Shown piece after piece: positions 1 to 64,000 of a stretch of DNA of 64,000 nt. The stretch covers positions 12,575-76,574 of the IMG/VR virus record IMGVR_UViG_3300032144_000002; one strand, 5' to 3'. A program made the position numbers and the translations under genes. The notes beneath the pieces are model-generated. The model was not told the origin of the DNA, made no database searches, and was given only the letters and a program-made list of their open reading frames with translations. The stretch is from a virus. Taxonomy: Duplodnaviria > Heunggongvirae > Uroviricota > Caudoviricetes. Position 1 is the first letter of the stretch, and each line of letters opens with the position of its first letter.

Positions 1-88
1 TAAAGCGAATGCACCCACTCATACGCGATCTGAAACGTCGTGGCGTGACGCTCATCAACGCTACGCGCTCAACCATGATCCCAGAGAA

Positions 89-865
89 ATGGGTGCCAAG
101 AGTCACCGTGGAGAATATCGCATGGTAGGGTTCCAGAGAGGGCAGGCTGCGCGTGCTGTCAGCACGATTATACGCAACAGACTTCGCGCTGATCGCGAGT
201 CGATGAAAATGAAGGCTTTCGAGAAGTATCGCCCAGACTGGGACTGGAAAGGAATGGCCGGTAGCGCAGCGTGCATCAAGTGGTGCTTCAGGGATTTGGA
301 AAACCTTGATGCGGCGCTGCAATTGTTCAGTGGTCGTAACGTAGCTGTGCAAGCTGGCGGTAACATCGGGATCTTTGCCAAGCGCCTAGCTGAGGAATTC
401 GAGGCTGTCCACACCTTTGAGCCTGATGATCTGCTATTTGAGCAGATGCGACTCAACGTACCTGAGAAGAATGTCGCGATGTATAAAGCTGCGCTTGGCG
501 ATCGTAGGGACGGTGTTCAGATGCGCTGCACGCGCCGTGATAATTCCGGGCGCGCGGTGCATGAGGGTCTGACACATGTCGCTGGCCCCGGCAATACGCC
601 GCAGATGTTGATTGATGATCTCGGTCTTAGGGCGTGCAATCTGATATATCTGGATATCGAAGGTTACGAGCTTCGTGCCCTGCACGGCGCTGCCGAAACT
701 ATCGCCGCGTATCGGCCGGTGATCGCAGTAGAGATCAATGGCGCCAGCGCGCACTATGGTTCCAGTAGGGATCAGATACGAGACTTCTTCGCGCGCCATA
801 ACTACGTGATGCGACTGGCACAGCATAGCGACGAGGTGTACGTTCCATGGGGGCTCGGAAAATGA
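89..865 (+). CDS. FkbM-family SAM-dependent methyltransferase; reading frame is open to window start so it may be 5'-partial
   Basis: Motif VAVQAGGNIGIFAKRLAEEF resembles the glycine-rich SAM loop of FkbM/Methyltransf_21 proteins; 258 aa from first ATG; no stop codon upstream in frame. Confidence 0.55.
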   Translation: MGAKSHRGEYRMVGFQRGQAARAVSTIIRNRLRADRESMKMKAFEKYRPDWDWKGMAGSAACIKWCFRDLENLDAALQLFSGRNVAVQAGGNIGIFAKRLAEEFEAVHTFEPDDLLFEQMRLNVPEKNVAMYKAALGDRRDGVQMRCTRRDNSGRAVHEGLTHVAGPGNTPQMLIDDLGLRACNLIYLDIEGYELRALHGAAETIAAYRPVIAVEINGASAHYGSSRDQIRDFFARHNYVMRLAQHSDEVYVPWGLGK

Positions 866-1617
866 CCAGAGACCTCTACACTGAAGCACGCTATCGCGAA
901 CTGTTTGATTTCGCGCGCATGTTTGAGTATCCGGTTGTGGACGAGATAGAGCGACGCATCGGCTATTCTGTGAGCCGTGAGTGGCTGGACGAGGCAGCGC
1001 GCGTACTGAACTGTCCGGTTAAGGTCAACCCGCCTAACTGGCAGCATGGGCGTGTGATCTACGCCTACTTGCGCATGGTACTAGCCAATCGTGCGCCAGA
1101 TGACGGCGCTAACCCGGAAGTATTCTTGGACATCGGCACCGCAAAAGGATTTTCCGCGTGCGTGATGGCAAAGGCCATCGCTGACAGTGGCTCGGAGTGG
1201 GCTGATGTACCAGTGCACACAGTTGACGTGATCGACCCGAACGCAAGAGTTCGCCGTAATACCGTGGTCGAACTGTCAGGGTTGAAAACGCTGTATGAGA
1301 CAATGGAATCTTTCATGCCAGAAGGCATCAAGATCATCGCATCCGGTGCTGGGTCTGCGGAACTTCTTACCGGCCTGCGCAACATGCGCGTCCAAATTCC
1401 GTTTGCGTTTGTGGACGGTAAGCATGCGCGCGCAGTCGTGAAGATGGAAGGCGAGGCTATCTACGACATGCAGCGTCCGGGTGACGTAGTTCTTTTCGAC
1501 GACTGCCAGATAAGCGAAGTCATGGCTGGTGTTCGTGATCTGCAGAGGCGACACTACGAGGTAGAGTTCATCGATATCGGGCCGCGCACTTACGGCCTCG
1601 GCACGAGACTATCATGA
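847..1617 (+). CDS. Class I SAM-dependent O-methyltransferase (TylF/MycF/CmcI-like sugar O-methyltransferase family)
   Basis: FLDIGTAKGFSACVMAKAI SAM-binding segment and FAFVDGKHARAVV metal/substrate motif typical of macrocin-O-methyltransferase-like enzymes; overlaps the upstream gene by 19 nt. Confidence 0.55.
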   Translation: MGARKMTRDLYTEARYRELFDFARMFEYPVVDEIERRIGYSVSREWLDEAARVLNCPVKVNPPNWQHGRVIYAYLRMVLANRAPDDGANPEVFLDIGTAKGFSACVMAKAIADSGSEWADVPVHTVDVIDPNARVRRNTVVELSGLKTLYETMESFMPEGIKIIASGAGSAELLTGLRNMRVQIPFAFVDGKHARAVVKMEGEAIYDMQRPGDVVLFDDCQISEVMAGVRDLQRRHYEVEFIDIGPRTYGLGTRLS

Positions 1618-2279
1618 AACCTATTGTGTCATGCGTGCTGGTAAGAGGTAATGTGCCCTACTCGCCGCTCTACGTCCACAGATTGCGTTCGATGGCGGCG
1701 CGGCACATTGCCGGCGACTTCGATTTCCTGTGCCTAACCGACCAGCCGGAAGCATTCGACAACCTGAATATTCTGACGCATAGAATACCGACGCCGCTGC
1801 CGAGCGTGTTTGGCTGGTGGTCAAAGCTGTACCTGTTCTCGCCGGAGGTTCAGCAGCTGCAGATGAAGCGTCGCTGCTTGTATCTCGATCTCGACGTGAT
1901 AGTGATGCGCTCACTGATGCCAATCATTGACAGTACGGACAAGTTCTTGCTGGCGCCAGACGACGCGCCGAACTTTCTTGGTAAGGGCAAGCGCGTTACG
2001 GTCAAGCGATACAACTCATCCGTGATGGCGTGGAACGGCGGCGAGCAGAATGACTTGTTCACAGAGTTCAGATTCGCAGTTACGCATCGTCTGTGGGGAG
2101 ACCAAGACTGGATCGGGGAGCGGCGCACGGATGCAACGGTCATGCCGAAGGCGTGGTTTCCACGCTTGTCACAGTGCGGTAACGAACGACCAAACGAAGC
2201 GGTCGTGCTGCTGTGCAAGAAGCCAAAGCCGCACCTTGCAGTATCGGTGTATCCGTGGGTCAGGGAGGCATGGGTCTGA
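1614..2279 (+). CDS. DXD-motif glycosyltransferase-like protein (GT-A, OCH1/GT32-like), paralog A
   Basis: WWSKLYLFS...CLYLDLDVIVMRSLMPII; clear paralog of ORF 3031-3783 (shared FxCLTDxP, LDLDxV, YPWV motifs); ATGA overlap with upstream gene. Confidence 0.4.
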   Translation: MKPIVSCVLVRGNVPYSPLYVHRLRSMAARHIAGDFDFLCLTDQPEAFDNLNILTHRIPTPLPSVFGWWSKLYLFSPEVQQLQMKRRCLYLDLDVIVMRSLMPIIDSTDKFLLAPDDAPNFLGKGKRVTVKRYNSSVMAWNGGEQNDLFTEFRFAVTHRLWGDQDWIGERRTDATVMPKAWFPRLSQCGNERPNEAVVLLCKKPKPHLAVSVYPWVREAWV

Positions 2280-3034
2280 TGGGCGCTCCAGGTTTCGATG
2301 ACGCACCGATGTTTGAGAGCAGCGAAGCGTGTCTGCCCAGACCCATGACTCTCATTTATCCGTATTACGAGAACCCGAAGTTCCTTCGGCGTCAGATTGA
2401 CGGCTGGTCTTCGCTACCGTCCTACTGCCAGAAGTTGATCAGGGTGATCGTTGTTGATGATGGCTCACCGAAGAATCCAGCGTTGTCGGTTCTTGCTGAG
2501 CTGTCTGGGCTGGAGTTCAACCTGTCGCTGTACCGTATAGAGGTGGACGTGCGTTGGAACTGGCTGGCCGCGCGAAACATCGGAGCGCATCACGCGCCTA
2601 GTGGCTGGTGCGTGTTCACTGACATGGACCATGTTCTGCCAGAACGAACCATCGACGTGCTCGCAAACCGAGTCTACGACCCGAACGCCATCTATAGGTT
2701 CAGCAGAGAAGAGCATACTGGCGCGGTCATTCATCCGCACCCGAATTCCATGTTCATGACCAAGGACATGTTCTGGAAAGTTGGCGGGTACGATGAGGCG
2801 TTGTCTGGGCACTATGGCACCGACGGTGACTGGCGTCGACGCTGCGCCGCTACCGCCAAAGTCTTTACGCTGCGCCAGCCGCTAATCCGTCATGAGTATC
2901 AAGGCGATAGCTCGACCGTCGACTATCTTCGCAAGCAGCCGCAAGATGCCGCCAAGAAGGCAATCATCAAGACTCGTAAGCCCGGCTGGCGTCCGAAGAC
3001 GCTCAGCTTCCCATATCATCAGGTGGCGCTATGA
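2213..3034 (+). CDS. Family 2 glycosyltransferase (GT-A); true start probably internal (ATG near 2306 or 2342)
   Basis: IRVIVVDDGSPKNP ... NIGAHHA ... FTDMDH (DXD) is the classic GT2 signature. Confidence 0.7.
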   Translation: MQEAKAAPCSIGVSVGQGGMGLMGAPGFDDAPMFESSEACLPRPMTLIYPYYENPKFLRRQIDGWSSLPSYCQKLIRVIVVDDGSPKNPALSVLAELSGLEFNLSLYRIEVDVRWNWLAARNIGAHHAPSGWCVFTDMDHVLPERTIDVLANRVYDPNAIYRFSREEHTGAVIHPHPNSMFMTKDMFWKVGGYDEALSGHYGTDGDWRRRCAATAKVFTLRQPLIRHEYQGDSSTVDYLRKQPQDAAKKAIIKTRKPGWRPKTLSFPYHQVAL

Positions 3035-3783
3035 GTGAAGTGATAGACATCCTGTGGTGGAAGTGGAACAAGCCGGGGTATCGCTCGTCTTACGACGGTA
3101 ATACGGTCAACACCGCTATGAACATGATAGATCGGCACCTGTCGCTGCCGCATCGCTTCACATGCGTGACAGATGACCCGAGCGGCATCAGTGAGCGCGT
3201 GCGTGTCGTTGATATTCGGTCTCTGCCGTCGTACGCATGGATGAACGTGCCGAACCCGAGCAACGCTCGAAACCCGAGCTGTTACGTGCGTCTGTTCTTG
3301 TTCAGCGCTGCCGCGAAAGAGCTCTTTGGAGACCGCGTACTAAGCGTTGATCTTGATCTCGTCGTTACTGGTGACATGTCGCCGATAGTGTCGCGGGCCG
3401 AGGACTTCGTTATGTGGGGCGGTCAGGCGCTTGGTCCGGGGAAACTCGGCGCGTACAATTGGGTCAACGGTAGCGTGCAGCTTCTAAGAACTGGGACTCG
3501 CCAGAAAGTGTTCGACACGTTCAACCCGAGAGTATCGCCGCTAAAGGCGCACATGTCCGGCTGTCGCGGATCGGATCAGGGATGGATTGCGCATTGTCTG
3601 GGTAAGGAAGCGATCACCACGTTCGGCATGGAAGAAGGGATCCACTCGTTCAGAAATCATATCGTGCCTAACAAGGGACGGTTGTTTGAGAACACGAAGA
3701 TCGTGGCGTTCCATGGCAAGCATGACCCTTGGCACAGAGAAGTGCAGGTCGCTTATCCTTGGGTCAAGGAGCACTACCGATGA
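3031..3783 (+). CDS. DXD-motif glycosyltransferase-like protein, paralog B
   Basis: FTCVTDDP...VRLFLFS...VLSVDLDLVVTGDMSPIV aligns along the full length with ORF 1614-2279. Confidence 0.4.
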   Translation: MSEVIDILWWKWNKPGYRSSYDGNTVNTAMNMIDRHLSLPHRFTCVTDDPSGISERVRVVDIRSLPSYAWMNVPNPSNARNPSCYVRLFLFSAAAKELFGDRVLSVDLDLVVTGDMSPIVSRAEDFVMWGGQALGPGKLGAYNWVNGSVQLLRTGTRQKVFDTFNPRVSPLKAHMSGCRGSDQGWIAHCLGKEAITTFGMEEGIHSFRNHIVPNKGRLFENTKIVAFHGKHDPWHREVQVAYPWVKEHYR

Positions 3784-3805
3784 GCAAACCAAAGCCGTCA
3801 AAGCC

Positions 3806-4249
3806 ATGCGCTCTGTGCAAGAAAGCAAGGGCTATGTTCAACAGGATGATGCGCCCACGCAAGGAGAAGAAGTCGTGACTCAGGCTGGTGAGTTTCGCGA
3901 GGTCATCGACATCCAACTGCCTGTCGAAACACAGGACACCGCTGGACAGATGGATACTGCCTATGAGAATCTCTACACTGGCGTTCGCGCTGGCATAGTG
4001 GCGCTCAGTGGCAGAGAGTATCAAGCCGCGATGCAGATCAATGCGGAAATCACCACGCGAATAAAGATTCGCTACCGCCGAGGGATCGTCTCCAACTGTC
4101 GGATTCTCCACACGATTGAAGATGACTCACCGCCGACTATCGAAGTGTACGACGTGCTGGCGGTGCTTCCTGATCCAGTCAGTGGGCGTCGGTACTTGAA
4201 CCTGATGTGCGCGCGCAGATTTTCAGATGGGTGGCGACATGGCGAATGA
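3806..4249 (+). CDS. Phage head-tail adaptor / head closure protein; start chosen at internal ATG because the listed ORF 3587-4249 runs spuriously upstream through the preceding gene
   Basis: QDTAGQMDTAYENLYTGVRAGIVALSGREYQAAMQINAEITTRIKIRYRRGI...YDVLAV matches the HK97/SPP1-type head-tail joining family; about 147 aa. Confidence 0.65.
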   Translation: MRSVQESKGYVQQDDAPTQGEEVVTQAGEFREVIDIQLPVETQDTAGQMDTAYENLYTGVRAGIVALSGREYQAAMQINAEITTRIKIRYRRGIVSNCRILHTIEDDSPPTIEVYDVLAVLPDPVSGRRYLNLMCARRFSDGWRHGE

Positions 4250-4721
4250 GCACGTTGAAGGCGCAGAAGTCCTTAAACAGGCGCTAAAAGAACTCGGTGA
4301 TATGAAGTCCTCGGACTGGAAAAGCACGCTGCGTGCTGCGGTCCGAGTGCCAATGATGCGCGTGCGAAAGCAAGCGATAGCCAATCTTTCTGCCATTTCT
4401 CCCGGCAAGACTCCGATCCATAGAACGTACCTCGGCCGCGAGGTGACTGCCGGGTTTGCGGTGCGTAGCGTTGCGTTGGTGGTAAAGCTGTTTCCTGCAA
4501 AGGGAGTTGTTAGCGCGATTCTAGGCGTCAAGAAAGAAGCGTTCTACGCGCTGTCTTTCTTCGAGCTTGGTACGTCAACTATTCCGCGACATCCGTGGCT
4601 GGCGCCGGCGCTCGAAGCTAGCACTGACAGTTCTATCAAAGAAGTTGGCGAAGCGATGCGTCGAAGGATTAACCAGATCGCCAAGAAACGTAATGCGCAG
4701 ACAAAGGGAGCCAAGCGATGA
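4239..4721 (+). CDS. HK97 gp10-family phage protein (head-tail connector component)
   Basis: FYALSFFELGTSTIPRHPWL is the hallmark of HK97 gp10 family; ATG 4239 has GGTGG Shine-Dalgarno and overlaps adaptor stop (the listed ATG at 4227 is an alternative). Confidence 0.65.
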   Translation: MANEHVEGAEVLKQALKELGDMKSSDWKSTLRAAVRVPMMRVRKQAIANLSAISPGKTPIHRTYLGREVTAGFAVRSVALVVKLFPAKGVVSAILGVKKEAFYALSFFELGTSTIPRHPWLAPALEASTDSSIKEVGEAMRRRINQIAKKRNAQTKGAKR

Positions 4722-5125
4722 TCGAAGCGGCGCTTGCCAGTTTCTTGCGTGAGGATGCCGCTGTGGCAGCGTTGCTGACAGTTGGCGAACACTCGCGAAT
4801 CTTTCCGCTCGTCATACCACAGAAGATCGCCGGTCGTCCGCAGGTCCCGTGTCTTGTGTACGCTGTCACCGGGGAGAACAGGAATAAGACGTTCTGTGGA
4901 ACGATTGGGCTGTCTGAGATTATCGTTGCCTTAGATAGCTATGCCAGCACTGTACTGGCCGCGCGCAATCTTAGCAACGTCGTGCGCGCTGCGTTGCTGG
5001 ATTATCGCGGCGCGATGGGATCGTTCAATGTCAAGGATGTGTCTTTGATCAGTAGCATAGTGTTGCCGGACATGGACCCCGGCTTGTTCAGAGTTTCGGA
5101 TACCGTTTCAATCTGGTGCGAATAG
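4718..5125 (+). CDS. Tail completion / tail terminator protein (DUF3168-like)
   Basis: Size (135 aa), position between gp10-like and major tail protein, ATGA overlap; sequence resembles DUF3168 tail component. Confidence 0.5.
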   Translation: MIEAALASFLREDAAVAALLTVGEHSRIFPLVIPQKIAGRPQVPCLVYAVTGENRNKTFCGTIGLSEIIVALDSYASTVLAARNLSNVVRAALLDYRGAMGSFNVKDVSLISSIVLPDMDPGLFRVSDTVSIWCE

Positions 5126-5135
5126 GAGTAAAGCG

Positions 5136-5588
5136 ATGAATACGTTGATTGGTAATGACTGGAAGGTTCAGATCGGAAACGAGGATTCCCCGCCAGTGTT
5201 CTCGGACCTGTGCGCGGCGTTCGACTTCGGCTCGATCGGTGAAGAGAAGCCGCTCGTAGACGTCACCACTTACTGTGATGATGCTCGCTCCTACCGCAAT
5301 GGTCTGGCGGATGGCGTCGAGATTCCTCTGCAGCTCAACTATGTGGAAGGCGACGTACTGGCCAAGCAGCTCTACGACGCGTACTCCAACGACGAGCTGG
5401 TGCTCATCAGAATTCTGAAGAAGGCTGGCGCAGATGATTCGCCGGAAGAAGAGCCAGTGTACTTCGAGTTCGCTGCTACCGTGCGCGCGTGGAACGTTAC
5501 CGGTCCGATCGGCGAGAAGAGCGTGCTCACCTTCACGCTGAAGGTATCTGGTCGCGTCAATTGGGTCACGGCAACCGAGGAAGAGTGA
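5136..5588 (+). CDS. Major tail (tube) protein
   Basis: 150-aa acidic protein immediately upstream of chaperone G/T and tape measure; canonical position in HK97/GTA-type modules. Confidence 0.55.
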   Translation: MNTLIGNDWKVQIGNEDSPPVFSDLCAAFDFGSIGEEKPLVDVTTYCDDARSYRNGLADGVEIPLQLNYVEGDVLAKQLYDAYSNDELVLIRILKKAGADDSPEEEPVYFEFAATVRAWNVTGPIGEKSVLTFTLKVSGRVNWVTATEEE

Positions 5589-5589
5589 G

Positions 5590-5913
5590 ATGATCGACAA
5601 GAGCAAACTTCTGGCTGACGCTGCAGCACTCCGCACCGATACGGTCGTCATCGAGGGACAGACGTTGACCGTGCGCGAGTTCGCTGCGGATGCGTTCGCG
5701 GAGTATGGCGCGGCTGCCGATGCTGGCAAGAAAGCGCAGTTCGCTATCGCCATCAAGGCGTGCGTGATCGATGAGGAAGGGAACGAAGTGTTTACCGCAG
5801 AAGAGGCTGCGGTCATGGCGCGCACTACGCGTACTTCCATGAAGATCATCAACAAGGTCATGGAACTCAGCGGCTTCAAGGAGGATACCGAAAAACATTC
5901 TGACGCCGGCTGA
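5590..5913 (+). CDS. Tail assembly chaperone (gpG-like)
   Basis: 107-aa acidic protein between major tail protein and tape measure; followed by overlapping T-frame ORF. Confidence 0.6.
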   Translation: MIDKSKLLADAAALRTDTVVIEGQTLTVREFAADAFAEYGAAADAGKKAQFAIAIKACVIDEEGNEVFTAEEAAVMARTTRTSMKIINKVMELSGFKEDTEKHSDAG

Positions 5914-6286
5914 GCTCTTCGACCTTCGGCTGGCGTCTTTACATGGGTATCTGGACATCGACGTTATGAAGGCGTCGATGTCTCAGAGAATGTATGTTCT
6001 GTGGCAGCGGTACTACGAGCAGGAGCCTTGGGGGCCATGGAGAGACAACGTGCACACGGCGTTGATTGCAGCGGAAGTGCGTCGAGTCTGGCAGCGACCG
6101 CGCTCGCATCCGAAGCTGTCGGATTTTATGGTGCGAAGTCCGCTAGAGCGCACTGCCGACGTTGAGAAAGCTCTGTTCACAGTTCTTCGTAACATGGCTA
6201 CTACTGTCTCGCCGAAAGAGTCGCAGCGGTTGTTGAGCGCGCACATGAAGAAGCGGCGCATGCGTAAGAGGAGAAATGGAAAGTGA
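5894..6286 (+). CDS. T-extension of tail assembly chaperone, +1 (or -2) frame relative to G; expected to be expressed only as G-T fusion by programmed frameshift near GAAAAAC (about 5890-5896)
   Basis: +1 frame is open from about 5882 through 6286 (MKASMSQRMYVLW... track ORF 5966-6286) and ends in ATGA overlap with tape measure start; A-rich slippery run 18 nt before G stop. Confidence 0.4.
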   Translation, partial: NILTPAELFDLRLASLHGYLDIDVMKASMSQRMYVLWQRYYEQEPWGPWRDNVHTALIAAEVRRVWQRPRSHPKLSDFMVRSPLERTADVEKALFTVLRNMATTVSPKESQRLLSAHMKKRRMRKRRNGK

Positions 6287-8307
6287 CAGATCTTGCAAAG
6301 CTGGTCGTAAGACTAGAAGCTCAGACTGCACAGTACATGCAGCAGCTCGATGCCGCGACTAAGAAGCTGGACAAGTTTACCAAGCAGACCAATGTGTCAG
6401 CGAAGAATATCGCGGCTGGGGTGGCTGCGGCAGCAGTGGGGGCTGCTACCGCATTCGCAGCGATGGGTAAAGCTGCGATTGACAATGCTGACAAGCTCTA
6501 TAAGATGTCGCAGTCTACTGGCGTCAGTGTTGAGGCACTGTCTCAGCTAGAGTATGTTGCTGATCTGTCTGGGTCGTCAGCTGACGACTTGAGTAAGTCA
6601 CTTGCCAAACTGTCACGTAACGCAGTTGAAGCTGCGAAGGGGGCTGCCGCTCCCGCTGAGGCATTCGATCAGTTGGGTATCGCGGTTGAAGGCGCTGATG
6701 GCAAGATCCGGAACACGGAAGATCTGCTGCTTGATGTAGCGGACAAGTTCTCAAAGATGGAAGATGGGGCTGCCAAGTCTGCGCTGGCGATGGAGATATT
6801 CGGTAAGTCTGGCGTGCAGTTGATCCCATTTCTTAATCAGGGAAGAGCCGGTATCGAAGCACTCAAGAAAGAGGCAGACGCGTTCGGGCTTACGATCGGT
6901 ACTGATGCGGCGCAAGCTGCCGAAGTATTCAACGATAATCTTTCCCGTGTACAAGCGGCCGGCAAGGGTCTGGCTAACCAGTTCATCCAAGAGAATATCC
7001 CGATGTTGACGTCGCTGTCACAGCGACTCGTAGAATCTGCCAAGTCTGGCGGAGCGCTGCATGCGTCGGTGATGTTGCTGAGCGGCGTCTTTAAGACACT
7101 GGTATCTGCTGGTGCCATCGTCGGGGCTGTGTTTCAGAACCTCGGCCGTGTGATTTACGGCGTAGGCGCGGCCATCGTGCGCGTTGCCCAAGGCGAGTTC
7201 AAGCTGGCGATGGGCGAGCTCAAAGACGCTTTTGGTGACGTAGGAAACAACGTTGAGGAGACTGCATCATTCATAGCCGATGTGTGGGCTGAGAATGTGC
7301 AGACAGTGTCTACTGCCGCCAAGGCTGTTGACCAGGATTTGAAGGAGACCATTTTCTTCAACGACAAGAAAGCGGAAGATGCCGCCAAGAAAGCTGCTGA
7401 GGCAGCGTCGCGATCACTGACCGATATGATTGCTGACCTGACGCAGCAGATCGAAACATTTGGTATGGCTGAGGGCGCAATTATTCGCTATCGGTTAGCG
7501 CACGGCGACCTTGCAGAAGCAGTACGTCTTTCCGGCGAGGCTGGCGCGTACTACGCTCAGAATATTATCGCGCTGACAGATGCCACGGTCAGACAGACTG
7601 AAGCTGAAGAGGCTAACAAGAAGGCTCAGGAAGACATCAATGCGCTGATGTCAGAAGGCGCTTCTTTGACTGAGTCTCTGCGAACGCCGACTGAAGAATA
7701 CGCTGACACCATACAGAGGTTGAACGAGTTGCTCGATGCGGGCGCGATTAGTGCCGATACCTACTACAGGGCGCAAGGCGAGGCAAAGGAAGCTTTTGAC
7801 GATGCCTCTAAGGTACATAACAAGTTCCTTGAAGAGGCTAACAAGAATGCTGTATCAATACTCGGCGATGGTCTGTACACTGCCGTCAATGATGGGATGA
7901 AGCGCGGGGTCAAAGGAGCTGCGCAAGCATTCGCAGACATGCTCACCAGACTGGCCGCTGAAGCTGCCGCCGCTAGCTTGATGAAGAAGCTCTTCGGTAG
8001 TGAAGGTATCGGTAGTGGCGGTGGTCTGCTCGGCGCCGGCATTGATTTCGTCGGCGGCTTGTTCAGAGACACCGGCGGGCGCGGACAAAAGGGTCGCCCA
8101 TACATGATTGGAACTGGTGCTCAGCCAGAAATGTTTGTACCAGATACCGCTGGCGAGTTTTATCCGGCCGACCAGTGGATGGGTATGGGCGGCCGCGCGC
8201 TGACCCAGAATATCTACGTACCGGAGCGTCTCTCCAGCAGAAGCGCGCGGCAGCTAGCGCTGGATTCTTCACGCGGCCAGCGTATCGCCGCCAGACTTGG
8301 AGGCTAG
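6283..8307 (+). CDS. Tail tape measure protein (674 aa)
   Basis: Ala/Gly/Gln-rich alpha-helical protein with N-terminal coiled coil, TM-like central segment, directly downstream of G/T chaperone. Confidence 0.85.
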   Translation: MTDLAKLVVRLEAQTAQYMQQLDAATKKLDKFTKQTNVSAKNIAAGVAAAAVGAATAFAAMGKAAIDNADKLYKMSQSTGVSVEALSQLEYVADLSGSSADDLSKSLAKLSRNAVEAAKGAAAPAEAFDQLGIAVEGADGKIRNTEDLLLDVADKFSKMEDGAAKSALAMEIFGKSGVQLIPFLNQGRAGIEALKKEADAFGLTIGTDAAQAAEVFNDNLSRVQAAGKGLANQFIQENIPMLTSLSQRLVESAKSGGALHASVMLLSGVFKTLVSAGAIVGAVFQNLGRVIYGVGAAIVRVAQGEFKLAMGELKDAFGDVGNNVEETASFIADVWAENVQTVSTAAKAVDQDLKETIFFNDKKAEDAAKKAAEAASRSLTDMIADLTQQIETFGMAEGAIIRYRLAHGDLAEAVRLSGEAGAYYAQNIIALTDATVRQTEAEEANKKAQEDINALMSEGASLTESLRTPTEEYADTIQRLNELLDAGAISADTYYRAQGEAKEAFDDASKVHNKFLEEANKNAVSILGDGLYTAVNDGMKRGVKGAAQAFADMLTRLAAEAAAASLMKKLFGSEGIGSGGGLLGAGIDFVGGLFRDTGGRGQKGRPYMIGTGAQPEMFVPDTAGEFYPADQWMGMGGRALTQNIYVPERLSSRSARQLALDSSRGQRIAARLGG

Positions 8308-8309
8308 CC

Positions 8310-8912
8310 ATGAGCTTCTTGAACGCGCGTCTTCTTGAGTGCGTTACTTTCGGTACAAGCGGTGGACCAACATGGTTCACTAGGAAGGTATCGCTTCGGT
8401 CAGGGGTCACGCGCCGCAACGCCAATCGTGCGATGCCGTTGTATAGATATTCTGTCCTGTACAGGAACCTTCTTCCGGAATTCCATCAGGCTGTAATAGA
8501 CGCGTATAATGCTTGCCTCGGCGGTGTGCATTCTTTCAGATTCAAGGACTGGGCTGATTTCGAAGCCGATGAAGAAGTGCTACCAGACATCGGAACTGGC
8601 AGCGCGCAGGAAGTTCAGCTCTACAAAGCCTACACTTTTGGTGGCGAAACTTTGTATCGTAGAATACGGAAGCCGGTGCCCGGTACGGTCACGATGTATG
8701 CCGACGGAGTTGAAATACCGGCGACGGTGGATTACGATACTGGCGTCGTTACGCTCACAGCGACTATCGGCGACGTTCTGTCGTGGAGCGGTGAGTTCGA
8801 TGTTCCAGTCATGTTTGAGGACGACGAGCTGCAGTTCTCTGGCGATGACAAGGGAGTTGGCGGCCTGTTCCTGACAAGCAACGTTGCGCTTTGCGAGGAT
8901 ATCGCAGTATGA
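8310..8912 (+). CDS. Distal tail protein, DUF2460 (GTA ORFg12-like)
   Basis: MSFLNARLLECVTFGTSGGPTWFTRKV matches the conserved N-terminus of TIGR02217/DUF2460 phage proteins; start ATG 8310 two nt after tape measure stop (track ORF 8175 starts spuriously upstream). Confidence 0.7.
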   Translation: MSFLNARLLECVTFGTSGGPTWFTRKVSLRSGVTRRNANRAMPLYRYSVLYRNLLPEFHQAVIDAYNACLGGVHSFRFKDWADFEADEEVLPDIGTGSAQEVQLYKAYTFGGETLYRRIRKPVPGTVTMYADGVEIPATVDYDTGVVTLTATIGDVLSWSGEFDVPVMFEDDELQFSGDDKGVGGLFLTSNVALCEDIAV

Positions 8913-9808
8913 GCCGTTCAGTATCTAGCGAGCTGCAAGCGCATCTTGACAGCGGTATGACGACAACCTGCAGACTGCTGAAGGTTAAATCTGGTGGCGA
9001 TACGCCGGTAATCTTCGGGCTGACCTCACTCGATATCGATGTCGCCTATGACGACGGATCTGGCGACGGCGAGGTCGTGTACTCTGCAACTCGAGGATTC
9101 GATCCCACCGCCATGCGCTCTACTGTTGGGTACGGTATCGACAATGCCGAAGCTAAAGCTCTGTTGTCCGCGGATGTTGAAGGCGTCACCGCCGCTATGG
9201 TAGATGCGGGTGTCTTCGATGACGGCACATGGGTCTGCTATATGGTCAACTACAAAGACTTGACAATGGGGCACATTGAGCTTGGCGGCGGCGATATCGG
9301 TGACATACATACGCGCTACGGTATGGTTTGGATTCCCGAGTTACTAGACACGATGGTTCGATTGAAGCAGCCTGTCGGTGTAGTCACTTCTCGTAAATGT
9401 CGCGCGATCTTCGGTAATCCGGCTACCCAAGAATACCGACAGACTGGCTGCGGCGTCGACGTGTCGGCGATGTGGACCGCCGGAGTAGTTCAGTCCGTGG
9501 ATGGCGCTGAGTCGAACAGAATATTCACTGGCGACGCTCTGGCGACTCCTCATTCGTACCCGGGCCGAGTTCGGTTTACTACCGGTGACAACGTTGGGCG
9601 CGTCTTCGCTGTCGAGGTAGTCACGGGGTTTGAGATAGAGCTCGTTGAGACTACGCCGTATCCAATCCAGGCTGGCGATGAGTATGAGATAAGACCAGAC
9701 TGCGGTAAGCGTTATGAAGAGGACTGCATCGAAGTGTGGAATAATGGCCCGAACTTCAAGGGAGAGCCGTTGATGCCTGACGGAAGCGAAGTGGCGGCAC
9801 CACAATGA
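8891..9808 (+). CDS. DUF2163 / BR0599-family phage tail protein (GTA ORFg13-like); true start may be ATG 8909
   Basis: LQAHLDSGMTTTCRLLKVKSGGDTPVIFGLTSLDIDV resembles TIGR02218 conserved N-terminus; conserved gene order. Confidence 0.7.
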   Translation: MRGYRSMSRSVSSELQAHLDSGMTTTCRLLKVKSGGDTPVIFGLTSLDIDVAYDDGSGDGEVVYSATRGFDPTAMRSTVGYGIDNAEAKALLSADVEGVTAAMVDAGVFDDGTWVCYMVNYKDLTMGHIELGGGDIGDIHTRYGMVWIPELLDTMVRLKQPVGVVTSRKCRAIFGNPATQEYRQTGCGVDVSAMWTAGVVQSVDGAESNRIFTGDALATPHSYPGRVRFTTGDNVGRVFAVEVVTGFEIELVETTPYPIQAGDEYEIRPDCGKRYEEDCIEVWNNGPNFKGEPLMPDGSEVAAPQ

Positions 9809-10227
9809 TCGCAGAAGACTTCGCAATGGCGGCCAAGACTTTTGTTGGCGCAAGATGGCGACACCGTGGACGTCAGCCCGGCGCAATGGATTGTCTCGGG
9901 CTGCTGTATCTGTCATCGGTCGCCGCTGGTGCGCCGTTTGAAGATGTGCGTGGCTACGGCCGGGAACCTTGGGACAATCAATTAACCACGGAGCTTGAAC
10001 GGCGATTTGGACTGCCGCTGTCTCTCAAGGACGTCAGAGTCGGGGATATCGCTCTGATCCGATGGGGGCTTGCTGAGCCGTCACATGTCGGCATTGTCAG
10101 TCGCCATCCAGACGGCGGTCTCACGTTGGTTCATGTACACACACTACTCGGATGCGTAGAGCAATCTTTAGTCGAGCCGATCTCAAGAGCGGTAGTCGCG
10201 GTGTACCGCCCGTGGGGTGACGAATGA
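9805..10227 (+). CDS. NlpC/P60-family cell-wall peptidase (GTA ORFg14-like tail-associated lysin)
   Basis: Catalytic Cys in GAMDCLGLLY and downstream His (SHVGIV, HVHT); ATGA overlap; canonical position. Confidence 0.7.
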   Translation: MIAEDFAMAAKTFVGARWRHRGRQPGAMDCLGLLYLSSVAAGAPFEDVRGYGREPWDNQLTTELERRFGLPLSLKDVRVGDIALIRWGLAEPSHVGIVSRHPDGGLTLVHVHTLLGCVEQSLVEPISRAVVAVYRPWGDE

Positions 10228-12461
10228 GCACCAGAGTCGTAATAGGTGGTCTTGGCGCTGCCGTAGGATTTGTCGTAGGCGGTGGTCCACAAGGAGCCAT
10301 GTGGGGATGGCAGATTGGTTCGATGATCGGCAATGTCGTGGATCCACAGATTATCAAAGGACCTTCTGTCGGCGACGTCAGCCAGCAGACTAGCCAGGAA
10401 GGAATCCCGATTCCCATCACATACGGTCTGTCGCCGCCAATCGCAGGGAACATTTCCGCGGCCGCGCCGCCAAATATCGTGCGCTCGCGTGAGAGCGGTA
10501 AGGGCGGGCCGAAGTACGAAACCGAAACTATTTACCGGACCTACGCCATCAATTTCTGTGAAGGACCAATCGGTGGGTTCAGACGAGTCTGGCGAAACAA
10601 TGTCAAGGTATACGACATTGATGACCCTGTTTTCAACTTGGGTATAGACTTTTCTGACGTCATTGATGGCGCGGTCATTGAATCTAGAAATACGAAGTTT
10701 CTGCAGAAGGCGCGCTTCTTCCTCGGCACGTATTCTCAAGCTGCGTCAACTGATCTTGAGGCAGTGTTCGGGGTCGGGGCTACGCCGGCGCATCGCGGCA
10801 TCGCTTACATGGTCATCGTCGACGAGGATACGACGGCTGAGGGCGGGATCATCCCGTACTGGCAGGCGCAGGTAGACGCCACGGCGCCAGCAGTGCTTAC
10901 GAATCCAACGCCGCTCGGTGTGCAAGATGACATCACGCCGGTAGAAATCGGCGCGGTGACTTCGCAGGTATCTGGAACTTTCTACGTTGTTGTTGGTCTT
11001 GGCTCTGATCTCGTTGGAGTCACAGCCGCGCAGATCAAAGCTGGACAGAAAGCTAATGGCGCGGCAGCCATCGCCGCCGAAGATTCTTCGGTGGGCGACA
11101 GCACGCCGAGCGTTTCAATCTCTGGATTGTCAGCCGGGCTGTTGTACAAGTTCGCTGCCGTGCAGGAGAACGCCAACGGGTTCAGCAATCTTGTATACGG
11201 CAATTTCAAGGAATTGAACCTGCCGACATTGACATCTCCAGTGCCGTCTGGGGAACTTGAAGACATGACCGAGGCTACGGTCGGTGCTACTACCGATCAG
11301 GTTGCTGGTGGTATCTATATTGTCTTAGGAACCGGCTCGACGCTTACGGGGATCACTGCCGCGCAGATCCTTGACGGGCGACAGGCAAACGGAGCGCCAG
11401 CGCAGCATGCGGCAAACGATTTCGTAAGTAGCTCGACGCCAACTATCCATTTCGAGGGGTTGAACGTTGGTACGCTGTATCATTACGCGATAGTTCAGCA
11501 GACTACTGTAGGACTTAGTAACGTGGTGACCGGTGAATTTACGACGTGGGACGGTCTCGCGCCTCCTGGTGAGGTTGAATATACGGAGGACGGTACGTGG
11601 AATAAACCAGCGAACCTCGACTACATCATCGTTACGTTGATCGGTGCTGGTGGCGGCGGTGGCTCCGGCAACGTTACTAACAATATCAGTAACGGTAGTA
11701 TGACGCCGCGTAATGGCGGTGGAAGCGGCGCGTACAGAAGAGTCCAGATTTACGAAGCTTACCTGCCTTCCTCTATGCCGGTAATCGTCGGTGTTGGTGG
11801 TGCTGGAGCATCGGCCAATACTGCGTCCCCACCCGGCGGAGGTACACCGACCGTCGCTGGCTCGGATGGAACGAGAGGAACAGCGTCCATTTTTGGTGAC
11901 GTCGCCAGTGGCGCGGCTAACAAGTATTTTGCGGCGGGTGGGTATGACCCTAGCATCGGCATCAATACGCAAGGCGGCGCAGCGACGTCGTGGACGTTTG
12001 GGCAGTACGTAAACTTAGAGGTATATCAGGGCTCTCCGTCGTCAGGCAACCCCGGTCTCAAGGCGGCAGGTGGCGGGGGCGGGGGTGGCAACGTTTCCGT
12101 TAGCAGCGGTACGCCGATCCCTGTTGCGGGTGGAACTGGGGTTAACTGCGACAACCATGCTGTCAATGGTGGAACTGGAGGAACTGGAGGAACGTGGATG
12201 GGCGGTGACGGGTCAGTAGGCGGGTCGTCGTCTGACCCCGTAGCCGGTGGCGGCGGTGGCGGCGGTGGTGGCGCTGGCATCGTAGGATCAGGATCGGTCG
12301 CAGGCAACGGTGCCGACGGCGGAACTCCTGGTGGCGGCGGCGGTACAGGAGGCAATTGCCTGCTTAGTTCTAGCGGCGTCGGTAGTGGGTCAGGAACTGG
12401 CGGCGCCGGCGGTCGCGGTGGCGATGGTCGCGTTATCATCGAGCATTTTTACCTACCCTAG
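10224..12461 (+). CDS. Tail/baseplate hub-like protein: GTA-type N-terminal domain, two tandem ~100-aa FN3-like repeats, long C-terminal glycine-rich domain
   Basis: N-terminus IPIPITYG...IYRTYAINFCEGPI like GTA g15/lambda J N-region; repeats TPVEIGAVTSQVSGTFYVVVGLGS...LLYKFAAVQ and TEATVGATTDQVAGGIYIVLGTGS...LYHYAIVQ; residues about 470-740 are >40% Gly. Confidence 0.6.
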   Translation: MSTRVVIGGLGAAVGFVVGGGPQGAMWGWQIGSMIGNVVDPQIIKGPSVGDVSQQTSQEGIPIPITYGLSPPIAGNISAAAPPNIVRSRESGKGGPKYETETIYRTYAINFCEGPIGGFRRVWRNNVKVYDIDDPVFNLGIDFSDVIDGAVIESRNTKFLQKARFFLGTYSQAASTDLEAVFGVGATPAHRGIAYMVIVDEDTTAEGGIIPYWQAQVDATAPAVLTNPTPLGVQDDITPVEIGAVTSQVSGTFYVVVGLGSDLVGVTAAQIKAGQKANGAAAIAAEDSSVGDSTPSVSISGLSAGLLYKFAAVQENANGFSNLVYGNFKELNLPTLTSPVPSGELEDMTEATVGATTDQVAGGIYIVLGTGSTLTGITAAQILDGRQANGAPAQHAANDFVSSSTPTIHFEGLNVGTLYHYAIVQQTTVGLSNVVTGEFTTWDGLAPPGEVEYTEDGTWNKPANLDYIIVTLIGAGGGGGSGNVTNNISNGSMTPRNGGGSGAYRRVQIYEAYLPSSMPVIVGVGGAGASANTASPPGGGTPTVAGSDGTRGTASIFGDVASGAANKYFAAGGYDPSIGINTQGGAATSWTFGQYVNLEVYQGSPSSGNPGLKAAGGGGGGGNVSVSSGTPIPVAGGTGVNCDNHAVNGGTGGTGGTWMGGDGSVGGSSSDPVAGGGGGGGGGAGIVGSGSVAGNGADGGTPGGGGGTGGNCLLSSSGVGSGSGTGGAGGRGGDGRVIIEHFYLP

Positions 12462-12472
12462 GACACGGACAC

Positions 12473-14098
12473 ATGCCGACACTTCAGGAAATCTGCAGCG
12501 ATATCTGTACCCGCGCTGGTGTCACTTCAGATCTGGTCGACGTTACTGGCTTGCCGGATGTAGACGTAGACGGATTCGTAATGACCAATCAGTATCCGGC
12601 GTCACAGGCGTTGCAGGCGCTCGGGCAGATTTTTCTATTTGACGTCGCTAAGTACGACGGCAAGATTCGTTTCATACCACGCGGTGGTAACTCAGTCGCT
12701 ACTATCGCAGAATCGCAGCTCGTTGAAGATGAAGCGGAGATAGAAAGCCAGAAGCGCGGCGACTCTGTAGCCGTGCCGCGCACACTGCACTTGGCATACT
12801 ACGATACAGATAGTGACGCTCTGTCACCGCATAAACAAAGTAGCGATTTGACAGAGCACCGCAGATCTGTTGGTGAGATGGTCATCGACTCTGCTGTGGT
12901 GATGGACAAGGATCGCGCCGCTCGTACCGTGGTCATTGCGCACAAAGTAGCGCTAGAGGATAGAAAAGGGGAACTGAATTTTAGTCTGCCGGACAATTAC
13001 ATCTGGCTGACGCCTGCTGATATCGTTATCCTGCAGCACGATGGTAAGAGTGAGCGGATTCGGTTGCAGCAGGAAGATGTCATGGATGGATACCAGCAGT
13101 ACATAGCGCTACGCGACAGACAGAGCGCGGTGACTTCTGTTGTCGAAGGTATTCCGCCACCGATCATCGCACCGCCCCCATCCGAAGTCGTTGGTCCTAC
13201 ACTGGTACTGCCGATTGATATTCCGCTGCTTTCGGATACTGATGACGTGACTGGCTTGATGACCTACGCTGGCGTCACTGGGTTCACGGATGACTGGGCC
13301 GGAGCACTGGTTGAAATGTCACGTGACGGTGGATCGAATTACACTGAAAGCCGAAATGCGCCAGTAGCGGCTACTATCGGTGAGCTGACTAGCGTGCTGC
13401 CGAATCATCCTGCTGAGTATCCGGATGATACGCATGAATTCAGTGTCGAGCTCTACATGCCCGACGCAGAGCTGATTGAATCAACGTTCGAAGGGATGCT
13501 GAACGGTGAGAATCTCATAGCGATTGGCTCGCCGACGCTGGGCTGGGAACTATTGAACTTCTCTTCGGCCCAACAGAATGATACCAGCCCGCAGGTGTGG
13601 AACATATCCGGGCTATTGCGCGGGCGTAAGCATAGCGGTACTAGAGAGCACGCGGTTGGCGAATACTTTGTTGTTCTTGATCGTTCTAAGCTAGGTATCG
13701 TTCCGCTCGGTGTCGCGGATATCAGACGAGACCTGATGTTCAGAGCGACCAGCGCTGGCGAGGCGCTACCGACGTCGCCGGTGTCGATGGAATTCGTTGG
13801 TAAGACCCAAACCGAATATCCGGTAGGCTACCTGACTGCTGAGCGTGATGGGGCTGACATTCTTGTAGATTGGCAGGGAGCGCCGCGTCTCGGTTCTTGG
13901 ATGTCGGTGGCCAACGGAGTTAGCTTTGTAGGGTACAGAGTCACGGCTACGGACGGCGTCGATACGGTCACAGTTGATACACTGACGCCAGGAGCCACAG
14001 TCGATGCGTCTGGTCTCAGCGGCGAGGTTACGATTTCAGTTTCTGCGCGTAACAGTTTGACCGGGCTTGGCCCGGCTTCGGAGGTGATTGTTCCATGA
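12473..14098 (+). CDS. Host specificity / central tail fiber protein (Phage-tail_3, lambda J-like middle region)
   Basis: 541 aa directly after hub-like protein; conserved segments DVTGLPDVDVDGFVMTNQ, YIWLTPADIVILQHDG typical of GTA g15/J-like proteins. Confidence 0.55.
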   Translation: MPTLQEICSDICTRAGVTSDLVDVTGLPDVDVDGFVMTNQYPASQALQALGQIFLFDVAKYDGKIRFIPRGGNSVATIAESQLVEDEAEIESQKRGDSVAVPRTLHLAYYDTDSDALSPHKQSSDLTEHRRSVGEMVIDSAVVMDKDRAARTVVIAHKVALEDRKGELNFSLPDNYIWLTPADIVILQHDGKSERIRLQQEDVMDGYQQYIALRDRQSAVTSVVEGIPPPIIAPPPSEVVGPTLVLPIDIPLLSDTDDVTGLMTYAGVTGFTDDWAGALVEMSRDGGSNYTESRNAPVAATIGELTSVLPNHPAEYPDDTHEFSVELYMPDAELIESTFEGMLNGENLIAIGSPTLGWELLNFSSAQQNDTSPQVWNISGLLRGRKHSGTREHAVGEYFVVLDRSKLGIVPLGVADIRRDLMFRATSAGEALPTSPVSMEFVGKTQTEYPVGYLTAERDGADILVDWQGAPRLGSWMSVANGVSFVGYRVTATDGVDTVTVDTLTPGATVDASGLSGEVTISVSARNSLTGLGPASEVIVP

Positions 14099-14448
14099 GC
14101 ACGTACACAGAAATTCCATACATACCGGAGAACACGGATGATCCGGTCGCGGCGCTTAATCTAGCGCTTCGTGTAATCCGAGCGCTCACGCAAACATGCG
14201 TCATAAGCATGGCGTTGACTGCACCTCCTGGTAGCGTTAACGACGGCGACAAGTACATTGTGGGTAGCGGAGCTACCGGGGACTGGGCAGGCATGGACGG
14301 CTATCTCGCGGAATACGTCGCACTGAGCGATACGTGGGATTTCTTCGCGCCCGGTACGCTCGCTAATTTCGTCGTCAATCTTGCGGATGGTAAGGCGTAT
14401 TACCATGATGCTGATGGCTCGCCTTCGGAGTGGATAGAACTGACTTGA
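14095..14448 (+). CDS. Small conserved tail-associated protein (unknown function)
   Basis: 117 aa, ATGA overlap with host specificity gene; YIVGSGATGDWAGMDGY motif. Confidence 0.35.
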   Translation: MSTYTEIPYIPENTDDPVAALNLALRVIRALTQTCVISMALTAPPGSVNDGDKYIVGSGATGDWAGMDGYLAEYVALSDTWDFFAPGTLANFVVNLADGKAYYHDADGSPSEWIELT

Positions 14449-14463
14449 TTTGCGGAGAAGTCC

Positions 14464-14889
14464 ATGCCTGATAAGCTCGGTCTCTTGTCTGAAGGGTTTA
14501 AACTCAACACAGAGGAGCGCGGATTGATTATCCGCGTACTATGGGTGGTCATTGTGACTGTCAACATTTTCTGGTTCCATGGATGGCTGGCTTTCGCGGG
14601 GCTGGCGTCGCCATTCGCGACGGCCACTGACGTGAAGAAGGTCGAGGAAGCTGTAGTCGCCAGCACACAGCCGCTAGCTGCGGGATTCAAGGCGAACATA
14701 GAAGCCGCGATCATCGCTCTCGAAGAAGACATTGATGTCATGAGCGCACGGCAAGCAGCCGCGCCTTCTCAATGGACTGAACTCGACCAGCGAATACTCA
14801 GCAGAAAGAGACAGCAGTTGGCGAGCCAGAGAAGCGCGCTCGCTGCGATCGTAGAGTCTCAGGTAGAGTCGAAGAAGACTGCAAGATGA
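14464..14889 (+). CDS. Membrane protein (one or two N-terminal TM helices plus coiled-coil tail)
   Basis: IIRVLWVVIVTVNIFWFHGWLAFAGLAS hydrophobic segment; RBS GGAGAAG upstream. Confidence 0.35.
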   Translation: MPDKLGLLSEGFKLNTEERGLIIRVLWVVIVTVNIFWFHGWLAFAGLASPFATATDVKKVEEAVVASTQPLAAGFKANIEAAIIALEEDIDVMSARQAAAPSQWTELDQRILSRKRQQLASQRSALAAIVESQVESKKTAR

Positions 14890-15488
14890 CCGTCAAGTGC
14901 TTCTTGGTTAAGCCGGTAGGTCGCGTGCGTCTTTACGCGCGGCGCTACCGGCTCTCGTCAAAAGACGCGTGTCCCGGCAAGATGTCCTACCACGACGAAA
15001 GGGTCCTCATAGACACGGTGCCTGCATCCGTTGTCGACGGTGTACTGAAGTACGATGAGCCAGTACTCGCCGAGGATGATCAACGTTGGCCAGCCGCTTG
15101 CAACTGTGGCCGCGCGTTTACCGCCGATGACGAGCGCCAGATCTTTGCCGAAGAAATCTACGCCGACGAGAAGGGACGCGAGTACGTCCTGTCTGACAAC
15201 ATTCCAGGCATGATGTACGACGCTACGTGGATGCACGACCACAAAGCGTTCTGTGGACCGGATGGCAGATCTATCCATGTCGTTTGTCCAGATGGCCACG
15301 CATGGTGCATTGATTCGCGGTGTCGCAATTGTACGCTGCCGAATGACAACGAGCACAAGTGCTGGGTTCGGCACGGAGAGCCGCCGGTGATTACAGTCAA
15401 CAAGAAGGGCAAGACCTGTTCTGCTGGCGGCGGATCGATTGACACAGGAACCTACCACGGGTTTCTACAGGATGGAAAGTTCACATGA
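14886..15488 (+). CDS. Cysteine-rich hypothetical protein (putative metal-binding)
   Basis: About 14 Cys and several His in 200 aa (CNCGRAF, CGPDGRSIHVVCPDGHAWCIDSRCRNC); overlaps neighbours by 4 nt. Confidence 0.35.
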   Translation: MTVKCFLVKPVGRVRLYARRYRLSSKDACPGKMSYHDERVLIDTVPASVVDGVLKYDEPVLAEDDQRWPAACNCGRAFTADDERQIFAEEIYADEKGREYVLSDNIPGMMYDATWMHDHKAFCGPDGRSIHVVCPDGHAWCIDSRCRNCTLPNDNEHKCWVRHGEPPVITVNKKGKTCSAGGGSIDTGTYHGFLQDGKFT

Positions 15489-16093
15489 GTAAGGCGATGG
15501 TCGGACCGGTTCGCGGGTTTGAGTGGGAGCTATGGAAGCGGTGGCTTAAACCCGGCGCCTCAATTCTTGAGCTCGGCAACAAAAAGAACTCGGTAGGAGT
15601 CTACAAGCCGTTCCTAGAATCGCTAGGATATCGACATGTCAGCGTCGATATCAATGGGCTCGATGGCGCAATCCCACTTGATCTACGCGAGCCGGTCCGG
15701 CCAGAGCTTGCAGCGCTCGGGCTGCCAATTGAATACGATGTCTTGACGAACAGCGGCGTCATCGAACACGTCATCCCAAATCAAGCGGCAGCGTGGCGCA
15801 ACGCTTTCGAGCTTGTCAAAGTCGGCGGAGTACAGATCCACGTTACGCCGGCGGCTGGGCACTGGATCGCGCATGGTCTGTATCATCCCACCGAAGAATT
15901 CTTCAGGCAGATGGTCGCTCTCAACGGAATGAGCCTACTCTTCATGGATGAGTATCGCTGGACAAAGGGTAAGGTTCTCACTCGTGCCGTGCTTAGGAAG
16001 GAGCATGACAGCGCGTTCAATTACCCGGGTGACGAGCATCTTTTCAAGACGCCCGACTGCATAGAATTAGAAAGCAGAGGAGAAGGACAGTGA
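15485..16093 (+). CDS. Class I SAM-dependent methyltransferase
   Basis: ILELGNKKN glycine-rich SAM loop, VLTNSGVIEHV motif II-like segment, 202 aa. Confidence 0.5.
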   Translation: MSKAMVGPVRGFEWELWKRWLKPGASILELGNKKNSVGVYKPFLESLGYRHVSVDINGLDGAIPLDLREPVRPELAALGLPIEYDVLTNSGVIEHVIPNQAAAWRNAFELVKVGGVQIHVTPAAGHWIAHGLYHPTEEFFRQMVALNGMSLLFMDEYRWTKGKVLTRAVLRKEHDSAFNYPGDEHLFKTPDCIELESRGEGQ

Positions 16094-16674
16094 AGGGATT
16101 GACTTCTGATGACTTCAAGATCGCGGCCGGTATCCTAGGCACTAATGTCTACGCCGTCATGGCGGTGGCAGAAGTGGAGGCTGCTGGTAGCGGGTTCTTT
16201 CCGAACGGCCAGCCGAAGATTCTGTTTGAAGCGCATATTTTCAGTCGCCTCACGAATCACCGGTATGACCTCACTCATCCGAATATCTCGTCACCGAAGT
16301 GGAGCAAGGTGCTGTACCTCGGTGGTGCCCAAGAACACACGCGTCTGCAGGCAGCGGTAACGCTCGACCGCGACGCTGCTCTACAGTCTGCGTCGTGGGG
16401 GATGTTCCAGATCATGGGGTTCAATTACACACGATGTGGTATGCCTGATCTTCAGACATTCATCAACCGGATGTACGAATCCGAAGGGCAGCAGCTTCGG
16501 TTATTCTGTAATTTCGTCGTGTCGATGGGACTGGCTGACGAGCTTCAGCGGAATGACTGGGCTGGCTTCGCGCGCGTGTACAACGGGCCGAGCTACGCAG
16601 AGAACCAGTATGACACCAAACTGTCGCGCGCGTATACGCGGCTTACGAATGCTGAGACTGCGGTAGCCAGATGA
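16090..16674 (+). CDS. Endolysin, N-acetylmuramidase of the DUF3380 family
   Basis: SWGMFQIMGFNY and YNGPSYAENQYDTKL are signature segments of DUF3380 muramidases; followed by holin and spanins. Confidence 0.7.
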   Translation: MKGLTSDDFKIAAGILGTNVYAVMAVAEVEAAGSGFFPNGQPKILFEAHIFSRLTNHRYDLTHPNISSPKWSKVLYLGGAQEHTRLQAAVTLDRDAALQSASWGMFQIMGFNYTRCGMPDLQTFINRMYESEGQQLRLFCNFVVSMGLADELQRNDWAGFARVYNGPSYAENQYDTKLSRAYTRLTNAETAVAR

Positions 16675-16913
16675 TGAACAGCAACAGACTTGTAGCGGCA
16701 GCGCAGATCGCGCTGTCAATTGTCTACACGTGGGGATACTTTGATGTTCTGAAGATATTCCTCGAAGGGCGCGTGAAGACCCCGAGTGAATGGAAAGATG
16801 TTGTGACTGCGTTGATAACGCTGCTGACTGCCGGAGTCTTGATGATTCTGCAGTTCTGGTTCCTTCGCAGTCGCCAGCAGGAGGCGCCGCCGGCGCCGAA
16901 AGAATTGGGTTGA
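16671..16913 (+). CDS. Holin (class II, two TM helices)
   Basis: 80 aa with two hydrophobic helices and charged C-terminus; ATGA-coupled to endolysin. Confidence 0.55.
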   Translation: MMNSNRLVAAAQIALSIVYTWGYFDVLKIFLEGRVKTPSEWKDVVTALITLLTAGVLMILQFWFLRSRQQEAPPAPKELG

Positions 16914-16945
16914 GTAGTAAAGTGTGGAAGTAAAGGAGAGATGAC

Positions 16946-17782
16946 ATGTGGCTCATTTGGATGTTGATTGGTGCTGCTCTCGGTTTCGTGGGAGCGTTGG
17001 TCTGGGAACGTATCGCGCCGAACAAGGTCGACAAGTTCGTCGCGAAGCACGAGGCTGAGATCAAGGAATCACTGGTGAAGAAGGGAGTGCTGAAGGCTGT
17101 GGCCGTGTTCGGTGTCGCGTGCATGCTGGCCAGTCTGGCGGCGCAAGCTACCAATACGCCTCCGCCAGCGGAGAAGCCGGTGGCCAACGCGAATGCGAAC
17201 GCATACGCTGGCGCAAAGTCCCACGCCGACGCGGATGCAACCGCTACGCAGAGCCAGACTGTTACTGTCACGCCTACTGCGAATGGCGGTGCCGGTGGCG
17301 CTGGCGGTGCTGCGGACGCCAATGCATCGCAGGAGCAGAGCGCTTACTCCGGTGACGTCAGCAACGATATCTCGTACAGCAGTTCGTACACGGAGCGACG
17401 GCAGGCCCCGTCAATCAGTGCGCCGACTGTTTACGCGAGCGGCAGTTGCTCTTACGGATGGTCGGTCGGTCTGAGCCTTCCGGGCGGGGGTGCTTCTGGC
17501 GGCAAGTCGACGCCGGACAAGGACTGCAACCGCCGCGAGCTCGCACGCATGGTGGCGCCATTGAACCCGTGGCTAGCATTGAAGGTGCTGTGCGAGGACC
17601 CGATTATCGTAGAGATGCGTCTGCGCAATCTGTCGTCGGAGCTGGACTGCGAGTACGTTCCACCAAAGCCGACAGTAGCAGCGGCGACGCCCGTCGAACC
17701 ACCGAAGGCCGAGCGTGAGTACAAGGACTACGTGACGCGGCCTGAGATGGAAGAGGTCATAAGGCGGTCTCTGTCCAAGTGA
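16946..17782 (+). CDS. Membrane protein in lysis cassette (two N-terminal TM helices, low-complexity Ala/Asn/Gly-rich and Cys-containing C-terminal region); function unknown
   Basis: Strong RBS AAAGGAGAG; TM helices LIWMLIGAALGFVGALVW and VLKAVAVFGVACMLASLAAQA. Confidence 0.35.
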   Translation: MWLIWMLIGAALGFVGALVWERIAPNKVDKFVAKHEAEIKESLVKKGVLKAVAVFGVACMLASLAAQATNTPPPAEKPVANANANAYAGAKSHADADATATQSQTVTVTPTANGGAGGAGGAADANASQEQSAYSGDVSNDISYSSSYTERRQAPSISAPTVYASGSCSYGWSVGLSLPGGGASGGKSTPDKDCNRRELARMVAPLNPWLALKVLCEDPIIVEMRLRNLSSELDCEYVPPKPTVAAATPVEPPKAEREYKDYVTRPEMEEVIRRSLSK

Positions 17783-18258
17783 ACAGAGTCGCGCTGATCG
17801 TCGCTGCTGTCATCATTGCCGGACTGGCTATCGCGTGGCGCACTGATCGTGCCAAGTACGGAAGTCAACGGTTCGATGACGGCAAGGCGGAAGTTCAAGC
17901 GCAATGGGATGCGTCGGTGGTCAAGGCTACTGCCGATGCTCTCGTTGAAGAGGAACGAAGGAGACTATACAATGCGAGTGTTCTCGAGGAGCGCGATGCG
18001 AGGCTTGCTGCCGCTGCTGGTCGCGCCGATGATCTTGAGCGTCGGTTGCGGCGGGCACTTGCCCGCTCGTGTAGCAGCGGTGTGCCCCAAGCTGGAAGTC
18101 AGCCCGGAGCTTCTGTCGGAGTCGTCGATTCAGGAAGCGACGAGAGCGAGGGAGGAGCTTCTGAAATCGTTGCCCGAATGAAGCGGTATGACGCGGCGTG
18201 CTTGACGCTGATCGAGGATCACAGCGCCTTGATCAAGGAAGTCAAACCGCAAATGTGA
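17779..18258 (+). CDS. i-spanin (Rz-like), GTG start overlapping upstream stop
   Basis: N-terminal TM helix then highly charged coiled coil (EERRRLYNASVLEERDARLAAAAGRADDLERRLRR); contains embedded lipoprotein ORF in +1 frame. Confidence 0.6.
   Translation: MNRVALIVAAVIIAGLAIAWRTDRAKYGSQRFDDGKAEVQAQWDASVVKATADALVEEERRRLYNASVLEERDARLAAAAGRADDLERRLRRALARSCSSGVPQAGSQPGASVGVVDSGSDESEGGASEIVARMKRYDAACLTLIEDHSALIKEVKPQM
17972..18181 (+). CDS. o-spanin (Rz1-like outer-membrane lipoprotein) embedded in i-spanin gene
   Basis: MRVFSRSAMRGLLPLLVAPMILSVGCGG signal peptide with lipobox-like SVGC; GGAG RBS about 10 nt upstream of ATG 17972; entirely within 17779-18258 in another frame. Confidence 0.5.
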   Translation: MRVFSRSAMRGLLPLLVAPMILSVGCGGHLPARVAAVCPKLEVSPELLSESSIQEATRAREELLKSLPE

Positions 18259-18273
18259 GCGGGCAAAATCAAA

Positions 18274-18300
18274 GGCCCTCAGCCATGCGGGCTGAGGGCC
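18274..18300. terminator. Bidirectional intrinsic terminator between convergent arms
   Basis: Perfect 11-bp GC stem GGCCCTCAGCC-atgcg-GGCTGAGGGCC; on the minus strand it is followed by TTTGATTTTGCC (U-run), on the plus strand by TTGAT. Confidence 0.6.
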
Positions 18301-18640
18301 TTGATACGCAACAATAAGCATTGCAACGGTAACGCCCGCGCCTAGCATGCTGGCGGCCAGCATTGCAAGGGTTTATTTAACAATAATGGGCCGCGCCAGC
18401 CGGCCTAGGGGCCTCTAATGGCCGGAATGGGCGGCCCCGCCATACCGCTACGGCAGCCAGCCTAGGCAGCCTGCTAGGCCGGTGCCCGGGGCTGCTTAGG
18501 CGGGGCCTGTGCCCTACTGGCGGCCCGGTGCGGCCCCGCCAGCCGGTGCCTGCCCCGGTGCCCCGCCCCCGGGGGCGGCCCCTGTAGGTGCTAATAGGCC
18601 GGCTGGCGCGGCCCGGTTAAGGGCGCGGCAAACCGCCTGA
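18300..18640. repeat. GC-rich repeat island R1 (shares motifs with islands at about 48960-49280, 54780-55200, 63400-63550)
   Basis: Direct repeat AGCATTGCAA x2 flanking palindrome AGCATGCT; multiple CCTAGG sites; GGCCGGCTGGCGCGGCC element also present in island R2. Confidence 0.45.
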
Positions 18641-19260
18641 GCCATCTCAGCGTCGTCAGCGCGGCACACCCATGCGTTGAGCTTGTGGTCGCGCACTGAC
18701 AGGCCATCGGCTCCGATCAGGTAGCGGTCAATCGGCTCGACCGGAGGTTCGGCAGGATGCAGGTTCGAACCTTCATCGCGATGCGCGTCCCAGGTGTGTT
18801 CAAGCATCCGCCGGTTTAGCTCCGCTGCCTCGGCTTCGGGCATGACTTTGATGTCTTGCAGCCGGGTGGCGTCGATGTACCGGTCGATGACAAAGCTGGC
18901 TTCTTGCAGCTCTGCCTGATTGCCGGTGGCCTGCCACTTGAGAAGGAACCCAACGACCGTGCCTTGGTAGTAGTCGAGATCGAATAGCGCGATGATCTCG
19001 TCCAACGTGTACGCGCCATCCGGTGGCGCGTTGACGATGACAATGCGTGGGTCGCTGCAGAGCTCTACGTACTTGGCGAGGTAATGCTTGGACTTCTCCA
19101 AGTCTTGCAGACCGTTCTTGTCACGCCACCTGAACAGGTACTTGGTGATGTTGCCGACGTAGTAGCCCCATCCGTTCTTGGCCACCAGATCCCAGTGCTG
19201 CACGCTACCGCGCTTGCTGTAATGATTGCCGCCGATTTGAACCTTGTTTGCTTCGCTCAT
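18514..19260 (-). CDS. DUF3310-family phage protein (nucleotide-metabolism associated); start at internal ATG 19260 with GGAG RBS; C-terminal Gly/Ala/Pro tail runs into GC island and may be over-extended
   Basis: KVQIGGNHYSK (GGxHY-type motif) and conserved YLAKY region; track ORF extends to 19335. Confidence 0.45.
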   Translation of the reverse strand: MSEANKVQIGGNHYSKRGSVQHWDLVAKNGWGYYVGNITKYLFRWRDKNGLQDLEKSKHYLAKYVELCSDPRIVIVNAPPDGAYTLDEIIALFDLDYYQGTVVGFLLKWQATGNQAELQEASFVIDRYIDATRLQDIKVMPEAEAAELNRRMLEHTWDAHRDEGSNLHPAEPPVEPIDRYLIGADGLSVRDHKLNAWVCRADDAEMAQAVCRALNRAAPAGLLAPTGAAPGGGAPGQAPAGGAAPGRQ

Positions 19261-19574
19261 GCCAATCTCCAAACGAGCACCGCCACCAGCGCCCCTACTA
19301 TAAGACCCGCACTGACCTTCCCGATGAAGGCCCACGCACTCTCCGTCATCAGACCGACAACAGACTGTTGAACATCGGTCTCAGGTACTGAAGGCGCTGC
19401 GACTGCAGTGCCAATCTGAGCACCGCAGTCGCTGCAGCGATACATCACGCCGCCCGACAGTGTACTGATGTCAATCCACTTGCCACCGCACTTCGGTGTC
19501 TTGTGCATGTGCGCCAGATCGTCGCTGCTGAACCCGAGACGATCAAGGTCCATAGAGCGTACCATCGCGAACAC
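19257..19574 (-). CDS. Zinc-ribbon protein with C-terminal TM anchor
   Basis: CGGKW...CSDCG cysteine pairs; C-terminal AGLIVGALVAVLVW. Confidence 0.3.
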   Translation of the reverse strand: MFAMVRSMDLDRLGFSSDDLAHMHKTPKCGGKWIDISTLSGGVMYRCSDCGAQIGTAVAAPSVPETDVQQSVVGLMTESAWAFIGKVSAGLIVGALVAVLVWRLA

Positions 19575-20091
19575 GCTTGTACCGAGTAATGACCAGTTCG
19601 GTCAGCGACTGGATATTGTCCGTCAGCGGCGTCGGCTTGTCGAACTTCCATATACCGTATCGATGATCGAACATCGGATCAAGCGTGCTCAGCACGCGAT
19701 CCACCATCAACCGAGCCTGCTGATTGCCGCGTGCCCAGTCCTCAAGACAGAACATCGCCAGCTCAAGCCTGTCAGCCAGCTTGAGCAGCCACGCTTCGTC
19801 ATCCGGCAGCTTGACAGCCAAGTCGTACGTCTTGTTGACCTCTTCCTCAGCCGCCTTGTACGCTGTCCTGAACGCCGGCATGCGGTGCAGTATCGGCGAC
19901 GGTGTGTCCCCGACAATGGCCTCGGCCACGTCGTGAAAGAGCGCAGCCTGCAGCAACCGCGATGACACCTGCCCGTCGGTGAGTTCCACCAGAAGCATGC
20001 ACACCCCGAAGGTGTGCGCGCCCACGTTCTGCTGTTCGACCACCGGCATCGTGTGATATCGGATGATGCGCTGCGCGTCACGCCCGAGCAT
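19543..20091 (-). CDS. HD-domain phosphohydrolase (YfbR-like 5'-deoxynucleotidase/dNTPase family)
   Basis: RYHTMPV...NVGAHTFGV...LFHDVAEAIVGDTP: His...HD...D metal ligands of HD superfamily; start at internal ATG (track ORF start 20253 lies inside the upstream gene). Confidence 0.7.
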   Translation of the reverse strand: MLGRDAQRIIRYHTMPVVEQQNVGAHTFGVCMLLVELTDGQVSSRLLQAALFHDVAEAIVGDTPSPILHRMPAFRTAYKAAEEEVNKTYDLAVKLPDDEAWLLKLADRLELAMFCLEDWARGNQQARLMVDRVLSTLDPMFDHRYGIWKFDKPTPLTDNIQSLTELVITRYKRVRDGTLYGP

Positions 20092-20105
20092 CAGTCTCTG
20101 GCGGT

Positions 20106-21194
20106 TCACTCGACACCTCCACCACGGCGCGTCATCCACTGGATGCCAGCGAACTGCCAGTCGCAGTCTGGCATGGCGTTCTCCATGATTGCGATAGCGT
20201 TCATGGCGCGCCGGTGCTTCTCGGGCACCGAATCGTTCTTGTACACACGCCACGCCAGCCGCATCGGTTCGGCCACCTCTTTGAAGAAGCGGAAGCTGGT
20301 GCCGCGTCCTTCACAGAAGCTGACGCACTCCGCCAGCCACTTCTGCCAGTCGGCAGGCTGCAGCCCGGTGAACAGCGGGAACGTGCCGGTGCCGATATCC
20401 TGGTACGGATCGATCCGGTAGTCCGGGTTCTCGCACACATTCTTCCACGCTGGCTGATCCGTGTACACGTGGAAGCTGTCGCTCACCTGTCGGTAGATTC
20501 CGACCGGCACGCCGACGGCGCTGGCGATGAACTCCTGCAGCGTGCTGAACTGTACGATATTGGCACCATACGCGCCCCATATGATGTCGTTGCTGCGGCA
20601 GGCCACGGTCATGTCGAGCGCGCCGTCCCTGATCTTGAACATCAGCAGGTCATTGCACGGCATGTCCTTGGTCTTCCTGCCAAGATCAAGGTACGGGTTC
20701 CAGATCGACAACACCACCTGCCGCGTGCTGTGGTCCTTGCTCAGCAGGTCGATGGCCACGGCGATCTGGTCAAGCGTACCGGATTCGCTCATCGGGCCGA
20801 TGCCGGTGTCGTACTCGATGTCCGGTACATCCCAGTTCCGCAGCCGGTAGCCGTAAGGCGCATGGAACTCTTCGCCGTTGTCGCTGTACGCGGCGATGTT
20901 GGTGTTGAACTCCTTCAGGAAGGCCACGTCTTTGCGACCTGCCAGAATCCACAGACTCTCCATCAGATGGAAGAACGGGTTGGCGTCACGGTGTGGAGAC
21001 CAGAGGACACGTTCCACTGGCTCCTGGTATTCGGTGATGACAGGCCCTCGGTATTCGAGGGTCTGAAGTCCACGTGGTGAGATGTCGCGCCAGTAGTAGT
21101 CGCGGCGCGGGTCACGAAGCATCGAGCGTACCCTCGACAGGGCTTGGTTGACATTGCGAACGCGGATGATGGTCGCCTCATTCAAAGTGCTCAT
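20106..21194 (-). CDS. Thymidylate synthase (ThyA)-family pyrimidine C5 one-carbon transferase with about 90-aa N-terminal extension; substrate (dUMP/dCMP; methyl vs hydroxymethyl) not determinable by eye
   Basis: FHLMESLWILAG (folate-binding helix), VVLSIWNP, MPCNDLLMF (catalytic Cys in PCH-like motif), ACRSNDIIWG (RSCD-like) align to ThyA core. Confidence 0.8.
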   Translation of the reverse strand: MSTLNEATIIRVRNVNQALSRVRSMLRDPRRDYYWRDISPRGLQTLEYRGPVITEYQEPVERVLWSPHRDANPFFHLMESLWILAGRKDVAFLKEFNTNIAAYSDNGEEFHAPYGYRLRNWDVPDIEYDTGIGPMSESGTLDQIAVAIDLLSKDHSTRQVVLSIWNPYLDLGRKTKDMPCNDLLMFKIRDGALDMTVACRSNDIIWGAYGANIVQFSTLQEFIASAVGVPVGIYRQVSDSFHVYTDQPAWKNVCENPDYRIDPYQDIGTGTFPLFTGLQPADWQKWLAECVSFCEGRGTSFRFFKEVAEPMRLAWRVYKNDSVPEKHRRAMNAIAIMENAMPDCDWQFAGIQWMTRRGGGVE

Positions 21195-21946
21195 TAACGA
21201 ATCTCCAGCTTGGTCGGCGGTTCAATGAAAGTAACAGTCTTATCTTCCGCAATGGCCTGCGGTGTGCCCCATTCATGGAGCTGATTACGGTCGATCATGC
21301 TGGCAAGCTTCGGTCCTTCGATATACTTGAACAGCCCGGAAAGGTATGGCTCGTCATCCGGCTTTGAGTCACGACGCCACTCGGCCCACGCATCAAGAAG
21401 AATGCGTGCTGACCGAAAGAAGAATGCCCCGGCCAGCGCGTACCGAGATATCGGCTTCTTCTCAATGCCGAAGTTGAAGTCTGGGTACGCGTCGATGTAC
21501 CCGAAGCGATACTCATTGGCGTCAAACACGACAGCGCCGGCGCTGGCCTTTGAGTTCGCGTACCAGTTGTGAGCGAACGTAGTTAGCCGGTGCTCCTTGA
21601 CAGCGAATGCGTTGTCCGAGTTCACCACGAGTAGCTGGTCATAGGCGCCAATGTGCGGTGCGCATGCCAGTCGTGCGACTGTGTCAGCCTGTCCCATGCT
21701 TGCACCGACCGGAATCACAACGTAGTCGGCCGGCAGCGCCGCAGCGAACGCTTCCCAGTCCTGCGGTCTGCATCCGATCAGTGGTGCCAGTGAATCCGAC
21801 ACAGATTCAACGACGTGTTCGATCATAGTGCGCCGTTTACCACGCCAGCCCATTTTCAACAGGCCCTTCGGCTTTTGGTATCCAGCCTCGGCAAACCTCC
21901 GGCTCTCGCCGGCAGCAGGTATCAACAGTTGCAGCATATTGTCCAC
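21194..21946 (-). CDS. Sugar-1-phosphate nucleotidyltransferase (NTP_transferase family; MurU/RmlA/LicC-like)
   Basis: N-terminal LIPAAGESRRF signature (G-x-G-x-R NTP-binding loop); ATGA overlap with ThyA-like gene. Confidence 0.75.
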   Translation of the reverse strand: MDNMLQLLIPAAGESRRFAEAGYQKPKGLLKMGWRGKRRTMIEHVVESVSDSLAPLIGCRPQDWEAFAAALPADYVVIPVGASMGQADTVARLACAPHIGAYDQLLVVNSDNAFAVKEHRLTTFAHNWYANSKASAGAVVFDANEYRFGYIDAYPDFNFGIEKKPISRYALAGAFFFRSARILLDAWAEWRRDSKPDDEPYLSGLFKYIEGPKLASMIDRNQLHEWGTPQAIAEDKTVTFIEPPTKLEIR

Positions 21947-22398
21947 CCCGTAGCAGCGCGCAGATACTTCGATGATTCAACGTTGTCTTCGAACATGATG
22001 CCGGCAGTATCGTACTGATTGAGAAAGGAAGCCTTGTCCTTCACGCCACACCCGGCCAGTATGGTGCCAACCTGAAGGCGAAACTTCTCGGCCAGAAGAT
22101 AAACGGATTCATACGATGCGCCGGTCAGAATGATCGGCTGCCTGTCCGTGGCAGCAAGGTGCCTGTACAACGACAGCAACGGCAGTGCCGTGACCATGCC
22201 CTCATAGATCCTTGTCCTGTACGCGGCGGCCTTGGCCTTCCGCAACGCCTTGGCCTCTTCTTCGGTTCCCTTGAACCACTCAACGAATGGCTTGCCGAAG
22301 AAATCCAGTGGCGGTGAGACGCCAGCGTCCACATACGCTTGCCTGACAGCATCCTTGGTGTCAAGAAGAGTGCCGTCTAGGTCGAAAGCGTATCGCAC
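21922..22398 (-). CDS. HAD-superfamily phosphatase; start assigned to GTG 22398 (AGGAGG RBS), alternative in-frame ATG at 22545 lies inside upstream gene
   Basis: YAFDLDGTLLDT is HAD motif I (DxDGT); small cap-less HAD like sugar-phosphate phosphatases. Confidence 0.55.
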   Translation of the reverse strand: MRYAFDLDGTLLDTKDAVRQAYVDAGVSPPLDFFGKPFVEWFKGTEEEAKALRKAKAAAYRTRIYEGMVTALPLLSLYRHLAATDRQPIILTGASYESVYLLAEKFRLQVGTILAGCGVKDKASFLNQYDTAGIMFEDNVESSKYLRAATGWTICCNC

Positions 22399-23177
22399 AT
22401 CGCCTCCTTTGACTTGTACCTGCCATTGATGAGGACGTCGTAGATCATCGCCGCATTGCGACGGCCCCACGTATAAGCCTGTACGTCGCCGGCCTTCGTG
22501 GCGTATGGCATCAACCGCAGGCAATGCACCATGCACCAGAACCACGCACGCTCATGGTGCTCTTCAGGCAGCCGTTCGAGGATGATCGCCACGGCCGGAC
22601 GCATGTTGTACTGCCAGCCTAGACGCAGAGTTTCCCAGCCGATCGCCGACTGCAGCATCTTACCGAGATCGACCGTGGTGTCGTTTGTCACGCGGCACGA
22701 CCATATCGGATCGATGATGGCCATGCTGCCGTCTTCTCGGAACATCATGTTCGACAACGTCGGGTCGCCATGCACCATGCACCAGCTATCGAGATCGACG
22801 TGCAACCGGTTCACCAGCTGAATCGACTGGTCAAACGATTTCGGTGAGCGATCGTGCAGTTCAGCGATCAGATGCACCACGGCATCGTCCCAATCCACCG
22901 CCGGCACAGCCTTACGCCGCCACACGTTGAGATGCAGAATGTCGACGGCCAATGCGAGCATATCGCCGACGTTCTGGTCGTTCATTCGCCGGCCGAAGTG
23001 TTCGGTCGGCTCGATCAGCTTCTCCATCATGTAGCCGGTTCGCGATGCCGCTATCACACGAGGCGTAACGGGGTACATGATGCAGCAGAGCGCTGCTTGA
23101 GCACCGAGGTTGTCGCCTTCTTTCAACACGCTGCTTGCCAACGCCGTCACGTTGGCCCCACTAAAACCTTTCTTCAT
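22377..23177 (-). CDS. APH/choline-kinase-fold kinase, candidate anomeric sugar kinase (AmgK/NahK/LicA-like)
   Basis: Brenner motif HGDPTLSNMMF and IIDP (D of DFG-equivalent) typical of aminoglycoside phosphotransferase-like small-molecule kinases; start at internal ATG MKKGF (track ORF starts at 23273 inside upstream gene). Confidence 0.6.
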   Translation of the reverse strand: MKKGFSGANVTALASSVLKEGDNLGAQAALCCIMYPVTPRVIAASRTGYMMEKLIEPTEHFGRRMNDQNVGDMLALAVDILHLNVWRRKAVPAVDWDDAVVHLIAELHDRSPKSFDQSIQLVNRLHVDLDSWCMVHGDPTLSNMMFREDGSMAIIDPIWSCRVTNDTTVDLGKMLQSAIGWETLRLGWQYNMRPAVAIILERLPEEHHERAWFWCMVHCLRLMPYATKAGDVQAYTWGRRNAAMIYDVLINGRYKSKEAMCDTLST

Positions 23178-23842
23178 CGGTATGCCCACTCCGGAGGACT
23201 GTAGTCGTAACGCTTGGCCATCTTGGCGATCTTGCTGCACATGCCTGGGTCCATGTCGTACAGGTCGTTCCATGTAACCCGCTTGGCCTTGAAGATTCCG
23301 CGCGACGCGTTCTTGGCGGTCTTCGGCACCTTCGGAATACTGAATGGCGGAAGACCCAGATCATCCAGCATGTTCTCCCACACATGCTGATCTTTCATGT
23401 CTTCGAGACGATACCGATTCTTCGTCAAACGCTCGCATCGCTTGTTCACCTCGTACCACGCATGCATGGCCTTGCGCAGTTTCGGTTTGAGGTCTTTTGG
23501 AATGACGCCATGCTTCTCAAGCCACTTCTGATGCTCGGTGCCCATCGTCTTCCAGATGGAACCAATGGTCTTCAACGGATCACGCACAAGATGCAGCACA
23601 TGCTTGAATTCGTAATCGCGCATACGCTGCCCGACATGGGCTATCAGCCCCTTCGGTGGCGTCGATGGCGACAACGGGTACTTCGGCGTGTCCATGAAGA
23701 AGTAGCATGATACGGTGCCGTCTTCGAGGACGTACTCGTGACCTACCCGCAGACCGACCTCCTTCAACATCCGGCACACGTAGGTAGTGCCGCTGCGACT
23801 GTTGCCGACAATCAACACGCGCCTTTTACTTGGAGCTTTCAT
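23174..23842 (-). CDS. Sulfotransferase-family P-loop protein (Sulfotransfer_3-like); alternative: P-loop kinase
   Basis: VLIVGNSRSGTTYV (5'-PSB-like P-loop) and HLVRDPLKTIGS (RDP-x-D/x-x-S 3'-PB-like motif). Confidence 0.5.
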   Translation of the reverse strand: MKAPSKRRVLIVGNSRSGTTYVCRMLKEVGLRVGHEYVLEDGTVSCYFFMDTPKYPLSPSTPPKGLIAHVGQRMRDYEFKHVLHLVRDPLKTIGSIWKTMGTEHQKWLEKHGVIPKDLKPKLRKAMHAWYEVNKRCERLTKNRYRLEDMKDQHVWENMLDDLGLPPFSIPKVPKTAKNASRGIFKAKRVTWNDLYDMDPGMCSKIAKMAKRYDYSPPEWAYR

Positions 23843-24668
23843 ACGCTTTCTTCCACTGCACCACCACCTCTTTTCTCGGAACGGACTTCAAGTAGGCACG
23901 ATCAACGACCTTGACAAAGCCCTTGTGCAGCTTGGCCAACTTCTCGGCGTCGGCGTTGGATGCTTCCATGCTGCGTTCTTCGCTGGCACCGCCGCGCGAG
24001 TTGTAGACTTGGTCTACCGTGAGCTCAGCCAGCACGCGATTCTCCCACCCCTTGCGCAGCAGTTGCAGGCAGTAGTCCATGTCTTCACGATGCTCGATAC
24101 GCCCGAGCTTGCACTCTGCTTCCACGATAGCGCAGTCGTAGCCGAGTGCGTAGACCATGCGGTAGTTGCGCAGCCATCGCAACCTTCTGATGGTTTCGTC
24201 GACTTCAAGATCGCCGAACTTCTTACTCAGGTTACGACGCTGCAGCGCTTCAACGCGGTTATTACCTTGGCGAGTACTGATGCCGACATGGGCGTACTCT
24301 GTGAGAGCCTTACCTACTCGCCGAAGACCACGTCCCACGTCCTCAACCGTAGGCTTGACCAGCTTGGTCGGGGCTTGCGTATAGTCACGCACGCTAAACC
24401 GCAGATCATCGTCGAGCATGAGGATATAGCTGTCACGCTCGCGTGCCCACCGATCAATGATCCACGCCCGCTTGCTGGCGATGGTCGTGATCTTCTTCGG
24501 CACCACTACCATGTCGCACCCGGACTGCTTGGGTAGCCCAAGCCTTTCGAACTCGCGCGCGTCGCTGCTGTCGCAGACCAGCGTCGTCTTCTTGCGCCAC
24601 TCAGGAGGCAGCTCACGCAGCGTAATCTGTCTGGTAACGCGCCGGTATGTCGGTATGACGATTCTCAT
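23826..24668 (-). CDS. GT-A fold glycosyltransferase (DXD motif)
   Basis: SYILMLDDDLRF DXD motif preceded by hydrophobic beta-strand; N-terminal MRIVIPTYRR Rossmann start. Confidence 0.5.
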   Translation of the reverse strand: MRIVIPTYRRVTRQITLRELPPEWRKKTTLVCDSSDAREFERLGLPKQSGCDMVVVPKKITTIASKRAWIIDRWARERDSYILMLDDDLRFSVRDYTQAPTKLVKPTVEDVGRGLRRVGKALTEYAHVGISTRQGNNRVEALQRRNLSKKFGDLEVDETIRRLRWLRNYRMVYALGYDCAIVEAECKLGRIEHREDMDYCLQLLRKGWENRVLAELTVDQVYNSRGGASEERSMEASNADAEKLAKLHKGFVKVVDRAYLKSVPRKEVVVQWKKAYESSK

Positions 24669-25672
24669 TTCAATTTCCCCAATACCTTGGATATCACACT
24701 CGGGTGGTGATTGTCAAGCGTCTTCTCAACGGCACGTCGCATGTCGCGGTAGTCTGGCCAGCCGATGTTCTCCACCAGATTGACAAGCTCTTGCGCGTCG
24801 GTTACCACGTAGCAGTTCTTGTCGATCTCCATGTCGCCCTTCTCTTTGGCCCAGCGCTTGTGCAGGATGTTGATGCATCCGGCATCCATGGCCTCGAGGA
24901 ATGAGTACTGCGTACCACCACCATCGCCCGAGTAGACAGAAAGATCCACGTTGATGCGGAAGTCTTTGGCCAGTGCTACCGCCTGCGCAGATCCCACGAA
25001 ACCGATGCCCGGCTTGTAGTGCCTGTATCGGTCCATCAAGTTCATGCGCAAGAAGTGTGTAGTCTCCTTGCCAAGGAACACGATACGCTTGTCAGCCTTG
25101 AGAGCTTGATTCGCATCGCACAGCATGTACGGGTGCTTGTTCGTAGCGATCATCGCGATAGAGCATGCAGCCTTTCGACGTACCCACTGCTCCTGTGCCG
25201 CAGTGCCGAACCTGCTGCGCACATACGGATGCGGCACGTACTTCGAGCGCTTGAAGTAACCCTGCAATCGCTCGCGGATGACGAGCACGCGCTCACCAGC
25301 CTCGCGCAACTTCAGTTCTTCAAGATGCGGGAACTGCTTGAACTCCTGCGTCGACTGTACGAAGATGTAGGCGCCGGCACGGAACAGCTTCTTGACCGTG
25401 TCCTCGTCTGCGAGATCGTCCGGGCGTGCAACCGCCGTGATGAGCGTGAGATCCTTCTTTGCAGCGCGCACAGCCTGCGCCACCGTGACGTTCTGGTACA
25501 CGGTGCCGTGGTGCTTCATGGTGCGAGCGTGTCCTTCCTCGCGATCTTTGTTGCACCTCAGTACGTTCACGTCCCAGCCTTCGGCCTTCAAGCCGTGGTA
25601 CATGTGAGCAGTGAACGTGGCAAAGCCGCCAACGTTCCACGGGCTCAGGTAAATCAAATTGATCTTTGGCAT
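24665..25672 (-). CDS. GT-B fold glycosyltransferase (GT4/GT1-like)
   Basis: C-terminal FLEAMDAGCINILHK resembles the E-x7-E / EAMAAG donor-binding motif of GT4 enzymes; start at ATG MPKINLIY (track ORF starts further upstream at 25807). Confidence 0.6.
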   Translation of the reverse strand: MPKINLIYLSPWNVGGFATFTAHMYHGLKAEGWDVNVLRCNKDREEGHARTMKHHGTVYQNVTVAQAVRAAKKDLTLITAVARPDDLADEDTVKKLFRAGAYIFVQSTQEFKQFPHLEELKLREAGERVLVIRERLQGYFKRSKYVPHPYVRSRFGTAAQEQWVRRKAACSIAMIATNKHPYMLCDANQALKADKRIVFLGKETTHFLRMNLMDRYRHYKPGIGFVGSAQAVALAKDFRINVDLSVYSGDGGGTQYSFLEAMDAGCINILHKRWAKEKGDMEIDKNCYVVTDAQELVNLVENIGWPDYRDMRRAVEKTLDNHHPSVISKVLGKLK

Positions 25673-25674
25673 GG

Positions 25675-25965
25675 CTACCCTTTGTTCTTTCGATACTTCC
25701 ACATCAGGAAGAGCCAGACTGCGTTGACCGTAGTCATGGACACGCCGCCGGCAAACGACGCCCACTGGCCAAGCGACGGATAGTAGTAAAGATTCCACAC
25801 GCCCCACGCTACAAAGAACGTGGTGGCCACCTTGGAAACTCCATGAGACTTCTTGTCGATCAGCATGCGTCGAACGTTCAGCAGTGCGAACATGCTGGCC
25901 AACAGTTCGAAGCTGGCATTGATGAGGTCATTAACTTGCACGGTGCTGCACCTTCTTGAGAACAC
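25675..25965 (-). CDS. Small polytopic membrane protein (3 predicted TM helices)
   Basis: 96 aa, three hydrophobic helices, basic C-terminus; adjacent to glycosyltransferases. Confidence 0.4.
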   Translation of the reverse strand: MFSRRCSTVQVNDLINASFELLASMFALLNVRRMLIDKKSHGVSKVATTFFVAWGVWNLYYYPSLGQWASFAGGVSMTTVNAVWLFLMWKYRKNKG

Positions 25966-26236
25966 GCTTCAGCAGTCGCTTGAGCGACTCCGACTCGCCG
26001 GGCTCGAATGAACTGCCGTCATCAATCGGTTTCAACAGATGACGCGCCACTAGTAGCGTCACGCCGTCAGCGTCCGCGCGCACCGAATACATGTCCCACC
26101 TATATTTGTAGTCGCCGATTTTGCCGGGGCCGTGAAACGTGACGACTGTGCCGGTGTCACCGACGTACTTACGGCAGTCAGGATCTATATTCAAGCCGCC
26201 GATGATTCGAACACGCTGCATGGGCTTCAGCTGCAT
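25931..26236 (-). CDS. Hypothetical protein (KOW/SH3-like small beta domain?)
   Basis: Start at internal ATG MQLKPMQRVRIIGG just after upstream stop. Confidence 0.3.
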   Translation of the reverse strand: MQLKPMQRVRIIGGLNIDPDCRKYVGDTGTVVTFHGPGKIGDYKYRWDMYSVRADADGVTLLVARHLLKPIDDGSSFEPGESESLKRLLKRVLKKVQHRAS

Positions 26237-26238
26237 GA

Positions 26239-27330
26239 CTACTCCTCGTCGTCGTACACGACGCGCGGTTCGCGTGGCGGATGGTAACGGCTGCGCGGCC
26301 TGCCCTCGTCCATCTTGACCCGCATGTACTTGTCGAACTCGCATAGCGAATGCTCGATTTCACGCAGCTCAAGCGGGCAATCGACACCAGTGCGCAGGTG
26401 CTTGCGCAAATCCTCCGGCATCGCCGCTAATAGCATGCGCATCGCTTCGATGTAGTCGATGCCTCCTACCTTCGTATGCTTACCATACATCAGGCGACGG
26501 ATGCCGCGCATGGCACCGGGTCCCGGGTTGGCCCACGAAAGTACGTCCTTCGCGCGGTGCAGCACCTTGGTGAACCGCAGGTCGCAGGCCAGCTCGTAAC
26601 CGATGAATCCGCCGATGGTAGGTACACTCATCAGCACTTCAACGGCGTACTGCATTGAAGGTCCTTCGTATTGATTGGTGCCCGGTATCTTGCGGCCGCG
26701 CCGTATCTTGTTGGCCAGCTTGATCTTGCGCTTCCACACATAGTCGACTGCGTCGCAGATGACTTCGATCTTCGGGTCGTCGCGCCCGCCGTTCGGAATG
26801 ATGTACGCGCCGGTGAAGATCTGCTCGTGGTCTTCGTCCTTGCGCTTGGTGAGGATGCGTATCGCGTCCTTCTTGTCCCACTTCTTCATGCCGAAGTACA
26901 GCGCATCGTAGGTCTCTGGCAGATTGAACAGCCGGAACATCACGTTGTGAAAAAGGATGTCGCTGGCCAGAACCTTCTTGGTGCCATTAGCCGAATTGAT
27001 CAGGTTGATATAGCGGTCTTGCCAAGCTAGACTGACGCGGTCGAGCTGGCGGTACACGTTGGTGAACTTGAACTCGTTTAGGATTCGATCCTGCGTCCAT
27101 GGGTACGGCGCTTTGTCCTTGAAGCGCTTCAGGTAGATGGCGTGGCGCTCGCTCATCCAATACCAGAACAGCTTCAGCTGCGCTGCCAGAAACTTGATCT
27201 TGGGTTTCTTCTTCGGCTTCTCCACCGACTTCGGCGAGTGCTTGCTGGCTATGCCGACGCGCGTAGCCTTCAGTCTGATTACACCGCGCACCAGCTTAGC
27301 TTTCTTCTTTCGCTTCACTTGTGACCTCAC
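26239..27330 (-). CDS. Conserved hypothetical protein with Lys-rich N-terminal tail (possible nucleic-acid binding) located at the head of the modification cluster
   Basis: 363 aa; N-terminal KRKKKAKL...KPKKKPKIK; conserved-looking core WYWMSERHAIY...NVYRQLDRVS; no family recognised by eye. Confidence 0.4.
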   Translation of the reverse strand: MRSQVKRKKKAKLVRGVIRLKATRVGIASKHSPKSVEKPKKKPKIKFLAAQLKLFWYWMSERHAIYLKRFKDKAPYPWTQDRILNEFKFTNVYRQLDRVSLAWQDRYINLINSANGTKKVLASDILFHNVMFRLFNLPETYDALYFGMKKWDKKDAIRILTKRKDEDHEQIFTGAYIIPNGGRDDPKIEVICDAVDYVWKRKIKLANKIRRGRKIPGTNQYEGPSMQYAVEVLMSVPTIGGFIGYELACDLRFTKVLHRAKDVLSWANPGPGAMRGIRRLMYGKHTKVGGIDYIEAMRMLLAAMPEDLRKHLRTGVDCPLELREIEHSLCEFDKYMRVKMDEGRPRSRYHPPREPRVVYDDEE

Positions 27331-27541
27331 TTCGGAACACAGAAGGCTTTGACTCGCGTGCCGAACGGATTGTTCGCTTCGGCTGCGCGTGCGGCTACCT
27401 CGCAGGTAGTCTTGGTGGTGAACTCGGCGGTAGTAACAGCGCCGCCGCCCTCGGTCTTGATAGCGGCCAGCATGATAATCAGAACGTACATAGGTACTCC
27501 AGAAAATGGAGGGCGCCGTTGCCAGCGCCCTCCGCTGCCGA

Positions 27542-28939
27542 TTACTCGGCGACGATGAAGCCCTTCTTGATGAAGCGTGGAACCCACGTCTTCACCTTGG
27601 CCGGCGCGATGCCTTCTTCCTTGGCAGCCGCCAGCAGCTTCTTGAACGTGATGCCCGACTTGGGGATCAGTTCGTTGGCCAGCTTGGACTTCGGCCCACC
27701 GCCGGGGCGCTTCTTGCCGCGCTTCAGCTTGGTGGAATCCTCCAGCTTGAACTTGGCCGGCTTCTCAGCCTTCTCGGCCTTCGCCTTCTTGGCCGGTTTC
27801 TCGGCCTTCGCCTTCTTGCCCTTCTTCGCTCTCACTTCCTTCTCCTCGTCGTCTTCGTCGTCCTCGTCGTCCTCGCCGTCTTCCGAGTCATCGTCCTCGT
27901 CGTCGGCGTCCTTGGCCTTCTTGCCCTTGGCTTTCTTGCCCTTGGCGAAGCCCTTGGCCTTGGGCTTCTTCTTGCCCTTCTTGGGCTCTTCGTCATCCTC
28001 GTCTTCCGAGTCCTCGTCTTCCGAGTCCTCGTCTTCCGAGTCTTCGTCTTCGTCGTCCGACTCATCGTCCTCGTCGTCCGACTCGTCATCCTTGGCCTTC
28101 TTGCCACCCTTCGCCTTCTTGCCCTTCTTGCCCTTGGGCTTCTCGTCTTCGTCCTCGTCTTCCGACTCGTCGCCACCTTCGACGGTTTCTTCGTCCTCGT
28201 CTTCGTCGTCGGCCGCCTCGGCCTCCATCGCCTTCATGGATGCCTTGCGCAACTCTTCATCACTCATCTTGTCCTCCTTCGAGGGACGTTTCTTGGATTC
28301 GACGGGCCACTCATCAAGCACAGTGCGGTCCGTCAGCCGCAGCGTGCCTTTCTTCTCCACGACCTTGAATGCTTGCAGCATCAAGTGTCTGGCGAAATTG
28401 AATGCTTCAGACCATGTCTTCGTGTTCAGACCAATGGGCGCTTCATCAGCGGTCAGCGCCGTGCGTATCAGAATCGAGAGTTCGGTCCACGACAGCGCGC
28501 TCAATATCGAGATAATCTCGTACATGAACTCGCCGTCGGCCTTCTTCTCTTCCAGATACTCGCGGTACTTCGGGGGCTTGCGCTCCTTCCGCTTGCACGC
28601 ATCAATGAACTCATCAAACAAGTTGCTGGTGTAGACCGGGATCTTTTCCTCGTTGATCAACGCCAGCCGTAGGTCCTCGCCACGCAGACTGGTGCCGTGT
28701 CGCTTCTTGCTCTTGCGTCCCTGCTTGGCTTCGGCGCTGGCTTCTTGTCGGCGCTTTCCGGCTTTGCTGTACTGCTTGAGCTCTTCGCGCGTACTCGGCA
28801 CAAAGCCTTTGGTCACGGTAGAGCGCTGTTCCACTTCCAAGGTCATGCGCTCTTTGCCCTTGCGGCGTTTCTTCTTGCGAGGGCGCTCTTCTTGATCTTC
28901 TGCTTCGTCGTCCTCGTTACGCTGCTTCCCGAAACCCAT
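27542..28939 (-). CDS. Polyampholyte protein 1: folded N-terminal domain followed by about 200 aa of poly-Asp/Glu tracts alternating with Lys-rich KKGKKAK blocks
   Basis: Runs of (E/D)10-30 separated by KGKKAKGGKKAK; consistent minus-strand codon usage; mirror-strand ORFs are Ser-rich artefacts. Confidence 0.55.
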   Translation of the reverse strand: MGFGKQRNEDDEAEDQEERPRKKKRRKGKERMTLEVEQRSTVTKGFVPSTREELKQYSKAGKRRQEASAEAKQGRKSKKRHGTSLRGEDLRLALINEEKIPVYTSNLFDEFIDACKRKERKPPKYREYLEEKKADGEFMYEIISILSALSWTELSILIRTALTADEAPIGLNTKTWSEAFNFARHLMLQAFKVVEKKGTLRLTDRTVLDEWPVESKKRPSKEDKMSDEELRKASMKAMEAEAADDEDEDEETVEGGDESEDEDEDEKPKGKKGKKAKGGKKAKDDESDDEDDESDDEDEDSEDEDSEDEDSEDEDDEEPKKGKKKPKAKGFAKGKKAKGKKAKDADDEDDDSEDGEDDEDDEDDEEKEVRAKKGKKAKAEKPAKKAKAEKAEKPAKFKLEDSTKLKRGKKRPGGGPKSKLANELIPKSGITFKKLLAAAKEEGIAPAKVKTWVPRFIKKGFIVAE

Positions 28940-30401
28940 ACGTTTTCTCCATTGCTTTCAGAATGCTTCGCTGCGTCTTGTCCTTCATCTTGATGGACAA
29001 CCGCATAACTTCATCAACCGTGTTGCGTGCCAGAATCCTGTACAACAGCACGCGCCGTCGCTGGCCTTGCCGCCACACTCGCTGGTAGAACTGTTCGTAG
29101 TTCTCCAAGTTCCATGTCATGGCGTAATAGACAACTATACCACCCTTACCTTGAAGGTTCAAACCGTGCGCTATCGACTCTGGGTTGCCGAACACTACCG
29201 GGTGCTCGCCTTCTTCCCACTCGTCGATGATACGGTTGACTACCTCGTCCTTCGTACCGCCGTCTATCAGCGGCGCGTTCCAGAACTCTTTCGGCGCACC
29301 TTCCTTTTTGAAGTGCGATTGAATACGTTGATAGTCGTGCTTGAACTCGACCGCTACCAGCGCTGGCTCGCCGCTCAGCTCTTCGAGCAGGTCAAGAAGA
29401 TTTGCCTCCTTCTCATCATGTACCGTCAAGAACTTTCGCTTCTTGAGCTTGCGGTCTTTCTCCCAGTCGCCATCCATGTACCGACCGCGCTGGTCCACGA
29501 AGATACCACCGTTGGCGATCTGACGTAGCTTGCCGCTAGCGACCGCAGCATTGGCCGCCACGATCTCCCTGCTTTGCCACTGCACCACGAACTCTTCTTC
29601 AAGCTCATCGTACATCTTGCGCGCTTTGGGCGGTAGCTCAACCCATCGGTTGATCACCTTGAGTGGTGGCAGGTCAAGCTGGTCATGCCCGTAGCGAATG
29701 ACCATCGGCTTGATGCGCTTGAAGATGCGCTTCTCGCCACCGTCCTGTATCACCCACTCGCGGCCCATGTACCCAGACGGCATGAAGTAGTTGTTTCGGT
29801 ACTCCGTGATCCACTTGCCAAGCGCCGCGCCCATGTCGAGAATGAACACCTGACTGAACAGGTTCATCAGACCACGCGGAGCTGGCGAGCCGGTGCCTAT
29901 GTACCGTCTGACGAATATCGGCAGTATCTTCTTCAGCGCTCTGAATCGCTGCGTGTTGTGATTGCGCAGCCTCGATGACTCGTCTATGTGCAGCATCACC
30001 TTGCCCTTCGACTTGAGCAAGCGCTTCTGCTTCTTCAGCCACGGCAGTCCTTCGAAGTTCATCAGGTAGATGTCGGCCGGGGCCTGCAGCGCCTCCTTGC
30101 GCTTGCCATGTACGATGCTGACCTTGATGTTCTCAAGGCCCTTCCACTTCTTCACCTCACGTGGCCACACGTTCTGGATGATCTTCTTCTTTGAGATGAC
30201 GAAGAGCCGGTCAACCAGCCCTAGGTCGCGCAGTATCTTGAAGATGAACAGGATGATCGCAGTCTTGCCCAAGCCCGGCGCGAGAAAGAACCCGGCTGCC
30301 GGTCGGCTAATGCCGAACTTGATTGACTCCTTTTGGAAAGGTTTTGGTACGAAGGATTTTCTTGCAGATACTGAGCGCTTCTTTTGCCGTGTAGACCACA
30401 T
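28917..30401 (-). CDS. SNF2-family (SF2) DNA-dependent ATPase/helicase
   Basis: Walker A APGLGKT, DExH-like HIDESSRLRN, motif III GTGSPAP, C-terminal helicase domain. Confidence 0.8.
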   Translation of the reverse strand: MWSTRQKKRSVSARKSFVPKPFQKESIKFGISRPAAGFFLAPGLGKTAIILFIFKILRDLGLVDRLFVISKKKIIQNVWPREVKKWKGLENIKVSIVHGKRKEALQAPADIYLMNFEGLPWLKKQKRLLKSKGKVMLHIDESSRLRNHNTQRFRALKKILPIFVRRYIGTGSPAPRGLMNLFSQVFILDMGAALGKWITEYRNNYFMPSGYMGREWVIQDGGEKRIFKRIKPMVIRYGHDQLDLPPLKVINRWVELPPKARKMYDELEEEFVVQWQSREIVAANAAVASGKLRQIANGGIFVDQRGRYMDGDWEKDRKLKKRKFLTVHDEKEANLLDLLEELSGEPALVAVEFKHDYQRIQSHFKKEGAPKEFWNAPLIDGGTKDEVVNRIIDEWEEGEHPVVFGNPESIAHGLNLQGKGGIVVYYAMTWNLENYEQFYQRVWRQGQRRRVLLYRILARNTVDEVMRLSIKMKDKTQRSILKAMEKTYGFREAA

Positions 30402-30651
30402 ACGTCGGAATCCCCATACTCTTGAATCGTCGCCGGTAGTATTCTTGTATCTTGGTCGGCTGCTTGCCGTCCTGCTTGAACTCGAACGCTACCGGAATGG
30501 CGAAGGGCTTGCACGGCAGAAGCACCAGCTTGTCACTGCGCCCTACTCTGCCGTACCTACCTACCATCATCAGCTTGATGACTTCGGCGTCCCATCGCTC
30601 TTCTACCTTCTTCTTGAACTTGCGCTCTTCGACTGCTTCGCGCTTGCTCAT
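30307..30651 (-). CDS. VRR-NUC domain nuclease
   Basis: PVAFEFKQDGKQPTKIQEYY...GIPTYVV fits VRR-NUC (PD-(D/E)xK variant: E-x-K...Q) and is typically paired with SNF2 helicases; overlaps SNF2 ORF in another frame. Confidence 0.55.
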   Translation of the reverse strand: MSKREAVEERKFKKKVEERWDAEVIKLMMVGRYGRVGRSDKLVLLPCKPFAIPVAFEFKQDGKQPTKIQEYYRRRFKSMGIPTYVVYTAKEALSICKKILRTKTFPKGVNQVRH

Positions 30652-30893
30652 CGCCGCTTGCCACGGTCACGATAGTCAACGTATCTGCTGACGCCGCTGG
30701 CCGGAGCTATGGCTGTCAGCATCTTGCCTTTGGCCGGTATGTCGTACCTGATCGGGCAGTACGGCCCGGTCTTGACGTAGCGGCCATCTTCGATAATACC
30801 GTTCAGCACGACGTTGCGCATTGGCCAATCGCGGACACGCGTGGTCTCAACGACGCGCGTGTTGCTCTTGTGGAGCACACTAGTATAGATCAT
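30648..30893 (-). CDS. Hypothetical protein
   Basis: 81 aa ORF, ATGA overlap with neighbours. Confidence 0.3.
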   Translation of the reverse strand: MIYTSVLHKSNTRVVETTRVRDWPMRNVVLNGIIEDGRYVKTGPYCPIRYDIPAKGKMLTAIAPASGVSRYVDYRDRGKRR

Positions 30894-31141
30894 TCGATGA
30901 CGTCACCGCACATCGGCAGCCCGTCCTTCCCCAAACGTGGCGTCAGGCCAGAGATACCACCGCCCTTCACGTACTGACAGCCGGTCTCGGCGTCTACCAT
31001 GAAGTAAAGCTTCTGTTCACTTGGGGCCGCTACTTTCAACGCGGTGTCGGGCCGCTCTTTGCACCCGATCAGCACGACGCCCACCAGCACCGCGATACAC
31101 AGCCCACCAGCGAAACTATTCACGTCTCTACGTTCGCTCAT
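30890..31141 (-). CDS. Small putative lipoprotein
   Basis: Signal peptide with lipobox-like LIGC. Confidence 0.35.
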   Translation of the reverse strand: MSERRDVNSFAGGLCIAVLVGVVLIGCKERPDTALKVAAPSEQKLYFMVDAETGCQYVKGGGISGLTPRLGKDGLPMCGDVIE

Positions 31142-31413
31142 CAGTTACCTCGGCTAAGTCTGTCGATTATCTTCGGCCAGTACCACTCGAAGAAGCTGAG
31201 GTTCATCGGTGCGTCCAGCAACTCTGGCACTACCATGCGCGCCTCACGCTTCGCCCTCACAATGCGCCGTACCATTGATTCGCGGGCATGGTACTCAGCC
31301 ATGAACCGCGAATCAGGGAATGCTAGCTCGATCACGCTGCGAGCATCCACCTCGCCGTCACCGGTGACTTCCATGTCCTGCTCAAGCAGGGTTATCAACT
31401 CGCTGCGTTTCAT
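31141..31413 (-). CDS. Hypothetical protein
   Basis: 90 aa ORF in co-directional tightly packed operon. Confidence 0.3.
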   Translation of the reverse strand: MKRSELITLLEQDMEVTGDGEVDARSVIELAFPDSRFMAEYHARESMVRRIVRAKREARMVVPELLDAPMNLSFFEWYWPKIIDRLSRGN

Positions 31414-31415
31414 TG

Positions 31416-32168
31416 CTAGCTTCCCCTATGGTAGTTCTGACATGGACCGCCCTTGTCTGCGCGCAAGAAGCACCACTTGCAGTTGCCTTCCGATGGCGAG
31501 GCTGGCCACGTCTTGCGCTTCGAGAGCAGCTCCTTGCCTCGTTCTTCCCACTTGCGCATCGCCGCCTTCAGGTGGCTGCGATCGAACTCATGGTGGATGA
31601 TGTAGCCTTGATCGGCATACCAGAATTCCGCCTCAACGCCGTCCGCTTTCGGAAACAGCGACAGCCCGATGCAGCCGTACACTTCGCCTTGTTCAATGTG
31701 CGTCTTGTACTCGCGGCCGGTCTTCAGGTCGTATATGAACAAGCGATTGTCAGTTATGCGGCTAGGCGCCACCGCACCGTCCATCTTCATCACAAGCCAC
31801 GATCCGTAGCTCGTAGGTTCCCACCGCTGGTTCACTCCCCAGAACTGCTCAACGATCGGCGACGCTGCCTTGAGTCCGCGGTACTCCGACTTGAAAGAGT
31901 CCAGCGGCTTCGGCAGACCCTGCACGTTGCCCTTCAGGTACTGCTCGGCTACCTTGTGCAAAGCATTGCCGCGCTCAAGGAACTGATTGGTGCCTTCCGA
32001 GAACCCAAGGATCTTGCAGCAGTAGTACATGAACATGCACTTGTTGAACAAGCCCCACGCCGAGTAGGACCATCCAGTAGGCCAGCGCTCTTCACGACCT
32101 TTTAGCGGGTCGCTTTCTCTTTTTGGTTTCGACTTTACTTTCAGCTTGAACTTCTTCGACGACTTCAT
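31416..32168 (-). CDS. PD-(D/E)xK exonuclease, Cas4/RecB-like with C-terminal Fe-S cysteine cluster
   Basis: IYDLKTG (D-x-K catalytic motif), C-terminal CKWCFLRADKGGPC plus N-terminal Cys residues. Confidence 0.7.
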   Translation of the reverse strand: MKSSKKFKLKVKSKPKRESDPLKGREERWPTGWSYSAWGLFNKCMFMYYCCKILGFSEGTNQFLERGNALHKVAEQYLKGNVQGLPKPLDSFKSEYRGLKAASPIVEQFWGVNQRWEPTSYGSWLVMKMDGAVAPSRITDNRLFIYDLKTGREYKTHIEQGEVYGCIGLSLFPKADGVEAEFWYADQGYIIHHEFDRSHLKAAMRKWEERGKELLSKRKTWPASPSEGNCKWCFLRADKGGPCQNYHRGS

Positions 32169-32370
32169 CAGTGGGCGCCTCCACGATTACCAGACCATCA
32201 ACTTCGAGCGACTCTTTGTAGAGTTCCATGAACCGATCAAACGTCACCTCGTGTGAACCCTCTATCAGGGATCTTAGCGACGCTTGGTCTCCATCGCGAA
32301 GAAGCTTCGGGCGGTACTCTTGCACATACCCATCCTTGCCCTCAGCACGAACAATCAACTGTATCTTCAT
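32092..32370 (-). CDS. Hypothetical acidic protein
   Basis: 92 aa. Confidence 0.3.
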   Translation of the reverse strand: MKIQLIVRAEGKDGYVQEYRPKLLRDGDQASLRSLIEGSHEVTFDRFMELYKESLEVDGLVIVEAPTDEVVEEVQAESKVETKKRKRPAKRS

Positions 32371-32732
32371 CCGATCTGTCTGAGCCTCATTTCGATTTCA
32401 AGTGATGGGCGGCCGTACACACTGCGATAGTGCATGTCGTCGTATCGTGCGACAGACACTTCGCTCATGTGCATAGAGTGCATCAGTTCGACGACTGCGT
32501 AAGTGCCGGCCACGCTGCCGTCATCGTTCAGCAGAGTGAGGCTGGCATTGCAATCGCGAAGATCGCTCAAGTACATCACCGCGCCATGACGTTGCGGTGT
32601 CAGCAGCTTGAGCGTCTCGCCTGTCTTCGGTGGCTCAGGTGCCGGCAGCGCCAACTGCGCCGCCAGCTCCTTTGAGATCGCCACGCCAGCCGGCGCGAAT
32701 GCGGCGCCGATCAGAAAGCCTCGGCGGTTCAT
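32367..32732 (-). CDS. Putative secreted protein with twin-arginine (Tat)-like signal
   Basis: MNRRGFLIGAAFAPAGVA resembles S/T-RR-x-FLK Tat motif plus hydrophobic h-region. Confidence 0.35.
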   Translation of the reverse strand: MNRRGFLIGAAFAPAGVAISKELAAQLALPAPEPPKTGETLKLLTPQRHGAVMYLSDLRDCNASLTLLNDDGSVAGTYAVVELMHSMHMSEVSVARYDDMHYRSVYGRPSLEIEMRLRQIG

Positions 32733-33055
32733 TTCTTGAATGCCTCTTTGACTAATCCGGTCCAGTACCCGAGCTTGCTCTTGCCCCGGCCGCGCGGTGG
32801 CAGACGCTCAGTAGGAGGTTCTGGCGGTGCAGGCCGAGAGGCCGGTGCCGAAGCACCGACCTCCACGGACACGGTCCGCGTATCAACCACGCTGCTGCCG
32901 CTGACGTTGCCGCAGTACGGACAGACGCCACCAGAATCAAAGCGTTCGCGGTGATTGATCACGTGATCGCACCGCCGGCAAAGAACCCTCGCCTCGAAGC
33001 GTTTGGGCGCGTGGGTGTTGTTGGCCATGTCGATGAACCTACTTGGTTGGAACAT
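32729..33055 (-). CDS. Zinc-ribbon protein
   Basis: CRRC...CPYC. Confidence 0.3.
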   Translation of the reverse strand: MFQPSRFIDMANNTHAPKRFEARVLCRRCDHVINHRERFDSGGVCPYCGNVSGSSVVDTRTVSVEVGASAPASRPAPPEPPTERLPPRGRGKSKLGYWTGLVKEAFKK

Positions 33056-33917
33056 TCACGAACGGCACAGCGCCACCACCGAACATGTACGTCGGCAGCA
33101 CGCCGTTCCATTTCTGGACCGCTTCCCATTCCACGAGCTTGGCGTTCTGTTCGAGCGCTCTTGCACGGATGGAAATGGATTCAGCCTCGGCCTTCGCGTT
33201 CAGGATGGTGGCTTCGGCGTTGCCTCGCGCGGTTTCGATCTGCTGCGTTGCCTGCTCCTTGATCTGAACAGTTCGGTTCTGTTCTTCGATGGCCTTCTGC
33301 TCGGCGACTACCTTCGCCTCAACCGCGTTCTCGAACGCCGAAGTGTAGACGATGTCGGTCAGCTGAAAGCCGGCAACGATCACACGCCGCTTGGCCAGCG
33401 AAGCTGTGATGTTGGTCTCCATCAGACGTGTCGCAGCGTTGCGATTCTCGATCAGTGGCACCGCGTTGTGCTGCCCGACCTCACGCTTGATCTCCTCGAC
33501 CACGACCTGCCCGACCAGCTTGGCGGCCCAGTCCTCGCCGACTTCACGGTACACGAGGTGCGCGTCGGATGGCGACAGCGAGTACGTGAGCGTGAAGTTG
33601 ATGTTGGCCTGCTGCACGTCCTTGGTGTACGAGGACGTCTTGCCCTCCCACTTGAACTGGCGGATATCCATTTTCACCATGCGCTGCGTGAAGGGCATCA
33701 GGAAGTACAGGCCCTCGGGCAGCGACTGGTCACCGGGCTTGCCGAGCGTGACCTTCACGCCGCGATGGCCGGCTTCGACTGTGGTCATCGAGCATGACGC
33801 CATGATAAAGAAGAACAGAAGGCCGAGACCCAAGGCAACCCATTGCATCACGCGCCGCACGGTCTGCACCGTCTTGGCCCGCTCGATTGCCTGCATCTCT
33901 TCGTAACTGCGACTCAT
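33039..33917 (-). CDS. SPFH/band-7 (prohibitin/HflC-like) membrane protein
   Basis: N-terminal TM then HRGVKVTLGKPGDQSLPEGLYFLMPFTQRMVKMDIRQ... and C-terminal coiled coil, typical of the stomatin/prohibitin fold. Confidence 0.7.
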   Translation of the reverse strand: MSRSYEEMQAIERAKTVQTVRRVMQWVALGLGLLFFFIMASCSMTTVEAGHRGVKVTLGKPGDQSLPEGLYFLMPFTQRMVKMDIRQFKWEGKTSSYTKDVQQANINFTLTYSLSPSDAHLVYREVGEDWAAKLVGQVVVEEIKREVGQHNAVPLIENRNAATRLMETNITASLAKRRVIVAGFQLTDIVYTSAFENAVEAKVVAEQKAIEEQNRTVQIKEQATQQIETARGNAEATILNAKAEAESISIRARALEQNAKLVEWEAVQKWNGVLPTYMFGGGAVPFVNVPTK

Positions 33918-34105
33918 TTAGACTCTCCATAGTTGAACAACACACGACGACCGCTGGCGGTAAGGATTGCCAGCGGCCAGATCACGGCGAGCAGAAGCCG
34001 GCGCACGAAGATGCGCCAGCCGCTGCCGCCGAATACGAGATCAGACAGCGACCACATGATGAACATGAAAGTCACGCCGATCAAAAGGAGTATCGGGTAC
34101 CTCAC
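33914..34105 (-). CDS. Small two-TM membrane protein (possible SPFH partner)
   Basis: 63 aa, two hydrophobic helices; ATGA overlap with SPFH gene. Confidence 0.35.
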   Translation of the reverse strand: MRYPILLLIGVTFMFIMWSLSDLVFGGSGWRIFVRRLLLAVIWPLAILTASGRRVLFNYGESK

Positions 34106-34428
34106 GCCGGCGCCGCCTCTTGCACGGAAGCAACGGCGGCCTTGGCCCGCAATGCGGCGAGCTCATTGTTGAGATCGTGCATCTTCTTGTTCAGGTCGGC
34201 GATCGTGCCGTCGCGCTTGGCAATGGTGGCCTGTTGCTCGCCCATCGTCTTGTTGTTGAGAGCCAGCTTTGCCTGCAGCTGACCGATCTGGTTCTTGAGC
34301 GTCTGAATCGTTCCCATGTTTGCCTCAGCGGTTGTAGATGTGATTGAGAATGGCGCTGGCGTGGCGTCCCTGATGTGCGGCATCGGCGACAGCGTTGTGC
34401 TTCTCGCCCTTGAAGTCGCCGGCTTCAA
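34102..34428 (-). CDS. Coiled-coil hypothetical protein
   Basis: Heptad-like LKNQIGQLQAKLALNNK...LNNELAALRAK. Confidence 0.3.
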   Translation of the reverse strand: MKPATSRARSTTLSPMPHIRDATPAPFSITSTTAEANMGTIQTLKNQIGQLQAKLALNNKTMGEQQATIAKRDGTIADLNKKMHDLNNELAALRAKAAVASVQEAAPA

Positions 34429-34975
34429 TACCGCGGAAAAGGTTCTTCAGCGTTCGGTAGCAGCGCACGTTGTACCACTTCCACGGCGCGGGTATCTGCT
34501 GCCGACGGTAAGCGTTGCCCAAGATGACCGGGTCGAAGTCTGCGCCGTTGCCCCACACCCACAGTTCGACTGTCTTGAAGCTCTTCTCGTAATGCGCTAC
34601 CTCGGCACTGCACCATGCCGCGAATGATTCGAGCACGTTGTCGAGTGTCAAGCCACGAGTATTAGTGAGCGCAGCTTTGGCGGCTTCCGTTTGATCGGCC
34701 CACCACTTCTTGGTGGCTTCTTCGGTGACCGAGCCCGGCTGGTCAGACCCATCACATGTGGCATAGAACCGATTGCCAACTTCTCGCTCGTCGAAGAACA
34801 CCGCGCCGACGGAACGAATGTAGGCATTGTTATCGAGGGCGAATGTTTCCAGGTCCAGCATGCAGTGCACCACCTTGCGCGTCGGCTTATACTTACTGGC
34901 CGTATGAGACGAGATCACGAACGCGATGATCACAGCAATCACCGCCACGAACCCAACTACTGCAATGAAATTCAT
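34325..34975 (-). CDS. DnaQ-like DEDD 3'-5' exonuclease with predicted N-terminal TM anchor (or soluble form from internal ATG near 34861 with AAGGTGGTG RBS)
   Basis: Exo I MLDLETFAL, Exo II WVWGNGADFD, Exo III HNAVADAAH; N-terminal IAVVGFVAVIAVIIAFVI; ATGA coupling to upstream gene supports the long form. Confidence 0.6.
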   Translation of the reverse strand: MNFIAVVGFVAVIAVIIAFVISSHTASKYKPTRKVVHCMLDLETFALDNNAYIRSVGAVFFDEREVGNRFYATCDGSDQPGSVTEEATKKWWADQTEAAKAALTNTRGLTLDNVLESFAAWCSAEVAHYEKSFKTVELWVWGNGADFDPVILGNAYRRQQIPAPWKWYNVRCYRTLKNLFRGIEAGDFKGEKHNAVADAAHQGRHASAILNHIYNR

Positions 34976-35235
34976 TTCTTCTTCCTGTAACGTTTGATCA
35001 GTATACGTACGATCTCTCGGCTGTCGACTTCTTTGGCGCCGTACTTGACCGCGAGCTTTCGCTTGCTACGGCATATGTCATAGTGCGGCATGTCTAGCCG
35101 TTTTAGCTGGAACCACTCGCGCTTCACGCCGATCTTGTCGGCCATAGCGTGCAGTTCTTCCAGCGTGTCGGCAATCATGTGGCACATGATCATGTAGCCG
35201 TAGCGATGCGTGGCGTTGTCTACGTAGACCGCCAT
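34972..35235 (-). CDS. DUF4031-like phage protein
   Basis: MAVYVDNATHRYGYMIMCHMIAD N-terminus typical of DUF4031. Confidence 0.4.
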   Translation of the reverse strand: MAVYVDNATHRYGYMIMCHMIADTLEELHAMADKIGVKREWFQLKRLDMPHYDICRSKRKLAVKYGAKEVDSREIVRILIKRYRKKK

Positions 35236-35280
35236 TGGCCCTCCTTGCTATGGAGCCTCTACTACCTCCGGCTCTGTCTG

Positions 35281-35496
35281 CTATGGACCGGCCGGCGCGT
35301 CGATGTAACCGAAGTCTCCGAACCTGCAACGCACTCGTGTGATCTGCTGATCGAGGTTCGTGCCATTGACCGGCGCACCGCCGCGAGCGACGCACTCATC
35401 AGCTAGCTGCTTCCACTGTTCGACAGTGAGTACGTCATTGCCGCCCTTCACGCAGGACGTCGCGGCCAGTGCCGCCAGTAAGAATGCGCGCCTCAC
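35281..35496 (-). CDS. Small putative lipoprotein
   Basis: LAALAATSC lipobox. Confidence 0.35.
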   Translation of the reverse strand: MRRAFLLAALAATSCVKGGNDVLTVEQWKQLADECVARGGAPVNGTNLDQQITRVRCRFGDFGYIDAPAGP

Positions 35497-36032
35497 GGCC
35501 GGATTGCCGAGCCGTCGTCGATGGACGACTCGAACTTCTGCAGCTCGGCGCGCGACTCGCGGTCATACTTGAGAACGGTGGCGATGTCGGGTGGCGTGTA
35601 GTTTGGTCCCTTCATCACCTTGCCGTCTTCGCGGTAGATCGGCTTGCCGTCGGCACCGAGCTTGCTCATGTTGGCGCGCTGGATTTCGTTGATGACCTTC
35701 TCGGCCGGAAAGCCGTGGATCAGGTTGGCGCCCTGCACCACGTAGTCGAGGTCACCGAGGGCGTCGGCGGCTTCGACGAGATCAACACGGTCGTCGTCCA
35801 CCACCGGCTGCACCACTACCGATGCATCATCGGACGTACCGTGAACCGTCGGGTCGTAGTGTACGTCGAGCCGGACGCCCAACGCTGCGGCGTACTCCAC
35901 GAGTTCTTCAGCGATGAGCTGAACGCGCAGCTTGCGCAGCGCCTTGGTCGCTGGCGTGTGCTCATCGGCGATCGGGTGGCCGAACGCTTCATGGAACTTG
36001 CGGACCAAGTTGATCGAATGCGGTTGATTCAT
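35493..36032 (-). CDS. MazG-family nucleoside triphosphate pyrophosphohydrolase
   Basis: VRKFHEAFG...LIAEELVEYAAAL and downstream acidic EAADALGDLDYVV, all-alpha NTP-PPase pattern. Confidence 0.6.
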   Translation of the reverse strand: MNQPHSINLVRKFHEAFGHPIADEHTPATKALRKLRVQLIAEELVEYAAALGVRLDVHYDPTVHGTSDDASVVVQPVVDDDRVDLVEAADALGDLDYVVQGANLIHGFPAEKVINEIQRANMSKLGADGKPIYREDGKVMKGPNYTPPDIATVLKYDRESRAELQKFESSIDDGSAIRP

Positions 36033-36063
36033 TATCTCGAGCTCCTGTTGGTGTTAATCATCT

Positions 36064-36285
36064 TCATGACATCGTTTCCGAATCCATGGCCCACAGATCC
36101 TGCTGGCGCTTTGGGTAGCCAGCGTCGCGCTCCTTCAGCCACTTGCATACACTCTGAGCGGCATCGGCAAAGCGGTAGACCATTGATACCCGTTTCATTG
36201 CGTTACTGCCTTTGGTCAGGCGCTTGAACACGGCAAAGCCGCCAGTCGGAACCGGCTGTACGCCGATCTGCTGATTGTAGTTCAT
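36064..36285 (-). CDS. Hypothetical protein
   Basis: 73 aa. Confidence 0.3.
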   Translation of the reverse strand: MNYNQQIGVQPVPTGGFAVFKRLTKGSNAMKRVSMVYRFADAAQSVCKWLKERDAGYPKRQQDLWAMDSETMS

Positions 36286-36288
36286 TTG

Positions 36289-36483
36289 TCACCCGGTGCA
36301 AAGATCGGTCTTTACGACGACGTACGAGTCTTTGTCAGTGGCTATTCGCTGTACGCTTTCGGCGTCTTCGACTGCTGCTTCTGACGAGTACAGGCCGGTC
36401 ACCACTACGCGGTCATCCCCACCATGAAGGCGTTCTATCTCTTGCAGTCGTCTGATGAAGTCTCTGAGATTCAGTGTCATCAT
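36289..36483 (-). CDS. Small hypothetical protein (MMTLNLRDFIRRLQEIERLHGG...), ATGA-coupled to polymerase stop
   Basis: Track ORF 36289-36798 extends spuriously upstream over polymerase 3' end. Confidence 0.3.
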   Translation of the reverse strand: MMTLNLRDFIRRLQEIERLHGGDDRVVVTGLYSSEAAVEDAESVQRIATDKDSYVVVKTDLCTG

Positions 36484-38444
36484 GCGGCCCTCGCCCAGGA
36501 TGTCCTGGAAGTTTTGGCGGTTGCAGTCATCGGCACGTTGAACTTCATGTCGCACATGGCCCGAGCAATACGCTTGCCGTACTTCTCGTGCGGTGCCATT
36601 GCCACGAGCTCGTCGTGCACCTGCACAGCGATGCGGGCTTCCGGTACTTGCTCTTTCACGTTGATCATACCCTGCTTGGTCACGTCGGCCGCGCTTGGCT
36701 GAATCTTGTAGTTGAGCATCTTGTACTCGAAGGTCATCCACCGTTTGAACTTCTCGCTGTACTTCGGCTCTTCGCAGTAGTACTCGCGGCCGCCCCATGT
36801 GCGCAGTGGCTTGTCGTGGTTGGCCAGACGCTTGAGGTCCTTCATGAGCCGGCGGATTCCGGGCACCGCGTCGAGGATGCCATCACGCACCAGCTTGGCA
36901 GTCTTCCTGTCGCTGTCCATGCCGATGGCCAGCTTGTCGACACCCATGCCGTAGATCAGACCGAACACCACGGTCTTGATCGCCTTGCGTGGAAAGTCGA
37001 GGCCCGTCAGATCCTTCACCAGCCCACGGCAGAACTCGTGCACGTCGAGGCTCGGGTTCTCAAGGTACGCGCGCATGAGCACGCCTTCCTCGAAGTGGGC
37101 AAGGATGCGCAGCTCTTGCTGGTCATAGTCGACGCAGATCATCACCGTGTTTTCATCCGGTATGATGAAGTCGCGTAGCCCGATGAACTGGTAGTCGTAC
37201 TCTTCCTTGAGGAAGGCTTGCATCTTCAGCAGCACTTCCTTGTTCTTCGACTCGTCGACGTTAGCGCTGATGTTCTGCAGGTTCGGGTCGCTGCTACTGT
37301 ATCGGCCCGACCGAGCACCACCGCCGCCCTCATCGTAGCCACGCACCTGATTGAACTTGGGCAGTAGCCGGTCGCCGGTGATCTCGCACTGCTCAAGCCA
37401 CGGGTGCATGAATGAGTTCAGATTCTTGTTCGCGACTGAACGCATCGCCAGCAGGTCGAGCAGCAGCGGGTCGTTGCATCCGTCGCGCAGGTTGGCGATC
37501 TTGGTGCTGACCTTGCCGGTAGGCGTGCGTGCTATGCGATCCAGCTTGCCAGCACGCATCATAGCGTCGGCCAGTTGTGCGCCGCTGTTGAGATTGAAGC
37601 CCTTCGGGTTGGCGTCGCTCTTCATGGCCTTCGGGTCGAGCCGCAGCTTCTTGGCTATGCGCCGAAGGATATCGCGGTCGAGTTCCTCGAAGACGCTGGT
37701 GGCCTTCTTCAGACGCTTGACGTCTATGCGGACACCGCTACGCTCCATCTCCAGCGTGATGGGCACGCACTTGAGCTCGCGCTCGTAGGCCTCGGTCATC
37801 CCGCGACGTTCGACCTCGGGCCGCATCTTCTTGTCCAGACGATAGGTCCGGTCCACGTCACCGAGCGCGTAAGGTTTAACGATATGCGCCGGCGCTTTGT
37901 CGATGTGCTCGCCCCATTTCGTGGGTTTCGCGCCCTTGACATTCTCAAGTATCCAGTCACGCAGGTTGTCCTGTTCTTCTGGTGGCAGGTCTAGTTCTTT
38001 CGCAGCCAAGCCTTTCAAGTCGAGTTCTGGTGCATGCGGGTCCAGAAGGAACGCTTGAAAGAGCGTGTCATCGTACCGCTTCGGCGGCTTCAGGCCGAGG
38101 TGGCACTCGGCAACGTCCATGTCGAATGCGCCGTGATGAAAGAGCACGCGATCCGCTTGGTAGGCATCCTTGATCTTTGAGCGTGCCGTTGCGATGTCAC
38201 AGTTGTTGCCTTCAGGGTGGCCCCACGCAAGGAACTCTTTCTCACCTGAAGGCCACCTAATCGCGGCGCTTACCGGCTTCGGCGGATACTGCGGACGGTT
38301 GTCGATCCTGCCCGTTTCAAAGTCGATAGTCGATGTTTCCATTTGGTCTCCGAGTACGAGCATGATCGCGAAGGTTGTGAGTGAACTTTCTTGTGCGCGG
38401 GTTGTATAGACAATCCGTCCATCCGATTCCAATAGCCCCGTCAA
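36480..38444 (-). CDS. Family A (PolA-type) DNA polymerase with N-terminal 3'-5' exonuclease domain; true start probably internal ATG near 38342 (METSTIDFETG)
   Basis: Motif A DYDQQELRILAHF, motif B RKAIKTVVFGLIYGMG, motif C VQVHDELV; exo I DFETG. Confidence 0.8.
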   Translation of the reverse strand: MTGLLESDGRIVYTTRAQESSLTTFAIMLVLGDQMETSTIDFETGRIDNRPQYPPKPVSAAIRWPSGEKEFLAWGHPEGNNCDIATARSKIKDAYQADRVLFHHGAFDMDVAECHLGLKPPKRYDDTLFQAFLLDPHAPELDLKGLAAKELDLPPEEQDNLRDWILENVKGAKPTKWGEHIDKAPAHIVKPYALGDVDRTYRLDKKMRPEVERRGMTEAYERELKCVPITLEMERSGVRIDVKRLKKATSVFEELDRDILRRIAKKLRLDPKAMKSDANPKGFNLNSGAQLADAMMRAGKLDRIARTPTGKVSTKIANLRDGCNDPLLLDLLAMRSVANKNLNSFMHPWLEQCEITGDRLLPKFNQVRGYDEGGGGARSGRYSSSDPNLQNISANVDESKNKEVLLKMQAFLKEEYDYQFIGLRDFIIPDENTVMICVDYDQQELRILAHFEEGVLMRAYLENPSLDVHEFCRGLVKDLTGLDFPRKAIKTVVFGLIYGMGVDKLAIGMDSDRKTAKLVRDGILDAVPGIRRLMKDLKRLANHDKPLRTWGGREYYCEEPKYSEKFKRWMTFEYKMLNYKIQPSAADVTKQGMINVKEQVPEARIAVQVHDELVAMAPHEKYGKRIARAMCDMKFNVPMTATAKTSRTSWARAA

Positions 38445-38661
38445 CGTCCCGTATCTCGTAGGTGCGCGACTGGAGTTCTACCAGTGGTATGTACCTGAAG
38501 TGACCGTAATGTATACCGTCAGTCCCGCGCGTACTCTGGTAGGCCCACATGCGATCTTTCGGCTGAAGCCAGTATCTCACCTGCTTGTCGATGCATCGTT
38601 CAAGCCACGCCTTGTCGCTTCCTTTGTATCTGCTGTGCAGCACTGACGGTATGTCTTCCAT
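38317..38661 (-). CDS. Hypothetical protein
   Basis: 114 aa, ATGA overlap with upstream NAMPT-like gene stop. Confidence 0.3.
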   Translation of the reverse strand: MEDIPSVLHSRYKGSDKAWLERCIDKQVRYWLQPKDRMWAYQSTRGTDGIHYGHFRYIPLVELQSRTYEIRDVDGAIGIGWTDCLYNPRTRKFTHNLRDHARTRRPNGNIDYRL

Positions 38662-40136
38662 CAGCGCGCCAGATCGGCCTCGGCCCTAGCCCTGATGTCC
38701 GCCAGCGTCTGGCACTTGGCAATGAAGTGACCATCAGCCCAGACCGGCGTCAGAAGTGACGGCTCGCTCATCACATTGCCTCTGCTGTTGATGCCGTCGA
38801 TCAGAGTGAGCTCGCCGGTATCCTTGCGGCGCACAACATGCAACCGCCCGATCGCCGACTTCTTGCCGGAGCCGGTGACAGGATCCTTCTGCATCATGTA
38901 GCCGCAGCCATCACGCATCGTCCATGTCGCCTTGATGGCGAATGAATGTACGTCACGCGTCGTGTACTGGTAGGTGTAGGAGCCGATACCGAACACCACG
39001 TTCGTGGAAGCGAAGCCCATGTACTCCAGCCGTTCACAGATGTCCTGCGCTCTGGCCTCGGTGATCGAGTCGCCATAGATGGCGCCGATGTGCGGATCGA
39101 GCACTTTGTAACCCTGCTCGTTTGTCGTACCACCGAACAGATCCCACAACGTCTGAATGACGCCGTAGTAGGCCGGCGATCCAGCTTCAGCTGTCGGGTC
39201 ACCGCAAAGGATGTCTGCAGGGTCACCGCTGTCTGGTCGGATCACCACCTTGCCATTGCGGGCCATGATCTTGTCCTTGAGCGTCGGCAGGATGTTCGTG
39301 AGAACATGCCAGAGATCCCAGGTATCCGACACGATCGACACGATGCCGACCGGGTACAGATCGATGATGCGCCGGTAGGTTTCGAGCTCATCGTCCTGTC
39401 CGCCGGCGCACATGACCGAGTGCTCCGTTGCAGGCACGCTGCCGCCGATCAAGCCGGTGGCGTCGTAGCTGGCCCGCAGCAGATCGATTGCCGGCAGACA
39501 GTCGGTGCCGGTGAAGAACAGGAGGTGGGCCATGCCTGACAATCCAGCGGCGTGGGCTCCTGGCATCCCGCGGAAGCTGAAGTCATGGCCTTGCCATTGA
39601 ACGCCGGCGTTGCTGCCGGTCGTCTTGATCGCCCACTTGTCGAGGATCTTGCGGTAGCGCGCGGCAGTAGTTGCCGACGTGCATGGCATCCACAGCTCCG
39701 ACGAGATCAGCGTCTCGAAGTAGTTGGTCAGCCAGAAGAACTCCGGCAGCGTGTTCTCGATTGTGAACATGGGCACGCCGAGCGGAACAGCGGTGCCTTC
39801 CGGCAGAGCACATATGCGCAGCGGCAGGTAGCCGAGGTCATGTAGCGCGCCGATGTGGGCCACACCAATGTCGTTCGGACCGAAGTATCCGTCCAGCAAT
39901 TCCTGGTATCGCTGCAGCACGACCATCTTCGGCTTCAGGAAGAACTCCTGTCGCGCCTTCTCCATGAAGTACTCCTGCAGGAAGTGCTGCAGGCCGAAGA
40001 AGGTGACGTGCGTCTGGCCGTTGATGCGCGAGCTGCGCGCGGTGTAGTTCGAGTACACGAACTGCGTGCCGGCCGGGTATTGGCGCCGATGGTCGAGCTT
40101 GTAACCATCGGTCAGGTGAATGAACTCAGGGGACAT
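38661..40136 (-). CDS. Nicotinamide phosphoribosyltransferase-family protein (NadV/NAMPT-like; may be NARP1 'Namat' nicotinamide ADP-ribose transferase)
   Basis: N-terminus MSPEFIHLTDGYKLDHRRQYPAGT and overall 491-aa length match NAMPT family. Confidence 0.8.
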   Translation of the reverse strand: MSPEFIHLTDGYKLDHRRQYPAGTQFVYSNYTARSSRINGQTHVTFFGLQHFLQEYFMEKARQEFFLKPKMVVLQRYQELLDGYFGPNDIGVAHIGALHDLGYLPLRICALPEGTAVPLGVPMFTIENTLPEFFWLTNYFETLISSELWMPCTSATTAARYRKILDKWAIKTTGSNAGVQWQGHDFSFRGMPGAHAAGLSGMAHLLFFTGTDCLPAIDLLRASYDATGLIGGSVPATEHSVMCAGGQDDELETYRRIIDLYPVGIVSIVSDTWDLWHVLTNILPTLKDKIMARNGKVVIRPDSGDPADILCGDPTAEAGSPAYYGVIQTLWDLFGGTTNEQGYKVLDPHIGAIYGDSITEARAQDICERLEYMGFASTNVVFGIGSYTYQYTTRDVHSFAIKATWTMRDGCGYMMQKDPVTGSGKKSAIGRLHVVRRKDTGELTLIDGINSRGNVMSEPSLLTPVWADGHFIAKCQTLADIRARAEADLAR

Positions 40137-40998
40137 TGTGAATCATCTCCAGGATCGGGTTGAGTGAATAGGTCGTGACGTTGTTCTGCTCGACGCTGAC
40201 GACCGGATGGTCGGCCACGGCCGGCATGCGATAGAAGCTGTCGGTCGTGTAGATATGCTTGTAATACTCCAGCAGCGACGACACGCCCTTGCTGAAGATA
40301 CCATGGCTGACGAAGAGCTCCAGCTCGGCGCCATGCTCCGCCACTTCTTCGCAGTGGAAGGCGTAAGCCAGCAGATTGAACGTACCGCCACCGTCGCAGA
40401 TGTCGTCGACGACTAGATACTTACCGACCTTGTTCAGTGTCGGTAGCACGTAGTTCGACAGCTTGCCGTCGCTCGGGTTGCGCTCTTTGGTAGCTTCGAT
40501 CAGCTTGGCGTTTGGGCAGTACGCTTCCATGAAATCGTGCGCCCTTGACAACGCGCCGTGGTCTGGCGCGATGACGAAGTCAACGTCTGGCCGCATCGGT
40601 AGCTTGAGGTCGGCCGGCATCCAGTTTGTGGGCCGCCAGTTGTACCCGTGCAGCGGCGAATGGATGTCGAAGACATGCACGTTGCGGCCCGAGTTGAACA
40701 GCCGTGTCATCATGCCCTTGGTAATCGGCGCGGTGCCGTCACTCTTGTCTTGACGAGCTGCCGGGCTGTACGGCATGAACAGCACTGGCTCGTAGCGCGA
40801 GCCTAGCAGTTCTCGTCTGCGATGCAACGCATCCCACACGCACGCACCAAGCCCAACGTCGTTCCATGTTCGGGCTTTCAGATGCAGAACCACTCGCTCA
40901 TCGAGCGGGATGTCAGGCAGCTTCGCGTGAGGCTCGCCGCCGGGAAAGAACAAGGTCTCCACACCGGAGGCCCCGTAGTCGTCACTGTCAATGATCAT
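40126..40998 (-). CDS. Ribose-phosphate pyrophosphokinase (PRPS)-like protein (may be NARP1 'Adps' ADP-ribose pyrophosphate synthetase)
   Basis: PRTase fold motif YLVVDDICDGGGTF and PRPS-like N-terminal half; overlaps NAMPT-like gene by 11 nt. Confidence 0.7.
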   Translation of the reverse strand: MIIDSDDYGASGVETLFFPGGEPHAKLPDIPLDERVVLHLKARTWNDVGLGACVWDALHRRRELLGSRYEPVLFMPYSPAARQDKSDGTAPITKGMMTRLFNSGRNVHVFDIHSPLHGYNWRPTNWMPADLKLPMRPDVDFVIAPDHGALSRAHDFMEAYCPNAKLIEATKERNPSDGKLSNYVLPTLNKVGKYLVVDDICDGGGTFNLLAYAFHCEEVAEHGAELELFVSHGIFSKGVSSLLEYYKHIYTTDSFYRMPAVADHPVVSVEQNNVTTYSLNPILEMIHNVP

Positions 40999-41437
40999 CC
41001 TTAACTCCGTCGGCTCTTACGCCGGTATTGAACAACACTCTTACAGCTCGATCGTCCCAAAGCTGGTGCATGTACTGGTCTTTGATATTCGTGATGGGTA
41101 GCTCGCGGCCGATGTGCTCTACGCACCACTTGGCAATGGCCGCCCGATTGATCTCCACGTTCATGGATCGGTTCAGCTTGTCAGCATGGCTTGACTTGGC
41201 ATCGAATGCCAGCGCGACGCGAGCCGTGAAGATGCGAACCTCGATGCCAAGTTCTAGCCATCGCTTGACGCGCGCCACCATTAGCGGTATCGGCCTACCG
41301 ATCTGTCCAGCCTTGTAGTCGCCAGACTCGTACTCGGCCAGCGTGCCATCAAGGTCAACGCCGATCCAGTCGCCCGGCTGCATGGTCCGCATCGAATCAA
41401 GTGTTCCGCGCACTGCCTCGTCGACTGATGTGCTCAT
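40988..41437 (-). CDS. HAD-like small phosphatase/nucleotidase (start at internal ATG MSTSVDEA)
   Basis: WIGVDLDGTLAEY resembles HAD motif I; track ORF start 41587 is upstream in GC-rich reading. Confidence 0.4.
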   Translation of the reverse strand: MSTSVDEAVRGTLDSMRTMQPGDWIGVDLDGTLAEYESGDYKAGQIGRPIPLMVARVKRWLELGIEVRIFTARVALAFDAKSSHADKLNRSMNVEINRAAIAKWCVEHIGRELPITNIKDQYMHQLWDDRAVRVLFNTGVRADGVKDDH

Positions 41438-41634
41438 ATGCCCCTGGCCTTCTCTTCTTTTATGACCTTCACAAAGTATTCGGTTGCCGCAGCGATACGG
41501 CGCAGCAGTCCGTTCTGCGCGGCAAGGCGCACGTCCATGGCTTTCAGCAGGCGCAGCGTTTCTGCCCGATGCGTGCAGTGGGGACACGGCCTTACGCCTT
41601 CAGGCTTCACCTGCGCGCACTCGTTGCAAATCAT
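41434..41634 (-). CDS. Small zinc-finger protein
   Basis: CNEC...CPHC. Confidence 0.3.
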   Translation of the reverse strand: MICNECAQVKPEGVRPCPHCTHRAETLRLLKAMDVRLAAQNGLLRRIAAATEYFVKVIKEEKARGI

Positions 41635-41948
41635 TTGGCCTCCTTGAAGCCGGGTATCTTTCGCCAGAATTCTATCGGGTGGTCATCAGAGTAAACCGCC
41701 AGCGCACGATTGTACCCCATGGCCTCACTGTCCCACTCTTGGAACCTGCGTATGTCGATGACGACAGAAGTGTACGGTATCTTTTGCGGCGACTTTTCCA
41801 ATTCAGCGAGCACTTCTTTGAGCGTTGGCAGCGGGCCGTACAGCTTGAGTGGCCATCTACCCGGCCTGACAGCCCAGTCGCTTGGTACTTCAAGAGTGCC
41901 AAGTATCTTCTTCGGCGCGCAGCAACATCTGACGTTGAGCGTAGTCAA
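41631..41948 (-). CDS. Hypothetical protein
   Basis: 105 aa. Confidence 0.3.
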   Translation of the reverse strand: MTTLNVRCCCAPKKILGTLEVPSDWAVRPGRWPLKLYGPLPTLKEVLAELEKSPQKIPYTSVVIDIRRFQEWDSEAMGYNRALAVYSDDHPIEFWRKIPGFKEAK

Positions 41949-42151
41949 CTGAGCACCACTGCGCCGGTCTTCGGCAAACCCTCCGGTCCGTGCCCGCCGT
42001 AGGTTGCCTGTGACTTGATCTCTGCGAAATCAACCGTGATGAAATCCGTGCCGTTTTCTGCGCACTCATTTAGGTAACCGACAGGCATGTCCTGCGGTAG
42101 TGTGCCCAGAAGCGCTATCAGCTCTGCGACGTTCATCGGATTGCCTTCCAC
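41945..42151 (-). CDS. Hypothetical small acidic protein
   Basis: 68 aa. Confidence 0.25.
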   Translation of the reverse strand: MEGNPMNVAELIALLGTLPQDMPVGYLNECAENGTDFITVDFAEIKSQATYGGHGPEGLPKTGAVVLS

Positions 42152-42354
42152 GTTCGCCGATCGGTCGGCAGCTTGGCCACCTCGGCCAGCAGCTCATCGA
42201 AGGTGTCGCCCTCGGCGTAGATCGCGTACCCGACTGGTGCGTCGGTCCACGAGTACAAGATATACTTGCCGCTGTCCTCGCGACTGATCGATGGCCCGCC
42301 GTACGGACCGCCGAGCGCCTTGTTAAGCAGATGTGTTTCGATCATCCCTGCCAT
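42133..42354 (-). CDS. Hypothetical protein
   Basis: 73 aa. Confidence 0.25.
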   Translation of the reverse strand: MAGMIETHLLNKALGGPYGGPSISREDSGKYILYSWTDAPVGYAIYAEGDTFDELLAEVAKLPTDRRTWKAIR

Positions 42355-42733
42355 TGCTGTTCTCCAGAAGCCCGAGCTCGTCTTCGATGCGGCTGTCGAC
42401 CACGGTGTCTTCGACTTTGTATCGCCGCACTACAAAGCCATGCTCACTCAGAGCGCGAACGCATGCTCTTGTGCGTTCGAGAATCGCCGCCAGCTCCGAG
42501 CCGTGAGCGGTGGCGAAGGTGTCATCCTGATGCGGTTGCTCACCGTCAGCCTCGCGTTTCCGCATGATCAGGTTCGCAAGCTTGAACCCGAAAGGCTTGA
42601 CGATCGCCGCTAACTTGTCACGGTCGGCGTCGAACACCGGATCCATCGTGACATGTGATTCGAAGTACAAACGCGCCTGATTCCCAGGTGCGAACCGACG
42701 GGTCTGTACCAGCTCTTGTACTGTCTTCTTCAT
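42323..42733 (-). CDS. Hypothetical protein
   Basis: 136 aa. Confidence 0.3.
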   Translation of the reverse strand: MKKTVQELVQTRRFAPGNQARLYFESHVTMDPVFDADRDKLAAIVKPFGFKLANLIMRKREADGEQPHQDDTFATAHGSELAAILERTRACVRALSEHGFVVRRYKVEDTVVDSRIEDELGLLENSNGRDDRNTSA

Positions 42734-42918
42734 CGCTTACTCCTTGTTGGTCTGCAGCGTCCTGCCAACGGACGCCACTTGCGACCGATGATTCGCATCC
42801 ATGCGTACTCAAGTTCAAGCGTCTGGGTCACGCCGCAGTTCTTGCAGGTTCGTTTCTCAGCCTCGATCAATGCCGAGGCCTTGCCAGAACTACTCGGCGT
42901 TTCCCATTCGTGCTTCAT
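42730..42918 (-). CDS. Small zinc-ribbon protein
   Basis: CKNCG...C. Confidence 0.3.
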   Translation of the reverse strand: MKHEWETPSSSGKASALIEAEKRTCKNCGVTQTLELEYAWMRIIGRKWRPLAGRCRPTRSKR

Positions 42919-43145
42919 GGCATGTACTCTGCCAGCTCACGCTCCGCGCGCAGGCGATTGTACCGGGTGTACAGACGCTTGATGAAGTCGCCGCGTCGTT
43001 CCGGCTTGTGCCTTCCGACTTCCGTTGCGAGCGCTGCCTTGAGCTCTTCCTCGTTCATGTTTGGCAGCGCCTGCAGTAGTTCGCGCCAGTTCGCCAGAAC
43101 CACGAGCGGCGCGTACTGCTCGCGGATCCTCACTTTCTTGGTCAT
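42915..43145 (-). CDS. Hypothetical protein
   Basis: 76 aa. Confidence 0.25.
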   Translation of the reverse strand: MTKKVRIREQYAPLVVLANWRELLQALPNMNEEELKAALATEVGRHKPERRGDFIKRLYTRYNRLRAERELAEYMP

Positions 43146-43191
43146 CTTGTCCTCCAGAGAAAGGCCCGGCTGTTACACCGGGCCGCCTTGC

Positions 43192-43413
43192 CTACTTCCC
43201 GTCTGTTCCGAGAGGCGTCAGCTCAGTGGTGAGCCGCGCCCTCATGAAGCAGTCCTTTGCTTCAAGGAGCTTCTGCATGCCGAGCGCCCTTTGCGGGTTG
43301 TCGGGCAGCAACTTCTCCATCTTGTGTGCCAGTTCGGATATCGGTGCGGTGATGTCCACCATCTTTTCTGGCACATGGTCGTAGCCGATGAAGAGACGTG
43401 TGCGCTCAATCAT
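43192..43413 (-). CDS. Hypothetical protein
   Basis: 73 aa. Confidence 0.25.
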   Translation of the reverse strand: MIERTRLFIGYDHVPEKMVDITAPISELAHKMEKLLPDNPQRALGMQKLLEAKDCFMRARLTTELTPLGTDGK

Positions 43414-43419
43414 AGCGCG

Positions 43420-44724
43420 TCACTTCTTGCTGAAGCGTGAGCCCTTGCGGGACTTCACTTTACCCTTGCGGGCAGACTTGCCTTTCGGCTCTTCGTCTTC
43501 TTCGTCTTCTTCGTCTTCGTCTTCGTCTTCGTCGTCAGACTCGTCATCGTCGCGAGAAGATTCGCCGCGGCGTTTTCCACCATCCTTGCCACCGCCTCGA
43601 CCTGACTTGCGACTCCGCGAGGAAGTTTCTTCGTCATCCTCGTCATCTTCTTCGTCGTCTTCGTCATCATCTTCGTCATCTTCTTCATCGTCCTCATCGT
43701 CTTCTTCGTCTTCTTCGTCACGACGGGACTTGCGCTTTCCTTTGCCGCGCTTGGGCTTTTCGTCTTCGTCTTCGTCTTCATCCTCATCCTCCTCGTCGTC
43801 TTCATCGTCCTCGTCCTCGTCTTCGTCTTCATCCTTGCGCGACTTGGACTTCTTGCCCTTGGCCGGCTTGGCCTTCTTGTCCTTGGACTTCTTGCCCTTG
43901 CGCGGCTTGTCGTCATCGTCCTCGTCCTCGTCTTCTTCCGCCGTGTCATCGAACGGCGTCAGGAGCTCGTCGCGAACTTCTTCGCGCTTCTCCTTGATGG
44001 CGGATACCACTTCCTTGTCGCTGATCTTCTCGTCGATGTCGAACAGGACCACCGGGTAGTCCTCCTCCGAGTCGAACGACAGCTCGACGACCACCGTGTA
44101 ATACGGGCGGTTGAGCTTGTCACTGCACTCCTTCACGAACTTCGACCAGTGCTTGACGCTGGTCGGGGCGAGTTCCAGGAATGCGACGTTGGCGTTCTCG
44201 ATGTCCTCGAGGTCATCCTCATGGATGAGCGCCAGACGCCGGCGCTGCTGGCACGCCTTGGCACGACCACGCCCACTGCCCCACTCGTTCATCGGGCAGC
44301 CGTCGCAGGCATCGGCCTTCGGCGTCTTGACGTTCTCGTGCGGAGCGATCTCGTCTTCCTCGGCGTCGATCGCGAAGCACACCGGGATGTTCGGCTTGTC
44401 CTCGTCGAACTTCTTGCCGTAGTACGTGTTCAGGTACGCGAAGTCGATGATCACGGCCTTGATGGTCTTGCCGAGGTTCTCGCCATCGAACGTGAAGCGG
44501 CGGGCTTTTGTCGAGAGCCGGTTGCCCAGCCCTCCGCCACCGCCGCCCTTCTCGCGAGCGCGCTCATCGCTGGCTTCCTTGGCCAGATCCTTTTCCCAGT
44601 CAAAGCTCTTACCGCCCTTTTCTTTCTTGCCCTTGACCTTCTCTTTCGCCATCTTATCCTCTCTTGCGGATTGACACAGACACCTTCTTGAAAATCTCGA
44701 TACCCGGCACAGCTTCGCCGTCAT
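43420..44724 (-). CDS. Polyampholyte protein 2: Cys-containing N-terminal domain (CDGCPMNEWG...KACQQRRRLAL) then about 170 aa poly-Asp/Glu with Lys/Arg-rich spacers
   Basis: Composition and architecture parallel ORF 27542-28939; antisense ORFs are Ser-rich artefacts. Confidence 0.55.
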   Translation of the reverse strand: MTAKLCRVSRFSRRCLCQSAREDKMAKEKVKGKKEKGGKSFDWEKDLAKEASDERAREKGGGGGGLGNRLSTKARRFTFDGENLGKTIKAVIIDFAYLNTYYGKKFDEDKPNIPVCFAIDAEEDEIAPHENVKTPKADACDGCPMNEWGSGRGRAKACQQRRRLALIHEDDLEDIENANVAFLELAPTSVKHWSKFVKECSDKLNRPYYTVVVELSFDSEEDYPVVLFDIDEKISDKEVVSAIKEKREEVRDELLTPFDDTAEEDEDEDDDDKPRKGKKSKDKKAKPAKGKKSKSRKDEDEDEDEDDEDDEEDEDEDEDEDEKPKRGKGKRKSRRDEEDEEDDEDDEEDDEDDDEDDEEDDEDDEETSSRSRKSGRGGGKDGGKRRGESSRDDDESDDEDEDEDEEDEEDEEPKGKSARKGKVKSRKGSRFSKK

Positions 44725-45055
44725 CGAGCCGAGCCTTCCACGCTTTGGTGGCCACTCTGTTCTGGTACAGATCGAACGCTCCGTGCTTCTTCACGTACTT
44801 CTGGAACGCTCTCTGATCCTTGATTGTCGGGATTTCGCGCTTGCTGATGAAGGCCAGCGCTCTACTGCCGGCGGCCTTCTTCAGCTTACCATCCTGCATC
44901 TGCCCGAGCAGAGTCATCTCCATTGTGAAGCGCTTGCTCTTAAGCTTCTTCAAAGATGCTTCGATGGTTCGGATGTTCTCGTCAAATCTGTGTAACGAGT
45001 CGATCATGTCACCGAGCTTCTTGCTCGGCTTCTCTTCCTTGACCTTCTTTTTCAT
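44654..45055 (-). CDS. Hypothetical basic protein
   Basis: 133 aa. Confidence 0.3.
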   Translation of the reverse strand: MKKKVKEEKPSKKLGDMIDSLHRFDENIRTIEASLKKLKSKRFTMEMTLLGQMQDGKLKKAAGSRALAFISKREIPTIKDQRAFQKYVKKHGAFDLYQNRVATKAWKARLDDGEAVPGIEIFKKVSVSIRKRG

Positions 45056-45056
45056 G

Positions 45057-45275
45057 TCAGCAACACCCCGCGTCTCGCATGATCCACACCTTTGGCTCAG
45101 GCGAGCCTCTTAACATGTAGGACTCTGGTTTCTCGTTGGGCGCAATGGAGCAGTCCTTCACTCCGTTGGCCAATTCTCGCGCAGCCGCTTCATCCTTGGC
45201 CACGACTACCACACCTCCTTCGGAATGGTAATTGTCAGTGGCCCGCTTGATGCGCGGCCAGATGAACACCATCAT
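45057..45275 (-). CDS. Hypothetical protein
   Basis: 72 aa. Confidence 0.25.
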   Translation of the reverse strand: MMVFIWPRIKRATDNYHSEGGVVVVAKDEAAARELANGVKDCSIAPNEKPESYMLRGSPEPKVWIMRDAGCC

Positions 45276-45544
45276 GATCTCTGCTCCAGTATCAGCCCGA
45301 GCAGGAACTGCTTGTTCAATCTCGGCAGCTTCCTTTCCTGCTCGACGATGGTCTGCATGAGCACGTCATTGGTCACGTCCAGCTGCGACCATCGCTCGAC
45401 CACGATGAACTGAACGCCGGCGTAGACAAGCCCACGGATGTGGTCGAAGGTGACGTACCGACTTTCGGCTGTGTCGTACAGCCGACGGTTCGGGTACTTC
45501 TTGATGACGCGTACCGCGCCAGTGCCGCTAGTGGCAGTGTTCAC
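45272..45544 (-). CDS. PhaR/PhaF-like DNA-binding domain protein (PHB_acc_N-like)
   Basis: IKKYPNRRLYDTAESRYVTFDHIRGLV...MQTIVEQE closely follows the conserved N-terminal DNA-binding domain of polyhydroxyalkanoate regulators. Confidence 0.5.
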   Translation of the reverse strand: MNTATSGTGAVRVIKKYPNRRLYDTAESRYVTFDHIRGLVYAGVQFIVVERWSQLDVTNDVLMQTIVEQERKLPRLNKQFLLGLILEQRS

Positions 45545-46118
45545 GGCTCGGCCTCTCTGGCGGATTGCCGCCGTTCATCATCGTCTCGACTTGATCGGAG
45601 ATCACCTTGCGAGCGCTGATCTCAACATTGGCCAGCATCTCAATGACGCTGCACTTGGTACGGCTGCGCTCACGCTTGGCGATGGCCTCAGCCAGTTCGA
45701 TCAGCACGACGTTCAAGACACCGAACAACGCTTCGCCGTTCATTTCGTTTCCCGGCATCTCACCACGCTCGATCATCAGTCCAGCATGGTAGGACGACGT
45801 GACCACTCGGCGTGTCGCGCTCACGTGCAGATCGACAACGTGCGTGAGCAGATTGACCACCGCCGTCATGTCATTCTCATGCGCCGGCACGATCCGATGC
45901 GCCGCGTGGTCGCACGGGTTCGTGTTGAGGTGCTTGAACACTTCATCGACGCAGGTCGGCGCGGTCTTGGCGACGTTCTCGCGGTAGCGAGTGAGCGCAT
46001 CTTGCTGCTGCTTGACACGTGCCCGCATGACGCCGAACCTGCCGGCATCTTCGTTACCCATGTCGAGTTCCGTGAAACCGAGCGCTTCAAGAACGCCCGC
46101 AATACCCTTTCGGCTCAC
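45528..46118 (-). CDS. Hypothetical protein
   Basis: 196 aa. Confidence 0.3.
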   Translation of the reverse strand: MSRKGIAGVLEALGFTELDMGNEDAGRFGVMRARVKQQQDALTRYRENVAKTAPTCVDEVFKHLNTNPCDHAAHRIVPAHENDMTAVVNLLTHVVDLHVSATRRVVTSSYHAGLMIERGEMPGNEMNGEALFGVLNVVLIELAEAIAKRERSRTKCSVIEMLANVEISARKVISDQVETMMNGGNPPERPSREHCH

Positions 46119-47041
46119 TTGAGCTTCTCCTTGTCTTTTCTGATCTTGAGGAATCTTGGGTGGCGCAATGAGCCGCCCTTGGTGACGTATTGAAATTCAA
46201 CTTCAGCAACCATCCTGCCCGACTCGAGCTTCTTGCGCATCTTGAATAACGCGTTACGCTCGTTGTCTGTCATGCCAGACAATCTGACAGGCTTGCCCTT
46301 GCGGTCGACGATGATCGCGCCGAGTGTGCCCTTGTACTTGCCCTTACCCGGTTTCCATCCGATGATGGGCAAGTCCTCGGACTGCACCTGCTTGATCTTG
46401 AGCCAAGCGTTCGTGCGCTTGGCAACCCAGTGAGCTGACATGTCCTTGAGCATGGCGCCTTCGTACCCGAGCTTCAGCAGTCGCTCGTAGATCTTTGGCA
46501 CCTCGCTGTCACCAGCGATTGCGAACTGACGGACGATGCAAACGCGCTTGTCTTTTGGAAAACCGATTTCCCTCAGGCCAAGCGCCATCACCAGTTCTTC
46601 GCGGCGCATGCGCTGTGGCAGATCGTCCTGCCCTTCCTTGAATGGACGAATCGTCATGGCATGAAAGATGTGAAAGACGGCGCTGTCTTCCGTATGATTC
46701 TTACGGTGAATAGCGCCGCCAATCTCGTTGAACGTGCTCCCGCACATTTCACCGTCGAGCATCGCTCCGTGTCTGTACTCTCTGTTAACCAGACACAGAT
46801 TTCTGTAGAGAAACTTCACAGACTTGTTCAGATGCCCGAACATGTCAAGCTGCCGCCCGTTGCGGCTGTAGAAGGTCGGCTCACCGGCCATGTCAACGAT
46901 GCAGATGACGCGCACGCCATCGAGCTTCGGTTCGACGCGCCAGTGTTCCCAGTTCGCGATCTGCGCTTTCTTGGGCTTCTTGCCCGGCTTCGGTTTCTTC
47001 GGCGGCTTGTACACATGCGCAGCCATGACTTCAAATTCCAT
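46115..47041 (-). CDS. ATP-dependent DNA ligase
   Basis: Adenylation motif I EPKLDGVR (KxDG), motif IV-like EGAMLK, motif V WLKIK, OB-fold LRHPRF. Confidence 0.8.
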   Translation of the reverse strand: MEFEVMAAHVYKPPKKPKPGKKPKKAQIANWEHWRVEPKLDGVRVICIVDMAGEPTFYSRNGRQLDMFGHLNKSVKFLYRNLCLVNREYRHGAMLDGEMCGSTFNEIGGAIHRKNHTEDSAVFHIFHAMTIRPFKEGQDDLPQRMRREELVMALGLREIGFPKDKRVCIVRQFAIAGDSEVPKIYERLLKLGYEGAMLKDMSAHWVAKRTNAWLKIKQVQSEDLPIIGWKPGKGKYKGTLGAIIVDRKGKPVRLSGMTDNERNALFKMRKKLESGRMVAEVEFQYVTKGGSLRHPRFLKIRKDKEKLK

Positions 47042-47384
47042 TGGTCTGCTCCTTCATCTTGACCTGATGCGCCACGTCTGCGAACTGCGTCAACAGCTCC
47101 TTGGCCTGCGGATCGGTGCGCGTGTCTGGGTCGACCATCGTCCACAGATTCACAGTGAGGTGGCGGTACTGCCCGTGCTCACCGCAGAAGCCAGCCTGCC
47201 CCATCCATGAGATGTGTGCGCAGTTGATCAGAGCATCCCACCTCTGCGCGCTCGTCACTAGTTCGGCGATGGCTGTATCAATGGTCACGAGATCATCATA
47301 GCTGATGCGCGCCGATCCGTCATTGGCCGCGACCAATCGCTTCCTTGTGATGGTCGCCAGTGCCTGCCGTAGTGTGTCATTCAT
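47031..47384 (-). CDS. Hypothetical protein (start at internal ATG MNDTLRQ)
   Basis: Track ORF 47031-47510. Confidence 0.3.
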   Translation of the reverse strand: MNDTLRQALATITRKRLVAANDGSARISYDDLVTIDTAIAELVTSAQRWDALINCAHISWMGQAGFCGEHGQYRHLTVNLWTMVDPDTRTDPQAKELLTQFADVAHQVKMKEQTNGI

Positions 47385-47754
47385 ACCGGCGCCTCCTCCT
47401 AGTTGGGCTCGCTGGTCTTGCTGCCTTGATGATCGGTCCGTGTCCGACGACAGTGCACGCGCCACTGATCGCCGGCAGTTGCGTATTGTGATGCATCCGC
47501 AGTGCATCACGAACTGCCTTCATTGCGCAGGCTCTCTGGTCAGGCGTCAGATAGCCACTAACGTCGACTTCAGTCTCTGGCGCGATGACTTCCATGTTGT
47601 AGGTCAGCCCGAACTCGTTCATCTGTTCTTCGGTAAAGGCGCGCCTTCTCCGCAAAACCGCCTCACGAAAGACTTCGTCTATGGACGAGTGTACCCTGTA
47701 CTCGTGCCAGCCGTAGTCGAAACGACCTCCGCGCTTACCCACGGATCGCACCAC
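47377..47754 (-). CDS. Hypothetical protein
   Basis: 125 aa. Confidence 0.25.
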   Translation of the reverse strand: MVRSVGKRGGRFDYGWHEYRVHSSIDEVFREAVLRRRRAFTEEQMNEFGLTYNMEVIAPETEVDVSGYLTPDQRACAMKAVRDALRMHHNTQLPAISGACTVVGHGPIIKAARPASPTRRRRRYE

Positions 47755-48292
47755 TCAGGTCGCGCCGTTGAAGCTCGTGGCTCAGCTGCATGTCCTTCCA
47801 CCACTGAGGCGTTCGGGCCGGCATCGTCCACGTTGCCAGATGCGCCTTCTCTTCGAAGTAGTAGCGCCGATGGGCAGCCACCGGATCGGCATTCACGAAT
47901 CGGCCAGCCAACGTGTCTTGCGGAAACTCGGTCAGTTCGCCCATCGGTATCTGCAAAGGCCGGCGCTTCAGCAGATCAACGAGGCACTCGTACAGATGCG
48001 CCTTGTGATTGCGCAAGTTGAACTCGAGGATCAGTTGGGCGAACAACTGCGCCGTCCAGTCGTAATTGGCGCTGGACTTGCGCACCCATCGCACGACCGG
48101 GTGGTTCATGTATCCATGCGCCACCGGAATGATCGTGTTGCCCAGACGGGCGACCGCAGTGGGCCGCCCGTCCGTCATGATGTGCGCCGACTGCAGGATC
48201 TGCGCGGTCTCACGTATCTGGCCAGCAACGTGGCGGTCAACGTGAAACCGAACAGCCCATGCAGGGTCCTTGTCGAGGAAGAAGATGTTCAT
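47735..48292 (-). CDS. Conserved hypothetical protein
   Basis: MNIFFLDKDPAWAVRFHVDRHV N-terminus looks like a conserved phage family; not assignable by eye. Confidence 0.35.
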   Translation of the reverse strand: MNIFFLDKDPAWAVRFHVDRHVAGQIRETAQILQSAHIMTDGRPTAVARLGNTIIPVAHGYMNHPVVRWVRKSSANYDWTAQLFAQLILEFNLRNHKAHLYECLVDLLKRRPLQIPMGELTEFPQDTLAGRFVNADPVAAHRRYYFEEKAHLATWTMPARTPQWWKDMQLSHELQRRDLSGAIRG

Positions 48293-48558
48293 GATTCGCC
48301 CTTCAGCGCCTTGAGCGCGAGCAGTGCGTATGTGTCGGACTTGGTGAACGCCTTCTTGTTGCCCTTGTGAACCTGCTCGATGATTGCTTTCTCGGCATGC
48401 TCCAAGAACACGATGGCATCCATTACTCCCGATGGTGTCTTAGCTTTTGCCTCCTGGCGCAGCTTGATGTTGGCGAGCCTCTTGGCGCGGGCCTCCGGTG
48501 TCCATGCCGGATGGGGCTTCTTGGTCTTCCGCTTGGCGGGTTTTACGGCCGAGCTCAC
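48289..48558 (-). CDS. Hypothetical basic protein (GTG start overlapping upstream stop)
   Basis: VSSAVKPAKRKTKK...; track ORF 48289-48762 extends into neighbour. Confidence 0.3.
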   Translation of the reverse strand: MSSAVKPAKRKTKKPHPAWTPEARAKRLANIKLRQEAKAKTPSGVMDAIVFLEHAEKAIIEQVHKGNKKAFTKSDTYALLALKALKGES

Positions 48559-48791
48559 TTGGCCACCTTCTTGGCGCGGCCGATGGTGCGCTTGGCGATC
48601 TTGCTGGTTTCGAGCACCTCGACCATCCTGCAGTCGTAGCGCTTGAGGTTGGCACGGCGAGTGAGCACGGCCGGAACTCCGCGGCGTCTCCACATGCCCA
48701 TGCTGGCGCGACAGTTGGTGCATGCATCCAACTTTGAGTTGGGTGACAGCGCACGGTCGCACTCGGGGATAACACAGAACTTCGTAGTCAT
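48555..48791 (-). CDS. Zinc-finger protein
   Basis: CVIPECD...CTNC. Confidence 0.35.
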   Translation of the reverse strand: MTTKFCVIPECDRALSPNSKLDACTNCRASMGMWRRRGVPAVLTRRANLKRYDCRMVEVLETSKIAKRTIGRAKKVAK

Positions 48792-48852
48792 GATGATTCC
48801 TTGTCGATGTTTATATGAATGGAGCTATTGCTCGTTGCTCAACTGGCTATCG

Positions 48853-49554
48853 TCAGGCGTCAACTTCCTCCATGTTAGACTGCGTTGAGGTGAACCTTCC
48901 GGTGTGGGTCCCTTCAGCAACTGAGCGGCTGTTCAGTACGCGCATGATCTCCTGATCGAGCGCGGCACCACTGAGCACCGTGACCTGAATGGGCTGTGCC
49001 CTACGCTGCTCGGCCCGGCTGGCGTACTGCCGGCCCGGCTGCTGGCGGGCCACTACTGCCGGCGGGGCAGCGGCAGGCCCCTTATAAGGTGTGCCCCGGC
49101 CTACGCTGGCGGGCTGTGGGCGGCCTTGCGCCCCGGGGCCTGCCTGCCCTAGCGGCCCCGCTTGCCGGCCCGCCGTGGGGCCTTGCTGTGCGCCCCTACG
49201 CTGGCCGCCGGGGCCTGCCTTTGGGGCCGGCTGGCGCGGCGGGGCAAACCCGGGCCGCATGCACTGGCCGCCAGCGTATACAGGCACCGGCTTCAGGCCC
49301 GGCTCCAGCGCATACACGTATGCCCTGACCGGCGCGTTGTCTTCATCGTACTCTTTCTGAAGCCTGTCAGCTTCAATGCAGTGCGCGATCAGATCGCCGT
49401 TGATCGAGTATGAACGCTGAAGCCGTTCAAACAGAATGATGCACCGGCTGCCACGGTACATCTCAACCTCCACGTTCGAGTCATTGACTACCTTGTTCTC
49501 GTCGCTCTTGGTCCTGCAGACGTGTGCCCACACCGAAAAGATCACGTATTTCAT
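48853..49554 (-). CDS. Hypothetical protein; only the N-terminal about 95 aa look protein-like, the remainder is Pro/Gly/Gln-rich read-through of GC island R2 and may be noncoding
   Basis: Central region coincides with GC-rich repeat island containing TATAAGGTGTG motif. Confidence 0.3.
   Translation of the reverse strand: MKYVIFSVWAHVCRTKSDENKVVNDSNVEVEMYRGSRCIILFERLQRSYSINGDLIAHCIEADRLQKEYDEDNAPVRAYVYALEPGLKPVPVYAGGQCMRPGFAPPRQPAPKAGPGGQRRGAQQGPTAGRQAGPLGQAGPGAQGRPQPASVGRGTPYKGPAAAPPAVVARQQPGRQYASRAEQRRAQPIQVTVLSGAALDQEIMRVLNSRSVAEGTHTGRFTSTQSNMEEVDA
48960..49280. repeat. GC-rich repeat island R2
   Basis: GGCCGGCTGGCGCGGC (as in R1), CTTATAAGGTGTGC (as in R3 and reverse in R4). Confidence 0.4.
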
Positions 49555-49766
49555 TATTCTTCGACCCCTAACTTCTTGGCCAATGACAGCAGCGCTGTCC
49601 GGTTCTTCGCGTCAAGGAACCTTCTGATTGATGCCGCAGCATCGGCCCCTTCGCTGACAAGGATACCTTCGATCTCCACCACGCCCATCTCACGCGGTGC
49701 CACCGTGTCCAACGGTGGAGGTTTGGGCGGTCGGGCGTTGTAGTCAACGTAATCTCGGACGCTCAT
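49554..49766 (-). CDS. Hypothetical protein (start MSVRDYVDY)
   Basis: Track ORF 49554-49820. Confidence 0.3.
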   Translation of the reverse strand: MSVRDYVDYNARPPKPPPLDTVAPREMGVVEIEGILVSEGADAAASIRRFLDAKNRTALLSLAKKLGVEE

Positions 49767-50062
49767 GTAAGTGCCTCCTTTGGCAGCTTGAGTTCGCGCG
49801 CGATGCCCGCATGCCAGCACGGAGGCTTGCCCGGATGCTTCGCGTCTTCAAGGTACGGCCCGTCCTTGTGCAGCACCATGCCGAGGACCTTCCGTAGCCA
49901 CATGATCAGGTCACCGCGCGCCCTGAAGGCGTTACCGTCCTGCAGCCACTCTTGATCGTGGCTTCGAACTTCAAGGCAGTGCCATCCCTTGGCGTTGATG
50001 CCCGTACGAAACGATGAGAAAGTGATCTCGCGGGCCTTGACTGGCTTCTTGCTGGTCTTCAT
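49763..50062 (-). CDS. Hypothetical protein (start MKTSKKPVKAR)
   Basis: Track ORF 49763-50137. Confidence 0.3.
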   Translation of the reverse strand: MKTSKKPVKAREITFSSFRTGINAKGWHCLEVRSHDQEWLQDGNAFRARGDLIMWLRKVLGMVLHKDGPYLEDAKHPGKPPCWHAGIARELKLPKEALT

Positions 50063-50352
50063 GCGGCGCTCCTTGCTGGCTTCTTCCGATGCGAAGACTG
50101 GTAGTGGTAGTCGAACCTGTACCATGCATCCATGCACATGGCATAGAGTTCGCCACCAGTCAGGCCGAACCGCGCGCCGACCACCTCGGCTACACGCATG
50201 GCCTCATCTTCAGCGATCCTACCATGCGCGGCGTCAGAGAACTCACCGCCGTCAAAGTGACGATCGCAAGCGTGGGCCTCGCTGAGACCGTCTTGTATCG
50301 GGGTCATCACCCGACTGAAGGCGCGCACTGCTACCATGTTAACGCTTTGCAT
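50059..50352 (-). CDS. Hypothetical protein (start MQSVNMV)
   Basis: Track ORF 50059-50502. Confidence 0.3.
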   Translation of the reverse strand: MQSVNMVAVRAFSRVMTPIQDGLSEAHACDRHFDGGEFSDAAHGRIAEDEAMRVAEVVGARFGLTGGELYAMCMDAWYRFDYHYQSSHRKKPARSAA

Positions 50353-50623
50353 GGCGGGTCTCCTCGGCGCGGATCTGGAAGTTATCGATGATATCCTCGA
50401 TACCATCATCACCCTCGAACTCGCCGGCCTCGAAGTCGATGCCAGCTTCATCAGCCACGAATGAGATGATATCGAGGCAGCACTGTACGAGCGCCTTGGC
50501 ATGGGTCAGCTCATCGTCCGACAGCGGCTGGCTGTTACTAGCCGCCATGTTCTCGAGCTTCTCTTGGCAGAGCCCAAGATCGCGCAGCGTGTTGTAGAAC
50601 AGATTCGAGTTGTCAGTAACCAT
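50339..50623 (-). CDS. Hypothetical acidic protein with conserved 5' leader element
   Basis: Start MVTDNSNLFYN preceded by CCATCAACTGCCAAGGAGCACTCAAT. Confidence 0.35.
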   Translation of the reverse strand: MVTDNSNLFYNTLRDLGLCQEKLENMAASNSQPLSDDELTHAKALVQCCLDIISFVADEAGIDFEAGEFEGDDGIEDIIDNFQIRAEETRHAKR

Positions 50624-50657
50624 ATTGAGTGCTCCTTGGCAGTTGATGGTATTGATG

Positions 50658-50852
50658 TCAGTGTTGCGGTTCAGACAGCTTGATTGCGCGCTCGTACTCC
50701 GCCAGCCATGCCTGCTCATTCGCAAGCAGCTTTTGAAGTTGCCGGATTTGGGATTCCGTGCTGCGCTTTTGATTGAGCAGCGACGAGAGCGAGAAACATC
50801 GTACCAGTGTACGCACCCTTCGATCGGATGCCGTGCCGTTCGTCCTAGACAT
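50658..50852 (-). CDS. Hypothetical small protein (start MSRTNGT, GGAAGGAG RBS)
   Basis: Track ORF 50658-50912. Confidence 0.3.
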   Translation of the reverse strand: MSRTNGTASDRRVRTLVRCFSLSSLLNQKRSTESQIRQLQKLLANEQAWLAEYERAIKLSEPQH

Positions 50853-50886
50853 GATGGTCTCCTTCCTGGAGTTGCGACGTTGATGT

Positions 50887-51213
50887 TCAGTAACAGGACT
50901 CAAGCAAGTCAAACGCGATCAGCTTGTGCTGATCATCGTTGCCAGAGCCGGCAGGCAGATCCTGCATAGTCTGGCCATGGACGGTGTAGCCGCTGTCGGC
51001 TGCACCGCCAAGAAAGTACGCCAAGAGCTCCATACCCTTGCGCTTGCTGGTGTTGTGGAAGTGAGACAGGTACGCTTCGAGTTCCTTCTCGGCGCGCTCC
51101 ATGTCTTGCGGCTTGAAGCCCGCGAAGTCTTCTTCCTTGAACCGTCCGCCGCTGTTGGTGGCGAACGCTCCGTCAAAGAACTTCACGAGCAGTGGGTAGG
51201 TATCTTTCATCAT
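50887..51213 (-). CDS. Hypothetical protein (start MMKDTYPLL)
   Basis: Track ORF 50887-51354. Confidence 0.3.
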   Translation of the reverse strand: MMKDTYPLLVKFFDGAFATNSGGRFKEEDFAGFKPQDMERAEKELEAYLSHFHNTSKRKGMELLAYFLGGAADSGYTVHGQTMQDLPAGSGNDDQHKLIAFDLLESCY

Positions 51214-51223
51214 GGCTGATACC

Positions 51224-51391
51224 TCAGTGCAGACGCGACGACCAGAACGCCGTGTACTTGGCGATATAGTCGTCGAAGAGCGCCTGAATTTCCTTGGCGC
51301 TGGTGGACGAGATGAGCGCTGCCTTGTAGGCATCGTTCGCCTGCTTGACGTCAACCGCTGTGACGCGGTTCGGATCGTTCTCCCTGATCAT
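51224..51391 (-). CDS. Small hypothetical protein (55 aa, MIRENDPNRVTAVDVKQANDAYKAALISS...), below ORF-track length cutoff
   Basis: ATGA overlap with upstream stop; GGAGG RBS. Confidence 0.3.
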   Translation of the reverse strand: MIRENDPNRVTAVDVKQANDAYKAALISSTSAKEIQALFDDYIAKYTAFWSSRLH

Positions 51392-51606
51392 GTGCGCCTC
51401 CTTGAGTCCAGTTCGGCTGTCAGCAGTTGCTTGCTGTTGAAGATTGAATCAGCGGTTTCGCGCCACTGAGTTCGCAGCAGTTTGGTCTCAGCAATGAGTG
51501 ACCACGCCTTGCAGTGCGTGATCAACATTTCACAGTGCGTGATCATCACCCGTAGCGTCTTCACCGTGAGCTTCTTGCGATTGCGCGTTGCGATTTCAAT
51601 GTTCAT
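51388..51606 (-). CDS. Small hypothetical protein (start MNIEIATRNRKK)
   Basis: Contains internal 13-bp direct DNA repeat CAGTGCGTGATCA x2. Confidence 0.3.
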   Translation of the reverse strand: MNIEIATRNRKKLTVKTLRVMITHCEMLITHCKAWSLIAETKLLRTQWRETADSIFNSKQLLTAELDSRRRT

Positions 51607-52523
51607 GCGGCCTCCTTGCTGGCGGCTTCGACTTCTTCCCACGCACTGCGGTACTCATCGATGACCTGCTTGCGGCTGTAGCACTGCCCGATGCGCAGCA
51701 CCACCTCCTTCGCCTTCACACGCTCGCGCAGCGTGTACGGAAGACCCGTACCGAGCGCGCCACCGAAGCCCGAGCTTGCAGTCCACGGACCGCAGCCCAT
51801 CGCAGCGAACCCGGCTGAACGCATGAACCCGACACTGACCATTGCGCACAGCCTGTCAAGCACGACCGGATCATTGGTCTTCTTGACGCACCACGCAGAC
51901 CACAAACGGGGCGGAGCCTTCTGACCCCACTGGAACGGATTGCTCGTGCTGTCGATGACCCAGATTTCCATGATGCGGCCTGCACGAGCCAAGCTGTCAA
52001 CGAGCAGAGTGCAAAGCGCCGCACGCCACATGGCCATGTCATTGGTGACGTTGGCGTTAGCCGTCACGTCGAACGCAAGCGTGATGCGCTTGGTATTCGG
52101 CGCTTGCCGTTCAACGCGCACCGGCCTCGCCCATGCCGTATCAACCTGACCGTTCCAAACGCGGGTCATGTCGATTGAATCGCCGTGGTCATCGTGCCGA
52201 GTCTTGCGCCGGCGCACAGTGGCGTGCGTCGGGAAGATCGGCAGCTCAAGGTCGATACCCTTCAGCATCTTCAGAACCTGCTCACGCAGCTCAGGCCAGC
52301 CGTTCTGAACGCGGCGCTGCACTCCGTGGAAGCCGTCGCTGCATCCCCACCAGCGGTCACCGCTCATGCTGGTGATGCTGTTCATGAAGTGCGGCTTCTT
52401 CTCCTGTATCTGCTTCAGATCAGGCAGGAATTCTTCATACGAATCCCACTCATACGAGACGCCAGCGAGCTCGCCGTTCTTGCCGGTCATCTCAACGATG
52501 CGAACGTTGTCAGTCTTGTTCAT
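51603..52523 (-). CDS. Putative partner of AAA+ ATPase (CobT/VWA-like?)
   Basis: Start MNKTDNVRIVEM overlapping ATPase stop; ITLAFDVTANANV weakly resembles VWA MIDAS region. Confidence 0.3.
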   Translation of the reverse strand: MNKTDNVRIVEMTGKNGELAGVSYEWDSYEEFLPDLKQIQEKKPHFMNSITSMSGDRWWGCSDGFHGVQRRVQNGWPELREQVLKMLKGIDLELPIFPTHATVRRRKTRHDDHGDSIDMTRVWNGQVDTAWARPVRVERQAPNTKRITLAFDVTANANVTNDMAMWRAALCTLLVDSLARAGRIMEIWVIDSTSNPFQWGQKAPPRLWSAWCVKKTNDPVVLDRLCAMVSVGFMRSAGFAAMGCGPWTASSGFGGALGTGLPYTLRERVKAKEVVLRIGQCYSRKQVIDEYRSAWEEVEAASKEAA

Positions 52524-53704
52524 CAGATCGTCACGAGCGTGCGCTCGGCCTCCGTCCAACCGGTGAAGTATGCCTTGGCCCACTGCTCAGGACCCCACTT
52601 GTGCATGGAGGTCATGGTGGCAAGGTGCTCGATTACTCGCGTTGACATGATGCGGCGCAAGGCGTTCTTGCGGATGTTGGCGCGAATCTTCCATGCCCAC
52701 TCGCACAGCTCGGTTGAAGCAATGCTGGCTTCAACGTCGCGGCTGTAGTCCATGGTAATCATGCCAATCTTGAAGCGGTCAAGCGTGGCAGCATCGAGCT
52801 GATTGCGGCCGACATACATTGCGTCGGCGCCGCTGCCGTAGGTATTGGCAGCAGCGGCCAGCACAAAGTTCGGCGACTTCTTCACGACCGGATTCTTGTA
52901 CCGCTGCTCTGCGGTATAGCTCTTGTTCGCGATGGCCTTATTGATGTAGGTGAACAGGTTAGGGTCACCGGCATCAATCTCGTCAAGGAGCATCACGCCG
53001 CCCTTCTCGTAGCGGCGCATGAAAGGCGATTCAACATGCTCGAACGCACCGTTCTTGCCGACGGGCAGAAGCTTGCCGTTGAACACCGATTCGCTCATGC
53101 CCTCGCTGCACGACTGATCGCTGAACTCCATGTTCAGCGCTTCAGCCAGCTTCTCGCACAAGTAGGTCTTGCCGCAACCTGCAGGGCCTACCAGCATGAT
53201 TGGCACGCGCGCCGTGGCCAGTTCAAGCATCATCTTGAACTCGGGCGGCAGCACGCCCTTGACGGTGCGCGTCTTGCCGGCTTCCTTGATGACAAACGGC
53301 GCAACCTTTTCGGCGGCGGTGGCCAGTGCCTTCTTGGCCGCTGCCTCGAAGCCGGCAGTGGCCTGATTGGCCGCTTTGACCACGAACTCTTCGGCCCGTT
53401 TCTCAACATCACCAACCGTGGCCATCGCGACGCTGGTGGTGATTTCAAGGAATCGCTTTTCAGAATCAGTGGTCGGCTTGATGCCACCCGGCTGCTGCAG
53501 CAGCACGATGGCCTCATACGCTGCTTGAGCGCGTTGCGGCTGTGCCTTGATGGCCTCGACCAGTATGGTGTCGGCGTCAGCGCGCTTCTTGGCTGCCTCG
53601 ACGCGGTTGCGAACAGCCAGCCAGTCCGCCATGATGCGGACCTGAGCCATGTGCAAGCGACCGACCGGGCAGGATTCTACGTTGTTAGGAAACTTGAAAG
53701 CCAT
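52523..53704 (-). CDS. AAA+ ATPase, AAA_5 (MoxR/CbbQ/CobS-like) family
   Basis: Walker A IMLVGPAGCGKTYL, Walker B VMLLDEIDAG; N-terminal coiled-coil extension. Confidence 0.7.
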   Translation of the reverse strand: MAFKFPNNVESCPVGRLHMAQVRIMADWLAVRNRVEAAKKRADADTILVEAIKAQPQRAQAAYEAIVLLQQPGGIKPTTDSEKRFLEITTSVAMATVGDVEKRAEEFVVKAANQATAGFEAAAKKALATAAEKVAPFVIKEAGKTRTVKGVLPPEFKMMLELATARVPIMLVGPAGCGKTYLCEKLAEALNMEFSDQSCSEGMSESVFNGKLLPVGKNGAFEHVESPFMRRYEKGGVMLLDEIDAGDPNLFTYINKAIANKSYTAEQRYKNPVVKKSPNFVLAAAANTYGSGADAMYVGRNQLDAATLDRFKIGMITMDYSRDVEASIASTELCEWAWKIRANIRKNALRRIMSTRVIEHLATMTSMHKWGPEQWAKAYFTGWTEAERTLVTI

Positions 53705-53738
53705 GTTAAGTGCTCCTTAGCAGTTGATGGCGTGGATG

Positions 53739-53942
53739 TTACTGTTGATTGTAATCAGGATAAACCCAGCCGCCGACCTCTGGGTCGTAGCGACCACCGC
53801 GCTCCTTGCGGTAGATGTACTCGCCGAGTTCATCGGCTTCAGCGTCGAGCTCAGCTGCCTTCTCGATGTCGCCACGAGCGCGGGCCTCCGCCTCGTCTTC
53901 CTGCAGCTTGATCCAGCGTTGCTTCAGTTCGGCGATTGTCAT
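53739..53942 (-). CDS. Hypothetical small acidic protein
   Basis: 67 aa. Confidence 0.3.
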   Translation of the reverse strand: MTIAELKQRWIKLQEDEAEARARGDIEKAAELDAEADELGEYIYRKERGGRYDPEVGGWVYPDYNQQ

Positions 53943-54193
53943 GCGTTCACCCAGTTGATTACAGCGCCGTATGTTTCGTTGGTGCTGAAGTGCACCTGCG
54001 TCTTGTGCACGCTCTCAGGCACGGCCTGTACGATGAATTCCTTCGCGGCGATCACTTCGCCAAACTGCACGTCGTGTTCTTTGCACGTAGCGGTGAGGAT
54101 GTTACCGACGTATGAAACGCGCCAGCCGATGCCGTCGTACTTCATGCCTTTGAGGTGCTTGCGCAAAAGCTTATTCAGTTCGTTGATTTCCAT
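53939..54193 (-). CDS. Hypothetical protein (start MEINELNK) with conserved 5' leader element
   Basis: Track ORF 53939-54412 starts at an upstream TTG. Confidence 0.35.
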   Translation of the reverse strand: MEINELNKLLRKHLKGMKYDGIGWRVSYVGNILTATCKEHDVQFGEVIAAKEFIVQAVPESVHKTQVHFSTNETYGAVINWVNA

Positions 54194-54227
54194 GTTGAGT
54201 CTCCTTTGAGAGTTGATGGCGTAGATG

Positions 54228-54434
54228 CTACAGGTCACCAAGACCGAGCTTGTCGGCTGCTGCGCACAGCGCGGCATCGACGCCCTCTTCGAGGTTGAAG
54301 CTGTCGAGTTCAACAGCGCCCTCATTAACCAGCTCAATGGCCAGGACGATCTCTTCGTCCGAAACCAGCTCTTGCTCGCCGTCCTTGGCAAACATTGCGC
54401 GCAGAGATTCAAGTACCTGATGCTTAGTTACCAT
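54228..54434 (-). CDS. Hypothetical small acidic protein with conserved 5' leader element
   Basis: 68 aa, pI acidic. Confidence 0.35.
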   Translation of the reverse strand: MVTKHQVLESLRAMFAKDGEQELVSDEEIVLAIELVNEGAVELDSFNLEEGVDAALCAAADKLGLGDL

Positions 54435-54467
54435 GTTGAGTCTCCTTTGAGAGTTGATGGCATTGAT

Positions 54468-54545
54468 TGAGCGTTCCGTTCAACAGGCTGAATTTCAACC
54501 CGCTGAAAGGAACGCTCGGTGCTTTGTTCTTTCACCGAGCGTTAC
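54468..54545 (-). promoter_or_regulatory. Leader RNA element with two mutually exclusive hairpins (terminator/antiterminator-like) upstream of gene 54228-54434
   Basis: On the mRNA: AACGCUCGGUG-loop-CACCGAGCGUU (11-bp stem, then CCUUUC) competes with GAGCGUUCC-31 nt-GGAACGCUC (9-bp stem) through shared GAGCGUU. Confidence 0.4.
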
Positions 54546-54779
54546 CGTTGCTTCCGTACCAAACACAAACTAGTTACCCGTACTGTCCTGCATTGCGCTG
54601 CTGCGATGAGAGGGCCTTGCGACCGGAGCCACGCATAAGCGTGTAGACAACCGGCAAGCGCCACACTGGCAATGCACCGTCGTTGATGCTGAGTAGGCAT
54701 TTGGATTTTCAAAGCGGGCCGCTGTACTTGCGCCGCTGACCAAGATGCTTCATGGGCCTCTTGGTGCCTGACCACTCGC

Positions 54780-55200
54780 TTATACCGCTCGGAGCGGACC
54801 GGCCGGTGCGCCGGAGTACCGTGCTAGGGTTAGGGTTCAGGTGGCTGGCGTTGCCGCTCAACCGTTTCTAGCAACCGGCGCATAACGCCTGACGCTGCCC
54901 CTGTACCGCCCTTCGGCTGGCGCTTGCCCGTTGCGCCGGTACGTTTGGGGCCTAGGCCCCGGGCCACCCGCTAGCTAGGCGGGCACCTTATTATAAGGTG
55001 TGCAACAGGGGTTGTTGCAACGGTACTGGCGCACAAAATGGGCACAACAAAAACCGTTGCAAAACAAGCAGTTGCGGACGCCACTACCGGCTGGGAGCGC
55101 CCCTAGGCGGCCTCCCGGCCCGTTTGGGGCGGTTTTGGGCCTGCCAGCCGGTGCCAGCGCAACCGCCTAGGCACCGGGCCGCCAGCTCATCTCCCAGGTA
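54780..55200. repeat. GC-rich repeat island R3 within a 760-nt noncoding region (54435-55200)
   Basis: CCTTATTATAAGGTGTGC; inverted repeat TTGCAACGGT...ACCGTTGCAA; several CCTAGG; GGCTGGCG elements; possible TTGCAA-N19-TATAAT promoter reading toward lower coordinates. Confidence 0.45.
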
Positions 55201-55617
55201 TCAGCCCTCAGGCTGTACCCTCATACCCTCTTGCGCTGTTTCAGGCGCACCGAGACCCATGCTGACTCCAGCCTGTTGTTTCAGCAGATGCTTGGCTCTG
55301 ATCTGTGACGTCTTGCTCATGCACCGCACCAGCTCATCTCTGGCGAGGTTCTCCATCTTGAGCCCATGCGCTGAACAGAACGCGGCAAGTGTTACCAGCG
55401 TGCCGCCGACTTCTTGCGGCAACTCACCGACCGGTCGGTTGTAGACGTACTCGACAAGCTGCAGCACCCGCTCTTTGGACACGCCAGCCGCCTGCATCAG
55501 TTCGAGCGTTTCTTCGAGCACACGATCTGCGCGCTCTTCCTTGCTCTCCACCACTACCTTGCCAAAGCACAGCAGCGCCCATCCGGTGGCGGTGCGTTGG
55601 AACTCTGCTATTCTCAT
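55201..55617 (-). CDS. Second MazG-like / all-alpha NTP pyrophosphohydrolase-family protein
   Basis: EETLELMQAAGVSKERVLQLVEYV...ELPQEVGG resembles MazG/HisE-fold NTP-PPase motif (EExxE ... metal-binding acidic helix). Confidence 0.4.
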   Translation of the reverse strand: MRIAEFQRTATGWALLCFGKVVVESKEERADRVLEETLELMQAAGVSKERVLQLVEYVYNRPVGELPQEVGGTLVTLAAFCSAHGLKMENLARDELVRCMSKTSQIRAKHLLKQQAGVSMGLGAPETAQEGMRVQPEG

Positions 55618-55955
55618 GCGAACTCCTTCACCATGAGCAGCAAGGCGCAGTACGCTTCGAGCTCGGTCTCACCGCTGGCCCTGTATCTCGTCGGCGTCAC
55701 GTCATCACCGGATGAGTCTTCGGCGCATACTTCGATGAGGTCATTAGTTGCCCAATGCGTCGCATGAACGTTGAACCCCGCTTTCTTGAGCGCGGCTCGA
55801 ACGTGAGAGCACGTCTGCAGCGGCCATGCTTTGACAGCCTGCGCTGAGTAGGTGAAGCCGAGGCGAGCTTGGATGATCTGCGATACTCGTTCATTGTCAA
55901 TGTCGGCCATGTAGTCCTCTGCTGAATACGGTTTCTTGTCAAGTACCTGAAACAC
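55614..55955 (-). CDS. Hypothetical protein
   Basis: 113 aa. Confidence 0.3.
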   Translation of the reverse strand: MFQVLDKKPYSAEDYMADIDNERVSQIIQARLGFTYSAQAVKAWPLQTCSHVRAALKKAGFNVHATHWATNDLIEVCAEDSSGDDVTPTRYRASGETELEAYCALLLMVKEFA

Positions 55956-55965
55956 TGTCGTTACC

Positions 55966-56337
55966 CTAGCGGATGCCGTGCTCTTTCTCCCTCTTTGGCA
56001 CCAACGGCTGGTTGAACACTCGTTCGAGCCATCCGAAGAAACCCGCGAACAGCTTTGGTGAGACGTCGAAGATCGCGGCCAGTAGATTTCCTACGGGCAT
56101 GATAGTGACAATAGCGCGACCGATCAACGAGCCAACTGTATCAGTGGGGTTGTACAAGTTGTTCTCGCCGTTGGCCGCGCGTGCCTCGCCTTCCGCACGC
56201 TTCTTGGTGTCGATCTGGTAGTTCGCATGTGTCCTCATCAGATAGCCGATGGCGCAGGTCACCAGCGGAATCCAGTAGAGCACCAGCGCGATCCACGGCG
56301 TGGTAGCGGCGTTCTTGATCCAGTCAATCATGTTCAA
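55966..56337 (-). CDS. Two-TM membrane protein (possible partner of second SPFH protein)
   Basis: Hydrophobic helices WIALVLYWIPLVTCAIGYLM and GRAIVTIMPVGNLLAAIF. Confidence 0.35.
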   Translation of the reverse strand: MNMIDWIKNAATTPWIALVLYWIPLVTCAIGYLMRTHANYQIDTKKRAEGEARAANGENNLYNPTDTVGSLIGRAIVTIMPVGNLLAAIFDVSPKLFAGFFGWLERVFNQPLVPKREKEHGIR

Positions 56338-56343
56338 TCTCCT

Positions 56344-56922
56344 TTACAGTCTCTTGGTATCACCATCGGCCGAACGAGTGTCCATGCGACTGTTGTAGTC
56401 GCTGTACATCCCCAGTCCGGTGTTCAGAAAGCGGTACGTTCGACAGACAGCAAAGTCTGTCACGTTGAATGAGTAGAGCTGCAGTCCGTAGTTATCCAGC
56501 TCATGCGCCAGACTCTCGGCCACGAACTTTTCGAGCTCAGTTGCCGTGATCTGCGACAGTGATCTTTCACGCATGAACGATGCGATGGCGCCTTGGGCTT
56601 TCTGCGTGATCGTGTCGTGCGCGTTGTGAAGCTTCGTGTAGAGCTTCAGTATGTCGTGCACCTCATACCGCATTGAGCTGGCGATGCTGATTGGCTTGCC
56701 ATCGGCAGTCGTGATGATCTGACCTTCCACAAAGTGAGCCCTCAGTCTGGTTGGCTGCACGAATGTCTGGTGGATCAACGGTATGCGCAAGTGAACACCC
56801 GGTTGCAGAAGCGTGACGTGCTTACCAAGCTTCACACGTAGCCCTTGCTCCCATGGGGATATGGTGATCCACCATTGGAACAGCTCTTTCAAGCCTTCCT
56901 TGATCTGTTGGACGATGTTCAC
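56344..56922 (-). CDS. Second SPFH/band-7-like domain protein
   Basis: WITISPWEQGLRVKLGKHVTLLQPGVHLRIPLIHQTFV...YEVHDILKLY follows the N-terminal beta-rich pattern of SPFH domains. Confidence 0.5.
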   Translation of the reverse strand: MNIVQQIKEGLKELFQWWITISPWEQGLRVKLGKHVTLLQPGVHLRIPLIHQTFVQPTRLRAHFVEGQIITTADGKPISIASSMRYEVHDILKLYTKLHNAHDTITQKAQGAIASFMRERSLSQITATELEKFVAESLAHELDNYGLQLYSFNVTDFAVCRTYRFLNTGLGMYSDYNSRMDTRSADGDTKRL

Positions 56923-57470
56923 TCGGCGCTCCTGTGCTCGGCGGTCGGCAATTCAACAGTCAGGTCGATGCCCATGCTCTGTAGCTGATCATGCAGCGTG
57001 GCCAGCTTCTCTCGCGCCGAGTCACGCGACACACGAGCCTGCGCCAGCTCCACGTCGGAGTGTTCAAGTCTGGTCTGTGTCTGTGACAACCTCTGGTTCA
57101 GCACGGCGATGAACTCGTTGGCCGTGGCCAGCTGATGCTGCAGCTCCTTGGCGTCCTCGCTCATCGTCTCCTTGCGCGCCATGAACCCGAGGTCCACGAA
57201 CACGTCGCCGAACTTGAAGGCCAGCGTATATACAAGCCGGCCATGCGGCTTCATCTCGGTCGGTTCCACGACCTTGATGGCGAACTCCTTCAGCAACTCG
57301 TCGACCACTGTCTGTGGCGCAGCGGCTTCTTCGACCCACGGGATGCAGATGCAATCGAAGTCACGCGCTAGTGATCCATGCACCGTCAGCGCATACCCGT
57401 GCTTTCGAACGATCTCGGCCATGTCGGCGTAGACGCACGCATAGATCGGTGCGTTGTTTGCTGGCTTCAT
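56919..57470 (-). CDS. Minimal nucleotidyltransferase (pol-beta/MNT-like fold) with C-terminal coiled coil
   Basis: HGSLARDFDCICIPW contains GS...D-x-D nucleotidyltransferase signature. Confidence 0.45.
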   Translation of the reverse strand: MKPANNAPIYACVYADMAEIVRKHGYALTVHGSLARDFDCICIPWVEEAAAPQTVVDELLKEFAIKVVEPTEMKPHGRLVYTLAFKFGDVFVDLGFMARKETMSEDAKELQHQLATANEFIAVLNQRLSQTQTRLEHSDVELAQARVSRDSAREKLATLHDQLQSMGIDLTVELPTAEHRSAE

Positions 57471-57643
57471 AGATTCTGGTACTTGCTCGTTGAAATGATG
57501 GCGCGCACTACAGCGCGGATCTTTGGATTGGGAGCTTCGGCATTCAGCTTTGCGAGCTTGCCGACGTCGCTCTGGTATTGCTGATACTCGGCTTCAGCTC
57601 GCTTCAGCTGCTCCGGTGATATCTTGATTATTGGATCTTTCAC
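57467..57643 (-). CDS. Small hypothetical protein (about 58 aa, GTG start, GGGAGA RBS), below ORF-track cutoff
   Basis: VKDPIIKISPEQLKRAEAEYQQYQ...; ATGA overlap with downstream gene start. Confidence 0.25.
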   Translation of the reverse strand: MKDPIIKISPEQLKRAEAEYQQYQSDVGKLAKLNAEAPNPKIRAVVRAIISTSKYQNL

Positions 57644-58242
57644 AGCCCCGGTCTCCCTGTCTTGCAGAGCCAGTGCGTCGGCTCCCTGTTGCCTTCAAGT
57701 TGAATCTGAGTGAACGAGTTCTCGTAATACCACCAGCCGACGTCTGCCGGGTTGCGGTCATCCATCTGCATGGCTTCTTCAAGCGTGCGATACCACGCGC
57801 TCCATGTAACCCACACGGTAGCCATGTTTCTACCGACGATCACCTCATCGCCATCCTTCGGCGCAGTCTCAATCGGCTTCCATCGCATCTCAGGCGTCTG
57901 GTAGAGCCCTTCTGGCTGAAACGAGAATTCCATGATCTCGGCCTGCTTGATCTTGTCACCGTCATAGATCGACGGCATGAAACCAGGATTGCCAAGTATG
58001 GCGCACAGATCATCTCTGCTGACGCCTTCTTGAAAGGTCACCACGATTCTTCCGTTGGCGTTGCTCGTGACGAATCCGAGCGGCGGCTTCGTGTGATCAT
58101 GCTGCATGAGGATTGGCACGTTCGGGTGATCGCCGATTCTACGGAATCCCTGCATCGGCGCCGTCCTTCCACACTCGCCGCAGACAGTGACTTGGATGTT
58201 TCGCCGTCCGCACTTGCAGGTCCAGTTAGAAAGCAGGCTCAT
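57640..58242 (-). CDS. DUF551-domain protein with N-terminal zinc ribbon
   Basis: WTCKCGRRNIQVTVCGECG; WKPIETAPKDGDEVIVGRNMATVWVTWSAWY matches DUF551 tryptophan-rich motif. Confidence 0.45.
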   Translation of the reverse strand: MSLLSNWTCKCGRRNIQVTVCGECGRTAPMQGFRRIGDHPNVPILMQHDHTKPPLGFVTSNANGRIVVTFQEGVSRDDLCAILGNPGFMPSIYDGDKIKQAEIMEFSFQPEGLYQTPEMRWKPIETAPKDGDEVIVGRNMATVWVTWSAWYRTLEEAMQMDDRNPADVGWWYYENSFTQIQLEGNREPTHWLCKTGRPGL

Positions 58243-58862
58243 CGTGACCTCAGCGCGGCGCGCACTTCCATCCACAGACCACCGAGCACGTTCCTTCCGT
58301 TGCGCTTCTCGCCCCAACCCCAGAAGTCGTCACGCCACGAGTTCTCGATCAACACTCGCTCACCGGTCTCCATCAGCTTGCGAGTGACGTACTCATGTTG
58401 ATCGGCCTTGGCCATGATCATCTGCCCCATGATCCCGACCTTCACTCGGTCCCATTCCTTGCGCCGCTGTTCCTTGTAGTGCTGCGCCAGTTGGAACGCG
58501 TCGTGCGCTGAGCGGGCGACAGTGATCAGGTCGCGTATCGTCTGCGACGTCCCTCGGAACTTCTCGGCATGGTAAGCATGCTCGACAGTCGGATAGAGTT
58601 GGCCGTGCCACTCCAATGCGAACGCGCTGAAGTTGGACAGGACATAGAACTCCTGCTCATAGAAGAACACGGCGTTGTCAGTATCGAGTCCGTGGCATTC
58701 AGGGCTCTGTGCCGCCTTGCCGATACCGATGCCGTGCATGTCGAAGATGCCGGTGTCCTTGTCAACGGCATGCTCGTAACCGGCCTCATGCAACTTCGCG
58801 CCGACTTCATAGTAGGCTTGTGGTGACAGTTCCATCACCGCATAGGTATGTGTCGTTCTCAT
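58239..58862 (-). CDS. NADAR (YbiA/DUF1768) domain protein
   Basis: AVFFYEQEFYVLSNFSAFALEWHGQLYPTVEHAYHAEKF...WGWG are the NADAR family signatures. Confidence 0.7.
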   Translation of the reverse strand: MRTTHTYAVMELSPQAYYEVGAKLHEAGYEHAVDKDTGIFDMHGIGIGKAAQSPECHGLDTDNAVFFYEQEFYVLSNFSAFALEWHGQLYPTVEHAYHAEKFRGTSQTIRDLITVARSAHDAFQLAQHYKEQRRKEWDRVKVGIMGQMIMAKADQHEYVTRKLMETGERVLIENSWRDDFWGWGEKRNGRNVLGGLWMEVRAALRSR

Positions 58863-59293
58863 GACTTCGGCGCCTCCTTGAACGTCCGTGCTTCATCGCT
58901 CATGTTGGTTACGTCGATCAATCCCTCGTTAACGTACTGCGGGCTATATGCTGAGTCACACGCGACGCAGCGATACCATCCCGGGAAATCACTTCGGTTC
59001 AGCGGCTTGAACACGTTGGAGTTGCAGCGGCATCTCACCTTTGCAACAGTGACGTCATCCTTGACCACCGGCTTGAAGCCATCGGGCTCAAGGCGAACGT
59101 CCAAGTTCTGCTCACCGACGACTTCAATGTCGACCTCGCAGTGACAGTAGATCTTGGCACGCCATGACCCGCAGACGCTGGCCGTCAGTTCAAGCCCGAA
59201 CACTCCGGGCATTTCGGATCCATCGGGCATGAGGACCTTGGTGCCCTGTGCGGAGCCTTCCGGCCCTGAGATCACTCTGATACGATTGGTCAT
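58859..59293 (-). CDS. Hypothetical Cys-rich protein (start MTNRIRVISG)
   Basis: Track ORF 58859-59344. Confidence 0.3.
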   Translation of the reverse strand: MTNRIRVISGPEGSAQGTKVLMPDGSEMPGVFGLELTASVCGSWRAKIYCHCEVDIEVVGEQNLDVRLEPDGFKPVVKDDVTVAKVRCRCNSNVFKPLNRSDFPGWYRCVACDSAYSPQYVNEGLIDVTNMSDEARTFKEAPKS

Positions 59294-59508
59294 GGGTAGT
59301 TCCTCATCATCTCGTCGATAGCTTCTCTGCTGTTGTAGGCCCAACGTCGTGCCGGGTATTTCATCACGTACTCAAGACGAGCTGTGTCATCACTGACGGC
59401 GTCGATATGATTGATCAGCGGGCGCACCGGGTAGGTGTCACGGTATACGTCACGTATCACTGCCAGCTCGTCAGGAGGCATGGCCTTCGGTGTCTTTTCA
59501 ACAGTCAC
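59290..59508 (-). CDS. Hypothetical protein
   Basis: 72 aa. Confidence 0.3.
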   Translation of the reverse strand: MTVEKTPKAMPPDELAVIRDVYRDTYPVRPLINHIDAVSDDTARLEYVMKYPARRWAYNSREAIDEMMRNYP

Positions 59509-59771
59509 ACGTCACCTCCGTCACCGATCGTTCGGTACGGATACTTCCTGTCAATCAGCAGACGACGAATCTTGATCTGCCAGCCGAACTCATTCTCGTG
59601 AGTATAGCTACCACGCCCTGCGAGCTTGTTCATCCACGACAGGTAGACGCATCTGTCGTAATGACGCTGTATCTTACCGGCCTTGGTCCGCGACTCCCAG
59701 TACTTGCCCCACCCGATCTCAATCAGGTGCAAATCGTCGTTCGGCTGACGCTGAAGGAATATGATTCTCAT
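59505..59771 (-). CDS. Hypothetical protein
   Basis: 88 aa. Confidence 0.3.
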   Translation of the reverse strand: MRIIFLQRQPNDDLHLIEIGWGKYWESRTKAGKIQRHYDRCVYLSWMNKLAGRGSYTHENEFGWQIKIRRLLIDRKYPYRTIGDGGDV

Positions 59772-59783
59772 GTTTATTCCTTG

Positions 59784-60194
59784 TCACTCTTCCTGAAGAT
59801 CGTCAACGCCGGCGCGTCGCAATTCATAGCGCAGCTTGCGGTGGCTGTACTTTAGCAGCCCGGGATTATCCGCCATGAATCGTCTGATGTCCGAAGTGCT
59901 CAACTGCAGGGACGTCTGGAACGCCGCCATGATGTCTGCACGATTGATCGTACCGTGCTCGGTGACATGCTTCATGATGAATTCCTGCCGCTGCTGCATG
60001 GCCCACGTTATCCGACCCTTGCCGCGATCGCGTTTGAACGCCACGACCTTCTCAATGGCCTCAAGTGCCGTCCTTGAGCACTCAGTACAGTCGCTCGGAT
60101 GAAGTGGCACGCCACCGATTGCACCTTCAATGGTGACGCTGCATCCTTTCCGCCATTCAGCAATGATCTCTCTGACTCTCTTTAGCTGCTGCAT
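59784..60194 (-). CDS. Hypothetical protein (possible wHTH regulator)
   Basis: 136 aa; helical C-terminal half. Confidence 0.3.
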   Translation of the reverse strand: MQQLKRVREIIAEWRKGCSVTIEGAIGGVPLHPSDCTECSRTALEAIEKVVAFKRDRGKGRITWAMQQRQEFIMKHVTEHGTINRADIMAAFQTSLQLSTSDIRRFMADNPGLLKYSHRKLRYELRRAGVDDLQEE

Positions 60195-60423
60195 GATTAC
60201 TATCCTTTGAAACGGAGCCTTGATCCGTCTCTACTGTTTTCCGCTATGAGCACACGAACATGGTGCCTAAGACTCCGTAGCGTACCGGCAATCCTAGCCC
60301 TCGATGAATCTGCTGGTATAGACGCAGCGCTTGCTGCCTTGCGTCCATCCGGCGCTCTTGCAGTAACCCTTACCATCAACGTTTCGATGCCGTCATCGTC
60401 GGTCACTACTGTCCTCAAGTGTT

Positions 60424-60651
60424 TCACTTCCCGTGCTCCCTAAGAGTGTAGTCACCGTGATAGCTGGGATATAGGTGAACGTCAGTAGGCGCAGGCCTGA
60501 CACCACGCATGCCTAGTCCGCTCTCGTCGTCTATGACGCAGTTGCGCATATCAACTCCGTATAGACGCGACAACTCTGCAGCACCTATGAAATGACGCTG
60601 CCCGTCATTCTTGCTTTCGACGTATCCAGGATGGAGTATGTAGCGCTTCAT
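60424..60651 (-). CDS. Hypothetical protein
   Basis: 75 aa, ATGA overlap with primase gene stop. Confidence 0.3.
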   Translation of the reverse strand: MKRYILHPGYVESKNDGQRHFIGAAELSRLYGVDMRNCVIDDESGLGMRGVRPAPTDVHLYPSYHGDYTLREHGK

Positions 60652-62825
60652 GCCTTGTTCTCCTTATAGTGACGCGCCCACTCAACCTTCCTGCGATCAG
60701 CCCACTTGTCTGGGTCGATGACAGCGAACAATGAATACTTGGGGCTGCCCGCCTTGATCTGCGCCTTCTTGAATGGGAAGCCGGCCTTCTCCAAGGCATG
60801 GGATATCTTCTTCTCGGTGATGAAGGCCCACCGCCCTTCCGAATGATGATGCAGGAACAGACGGTGGACATCCTCCGCTCGCATCAACTCAAGCGACGTG
60901 CTCACTCCGGACTTGGCGGTCAGCAGGCTCATCGGATCGGACTTGAGGCGATCGATGAACTCCTCGAACTGCGACTTGGCCAGCCCGATCACTTCGGTCT
61001 TGTACACTGTCCAAAGAGCGTCGCCGTTCGGGTCGAAGTCGGAGCAGTCGACGTCGTTCAGCAGATAATGGAGTATCTCGGCTGGCCCATCGCCCTTCTT
61101 TATGTACTCATCGAGCTCTCTGAAGAACTCCATGGGAAGCTTTGATGGAGCTTCAATGACAAAGAACCGACGGTCATTCGGTTCCAATGGCAGCGCATCG
61201 GCGTAGTTGCTGGTCAAGTAGTAGTTGCAGAAGTCGTCGAGCACGATCTCCGATCTAAATTTCCGGTTGACTGTGACTGTATTGCGAGTCACCACGTCTT
61301 TCAACTCACCCATCAGCTCCCTTCTATCCCTGATCGACGACAGATAGACTTCGTCGAACGCCGCGAACTGAGTGTTGCCATCGAATGAGTTGAACTTGCC
61401 GCCAATGTTGCCGGACTTGAACTTCTTGAAGTTCGTGTGCCCGTATATGAACTTGAACAGCGGATCAACTAGAATAGTCTTGCCAGTGCCGTGCATGGCG
61501 CTGTAGATGAAGCATGCCTGCAATAGCTTCGTGCCCGGGTGCTGCAATGGATACGCCAGCCACTGCAGGAACCATTTGACATAGTCCGGATGGCGAATGT
61601 TCCCTTCATCGTCCTTCCCTCCGCCGATCACATGCTCAACGAGCTTCAACCACAGCTTGGGATTTCCCTTCTTTGGTTGAAGCTCGCTCGGCTTCCATGT
61701 ATTCAAGTCACCTTCATCCGTGATCGAGGGTGCTCCCGGCAAGTAGGCCAGTGATCTCACTTGGCGACGGGACGGCCACCTGTACCAGTGCTCCACGGCA
61801 AGGACCGGCTTGCCATCGGAGCCCGTCATCACGCCGGCGGTGGCATAGGCATCCTTCAACTGCCAGAACCCGCTATACTCAGTGTCATGCTCCACTGAAT
61901 AGAATTTCCCGATCTTGTTCACGAAGCAAATCTTCTCGTTCAACTGATGGAGCATGGCTGTTGGACGGAATGACTCCCGATCAAGCTCCTGGAAGGCTCC
62001 CTTCCCATGGGCCAATAGGTAGTCATCGAGCCCAGCCTTGTCGCCGGCGTTCTCACTGGTCAGATGAACGAATGATATTTCAGCCGGAGCGAACTCATGG
62101 GTCAGCACGCTCGCTAACCCATACATGGCATCCCTCACCTCACTCTTCCGAGCGACGTCAGTGTCATAGCAGATTTCTACTTCACGGCCTGCCCACTCAA
62201 TCTGCGTCAGTTCAGGTATGACGTCCCACAGTCGCTTCTTCGCCTTGTATCCGTACACGCCACCGAGGGCTATGCAGTTCAATCCCTTCTTGCAGGCCAG
62301 CGCCGCTTTCTTCTCACCCTCGGTGATCAGGATCTTGGCTGAAGGATCCTTTGCGATCTTCGCCCAGTCCCTGAAGGGTGGCAGATACAGATGGGGTACG
62401 GAGTTTTCCGGTTGAGTGTATTTGTTGCTCGCGCTCTTCTTGTTGAACCCGCCCTTCCGGCTCACCTTTAGTAGACGGACACGGGAGTATTGAATCAGGT
62501 TCCCTTTCAAGTCAAAGTACGGGATCCTGTACCCCGAACGTTGAGTCTTGAACTCCTTGTCCACCTGATCAGGTGTCAAAGGCTCGATCTTCAGGGCCTT
62601 GAAGTCTTTCTTGTCGAGGCCGGATCTTTTCAAATCAGCTAGGGTAACGGAAAGCAGGGAACCGGAGGGTTCCGCTTCCTCATGATCGTGACCGTTGGAT
62701 TTAGAGGTCCTCTCGGTACGGAGCTTCTTGTTCCCCTGTGAACCCCGTGTGGAGGGTTCCGGGTTCCGCTTTGACTTCGAGGACCCGCCGCTACCGTCGC
62801 GGCTGTTGTTCTTTGCGAATGACAT
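60648..62825 (-). CDS. Primase-helicase: N-terminal TOPRIM primase domain fused to SF3/D5-like P-loop helicase
   Basis: TOPRIM ITEGEKKAALACKKGLNCIALGGVYG and ICYDTD; Walker A MHGTGKTIL; ATG at 62825 (track start 62828 is an upstream TTG). Confidence 0.8.
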   Translation of the reverse strand: MSFAKNNSRDGSGGSSKSKRNPEPSTRGSQGNKKLRTERTSKSNGHDHEEAEPSGSLLSVTLADLKRSGLDKKDFKALKIEPLTPDQVDKEFKTQRSGYRIPYFDLKGNLIQYSRVRLLKVSRKGGFNKKSASNKYTQPENSVPHLYLPPFRDWAKIAKDPSAKILITEGEKKAALACKKGLNCIALGGVYGYKAKKRLWDVIPELTQIEWAGREVEICYDTDVARKSEVRDAMYGLASVLTHEFAPAEISFVHLTSENAGDKAGLDDYLLAHGKGAFQELDRESFRPTAMLHQLNEKICFVNKIGKFYSVEHDTEYSGFWQLKDAYATAGVMTGSDGKPVLAVEHWYRWPSRRQVRSLAYLPGAPSITDEGDLNTWKPSELQPKKGNPKLWLKLVEHVIGGGKDDEGNIRHPDYVKWFLQWLAYPLQHPGTKLLQACFIYSAMHGTGKTILVDPLFKFIYGHTNFKKFKSGNIGGKFNSFDGNTQFAAFDEVYLSSIRDRRELMGELKDVVTRNTVTVNRKFRSEIVLDDFCNYYLTSNYADALPLEPNDRRFFVIEAPSKLPMEFFRELDEYIKKGDGPAEILHYLLNDVDCSDFDPNGDALWTVYKTEVIGLAKSQFEEFIDRLKSDPMSLLTAKSGVSTSLELMRAEDVHRLFLHHHSEGRWAFITEKKISHALEKAGFPFKKAQIKAGSPKYSLFAVIDPDKWADRRKVEWARHYKENKA

Positions 62826-62828
62826 CAA

Positions 62829-63552
62829 ACCTCCATCAGGAACACGTCGGGCCAGATGTTGGGTCTGGGCGCGAGCCGAGTAGAACGCAGTAGCGAGGCA
62901 CGGTAGGTGGCCGTGACGCGTGATGCGACTGCCCGACGTGTTCCTGATGGAGGCTATTTCACTGAAGCCTTCACCGAGCCGAGTCCACTGACGTCAATGC
63001 CGCATCGCTGCGGCATCACTGAACCATCACTGAACCATCAACACATCACTGACTCATCGACGCAGACACTGAACACACTAGCCATGCACTGCTGCGACCA
63101 CCACTGGCCGCACCTAACCCAACGGCAAACATTATGCCATCAACGCTTTGACTGTGCAACTCGCGGAATACTGCGGCCCCCTTATCAACCCCTTCCGTAC
63201 TTAGCTATATATAGATTCAACTATTGTACGAGCGCGCCGGTGTGATCGTGGGCGCGTTACGAGCGCTCGCGTTATAAATGTAAAAGTAAGAGGGTATGAG
63301 GGTATGAGGGTATTCACTGATATTTGCCTAGACGTCAAAGAAGCCTCAATCAGCGAAAATACCCTCCATACCCTCAACGGGCCATTGCCGGCCTCGGGTG
63401 GCGGAATTGCTGCCTAGGCCATACAATGCGCGCATCGGGGTATTTGGGGCTGGCAGCGCGTTCGGGGTATTCCTAGGGTATTGCGCTTCACACCTTATAT
63501 ATCCCCGCGCGAGTCAGCTCCATTCAGTGTCATGACGTCAGGACTGAAGTAG
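62829..63552. promoter_or_regulatory. Repeat-rich noncoding region between primase gene and HNH gene: probable packaging (cos/pac) and/or origin/promoter region
   Basis: 23-bp perfect inverted repeat (about 62830-62852 / 62931-62953); CATCACTGAAC x2 direct repeats (about 63020-63050); GAGGGTATGAGGGTATGAGGGTATT vs inverted AATACCCTCCATACCCTC (about 63289-63385); GGGGTATT iterons; GC island R4 with CACACCTTATATAT. Confidence 0.5.
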
Positions 63553-64000
63553 ATGCGAGGCAGAAGGCCAGCACCGACGCTAACATCAAAACGTCTGCCT
63601 CGCTTTGTCCCTCGCGTCACTCAACTGCTCCTGAACAATACTCCACAGCGACGTCTTGCCCCAGACATCGTTGAGCACTCACATTCAGTTCAGCGTCTGC
63701 GTGGACGTCCGCTTCAGGACATGCGCGACCGAGTCATGCGTGAAGCTCCCCTCTGTGTTCATTGTCAGAGGAGTGGAGTGATCCGTCAGTGGGATGAGCT
63801 CGATCATGTGATCCCTCTGCATCAAGGCGGAACGAATGAGCGATCAAACTTCCAAGGACTCTGCTTTGAATGTCATCGGATCAAGAGCGCTGCTGAGCTG
63901 AAAGAGCGTTCCGTTGAAAGAGCTGACCCGGGGGGAGTCAAGAATCCGGGACCGACTCCCTTGGAAAACGCCCCTTTCCGCCCACGGAGGGAAAATTTAA
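63553..64000 (+). CDS. HNH endonuclease (3'-partial, continues past window end); likely the cos-associated HNH that precedes terminase genes
   Basis: CVHCQRSGVIRQWDELDHVIPLHQGGTNERSNFQGLCFECHRIK is a canonical HNH motif; ORF absent from track because no stop in window. Confidence 0.7.
   Translation, partial: MRGRRPAPTLTSKRLPRFVPRVTQLLLNNTPQRRLAPDIVEHSHSVQRLRGRPLQDMRDRVMREAPLCVHCQRSGVIRQWDELDHVIPLHQGGTNERSNFQGLCFECHRIKSAAELKERSVERADPGGVKNPGPTPLENAPFRPRRENL

Follow-up and report, generated by a model that had tools for sequence, protein, structure and literature searches.

The window analysed here, a stretch of 64,000 nt from a virus (IMGVR_UViG_3300032144_000002:12575-76574), carries a block of glycosyltransferase and methyltransferase genes that is an accessory, swappable cassette of the late head-neck operon. 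Judging from its context and from precedent, we give an even chance to the reading that this cassette serves late cytoplasmic glycosylation of virion proteins.

Gene content and position of the cassette

A preliminary description of the window had placed five ORFs on the + strand between 89 and 3783. All five are present at the coordinates first given, and domain searches back their assignment to an FkbM methyltransferase, an O-methyltransferase, a GT2 and two glycosyltransferase-like paralogues (Table 1). Revised gene starts were taken from Logan contig L003, which is identical to the window and reaches 1220 nt farther upstream. Each of the five genes has orthologues at 42–66% identity in several uncultured phage contigs, and two of the proteins each have ~685–689 homologous protein clusters in a large metagenomic protein collection. 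The block genes are therefore real and not chance ORFs.

Table 1. Cassette-associated genes and downstream boundary in the window.
Feature	Position	Strand	Basis and remarks
Sixth cassette-associated gene, Maf/MptE-like (DUF115), 3' end	1..128	+	cut by window start; full gene 208 aa, L003 722-1348
FkbM-family SAM-dependent methyltransferase	122..865	+	longest ORF from 89; L003 gene call starts at 122
Class I O-methyltransferase, Methyltransf_24, YrrM/CmcI-like	847..1617	+	profile match; sugar O-methyltransferase-like by fold
GTa, GT-A type glycosyltransferase-like, LDLD motif, GTb paralogue	1614..2279	+	phrog_1962 'glycosyltransferase' 3.8e-9
GT2, family 2 glycosyltransferase, soluble, 251 aa	2279..3034	+	longest ORF from 2213; start 2279 from L003 gene call
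GTb, GT8-like retaining-type GT-A glycosyltransferase, invariant D107-x-D109	3031..3783	+	phrog_1962 'glycosyltransferase' 1.6e-7
Putative gene, 32-codon lysine-rich ORF bridging GTb and Hc1	3780..3878	+	called on L003; overlaps each neighbour by 4 nt
Hc1 head completion/closure protein	3875..4249	+	PF05521 (Phage_HCP) 1.8e-17, phrog_25 1.6e-20; downstream boundary, outside cassette

The genes are translationally coupled, with overlaps of 1–19 nt at every junction from the Maf-like gene through the tail terminator, and profile searches and gene calls identified the adjoining genes as the head-tail adaptor Ad1, Hc1, Neck1 and the tail terminator. The block thus lies among the head-neck genes of the late structural operon, in keeping with its earlier placement among late structural genes. 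It had also been said to lie immediately upstream of the head-tail adaptor. A neck gene does follow it, but this gene encodes Hc1, whereas Ad1 is located upstream, where it precedes the Maf-like gene on L003. The 32-codon ORF before Hc1 had no PHROG match. At 0.559, the GC content of the block matches the remainder of the structural arm. Over 1–19000, sites resembling promoters or terminators were within ~1 sd of the shuffled expectation with none flanking the block, and the sole long-stem terminator-like hairpin in this region is found at ~18.3 kb on the opposite strand.

The longest FkbM ORF (89–865) matches PF05050 (37.8 bits, cut-off 22.7; 2.7e-9), TIGR01444 (59.9 bits, cut-off 37.7; 3.6e-16) and phrog_8156 (3e-25), and weakly the FkbM structure 2py6 in the PDB. 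Its orthologues in L004–L011, L048 and L052 share 38–59% identity. The second methyltransferase had been described as a TylF/MycF-like member of the sugar O-methyltransferase family. Methyltransf_24 (42.4 bits, cut-off 26.3) was the only domain reported for it, and the TylF profile (PF05711) was unmatched; its predicted model is closest to the sugar O-methyltransferase SpnH, and some homologues contain PF04989 (CmcI).

Assignment of the GT2 was borne out by PF00535 (42.8 bits, cut-off 23.3; 7.1e-11) and PF10111 (44.2 bits, cut-off 27.3; 2.2e-11), both above cut-off for the ORF 2213–3034. The two proteins called paralogous DXD glycosyltransferases also hold up as a pair, since GTa and GTb are 26% identical over 236 aa (BLASTP, E 2e-11) and both match phrog_1962. 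D107 and D109 are unchanged in 39 GTb homologues, with the LDLD of GTa at the aligned position. They are old paralogues; GTa orthologues in the relatives are 42–55% identical. Neither protein has a Pfam or NCBIfam match, Glyco_transf_8 included, PF03407 is carried by a few of the homologues found in the searches, and a profile match to glycogenin in the PDB reached E 0.07 only. The models point to a GT8-like retaining GT-A fold with a DLD motif: the nearest structures are GT8 enzymes, with LgtC, a lipooligosaccharide enzyme, as the best fold match of GTb, and with glycogenin, Skp1 alpha-galactosyltransferase, GlyE and the PBCV-1 capsid glycosyltransferase among the neighbours.

The sixth gene, at the start of the window, matches phrog_4603 'alpha-2,3-sialyltransferase' (3.7e-37). 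Its match to the Pfam MptE-like model (PF01973) is sub-threshold (19.7 bits, cut-off 34.6); 10 of 12 members of its family likewise match this model below threshold and match no other (best E 9.8e-7). In D3 (orf7), PAJU2 and P1 (PmgO/PmgP), its homologues are located within or beside genes for the head or for morphogenesis. A GTb-like domain is also part of two uncultured-phage proteins (685–700 aa) that bear the name 'MptE-like', pointing to a fusion of both functions in one protein.

Conservation and exchange among related phages

The same gene set is found in the same order in six uncultured phages (L004, L005, L006, L008, L048 and L052), at 42–66% identity, and the block proteins fall in the same identity range as the adjacent structural proteins. 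The position of Hc1 varies: it follows the block in the window, L004 and L048, lies between GT2 and GTb in L005 and L008, and precedes the block in L006 and L052. In L042 and L043, which are equally close relatives, the Maf-like gene is followed directly by Hc1, and in further relatives this site is occupied by another conserved cassette, one with a Methyltransf_11 gene. The block is kept in many phages, missing or replaced in equally close ones, and accompanied by a shifting Hc1, which makes it an accessory cassette within the neck operon; in the comparison with related phages proposed as a check for a cargo insertion, it behaves as cargo.

Optional, moron-like exchange might also be expected of a cassette with a non-virion target, i.e., a host protein (flagellin, pilin or receptor), a small molecule or a nucleotide sugar, for which the neck operon would be a convenient late-expression slot. 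Flagellins and adhesins are known targets of Maf-type and GT-D enzymes, and no acceptor was identified for the cassette. Yet the cassette keeps its place beside the Maf-like gene and the neck genes at 42–66% identity and across at least three cassette arrangements, which is beyond what a free-standing moron would lead one to expect, and the block lacks a separate flanking promoter or terminator. We consider a non-virion target improbable.

Virion, envelope or DNA as the target

Several of the features above argue for virion glycosylation instead: the coupling of the block between Ad1 and Hc1, with the GC content of its surroundings and no promoter or terminator signal of its own, its co-evolution with the structural module (same order, same identity range), and its accessory and swappable character. 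Members of the enzyme families also act on protein-linked glycans; O-glycosylation of adhesins and flagellins involves the GT-D fold and Maf proteins. To our knowledge, mycobacteriophages are the only phages for which virion glycosylation by enzymes of their own has been demonstrated. There it reportedly weakens the neutralising-antibody response, and the Corndog-type cassette of these phages provides a precedent.

The cassette enzymes would be made in the cytoplasm alongside the virion proteins, from the late head-neck operon. GT2 and the two GT8-like glycosyltransferases, probably with the Maf/MptE-like protein, may build a short oligosaccharide from host nucleotide sugars and place it on at least one virion protein, for which the capsid, a collagen-like head protein and the tail tube are candidates. 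The two O-methyltransferases would next methylate, and so cap, the sugars of the chain. We infer the virion acceptors, the enzyme order and the benefit, which could be a variable glycan coat that alters surface properties of the particle such as recognition, adsorption or stability. Some observations count against virion glycosylation. No cultured phage with a known host was found to carry the cassette. It is dispensable in close relatives, its enzymes have no detectable sequence homology to those of Corndog, and no nucleotide-sugar synthesis genes were seen adjoining the block. No acceptor motif was found, and the tail tube C-terminus shows no consistent difference between relatives with and without the cassette.

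LgtC works on lipooligosaccharide, and GT8 enzymes of this type, GT2 and FkbM are typical of LPS and polysaccharide pathways, which counts against virion glycosylation and would fit modification of the host envelope, with LPS core, O-antigen, exopolysaccharide or glycolipid altered in the infected or lysogenised cell. Such a change might serve seroconversion, superinfection exclusion or keeping progeny off cell debris. Prophage-like regions of Bradyrhizobium and Luteimonas, of several MAGs and of further proteobacterial genomes contain versions of the cassette, and distant bacterial homologues (24–30% identity) lie in chromosomal clusters with sulfotransferase and adenylation/carrier proteins that look like glycoconjugate or lipid synthesis loci. 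Set against this, none of the six cassette-associated proteins has a transmembrane segment (maximum 19-residue Kyte-Doolittle hydropathy 0.84–1.30). All six are predicted to be soluble, and profile searches found no flippase, polymerase, acetyltransferase or lipid-carrier enzyme in or adjoining the block, nor any Gtr-type flippase, bactoprenol transferase, O-acetyltransferase, Wzy or Wzx, a combination that also argues for virion glycosylation. The genes are coupled to neck genes in a late operon and do not adjoin an integrase or repressor. No integrase match was obtained among the window ORFs scanned, which included all those of ≥300 aa. Genes for a DNA polymerase, a primase, a ligase and DNA hypermodification are all present in the window, which suggests a lytic lifestyle; with late expression, this would leave little time for surface remodelling. 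The seroconversion-like O-antigen modification proposed earlier is thus a poor fit and is disfavoured, and envelope modification as a whole seems rather unlikely.

The block had further been regarded as a second glycan locus that, added to a cluster on the minus strand, gave about 12 glycan-related genes. This total fails. The minus-strand cluster comprises a thymidylate-synthase-like gene, a 5-hmdU DNA kinase, a TET-associated glycosyltransferase, an NTP-transferase and an APH-like kinase, a gene content that points to DNA modification; the cluster is a pathway for thymidine (5-hmdU DNA) hypermodification that had been mis-annotated as a glycan locus, and it occurs independently of the block. 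One could suppose that the cassette extends this pathway, with its glycosyltransferases and methyltransferases elaborating a sugar on the 5-hydroxymethyl-deoxyuridine of phage DNA. The genes for such a base, including the kinases, the TET-associated glycosyltransferase and the NTP-transferase, are in the same genome, the closest cassette-bearing relative (L004/L084 contig) has the hmdU kinase too, and virus-encoded glycosyltransferases that hypermodify DNA are known, according to the citation of Pyle et al. (2024) in PMC12619734. But of 72 hmdU-kinase neighbourhoods, each taken as 6 kb to either side, not one contained a block protein, while a thymidylate-synthase-like gene was present in 65 of these and a TET-associated glycosyltransferase in 28. 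Conversely, the hmdU kinase was not detected in the complete 39 kb genome of phage S20 or in the contigs L009, L010 and L011, all of which have block-family genes (in L010 of the FkbM, GT2 and GTb types only). The block also lies 15–25 kb from the minus-strand cluster, on the opposite strand and in the structural operon. A role in DNA hypermodification is very unlikely.

If virion glycosylation is the right reading, the trait would reach beyond mycobacteriophages into a large group of environmental phages, and would be widespread and independently evolved in phages of environmental proteobacteria. It would be polymorphic among close relatives, through presence or absence and through cassette exchange, implying a serotype-like diversification of particles. 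This would bear on the encounters of particles with hosts, grazers, mucus or defence systems, on the evolution of phage 'serotypes', and on the annotation of many 'glycosyltransferase morons' in structural modules. More tentatively, tailed phages of Gram-negative (proteobacterial) hosts may glycosylate their own virions by means of a hypervariable, cassette-swapping 'glycan island' fixed at the Maf-like/neck junction of the head operon. In that case the five genes of the window would represent one allele, whose product would be a methyl-capped oligosaccharide, perhaps carried by a collagen-like head fibre or the capsid.

Comparison with known systems

Seroconversion modules (GtrABC, Oac, D3-type) are also phage-encoded, accessory and variable glycan modifiers, but they consist of membrane proteins that lysogens express and whose genes adjoin the integrase or attachment site, in contrast to the soluble proteins of the late neck operon. 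The capsid glycosylation enzymes of Chlorovirus PBCV-1 (A64R family) are multidomain enzymes of a eukaryotic virus that make N-linked glycans, and have no sequence relationship to the window enzymes. Bacterial protein O-glycosylation (Maf flagellin glycosyltransferases; the GT8 and GT-D enzymes, GlyE among them, of serine-rich-repeat adhesins) has MptE-like/Maf-type and GT8-like families in common with the cassette, and GT-D with that of S20. These bacterial enzymes, to which those of the window may be likened, are soluble and cytoplasmic and act stepwise on folded or nascent proteins. Unlike the bacterial Maf systems, the window has a Maf match below threshold and no nonulosonic-acid synthesis genes, flagellin or adhesin nearby.

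The closest cultured-collection relative of the cassette is in Tetraselmis viridis virus S20/SI1 (NC_020840), which are really tailed phages. Its proteins share 44% (GTb), 43% (GT2) and 28% (FkbM) identity with those of the window, and both have Maf-like genes. The S20 cluster comprises ~9 genes in the head module, between the major capsid gene and Hc1, and holds a GT-D fold protein, two Maf-like genes and a Methyltransf_23 gene besides GT2, FkbM and GTb. It lacks the Methyltransf_24 gene and the GTa orthologue of the window, and its capsid gene arrangement differs. Our literature search found no published description of this cluster.

A close parallel is Corndog gp35–gp38 of the cluster O mycobacteriophages, where an O-methyltransferase and several GT-A glycosyltransferases are encoded in tandem among the head-morphogenesis genes of the structural operon (PMC4351075). 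PMC11600133 and PMC12619734 cite Freeman et al. (2023) for the mycobacteriophage cassettes, whose enzymes reportedly modify subunits of the capsid and the tail tube. Like the Corndog/Che8-type cassette, the block combines glycosyltransferases and O-methyltransferase in tandem within a virion structural operon. Gp35 shares Methyltransf_24 with the 847–1617 protein but also matches TylF, and gp37 is GT2-like. The insertion sites differ (portal to protease in Corndog, Ad1 to Hc1 in the window), as do the enzyme sets, the window having FkbM, two GT8-like paralogues and a Maf-like gene but no GT25. The hosts are actinobacteria for Corndog, whereas the prophage-like versions of the window cassette are proteobacterial. 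With no detectable homology between gp35–38 and the block (BLASTP and HMM profiles, E 0.025 or worse), the window cassette would be analogous, and not homologous, to that of Corndog.

A cassette of methyltransferases and glycosyltransferases between head and tail genes

A preliminary description had proposed five consecutive glycan-tailoring genes at positions 89–3783, and profile searches bore this out, since all five are + strand open reading frames of methyltransferase or glycosyltransferase families. The first scores above the cut-offs of PF05050 (37.8 vs 22.7 bits) and TIGR01444 (59.9 vs 37.7 bits) and also matches phrog_8156 (3e-25). The second matches Methyltransf_24 with 42.4 bits against a cut-off of 26.3, and GT2 exceeds the cut-offs of both its Pfam families. 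GTa and GTb gave no match with Pfam or NCBIfam profiles. They share a PHROG family, as expected for the paralogous pair that had been claimed, and a direct comparison shows them to be homologs, with 26% identity across 236 residues (E 2e-11). Orthologues of all five proteins are found in several uncultured phage contigs (42–66% identity), and a large protein collection holds 685 clusters homologous to GTb and 689 homologous to the second methyltransferase. The cassette genes are therefore real and conserved.

Table. Coordinates of the cassette, its neighbours, the minus-strand cluster and related features (window positions unless a contig is named)
Feature	Position	Strand	Assignment
Maf-like gene, 3′ end (last 128 nt of 208-aa gene)	1–128		phrog_4603, 3.7e-37
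FkbM-family methyltransferase	89–865 (longest ORF; gene call starts 122)	+	PF05050, TIGR01444, phrog_8156
Methyltransf_24 methyltransferase	847–1617	+	Pfam
GTa glycosyltransferase	1614–2279	+	phrog_1962 'glycosyltransferase'
GT2	2213–3034 (longest ORF; gene call starts 2279)	+	PF00535, PF10111
GTb glycosyltransferase	3031–3783	+	phrog_1962 'glycosyltransferase'
32-codon ORF	3780–3878	+	gene call on L003
Hc1 (Phage_HCP)	3875–4249	+	gene call on L003
Thymidylate-synthase-like gene	20106–21194	−	profile match
MobA-like NTP-transferase	21194–21946	−	profile match
APH-like kinase	22377–23273	−	profile match
TET-associated glycosyltransferase	23826–24668	−	profile match
5-hmdU DNA kinase	26239–27330	−	PF18723, 4.8e-53
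Two large genes of unknown function	24665–25807; 27542–28939	−	
Alternative cassette	L058 4915–9922; L067 5515–9656; L071 10569–13989; L078 1103–4664		
Collagen-like protein	L003 2–409 (just upstream of window); full-length L004 4771–6192, L005 3155–4534, L008 2262–3659		

The Logan contig L003, which is identical to the window, reaches 1220 nt further upstream and carries there, in order, the collagen-like protein, the head-tail adaptor Ad1 (Phage_connect_1, phrog_40) and the 208-aa gene cut by the window start. Together with the position of the head completion protein Hc1, this places the cassette between Ad1 and Hc1. The cassette had been described as lying immediately upstream of the adaptor; a structural neighbour is indeed present, but the gene downstream is Hc1, and the adaptor lies upstream. 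All junctions from the 208-aa gene to the tail terminator overlap by 1–19 nt, and Hc1 is followed by Neck1, the tail terminator, the major tail protein, the tape measure, GTA-like distal tail genes and a lysis cassette, up to ~18.3 kb. The Ad1–Hc1 position and these overlaps confirm the proposed placement among structural genes. Promoter-like and terminator-like sites stay within about one standard deviation of the shuffled expectation, and the sole long-stem terminator-like hairpin is found where the two arms converge, at ~18.3 kb, and is on the opposite strand. The GC content of the block equals that of the structural arm (both 0.559), compared with 0.576 for the replication arm.

The late operon also contains a 200-aa cysteine-rich ORF (14886–15488, +) without any family match, located between the tail genes and a 202-aa ORF (15485–16093, +) with class I methyltransferase-like motifs. 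The latter matches Pfam Methyltransf_12/23 only at E ~0.005, precedes an N-acetylmuramidase (16090–16674) and could be a third late methyltransferase.

The product of the 208-aa gene is here called Maf-like, as it has a sub-threshold match to Pfam MptE-like (former DUF115/Maf), which is also seen for 10 of 12 family members. The label of its PHROG family, 'alpha-2,3-sialyltransferase', is used in many RefSeq phage records. Searches of this protein, the two methyltransferases and GT2 against the PDB, with single sequences or profiles, returned only weak or spurious matches (DARPin, ferritin).

Presence, order and exchange of the cassette in relatives

At the DNA level, positions 1–8000 had no match among 50,697 phage records. 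Head genes upstream of the extent of L003 (capsid and portal) were taken from relatives. The order Maf-like, FkbM, Methyltransf_24, GTa, GT2, GTb is common to six contigs (L004, L005, L006, L008, L048, and L052), and most of the same families occur in a different order in L009 and L011. Hc1 follows the cassette in the window, L004 and L048, lies between GT2 and GTb in L005 and L008, and precedes the cassette in L006 and L052. The identities of the cassette proteins to those of the window fall in the same range as for the adjoining structural proteins, which indicates long co-residence and not recent acquisition.

Whether the block is cargo had been raised as a question for related phages, and these show it to be optional. 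In L042 and L043 the five genes are absent and Hc1 directly follows the Maf-like gene; structurally, L042 is as close to the window as the cassette carriers are (69% identity for the major tail protein, 59% for Hc1, and 58% for the Maf-like protein). In four other contigs (L058, L067, L071, and L078) the slot behind the Maf-like gene holds another conserved set, made up of four to five genes. This set includes one clear methyltransferase (Methyltransf_11) and a protein with a weak match to DUF6716 'putative glycosyltransferase'; the remaining proteins had no family match, and a PDB profile search was not significant. Overall, the Maf-like gene of the head-neck operon is conserved, and the slot behind it takes a cassette that varies and may be absent.

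Matches in isolate collections were limited to Tetraselmis viridis virus S20 and SI1, both misnamed tailed phages, and two further records that match in a single gene each, namely GTb in EBPR siphovirus 3 (a partial metagenomic record) and GT2 in an unannotated marine virus. S20 has about nine such genes between the capsid gene and Hc1. Two of them are Maf-like and one encodes a protein of the GT-D fold; GT2 (43% identical), FkbM and GTb (44% identical) are also present. Prophage-like versions were found in proteobacterial genomes, among them those of Bradyrhizobium and Luteimonas and a Dongiaceae MAG. Two of these regions are in the strains Luteimonas saliphila SJ-9 (L025) and Bradyrhizobium sp. 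SZCCT0428 (L015). Joining L143 and L011 (41,981 bp) as one phage was rejected, as they have no blastn match. In L009 (775–2745), L011 (2355–4301) and L025 (3371–5988) the prohead protease is either fused to the major capsid protein or next to it, upstream of the portal, giving the unusual order protease-capsid, portal, collagen-like protein, adaptor.

The Maf-like gene alone is far more widespread than the cassette. Homologs lie in or beside head or morphogenetic genes in Pseudomonas phages D3 (orf7) and PAJU2 and in P1/P7 (PmgO/PmgP, HdmB). Two uncultured-phage proteins named MptE-like (BFVD entries) also hold a GTb-like domain, which suggests that Maf-like and GT8-like functions cooperate; no such fusion was found among the collected loci, so these two entries are the sole hint.

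The minus-strand DNA hypermodification cluster

Profile matches identify the − strand region at ~18.5–29 kb (18514–28939) as a cluster for hypermodification of thymidine (5-hmdU) in DNA; genes for an SNF2 helicase, DNA polymerase A and a ligase adjoin it. The combination of kinase, nucleotidyltransferase and glycosyltransferase suggests a sugar-containing thymidine modification. That the cassette elaborates this modification is very improbable, as the co-occurrence data contradict it. Of 72 viral loci with an hmdU kinase, 65 have the synthase-like gene within 6 kb, 28 have the TET-associated glycosyltransferase, and none has a cassette protein. Conversely, no hmdU kinase was detected in the complete genome of S20 or in the contigs of L009–L011 despite their block-family genes. 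The two gene sets are thus independent, and the previous count of about 12 glycan-related genes, which had included the minus-strand cluster, does not hold.

Elsewhere on the − strand, a NAMPT-like nicotinamide phosphoribosyltransferase gene lies beside a gene with a weak (sub-threshold) phosphoribosyltransferase domain (38661–40998), a pair for NAD salvage, possibly in counter-defence. Two separate SPFH/Band-7 genes are also present (33039–33917 and 56344–56922).

Possible targets of the cassette and comparison with known systems

Host envelope modification or seroconversion would fit the enzyme families, but seems unlikely given the soluble proteins, the operon position and the apparently lytic gene content. 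Hydropathy analysis revealed no stretch compatible with a membrane helix in the Maf-like protein or the five cassette proteins, and no lipid-carrier or export machinery accompanies the cassette enzymes. A non-virion protein or a small molecule as target we regard as unlikely. Distant GTb homologs in bacterial chromosomes have sulfotransferase and adenylation/carrier protein neighbors, which are uninformative on function.

The families concerned include builders of protein glycans. Among GT8 enzymes these are glycogenin, GlyE and the Skp1 galactosyltransferase, for example, and others are Maf-type proteins and enzymes of the GT-D family, which is represented in S20. Soluble enzymes that are made together with the virion proteins and belong to protein-glycan families, along with precedent, favor glycosylation of virion proteins. 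The cassette glycosyltransferases would build a short oligosaccharide on one or more virion proteins, late and in the cytoplasm, and the two methyltransferases would then cap it. We put the chances of such late O-glycosylation at about even.

We infer the acceptor, as well as the order of the steps and their benefit. A candidate acceptor is the collagen-like protein, encoded between the portal and Ad1. Its N-terminal coiled coil is followed by as many as ~200 residues of G-K/R-D-G type triplets; the globular domain at the C-terminal side carries an aromatic motif resembling CBM5/12, and there is a short collagen tail. It may be a head fiber. It is also present in relatives without the cassette. 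Tail tube proteins showed no consistent C-terminal or Ser/Thr-rich difference between relatives with and without the cassette.

Our literature search found no publication describing this cassette. A direct precedent is mycobacteriophage virion glycosylation, reported by Freeman et al. (2023), as cited in PMC11600133 and PMC12619734. The gp35 protein of the Corndog virion-glycosylation cassette (gp35–38) has the same Methyltransf_24 domain as the second methyltransferase of the window, but otherwise the two cassettes have no detectable homology. A phage-encoded glycosylation cassette inside a structural operon is already known as a kind of system. The present one differs in its site and in its enzymes, which are not homologous to the known set, and it belongs to another, apparently large group of environmental phages with prophage-like relatives in proteobacterial genomes. 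It is polymorphic in its presence or absence and in the exchange of cassettes.

Follow-up and report, generated by a model that had tools for sequence, protein, structure and literature searches.

In T4-like phages, promoter-early stem-loop (PeSL) elements form composite terminator/promoter cassettes (PMC2839356, PMC4122927), and GOLLD, ROOL, and OLE are examples of large, ornate structured RNAs found in bacteria or associated with phages (PMC12286853, PMC5737381). Both kinds of element bear on four islands, R1 (18300-18640), R2 (48960-49280), R3 (54780-55200), and R4 (63400-63550), in the 64,000-nucleotide stretch of uncultured phage DNA analyzed here (the window). Like PeSL elements, the islands combine short conserved promoter and hairpin modules that are repeated intergenically at gene-block borders; hairpin and promoter are juxtaposed in R1 and R3, and neighboring gene content varies, in that a small gene follows the promoter of the R1-type island in relatives L085 and L086, but not in the window (few close relatives are available). 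The islands differ from PeSL elements in belonging to a different phage lineage with no sequence relation, in copy number (three core copies per 64 kb compared with dozens), and in being 300 to 400 bp long and GC-rich, with one of them leading into a 550-nt structured RNA. We consider it probable that the islands are the main intergenic and control regions of this phage, which share a small regulatory vocabulary but no single ancestral repeat. Read in this way, four puzzling GC-rich patches become a predicted transcription map of an uncultured phage of ~76 kb, with three promoter cores aimed at three gene blocks and one operon end.

The phage carries genes for thymidine hypermodification and for a family-A DNA polymerase; its lineage also has a 5-hmdU DNA kinase, and its relatives encode TET-associated glycosyltransferase-family proteins. 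DNA searches for near and distant matches, using R1 with its flanks and the structural genes, found nothing among cultured phages, and scans of IMG/VR with the MazG-like, DUF3310, and primase proteins each returned one distant locus or none. Among the matches listed from a metagenome scan with the primase profile, only relatives at ≤44% identity appeared. A tRNA/tmRNA scan found none, and Rfam 15 at gathering threshold gave no hits in the window, L006, or L008.

GC content is 69.5% in R1, 76.6% in R2, and 65.3% in R3, versus 57.1% for the whole window; the sequence-only reading had counted four GC-rich islands, but R4, at 56.3%, is not one of them. The shared words it had singled out are mostly real. 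TATAAGGTGTG, proposed as a core of R2, R3, and R4, occurs exactly three times, at 49083(+), 54992(+), and 63489(−), always within an island, where 0.01 copies were expected and none of 100 shuffles reached that count. TTGCAACGG, with its extended form ACCGTTGCAA, was correctly assigned to R1 (one copy) and R3 (two copies); the three copies compare with 0.13 expected, and 0 of 100 shuffles reached the count for ACCGTTGCAA. CCTAGG is not unusual over the window as a whole (10 copies versus 6.4 expected), but 7 of the 10 lie inside the ~1.2 kb of islands, where local composition predicts 0.41 (0 of 2,000 local shuffles reach this), and CTAG occurs there 14 times versus 3.5 expected. This clustering bears out the frequent CCTAGG palindromes described earlier, except in R2, which has none and only a single CTAG. 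GGCTGGCGC-type elements do not mark the islands: they are overrepresented throughout the window (10 versus 1.2 expected), with 6 of the 10 copies in ordinary coding sequence.

Nor do the islands form one motif family, as had been suggested. Pairwise BLAST between them gave only matches of ≤23 nt, most of them 9 to 17 nt with E > 0.1, and the covariance model of the R3 RNA described below found no match in R1, R2, or R4. Searches of 55 loci and the window for the RNA 5′ domain, by nhmmer and with a covariance model, recovered only the four training sequences, so R1, R2, and R4 are not paralogues of that RNA. The high GC content appears to reflect stable helices together with stop-codon-poor sequence, and gene callers read through such islands, which is a warning for annotation. 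For R2 and for the spacer preceding the R3 promoter, folding is no better than in shuffled sequence, so structure does not explain their GC-richness. Other GC peaks, at 12144-12449 in the window and in relatives, were rejected as islands: they are ordinary Gly-rich or normal coding sequence.

Comparison with relatives indicates that the two most specific words belong to predicted sigma-70-like promoters: ACCGTTGCAA would hold the −35 box, while the spacer plus −10 module would be CACACCTTATA (CACACC-TTATAAT), which is TATAAGGTGTG read on the opposite strand. In R3, the predicted promoter (54990-55024, minus strand) consists of ACCG-TTGCAA (−35, 55020-55015), an N19 spacer ending in TTGCACACCT, and TATAAT (−10, 54995-54990), and faces the downstream gene. 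It reads GTACCGTTGCAAC...TTGCACACCTTATAATAAGGTG on the window minus strand, with GTACCGTTGCAACGGCCCGCATTGCGGACCTATAATAAGGTG as its counterpart in L087 and L088, and its −10 box together with the downstream AAGGTG forms a 17-bp palindrome, CACCTTAT-T-ATAAGGTG. Position and orientation are conserved in L087, L088, L093, L109, and L006-L008. The two boxes are TTGCAA-N19-TATAAT in R3 and TTGCAA-N18-TATAAT in L087 and L088, with an N17-TATTAT arrangement in L109 and L006-8 (TTGCAC-N17-TATTAT in L006-8), all on the gene strand and within the 16- to 19-nt separation of sigma-70 hexamers. ACCGTTGCAA itself occurs once per island-type region in L085, L086, L087, L088, and L093, always on the gene strand, and in L085 and L086 the −35 word is also kept downstream of the DUF3310 gene. 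With its 19-nt spacer, the R3 promoter escaped a generic promoter scan for that reason. We rejected a promoter firing in the TATAAGGTGTG direction, since the part conserved in L109 and L006-8 is TTGCAC-CACCT-TATWAT on the gene strand.

This two-box layout does not accompany every copy of the shared word. In R2 (49083) and R4 (63489), CACACCTTATA has no TTGCAA-like −35 box at 16 to 19 nt, and in R1 TTGCAA lies only 14 nt from TATCAA; a recognizable −35 box is thus seen in R3 only, R2 and R4 having the −10 module alone. The R2 and R4 cores may depend on an activator, or they may instead be operators. All three CACACCTTATA copies nevertheless face downstream genes: the R3 core would serve the RNA and the small genes that follow it, the R2 core the next leftward gene block, and the R4 core the HNH gene. 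Among the three functions offered by the sequence-only reading (regulator binding sites, phage-specific promoters, or host REP-like elements), promoters are the best supported, because the words align with promoter boxes in relatives; these look sigma-70-like more than specific to a phage RNA polymerase, and no RNA polymerase was found among the ORFs scanned. Every start site and terminator given here for the islands is a prediction.

The DNA downstream of the R3 promoter encodes a conserved structured RNA of ~550 nt (54435-54984, minus strand; alignment A3 with L087, L088, and L093). Transcribed from that promoter, it would be a long 5′ leader or a noncoding RNA that begins at the predicted start and ends just before the ATG at 54434, the next start codon. 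Its 5′ domain is the left, GC-rich half of R3, and the RNA runs ~350 nt past the island as originally delimited. Compensatory changes on both sides affect 50 of 146 predicted pairs, in four sequences and with the structure predicted from the same alignment; paired cells make up 93.9%, compared with 33 to 40% in slid controls, and 0 of 500 shuffles reached any of the measures. No ORF is conserved across the region, and G-U pairs outnumber A-C on the encoded strand (54 versus 6), a count with a built-in bias, since that strand was the one used to predict the structure. Gene callers left the region empty in four genomes (L002, L087, L088, and L093), and the ORF at 54542-54775 inside the RNA is probably spurious. 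DNA identity to the relatives is 0.69 to 0.72 overall and 0.73 to 0.81 over the first 190 nt, versus 0.65 for the primase gene and 0.72 for the AAA gene; by this comparison the RNA appears to match core genes in conservation among phages with primases only ~46% identical.

The predicted structure includes long invariant unpaired stretches, such as CCUGAACCCUAACCCUAGCA, and several CTAG-type features: an invariant UAGCUA loop, a CUAG tetraloop, and an invariant CCCUAGCA. The CCTAGG at 54951 forms the tip of a covarying hairpin; two of the three relatives have a GNRA-like loop there. CTAG-centered palindromes seem to be partly RNA features, which may also serve as protein-binding sites. The RNA sits directly 5′ of small ORFs; because no terminator intervenes, it may be a cis-acting 5′ untranslated region.

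Large structured RNAs without an assigned function are rare, and several have proved unexpected in architecture. The R3 RNA is a candidate for a new one, previously undescribed and absent from Rfam, with unusually clean covariation. It resembles GOLLD, ROOL, and OLE in being large and multihelical with long invariant unpaired stretches, and in coming from phage genomes in metagenomes. It differs in matching no Rfam family even at E ≤ 1 (over 54200-55250, that search gave only a spurious lncRNA hit, E = 0.97), in lying as a leader directly upstream of small ORFs, and in forming a family of four sequences so far. It had no match in 50,697 cultured-phage records, and IMG/VR scans with three conserved RNA words returned only the L087 contig, coding coincidences in L089 and L092, and one unexplained 21-nt match in an intergenic region of L090. 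In the more distant relatives L006-8, L108, and L109, the syntenic regions were not picked up by the covariance model, which with filters off still failed to align those of L108 and L109.

The invariant, self-complementary UAGCUA loop could, we suggest, mediate RNA-RNA contacts. A bolder proposal, which we would call unlikely, is that the R3 RNA represents a new large structured class made early in a clade of thymidine-hypermodifying phages, acting as RNA itself (as a scaffold, a decoy, a ribozyme, or a GOLLD/ROOL-type particle that assembles itself) and not only as a 5′ leader, with CTAG-centered loops (UAGCUA and CUAG, in R1 too) serving as RNA-RNA contacts; if that were true, the vocabulary of the islands would be an RNA-level code. 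The RNA's lineage also encodes the 5-hmdU DNA kinase, and if a host is found the role of the RNA would be experimentally approachable.

Between the MazG-like gene and the R3 promoter lies a GC-rich spacer (55025-55200, minus strand) holding two CCTAGG and an extra, inverted ACCGTTGCAA (55053-55062), as well as partial direct duplicates (D1-D3) of the RNA 5′ end, among them 54950-54972 versus 55165-55187 at 87% identity. A terminator role for it is not supported: with fold z = −0.76, it is not specially structured. Two copies of GAGGGTA(T), a word that clusters in R4, fall at 55216-55231 (minus strand) in the 3′ end of the MazG-like ORF. The MazG-like PHROG match covers only part of a longer profile, which had raised the idea that R3 interrupts this gene; we rejected that idea, as the gene appears intact and all relatives have noncoding sequence downstream of it.

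R1 appears to be the 3′ end of a long leftward operon, where a hairpin and an intrinsic terminator would stop or stabilize the transcript. The predicted terminator (18272-18302, minus strand) is an inverted repeat (18272-18284/18290-18302) with a GC-rich 13-bp stem followed by the U-tract UGAUUUUG, and is predicted to close the operon where it converges with the structural genes; in L085 and L086, an equivalent hairpin follows a small gene. A larger hairpin, absent from the sequence-only reading, spans 18388-18614 (minus strand), with perfect 20-nt arms at 18388-18407 and 18595-18614 followed by AUUAUUGUU. A terminator-like site falls at 18405-18389, AUUAUUGUU being a weaker tract than UGAUUUUG, and this hairpin may be terminator-like or a 3′-end stabilizer. 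R1 folds with z = −4.55, in a region that includes the 18272-18302 hairpin.

Between the two hairpins, a block at 18317-18372 (minus strand, in the order TTGCAATGCT, AGCATGCTAGG, GTTACCGTTGCAATGC; ACCGTTGCAA at 18321-18330) aligns by eye with L086 (GGCATGCTAGGGCAAGCGTTACCGTTGCAACG) and L085. In those relatives, TTGCAA-N17/18-TACCGT precedes a gene of 69 to 83 amino acids that the window lacks, and the block would be a relic promoter left over from that gene. The operator layout described earlier is present in its parts, with AGCATTGCAA at 18317 and 18359 on either side of AGCATGCT at 18344; what it aligns with, though, is the conserved promoter-upstream block of the relatives (CATGCTAGG...GTTACCGTTGCAA).

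The island also takes in the GC-rich 3′ end (18514-18620, minus strand) of the DUF3310 ORF (18514-19335), which encodes the tail AAPAGLLAPTGAAPGGGAPGQAPAGGAAPGRQ with GC1/2/3 of 0.87/0.82/0.72 and contains one arm of the 20-bp hairpin. The Pro/Gly/Ala-rich reading noted before does occur, into R1 in this ORF and through R2 in ORF 48853-49554, but "implausible" is too strong a word for R1: the orthologues P0122, P0124, and P0125 also have Pro/Ala-rich C-terminal tails, and because the feature recurs, the R1 tail may be genuinely translated.

REP elements stabilize mRNA 3′ ends. R1 resembles REP/BIME sequences in being a GC-rich imperfect palindrome in a transcribed intergenic 3′ region, as these are in proteobacterial chromosomes, and by analogy it could stabilize the operon mRNA 3′ end as they do. 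The islands differ in that they show neither a repeated ~35-bp unit nor an accompanying RAYT transposase. A host REP origin, one of the possibilities raised earlier, is not supported by copy number: in 185,579 species genomes, from which the host may be missing, the exact 19-mer TAGGCCGGCTGGCGCGGCC matched 14 stretches with one copy in each, and at least 5 of the 14 lie in what reads as a conserved Burkholderiales gene.

In R2, a segment of 77% GC (48990-49280, minus strand) runs in frame through about codons 98 to 190 of ORF 48853-49554 as an insert rich in Pro, Gly, Ala, Gln, and Arg (GC1/2/3, 0.85/0.72/0.76). The sole detected homologue, P0134, aligns with residues 1 to 104 only, that is, without the insert, and L093 has no gene-free gap at the corresponding place. 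A copy of the CACACCTTATA promoter core (49083-49093, minus strand) faces the downstream minus-strand genes and has no −35 box, and a word of about 16 to 19 nt is common to R2 and an R1 hairpin arm. R2 appears to be constrained at the nucleic acid level, because it holds an exact promoter-core copy and a 16-mer that R1 reads in a different frame; it happens to stay open and so would be translated as a low-complexity insert. We rejected it as a structured RNA (fold z = −0.62).

Rickettsia palindromic elements are selfish insertions that lie in frame within genes. R2 resembles them as a nucleic-acid-level element in frame in an ORF and missing from the homologue, but unlike them it is single copy, belongs to no family of copies, and is not palindromic overall (fold z = −0.6).

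R4, between the divergent primase and HNH genes, reads as their control region and carries GGGTAT/ATACCC iterons facing both ways (63288-63376): GAGGGTAT is repeated three times in tandem at 63290-63313 (period 8, 3.5 copies), and ATACCCTC occurs twice at 63359-63375. All six copies of GAGGGTAT lie at 63290-63375 or 55223. The ATACCC repeats are conserved in L003 and L004, and with at least three clustered beside a replication gene they form a putative regulatory or origin array. The promoter-core copy CACACCTTATATA (63489-63501, plus strand) lies 51 nt upstream of the start codon (63553) of the rightward HNH gene, which runs off the window end, and is kept ahead of an HNH-type ORF in L003. 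Transcripts prime replication at the origins of ColE1 (RNA II), T7, and T4. R3 resembles these in that its predicted promoter would drive an untranslated transcript of ~550 nt, structured and GC-rich, and the phage has a family-A DNA polymerase; it is unlike them in having no AT-rich unwinding element, and the iterons sit in R4. The likeness is pure analogy.

Could the shared words be operators instead of promoter boxes? The islands would then be arrays of sites for phage DNA-binding proteins, with CCTAGG/GCCTAGGC, the GGGTAT iterons, and CACCTTAT-T-ATAAGGTG as operators or origin iterons, a reading that is compatible with the promoter and RNA one and that we hold to be possible, if the less probable choice. 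The island excess of CCTAGG speaks for it, as does the behavior of relatives, in each of which its own palindrome clusters in the R1-type island (GGGCGCCC, 4 of 5 copies, in L086; CCTAGG, 4 of 5, in L085, there as CCCTAGG). Such lineage-specific enrichment would fit a coevolving DNA-binding protein at least as well as RNA features. The conserved iterons beside the primase gene, the embedding of the R3 −10 region in a 17-bp palindrome, and the GerE/HTH proteins encoded by relatives in this gene block point the same way. However, no candidate regulator is linked to any site, the CCTAGG at 54951 is the tip of an RNA hairpin, and in relatives the counterparts of the two most specific words are promoter boxes. 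Regulator binding at the CCTAGG palindromes and GGGTAT iterons is possible alongside the predicted promoters. That the sharing is a chance by-product of GC-rich, low-complexity sequence is highly improbable: short GC-rich words like GGCTGGCGC are common genome-wide and most inter-island BLAST matches are short, so the explanation is fair for GGCTGGCGC-type matches, but it is refuted for AT-containing words by the shuffles of TATAAGGTGTG, ACCGTTGCAA, and CCTAGG, and independent relatives from metagenomes keep both the motifs and the RNA.

Two further explanations concern R1 and R2. We regard as somewhat unlikely the proposal that R2 and the first ~100 nt of R1 do nothing more than encode protein, namely disordered Pro/Gly/Ala-rich linkers or tails under protein-level selection, in which nucleotide motifs are incidental. 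One frame runs open through R2 for 233 codons, against 3 to 4 stops in each of the other two, insert GC3 (0.76) equals that of ordinary genes (0.71 to 0.81) with GC1 the highest position, 43 codons past the island show a coding-like GC pattern, all DUF3310 orthologues have Pro/Ala-rich tails, and R2 has no RNA-structure signal; but the exact 11-mer common to R3 and R4 lies inside R2 (0.01 expected), the 16-mer is read in another frame in R1, one arm of the perfect 20-bp inverted repeat falls in the R1 tail, and the insert is missing from the only detected homologue. The first three of these argue for constraint at the nucleic acid level. It is improbable that R1 and R2 owe their GC-rich segments to miniature mobile elements (MITE-, REP-, or RPE-like), spread within the phage or derived from the host and sometimes inserted into genes in frame. 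R1, and R1 only, has MITE-like perfect 20-bp terminal inverted repeats, around 187 bp; 16 nt of its arm recur in R2, itself in frame and missing from a relative's homologous gene, and GGCCGGCTGGC recurs in islands of L085, L086, and L088. Against this, neither the window nor the fetched loci hold a second full copy, the flanks of 18388-18614 (AATAAT| and |GGTTAA) show no target-site duplication, the phage database gave no match, and the 19-mer arm is single copy wherever it was found, often in an apparent conserved gene (at least 5 of 14). An R1-type island also keeps its position in phages with DUF3310 proteins no more than 42 to 47% identical, which argues for an old resident feature.

Four islands had been described from the sequence alone (R1, 18300-18640; R2, 48960-49280; R3, 54780-55200; R4, 63400-63550) as GC-rich stretches that share motifs and might be regulator sites, promoters, or host REP elements. 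Most of the shared words stand up against chance. The core proposed for R2, R3, and R4, TATAAGGTGTG, occurs three times, once per island, against 0.01 expected; the TTGCAACGG shared by R1 and R3 is part of a longer word, ACCGTTGCAA, present three times (once in R1 and twice in R3; 0.13 expected); and the R1 arrangement AGCATTGCAA / AGCATGCT / AGCATTGCAA exists as claimed. Frequent CCTAGG was borne out in part: 7 of the 10 window copies lie in islands (0.41 expected from local composition), none of them in R2, and window-wide the palindrome is not overrepresented (10 versus 6.4 expected). CTAG occurs 14 times in the islands versus 3.5 expected, or 11.4/kb inside and 0.96/kb outside. The description as four GC-rich stretches did not hold for R4, which at 56% GC is not above the genome. 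Pairwise comparison found no alignable copies between islands, only short common words. Read on the other strand, TATAAGGTGTG is CACACCTTATA, made up of a spacer end and the start of a −10 box. All three CACACCTTATA copies are directed at downstream genes, and no near-variants were found elsewhere in the window; on this basis, the islands resemble three promoters, each serving its own transcription unit, together with the end of one operon. All counts cover the window, with ∼12.5 kb of the source genome lying outside it.

The window (57.1% GC) covers most of the genome. Plus-strand ORFs (1-18258), presumed structural genes, are followed by a long minus-strand block (62828 down to 18514) and by an HNH endonuclease gene starting at 63553 on the plus strand. 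Two of the plus-strand ORFs were scanned and gave no family match; in relatives, tail genes are present at the equivalent junction. The minus-strand block encodes a DUF3854/DUF5906 primase, family-A DNA polymerase, SNF2 helicase, and NAMPT-like enzyme, as well as a thymidylate-synthase homologue (20106-21194) and a 5-hmdU DNA kinase (26239-27330; Pfam HMUDK_hel, E = 5e-53), which group this phage with the known carriers of thymidine-hypermodification genes (PMC5889632, PMC8989533); judging from gene content, this clade probably hypermodifies thymidine. In related phages, loci L085 and L086 additionally encode an HD-domain (YfbR-like) protein and two members of the TAGT family. The islands are T-poor.

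No DNA-level similarity was found among 50,697 cultured-phage records, and the closest cultured proteins (∼30% identical) come from Pseudomonas, Stenotrophomonas, and Xanthomonas phages. The window sequence also lies on a 76,574-bp JGI contig, and Logan contig L002 is identical to 63966-54432. To find relatives, the primase, the DUF3310 protein, and the product of the R2 ORF served as protein queries, and the matching contigs were then looked up. They are relative B (L003 and L086; primase 78% and DUF3310 47% identical to the window), whose two loci come from one sample (SRR24200879) and which we infer to be the same phage; L004 (primase 74%); relative C, a 66.5-kb contig (L087 and, by inference, L085; primase 47%, DUF3310 42%); L088 (primase 48%); L108 and L109 (primase ∼46%); L093 (primase 45%); and L006-L008 (primase 43%).

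All relatives covering the small-gene block downstream of the primase contain 650 to 750 bp without genes, which in L087, L088, L093, and L109 lie upstream of an AAA ATPase gene. On the gene strand, this stretch opens with GTACCG-TTGCAA-caacccctgTTGCACACCT-TATAAT-AAGGTG in the window, with GTACCG-TTGCAA-cggcccgcaTTGCGGACC-TATAAT-AAGGTG in L087/L088, and with near variants in L093, L109, and L006-L008 (TTGCAA or TTGCAC, a 17- to 18-nt spacer, then TATTAT or ATATAT); by its motifs, this signal is a predicted σ70-like promoter. TTGCAACGG is its −35 region on the opposite strand. A −35 box is present only at R3; the R2 and R4 copies lack one, and these cores may either depend on an activator or serve as operators. 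A palindrome, CACCTTAT-T-ATAAGGTG, spans the R3 −10 box and would suit a repressor.

Downstream of this promoter, the region from 54984 to 54435 (minus strand) can be aligned with L087, L088, and L093 across ∼560 nt (mean column identity, 77%), and RNAalifold predicts 146 pairs in 26 helices, with both sides changed in 50 pairs. Standard pairs fill 93.9% of cells on the predicted structure, compared with 33 to 40% when partners are slid by 1 to 3 columns; slid controls gave 4 to 10 double-change pairs, and none of 500 column shuffles reached any observed measure; these tests used the same four sequences from which the structure had been predicted. G-U pairs outnumber A-C (54 versus 6), as expected if the minus strand is the RNA, a count biased toward that strand because the fold was predicted on it. 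DNA identity is 0.69 to 0.72 overall and 0.73 to 0.81 in the first 190 nt; thus, the region is as conserved as core genes (primase gene, 0.65; AAA gene, 0.72). A 5′ hairpin with a self-complementary UAGCUA loop and a long unpaired CCUGAACCCUAACCCUAGCA are invariant. R3 as first delimited takes in no more than the promoter region and, of this predicted, conserved structured RNA, the GC-rich 5′ domain; an ORF inside the RNA (54542-54775) is probably spurious.

Since no intrinsic terminator was found between the RNA and the next start codon (54434), a long structured leader is the simplest reading, though it may be an independently acting, processed RNA. It matches no Rfam family, and in size and complexity resembles GOLLD, ROOL, and OLE, large ornate RNAs of unknown function (PMC12286853, PMC5737381). 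A 5′-domain covariance model retrieved no sequences beyond the four aligned. The gene-free regions (650 to 730 bp) of more distant relatives (L006, 13790-14513; L007; L008; L108, 12068-12726; L109, 14153-14882) keep the promoter and UAGCUA or GAGCUA near the predicted 5′ end; the remainder has diverged and cannot be aligned with the window RNA, meaning that either the RNA family evolves fast or another RNA has taken its place. In an unrelated viral contig of 66% GC (L090, IMGVR_UViG_3300018073_000007), an intergenic site at ∼4037-4053 has a 21-nt identity, GCGTCAGGCGTTATGCGCCGG, to an invariant hairpin of the R3 RNA, through either chance or a shared module.

R4 appears to be a divergent control region. 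The HNH gene is preceded by CACACCTTATATA, which is directed at it from 51 nt before its start; L003 has this word in the same place. The interval separating CACACCTTATATA from the primase gene holds GGGTAT/ATACCC iterons that face both ways; L003 and L004 conserve them, and they recur once beside R3. Just upstream of the primase start, a perfect 23-bp inverted repeat, CCTCCATCAGGAACACGTCGGGC / GCCCGACGTGTTCCTGATGGAGG (62830-62953, minus strand), carries the GGAGG ribosome-binding site inside its 3′ arm. The stem is kept in L003 (∼1110-1245), L004 (∼410-545), and L088 (∼935-1075) with differing middle sequences, and its changes are therefore compensatory. The element has the appearance of a translational control on the primase. 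Elsewhere in the ∼700-nt untranslated region from R4 to the primase gene, an 11-nt unit, CATCACTGAAC, is repeated perfectly in tandem 2.5 times (63014-63040), and there is a GCCGCAGCGATGCGGC hairpin (62990-63010); L003 has similar hairpins.

R1 is best described as the end of the leftward operon. The DUF3310 ORF enters it, as the sequence-only reading noted, and ends at 18514 (minus strand) with a 32-residue Pro/Ala/Gly tail. That reading had called such tails implausible; since DUF3310 orthologues of three other phages have comparable ones, this tail is probably translated. A perfect 20-nt inverted repeat around 187 nt forms the closing stem of a 227-nt hairpin; AUUAUUGUU comes next and then, on the minus strand, the block TTGCAATGCT...AGCATGCTAGG...GTTACCGTTGCAATGC; a strong predicted intrinsic terminator (18302-18272, minus strand) is the last element. 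At the equivalent site, L086 and L085 have a 200- to 300-bp island (76 to 81% GC) with many CTAG-containing palindromes, then CATGCTAGG...GTTACCGTTGCAACG-N-TTGCGC-N-TACCGT, a gene of 69 to 83 codons, and a terminator. By this comparison, the putative operator layout of R1 would belong to a conserved promoter, as its upstream portion, and the small gene served by that promoter appears to have been lost in the window.

R2 is the weakest part of this account. A 233-codon ORF (48853-49554) is open straight through it, and codon-position GC (0.85/0.72/0.76) is compatible with translation. The only homologue detected, P0134 (47% identity), matches residues 1 to 104, beyond which its sequence is ordinary and unrelated; L093 lacks a gene-free gap at this position, and none of the close relatives extends over R2. 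Its fold is no more stable than that of shuffled sequence (z = −0.62). The 11-mer promoter core is present in R2 as an exact copy, and so is a 16-mer, GGCCGGCTGGCGCGGC, found twice in R1, once in another reading frame and once in noncoding sequence, which argues for constraints at the nucleic acid level. R2 may be a lineage-specific insertion with an internal promoter core, tolerated in the ORF because GC-rich sequence rarely has stop codons.

The GC-rich material is of mixed kinds: R3 contributes RNA helices, R1 a hairpin plus a coding tail, and R2 a presumably translated insert. Host REP origin, one of the options raised earlier, fails: a 19-mer arm has 14 single-copy matches among 185,579 species genomes, at least 5 of them in an apparent conserved Burkholderiales gene. 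R1 has the inverted repeats of a MITE but neither a target duplication nor additional copies. That CCTAGG and GGGTAT form protein-binding arrays is plausible and compatible with promoters and an operon end. The closest functional analogy is to the PeSLs of T4-like phages, composite promoter/stem-loop cassettes at module borders (PMC4122927); the sequences are unrelated.

Other repeats were seen in the window. Four gene starts share a ∼47-nt upstream block (50620-50666, 53701-53747, 54190-54236, and 54431-54477, minus strand) of the form …CCATCAAC-N-AAGGAG-N7-ATGG, also found in relatives ahead of the first gene after the RNA; one copy coincides with the point at which this phage's Logan assembly (L002) breaks. 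Some mycobacteriophages carry comparable start-associated sequences. Two minus-strand ORFs without Pfam matches (27542-28939, repeats 27750-28230; 43420-44724, repeats 43470-43950) encode long, related Asp/Glu-rich repeats alternating with Lys-rich stretches; these are the window's largest direct-repeat families, with strong AT and GC skew. GGCTGGCGC-type elements, previously listed as an island feature, are instead overrepresented genome-wide (10 versus 1.2 expected); six of the copies fall within ordinary genes. Besides the islands, GGCTGGCGC occurs at 2872, 4597, 5423, 7539, 34013, and 54119; copies are mainly coding and mainly in the direction of transcription. It resembles Chi-type overrepresented octamers, of which the E. 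coli form is GCTGGTGG, and its abundance may bear on host identity.
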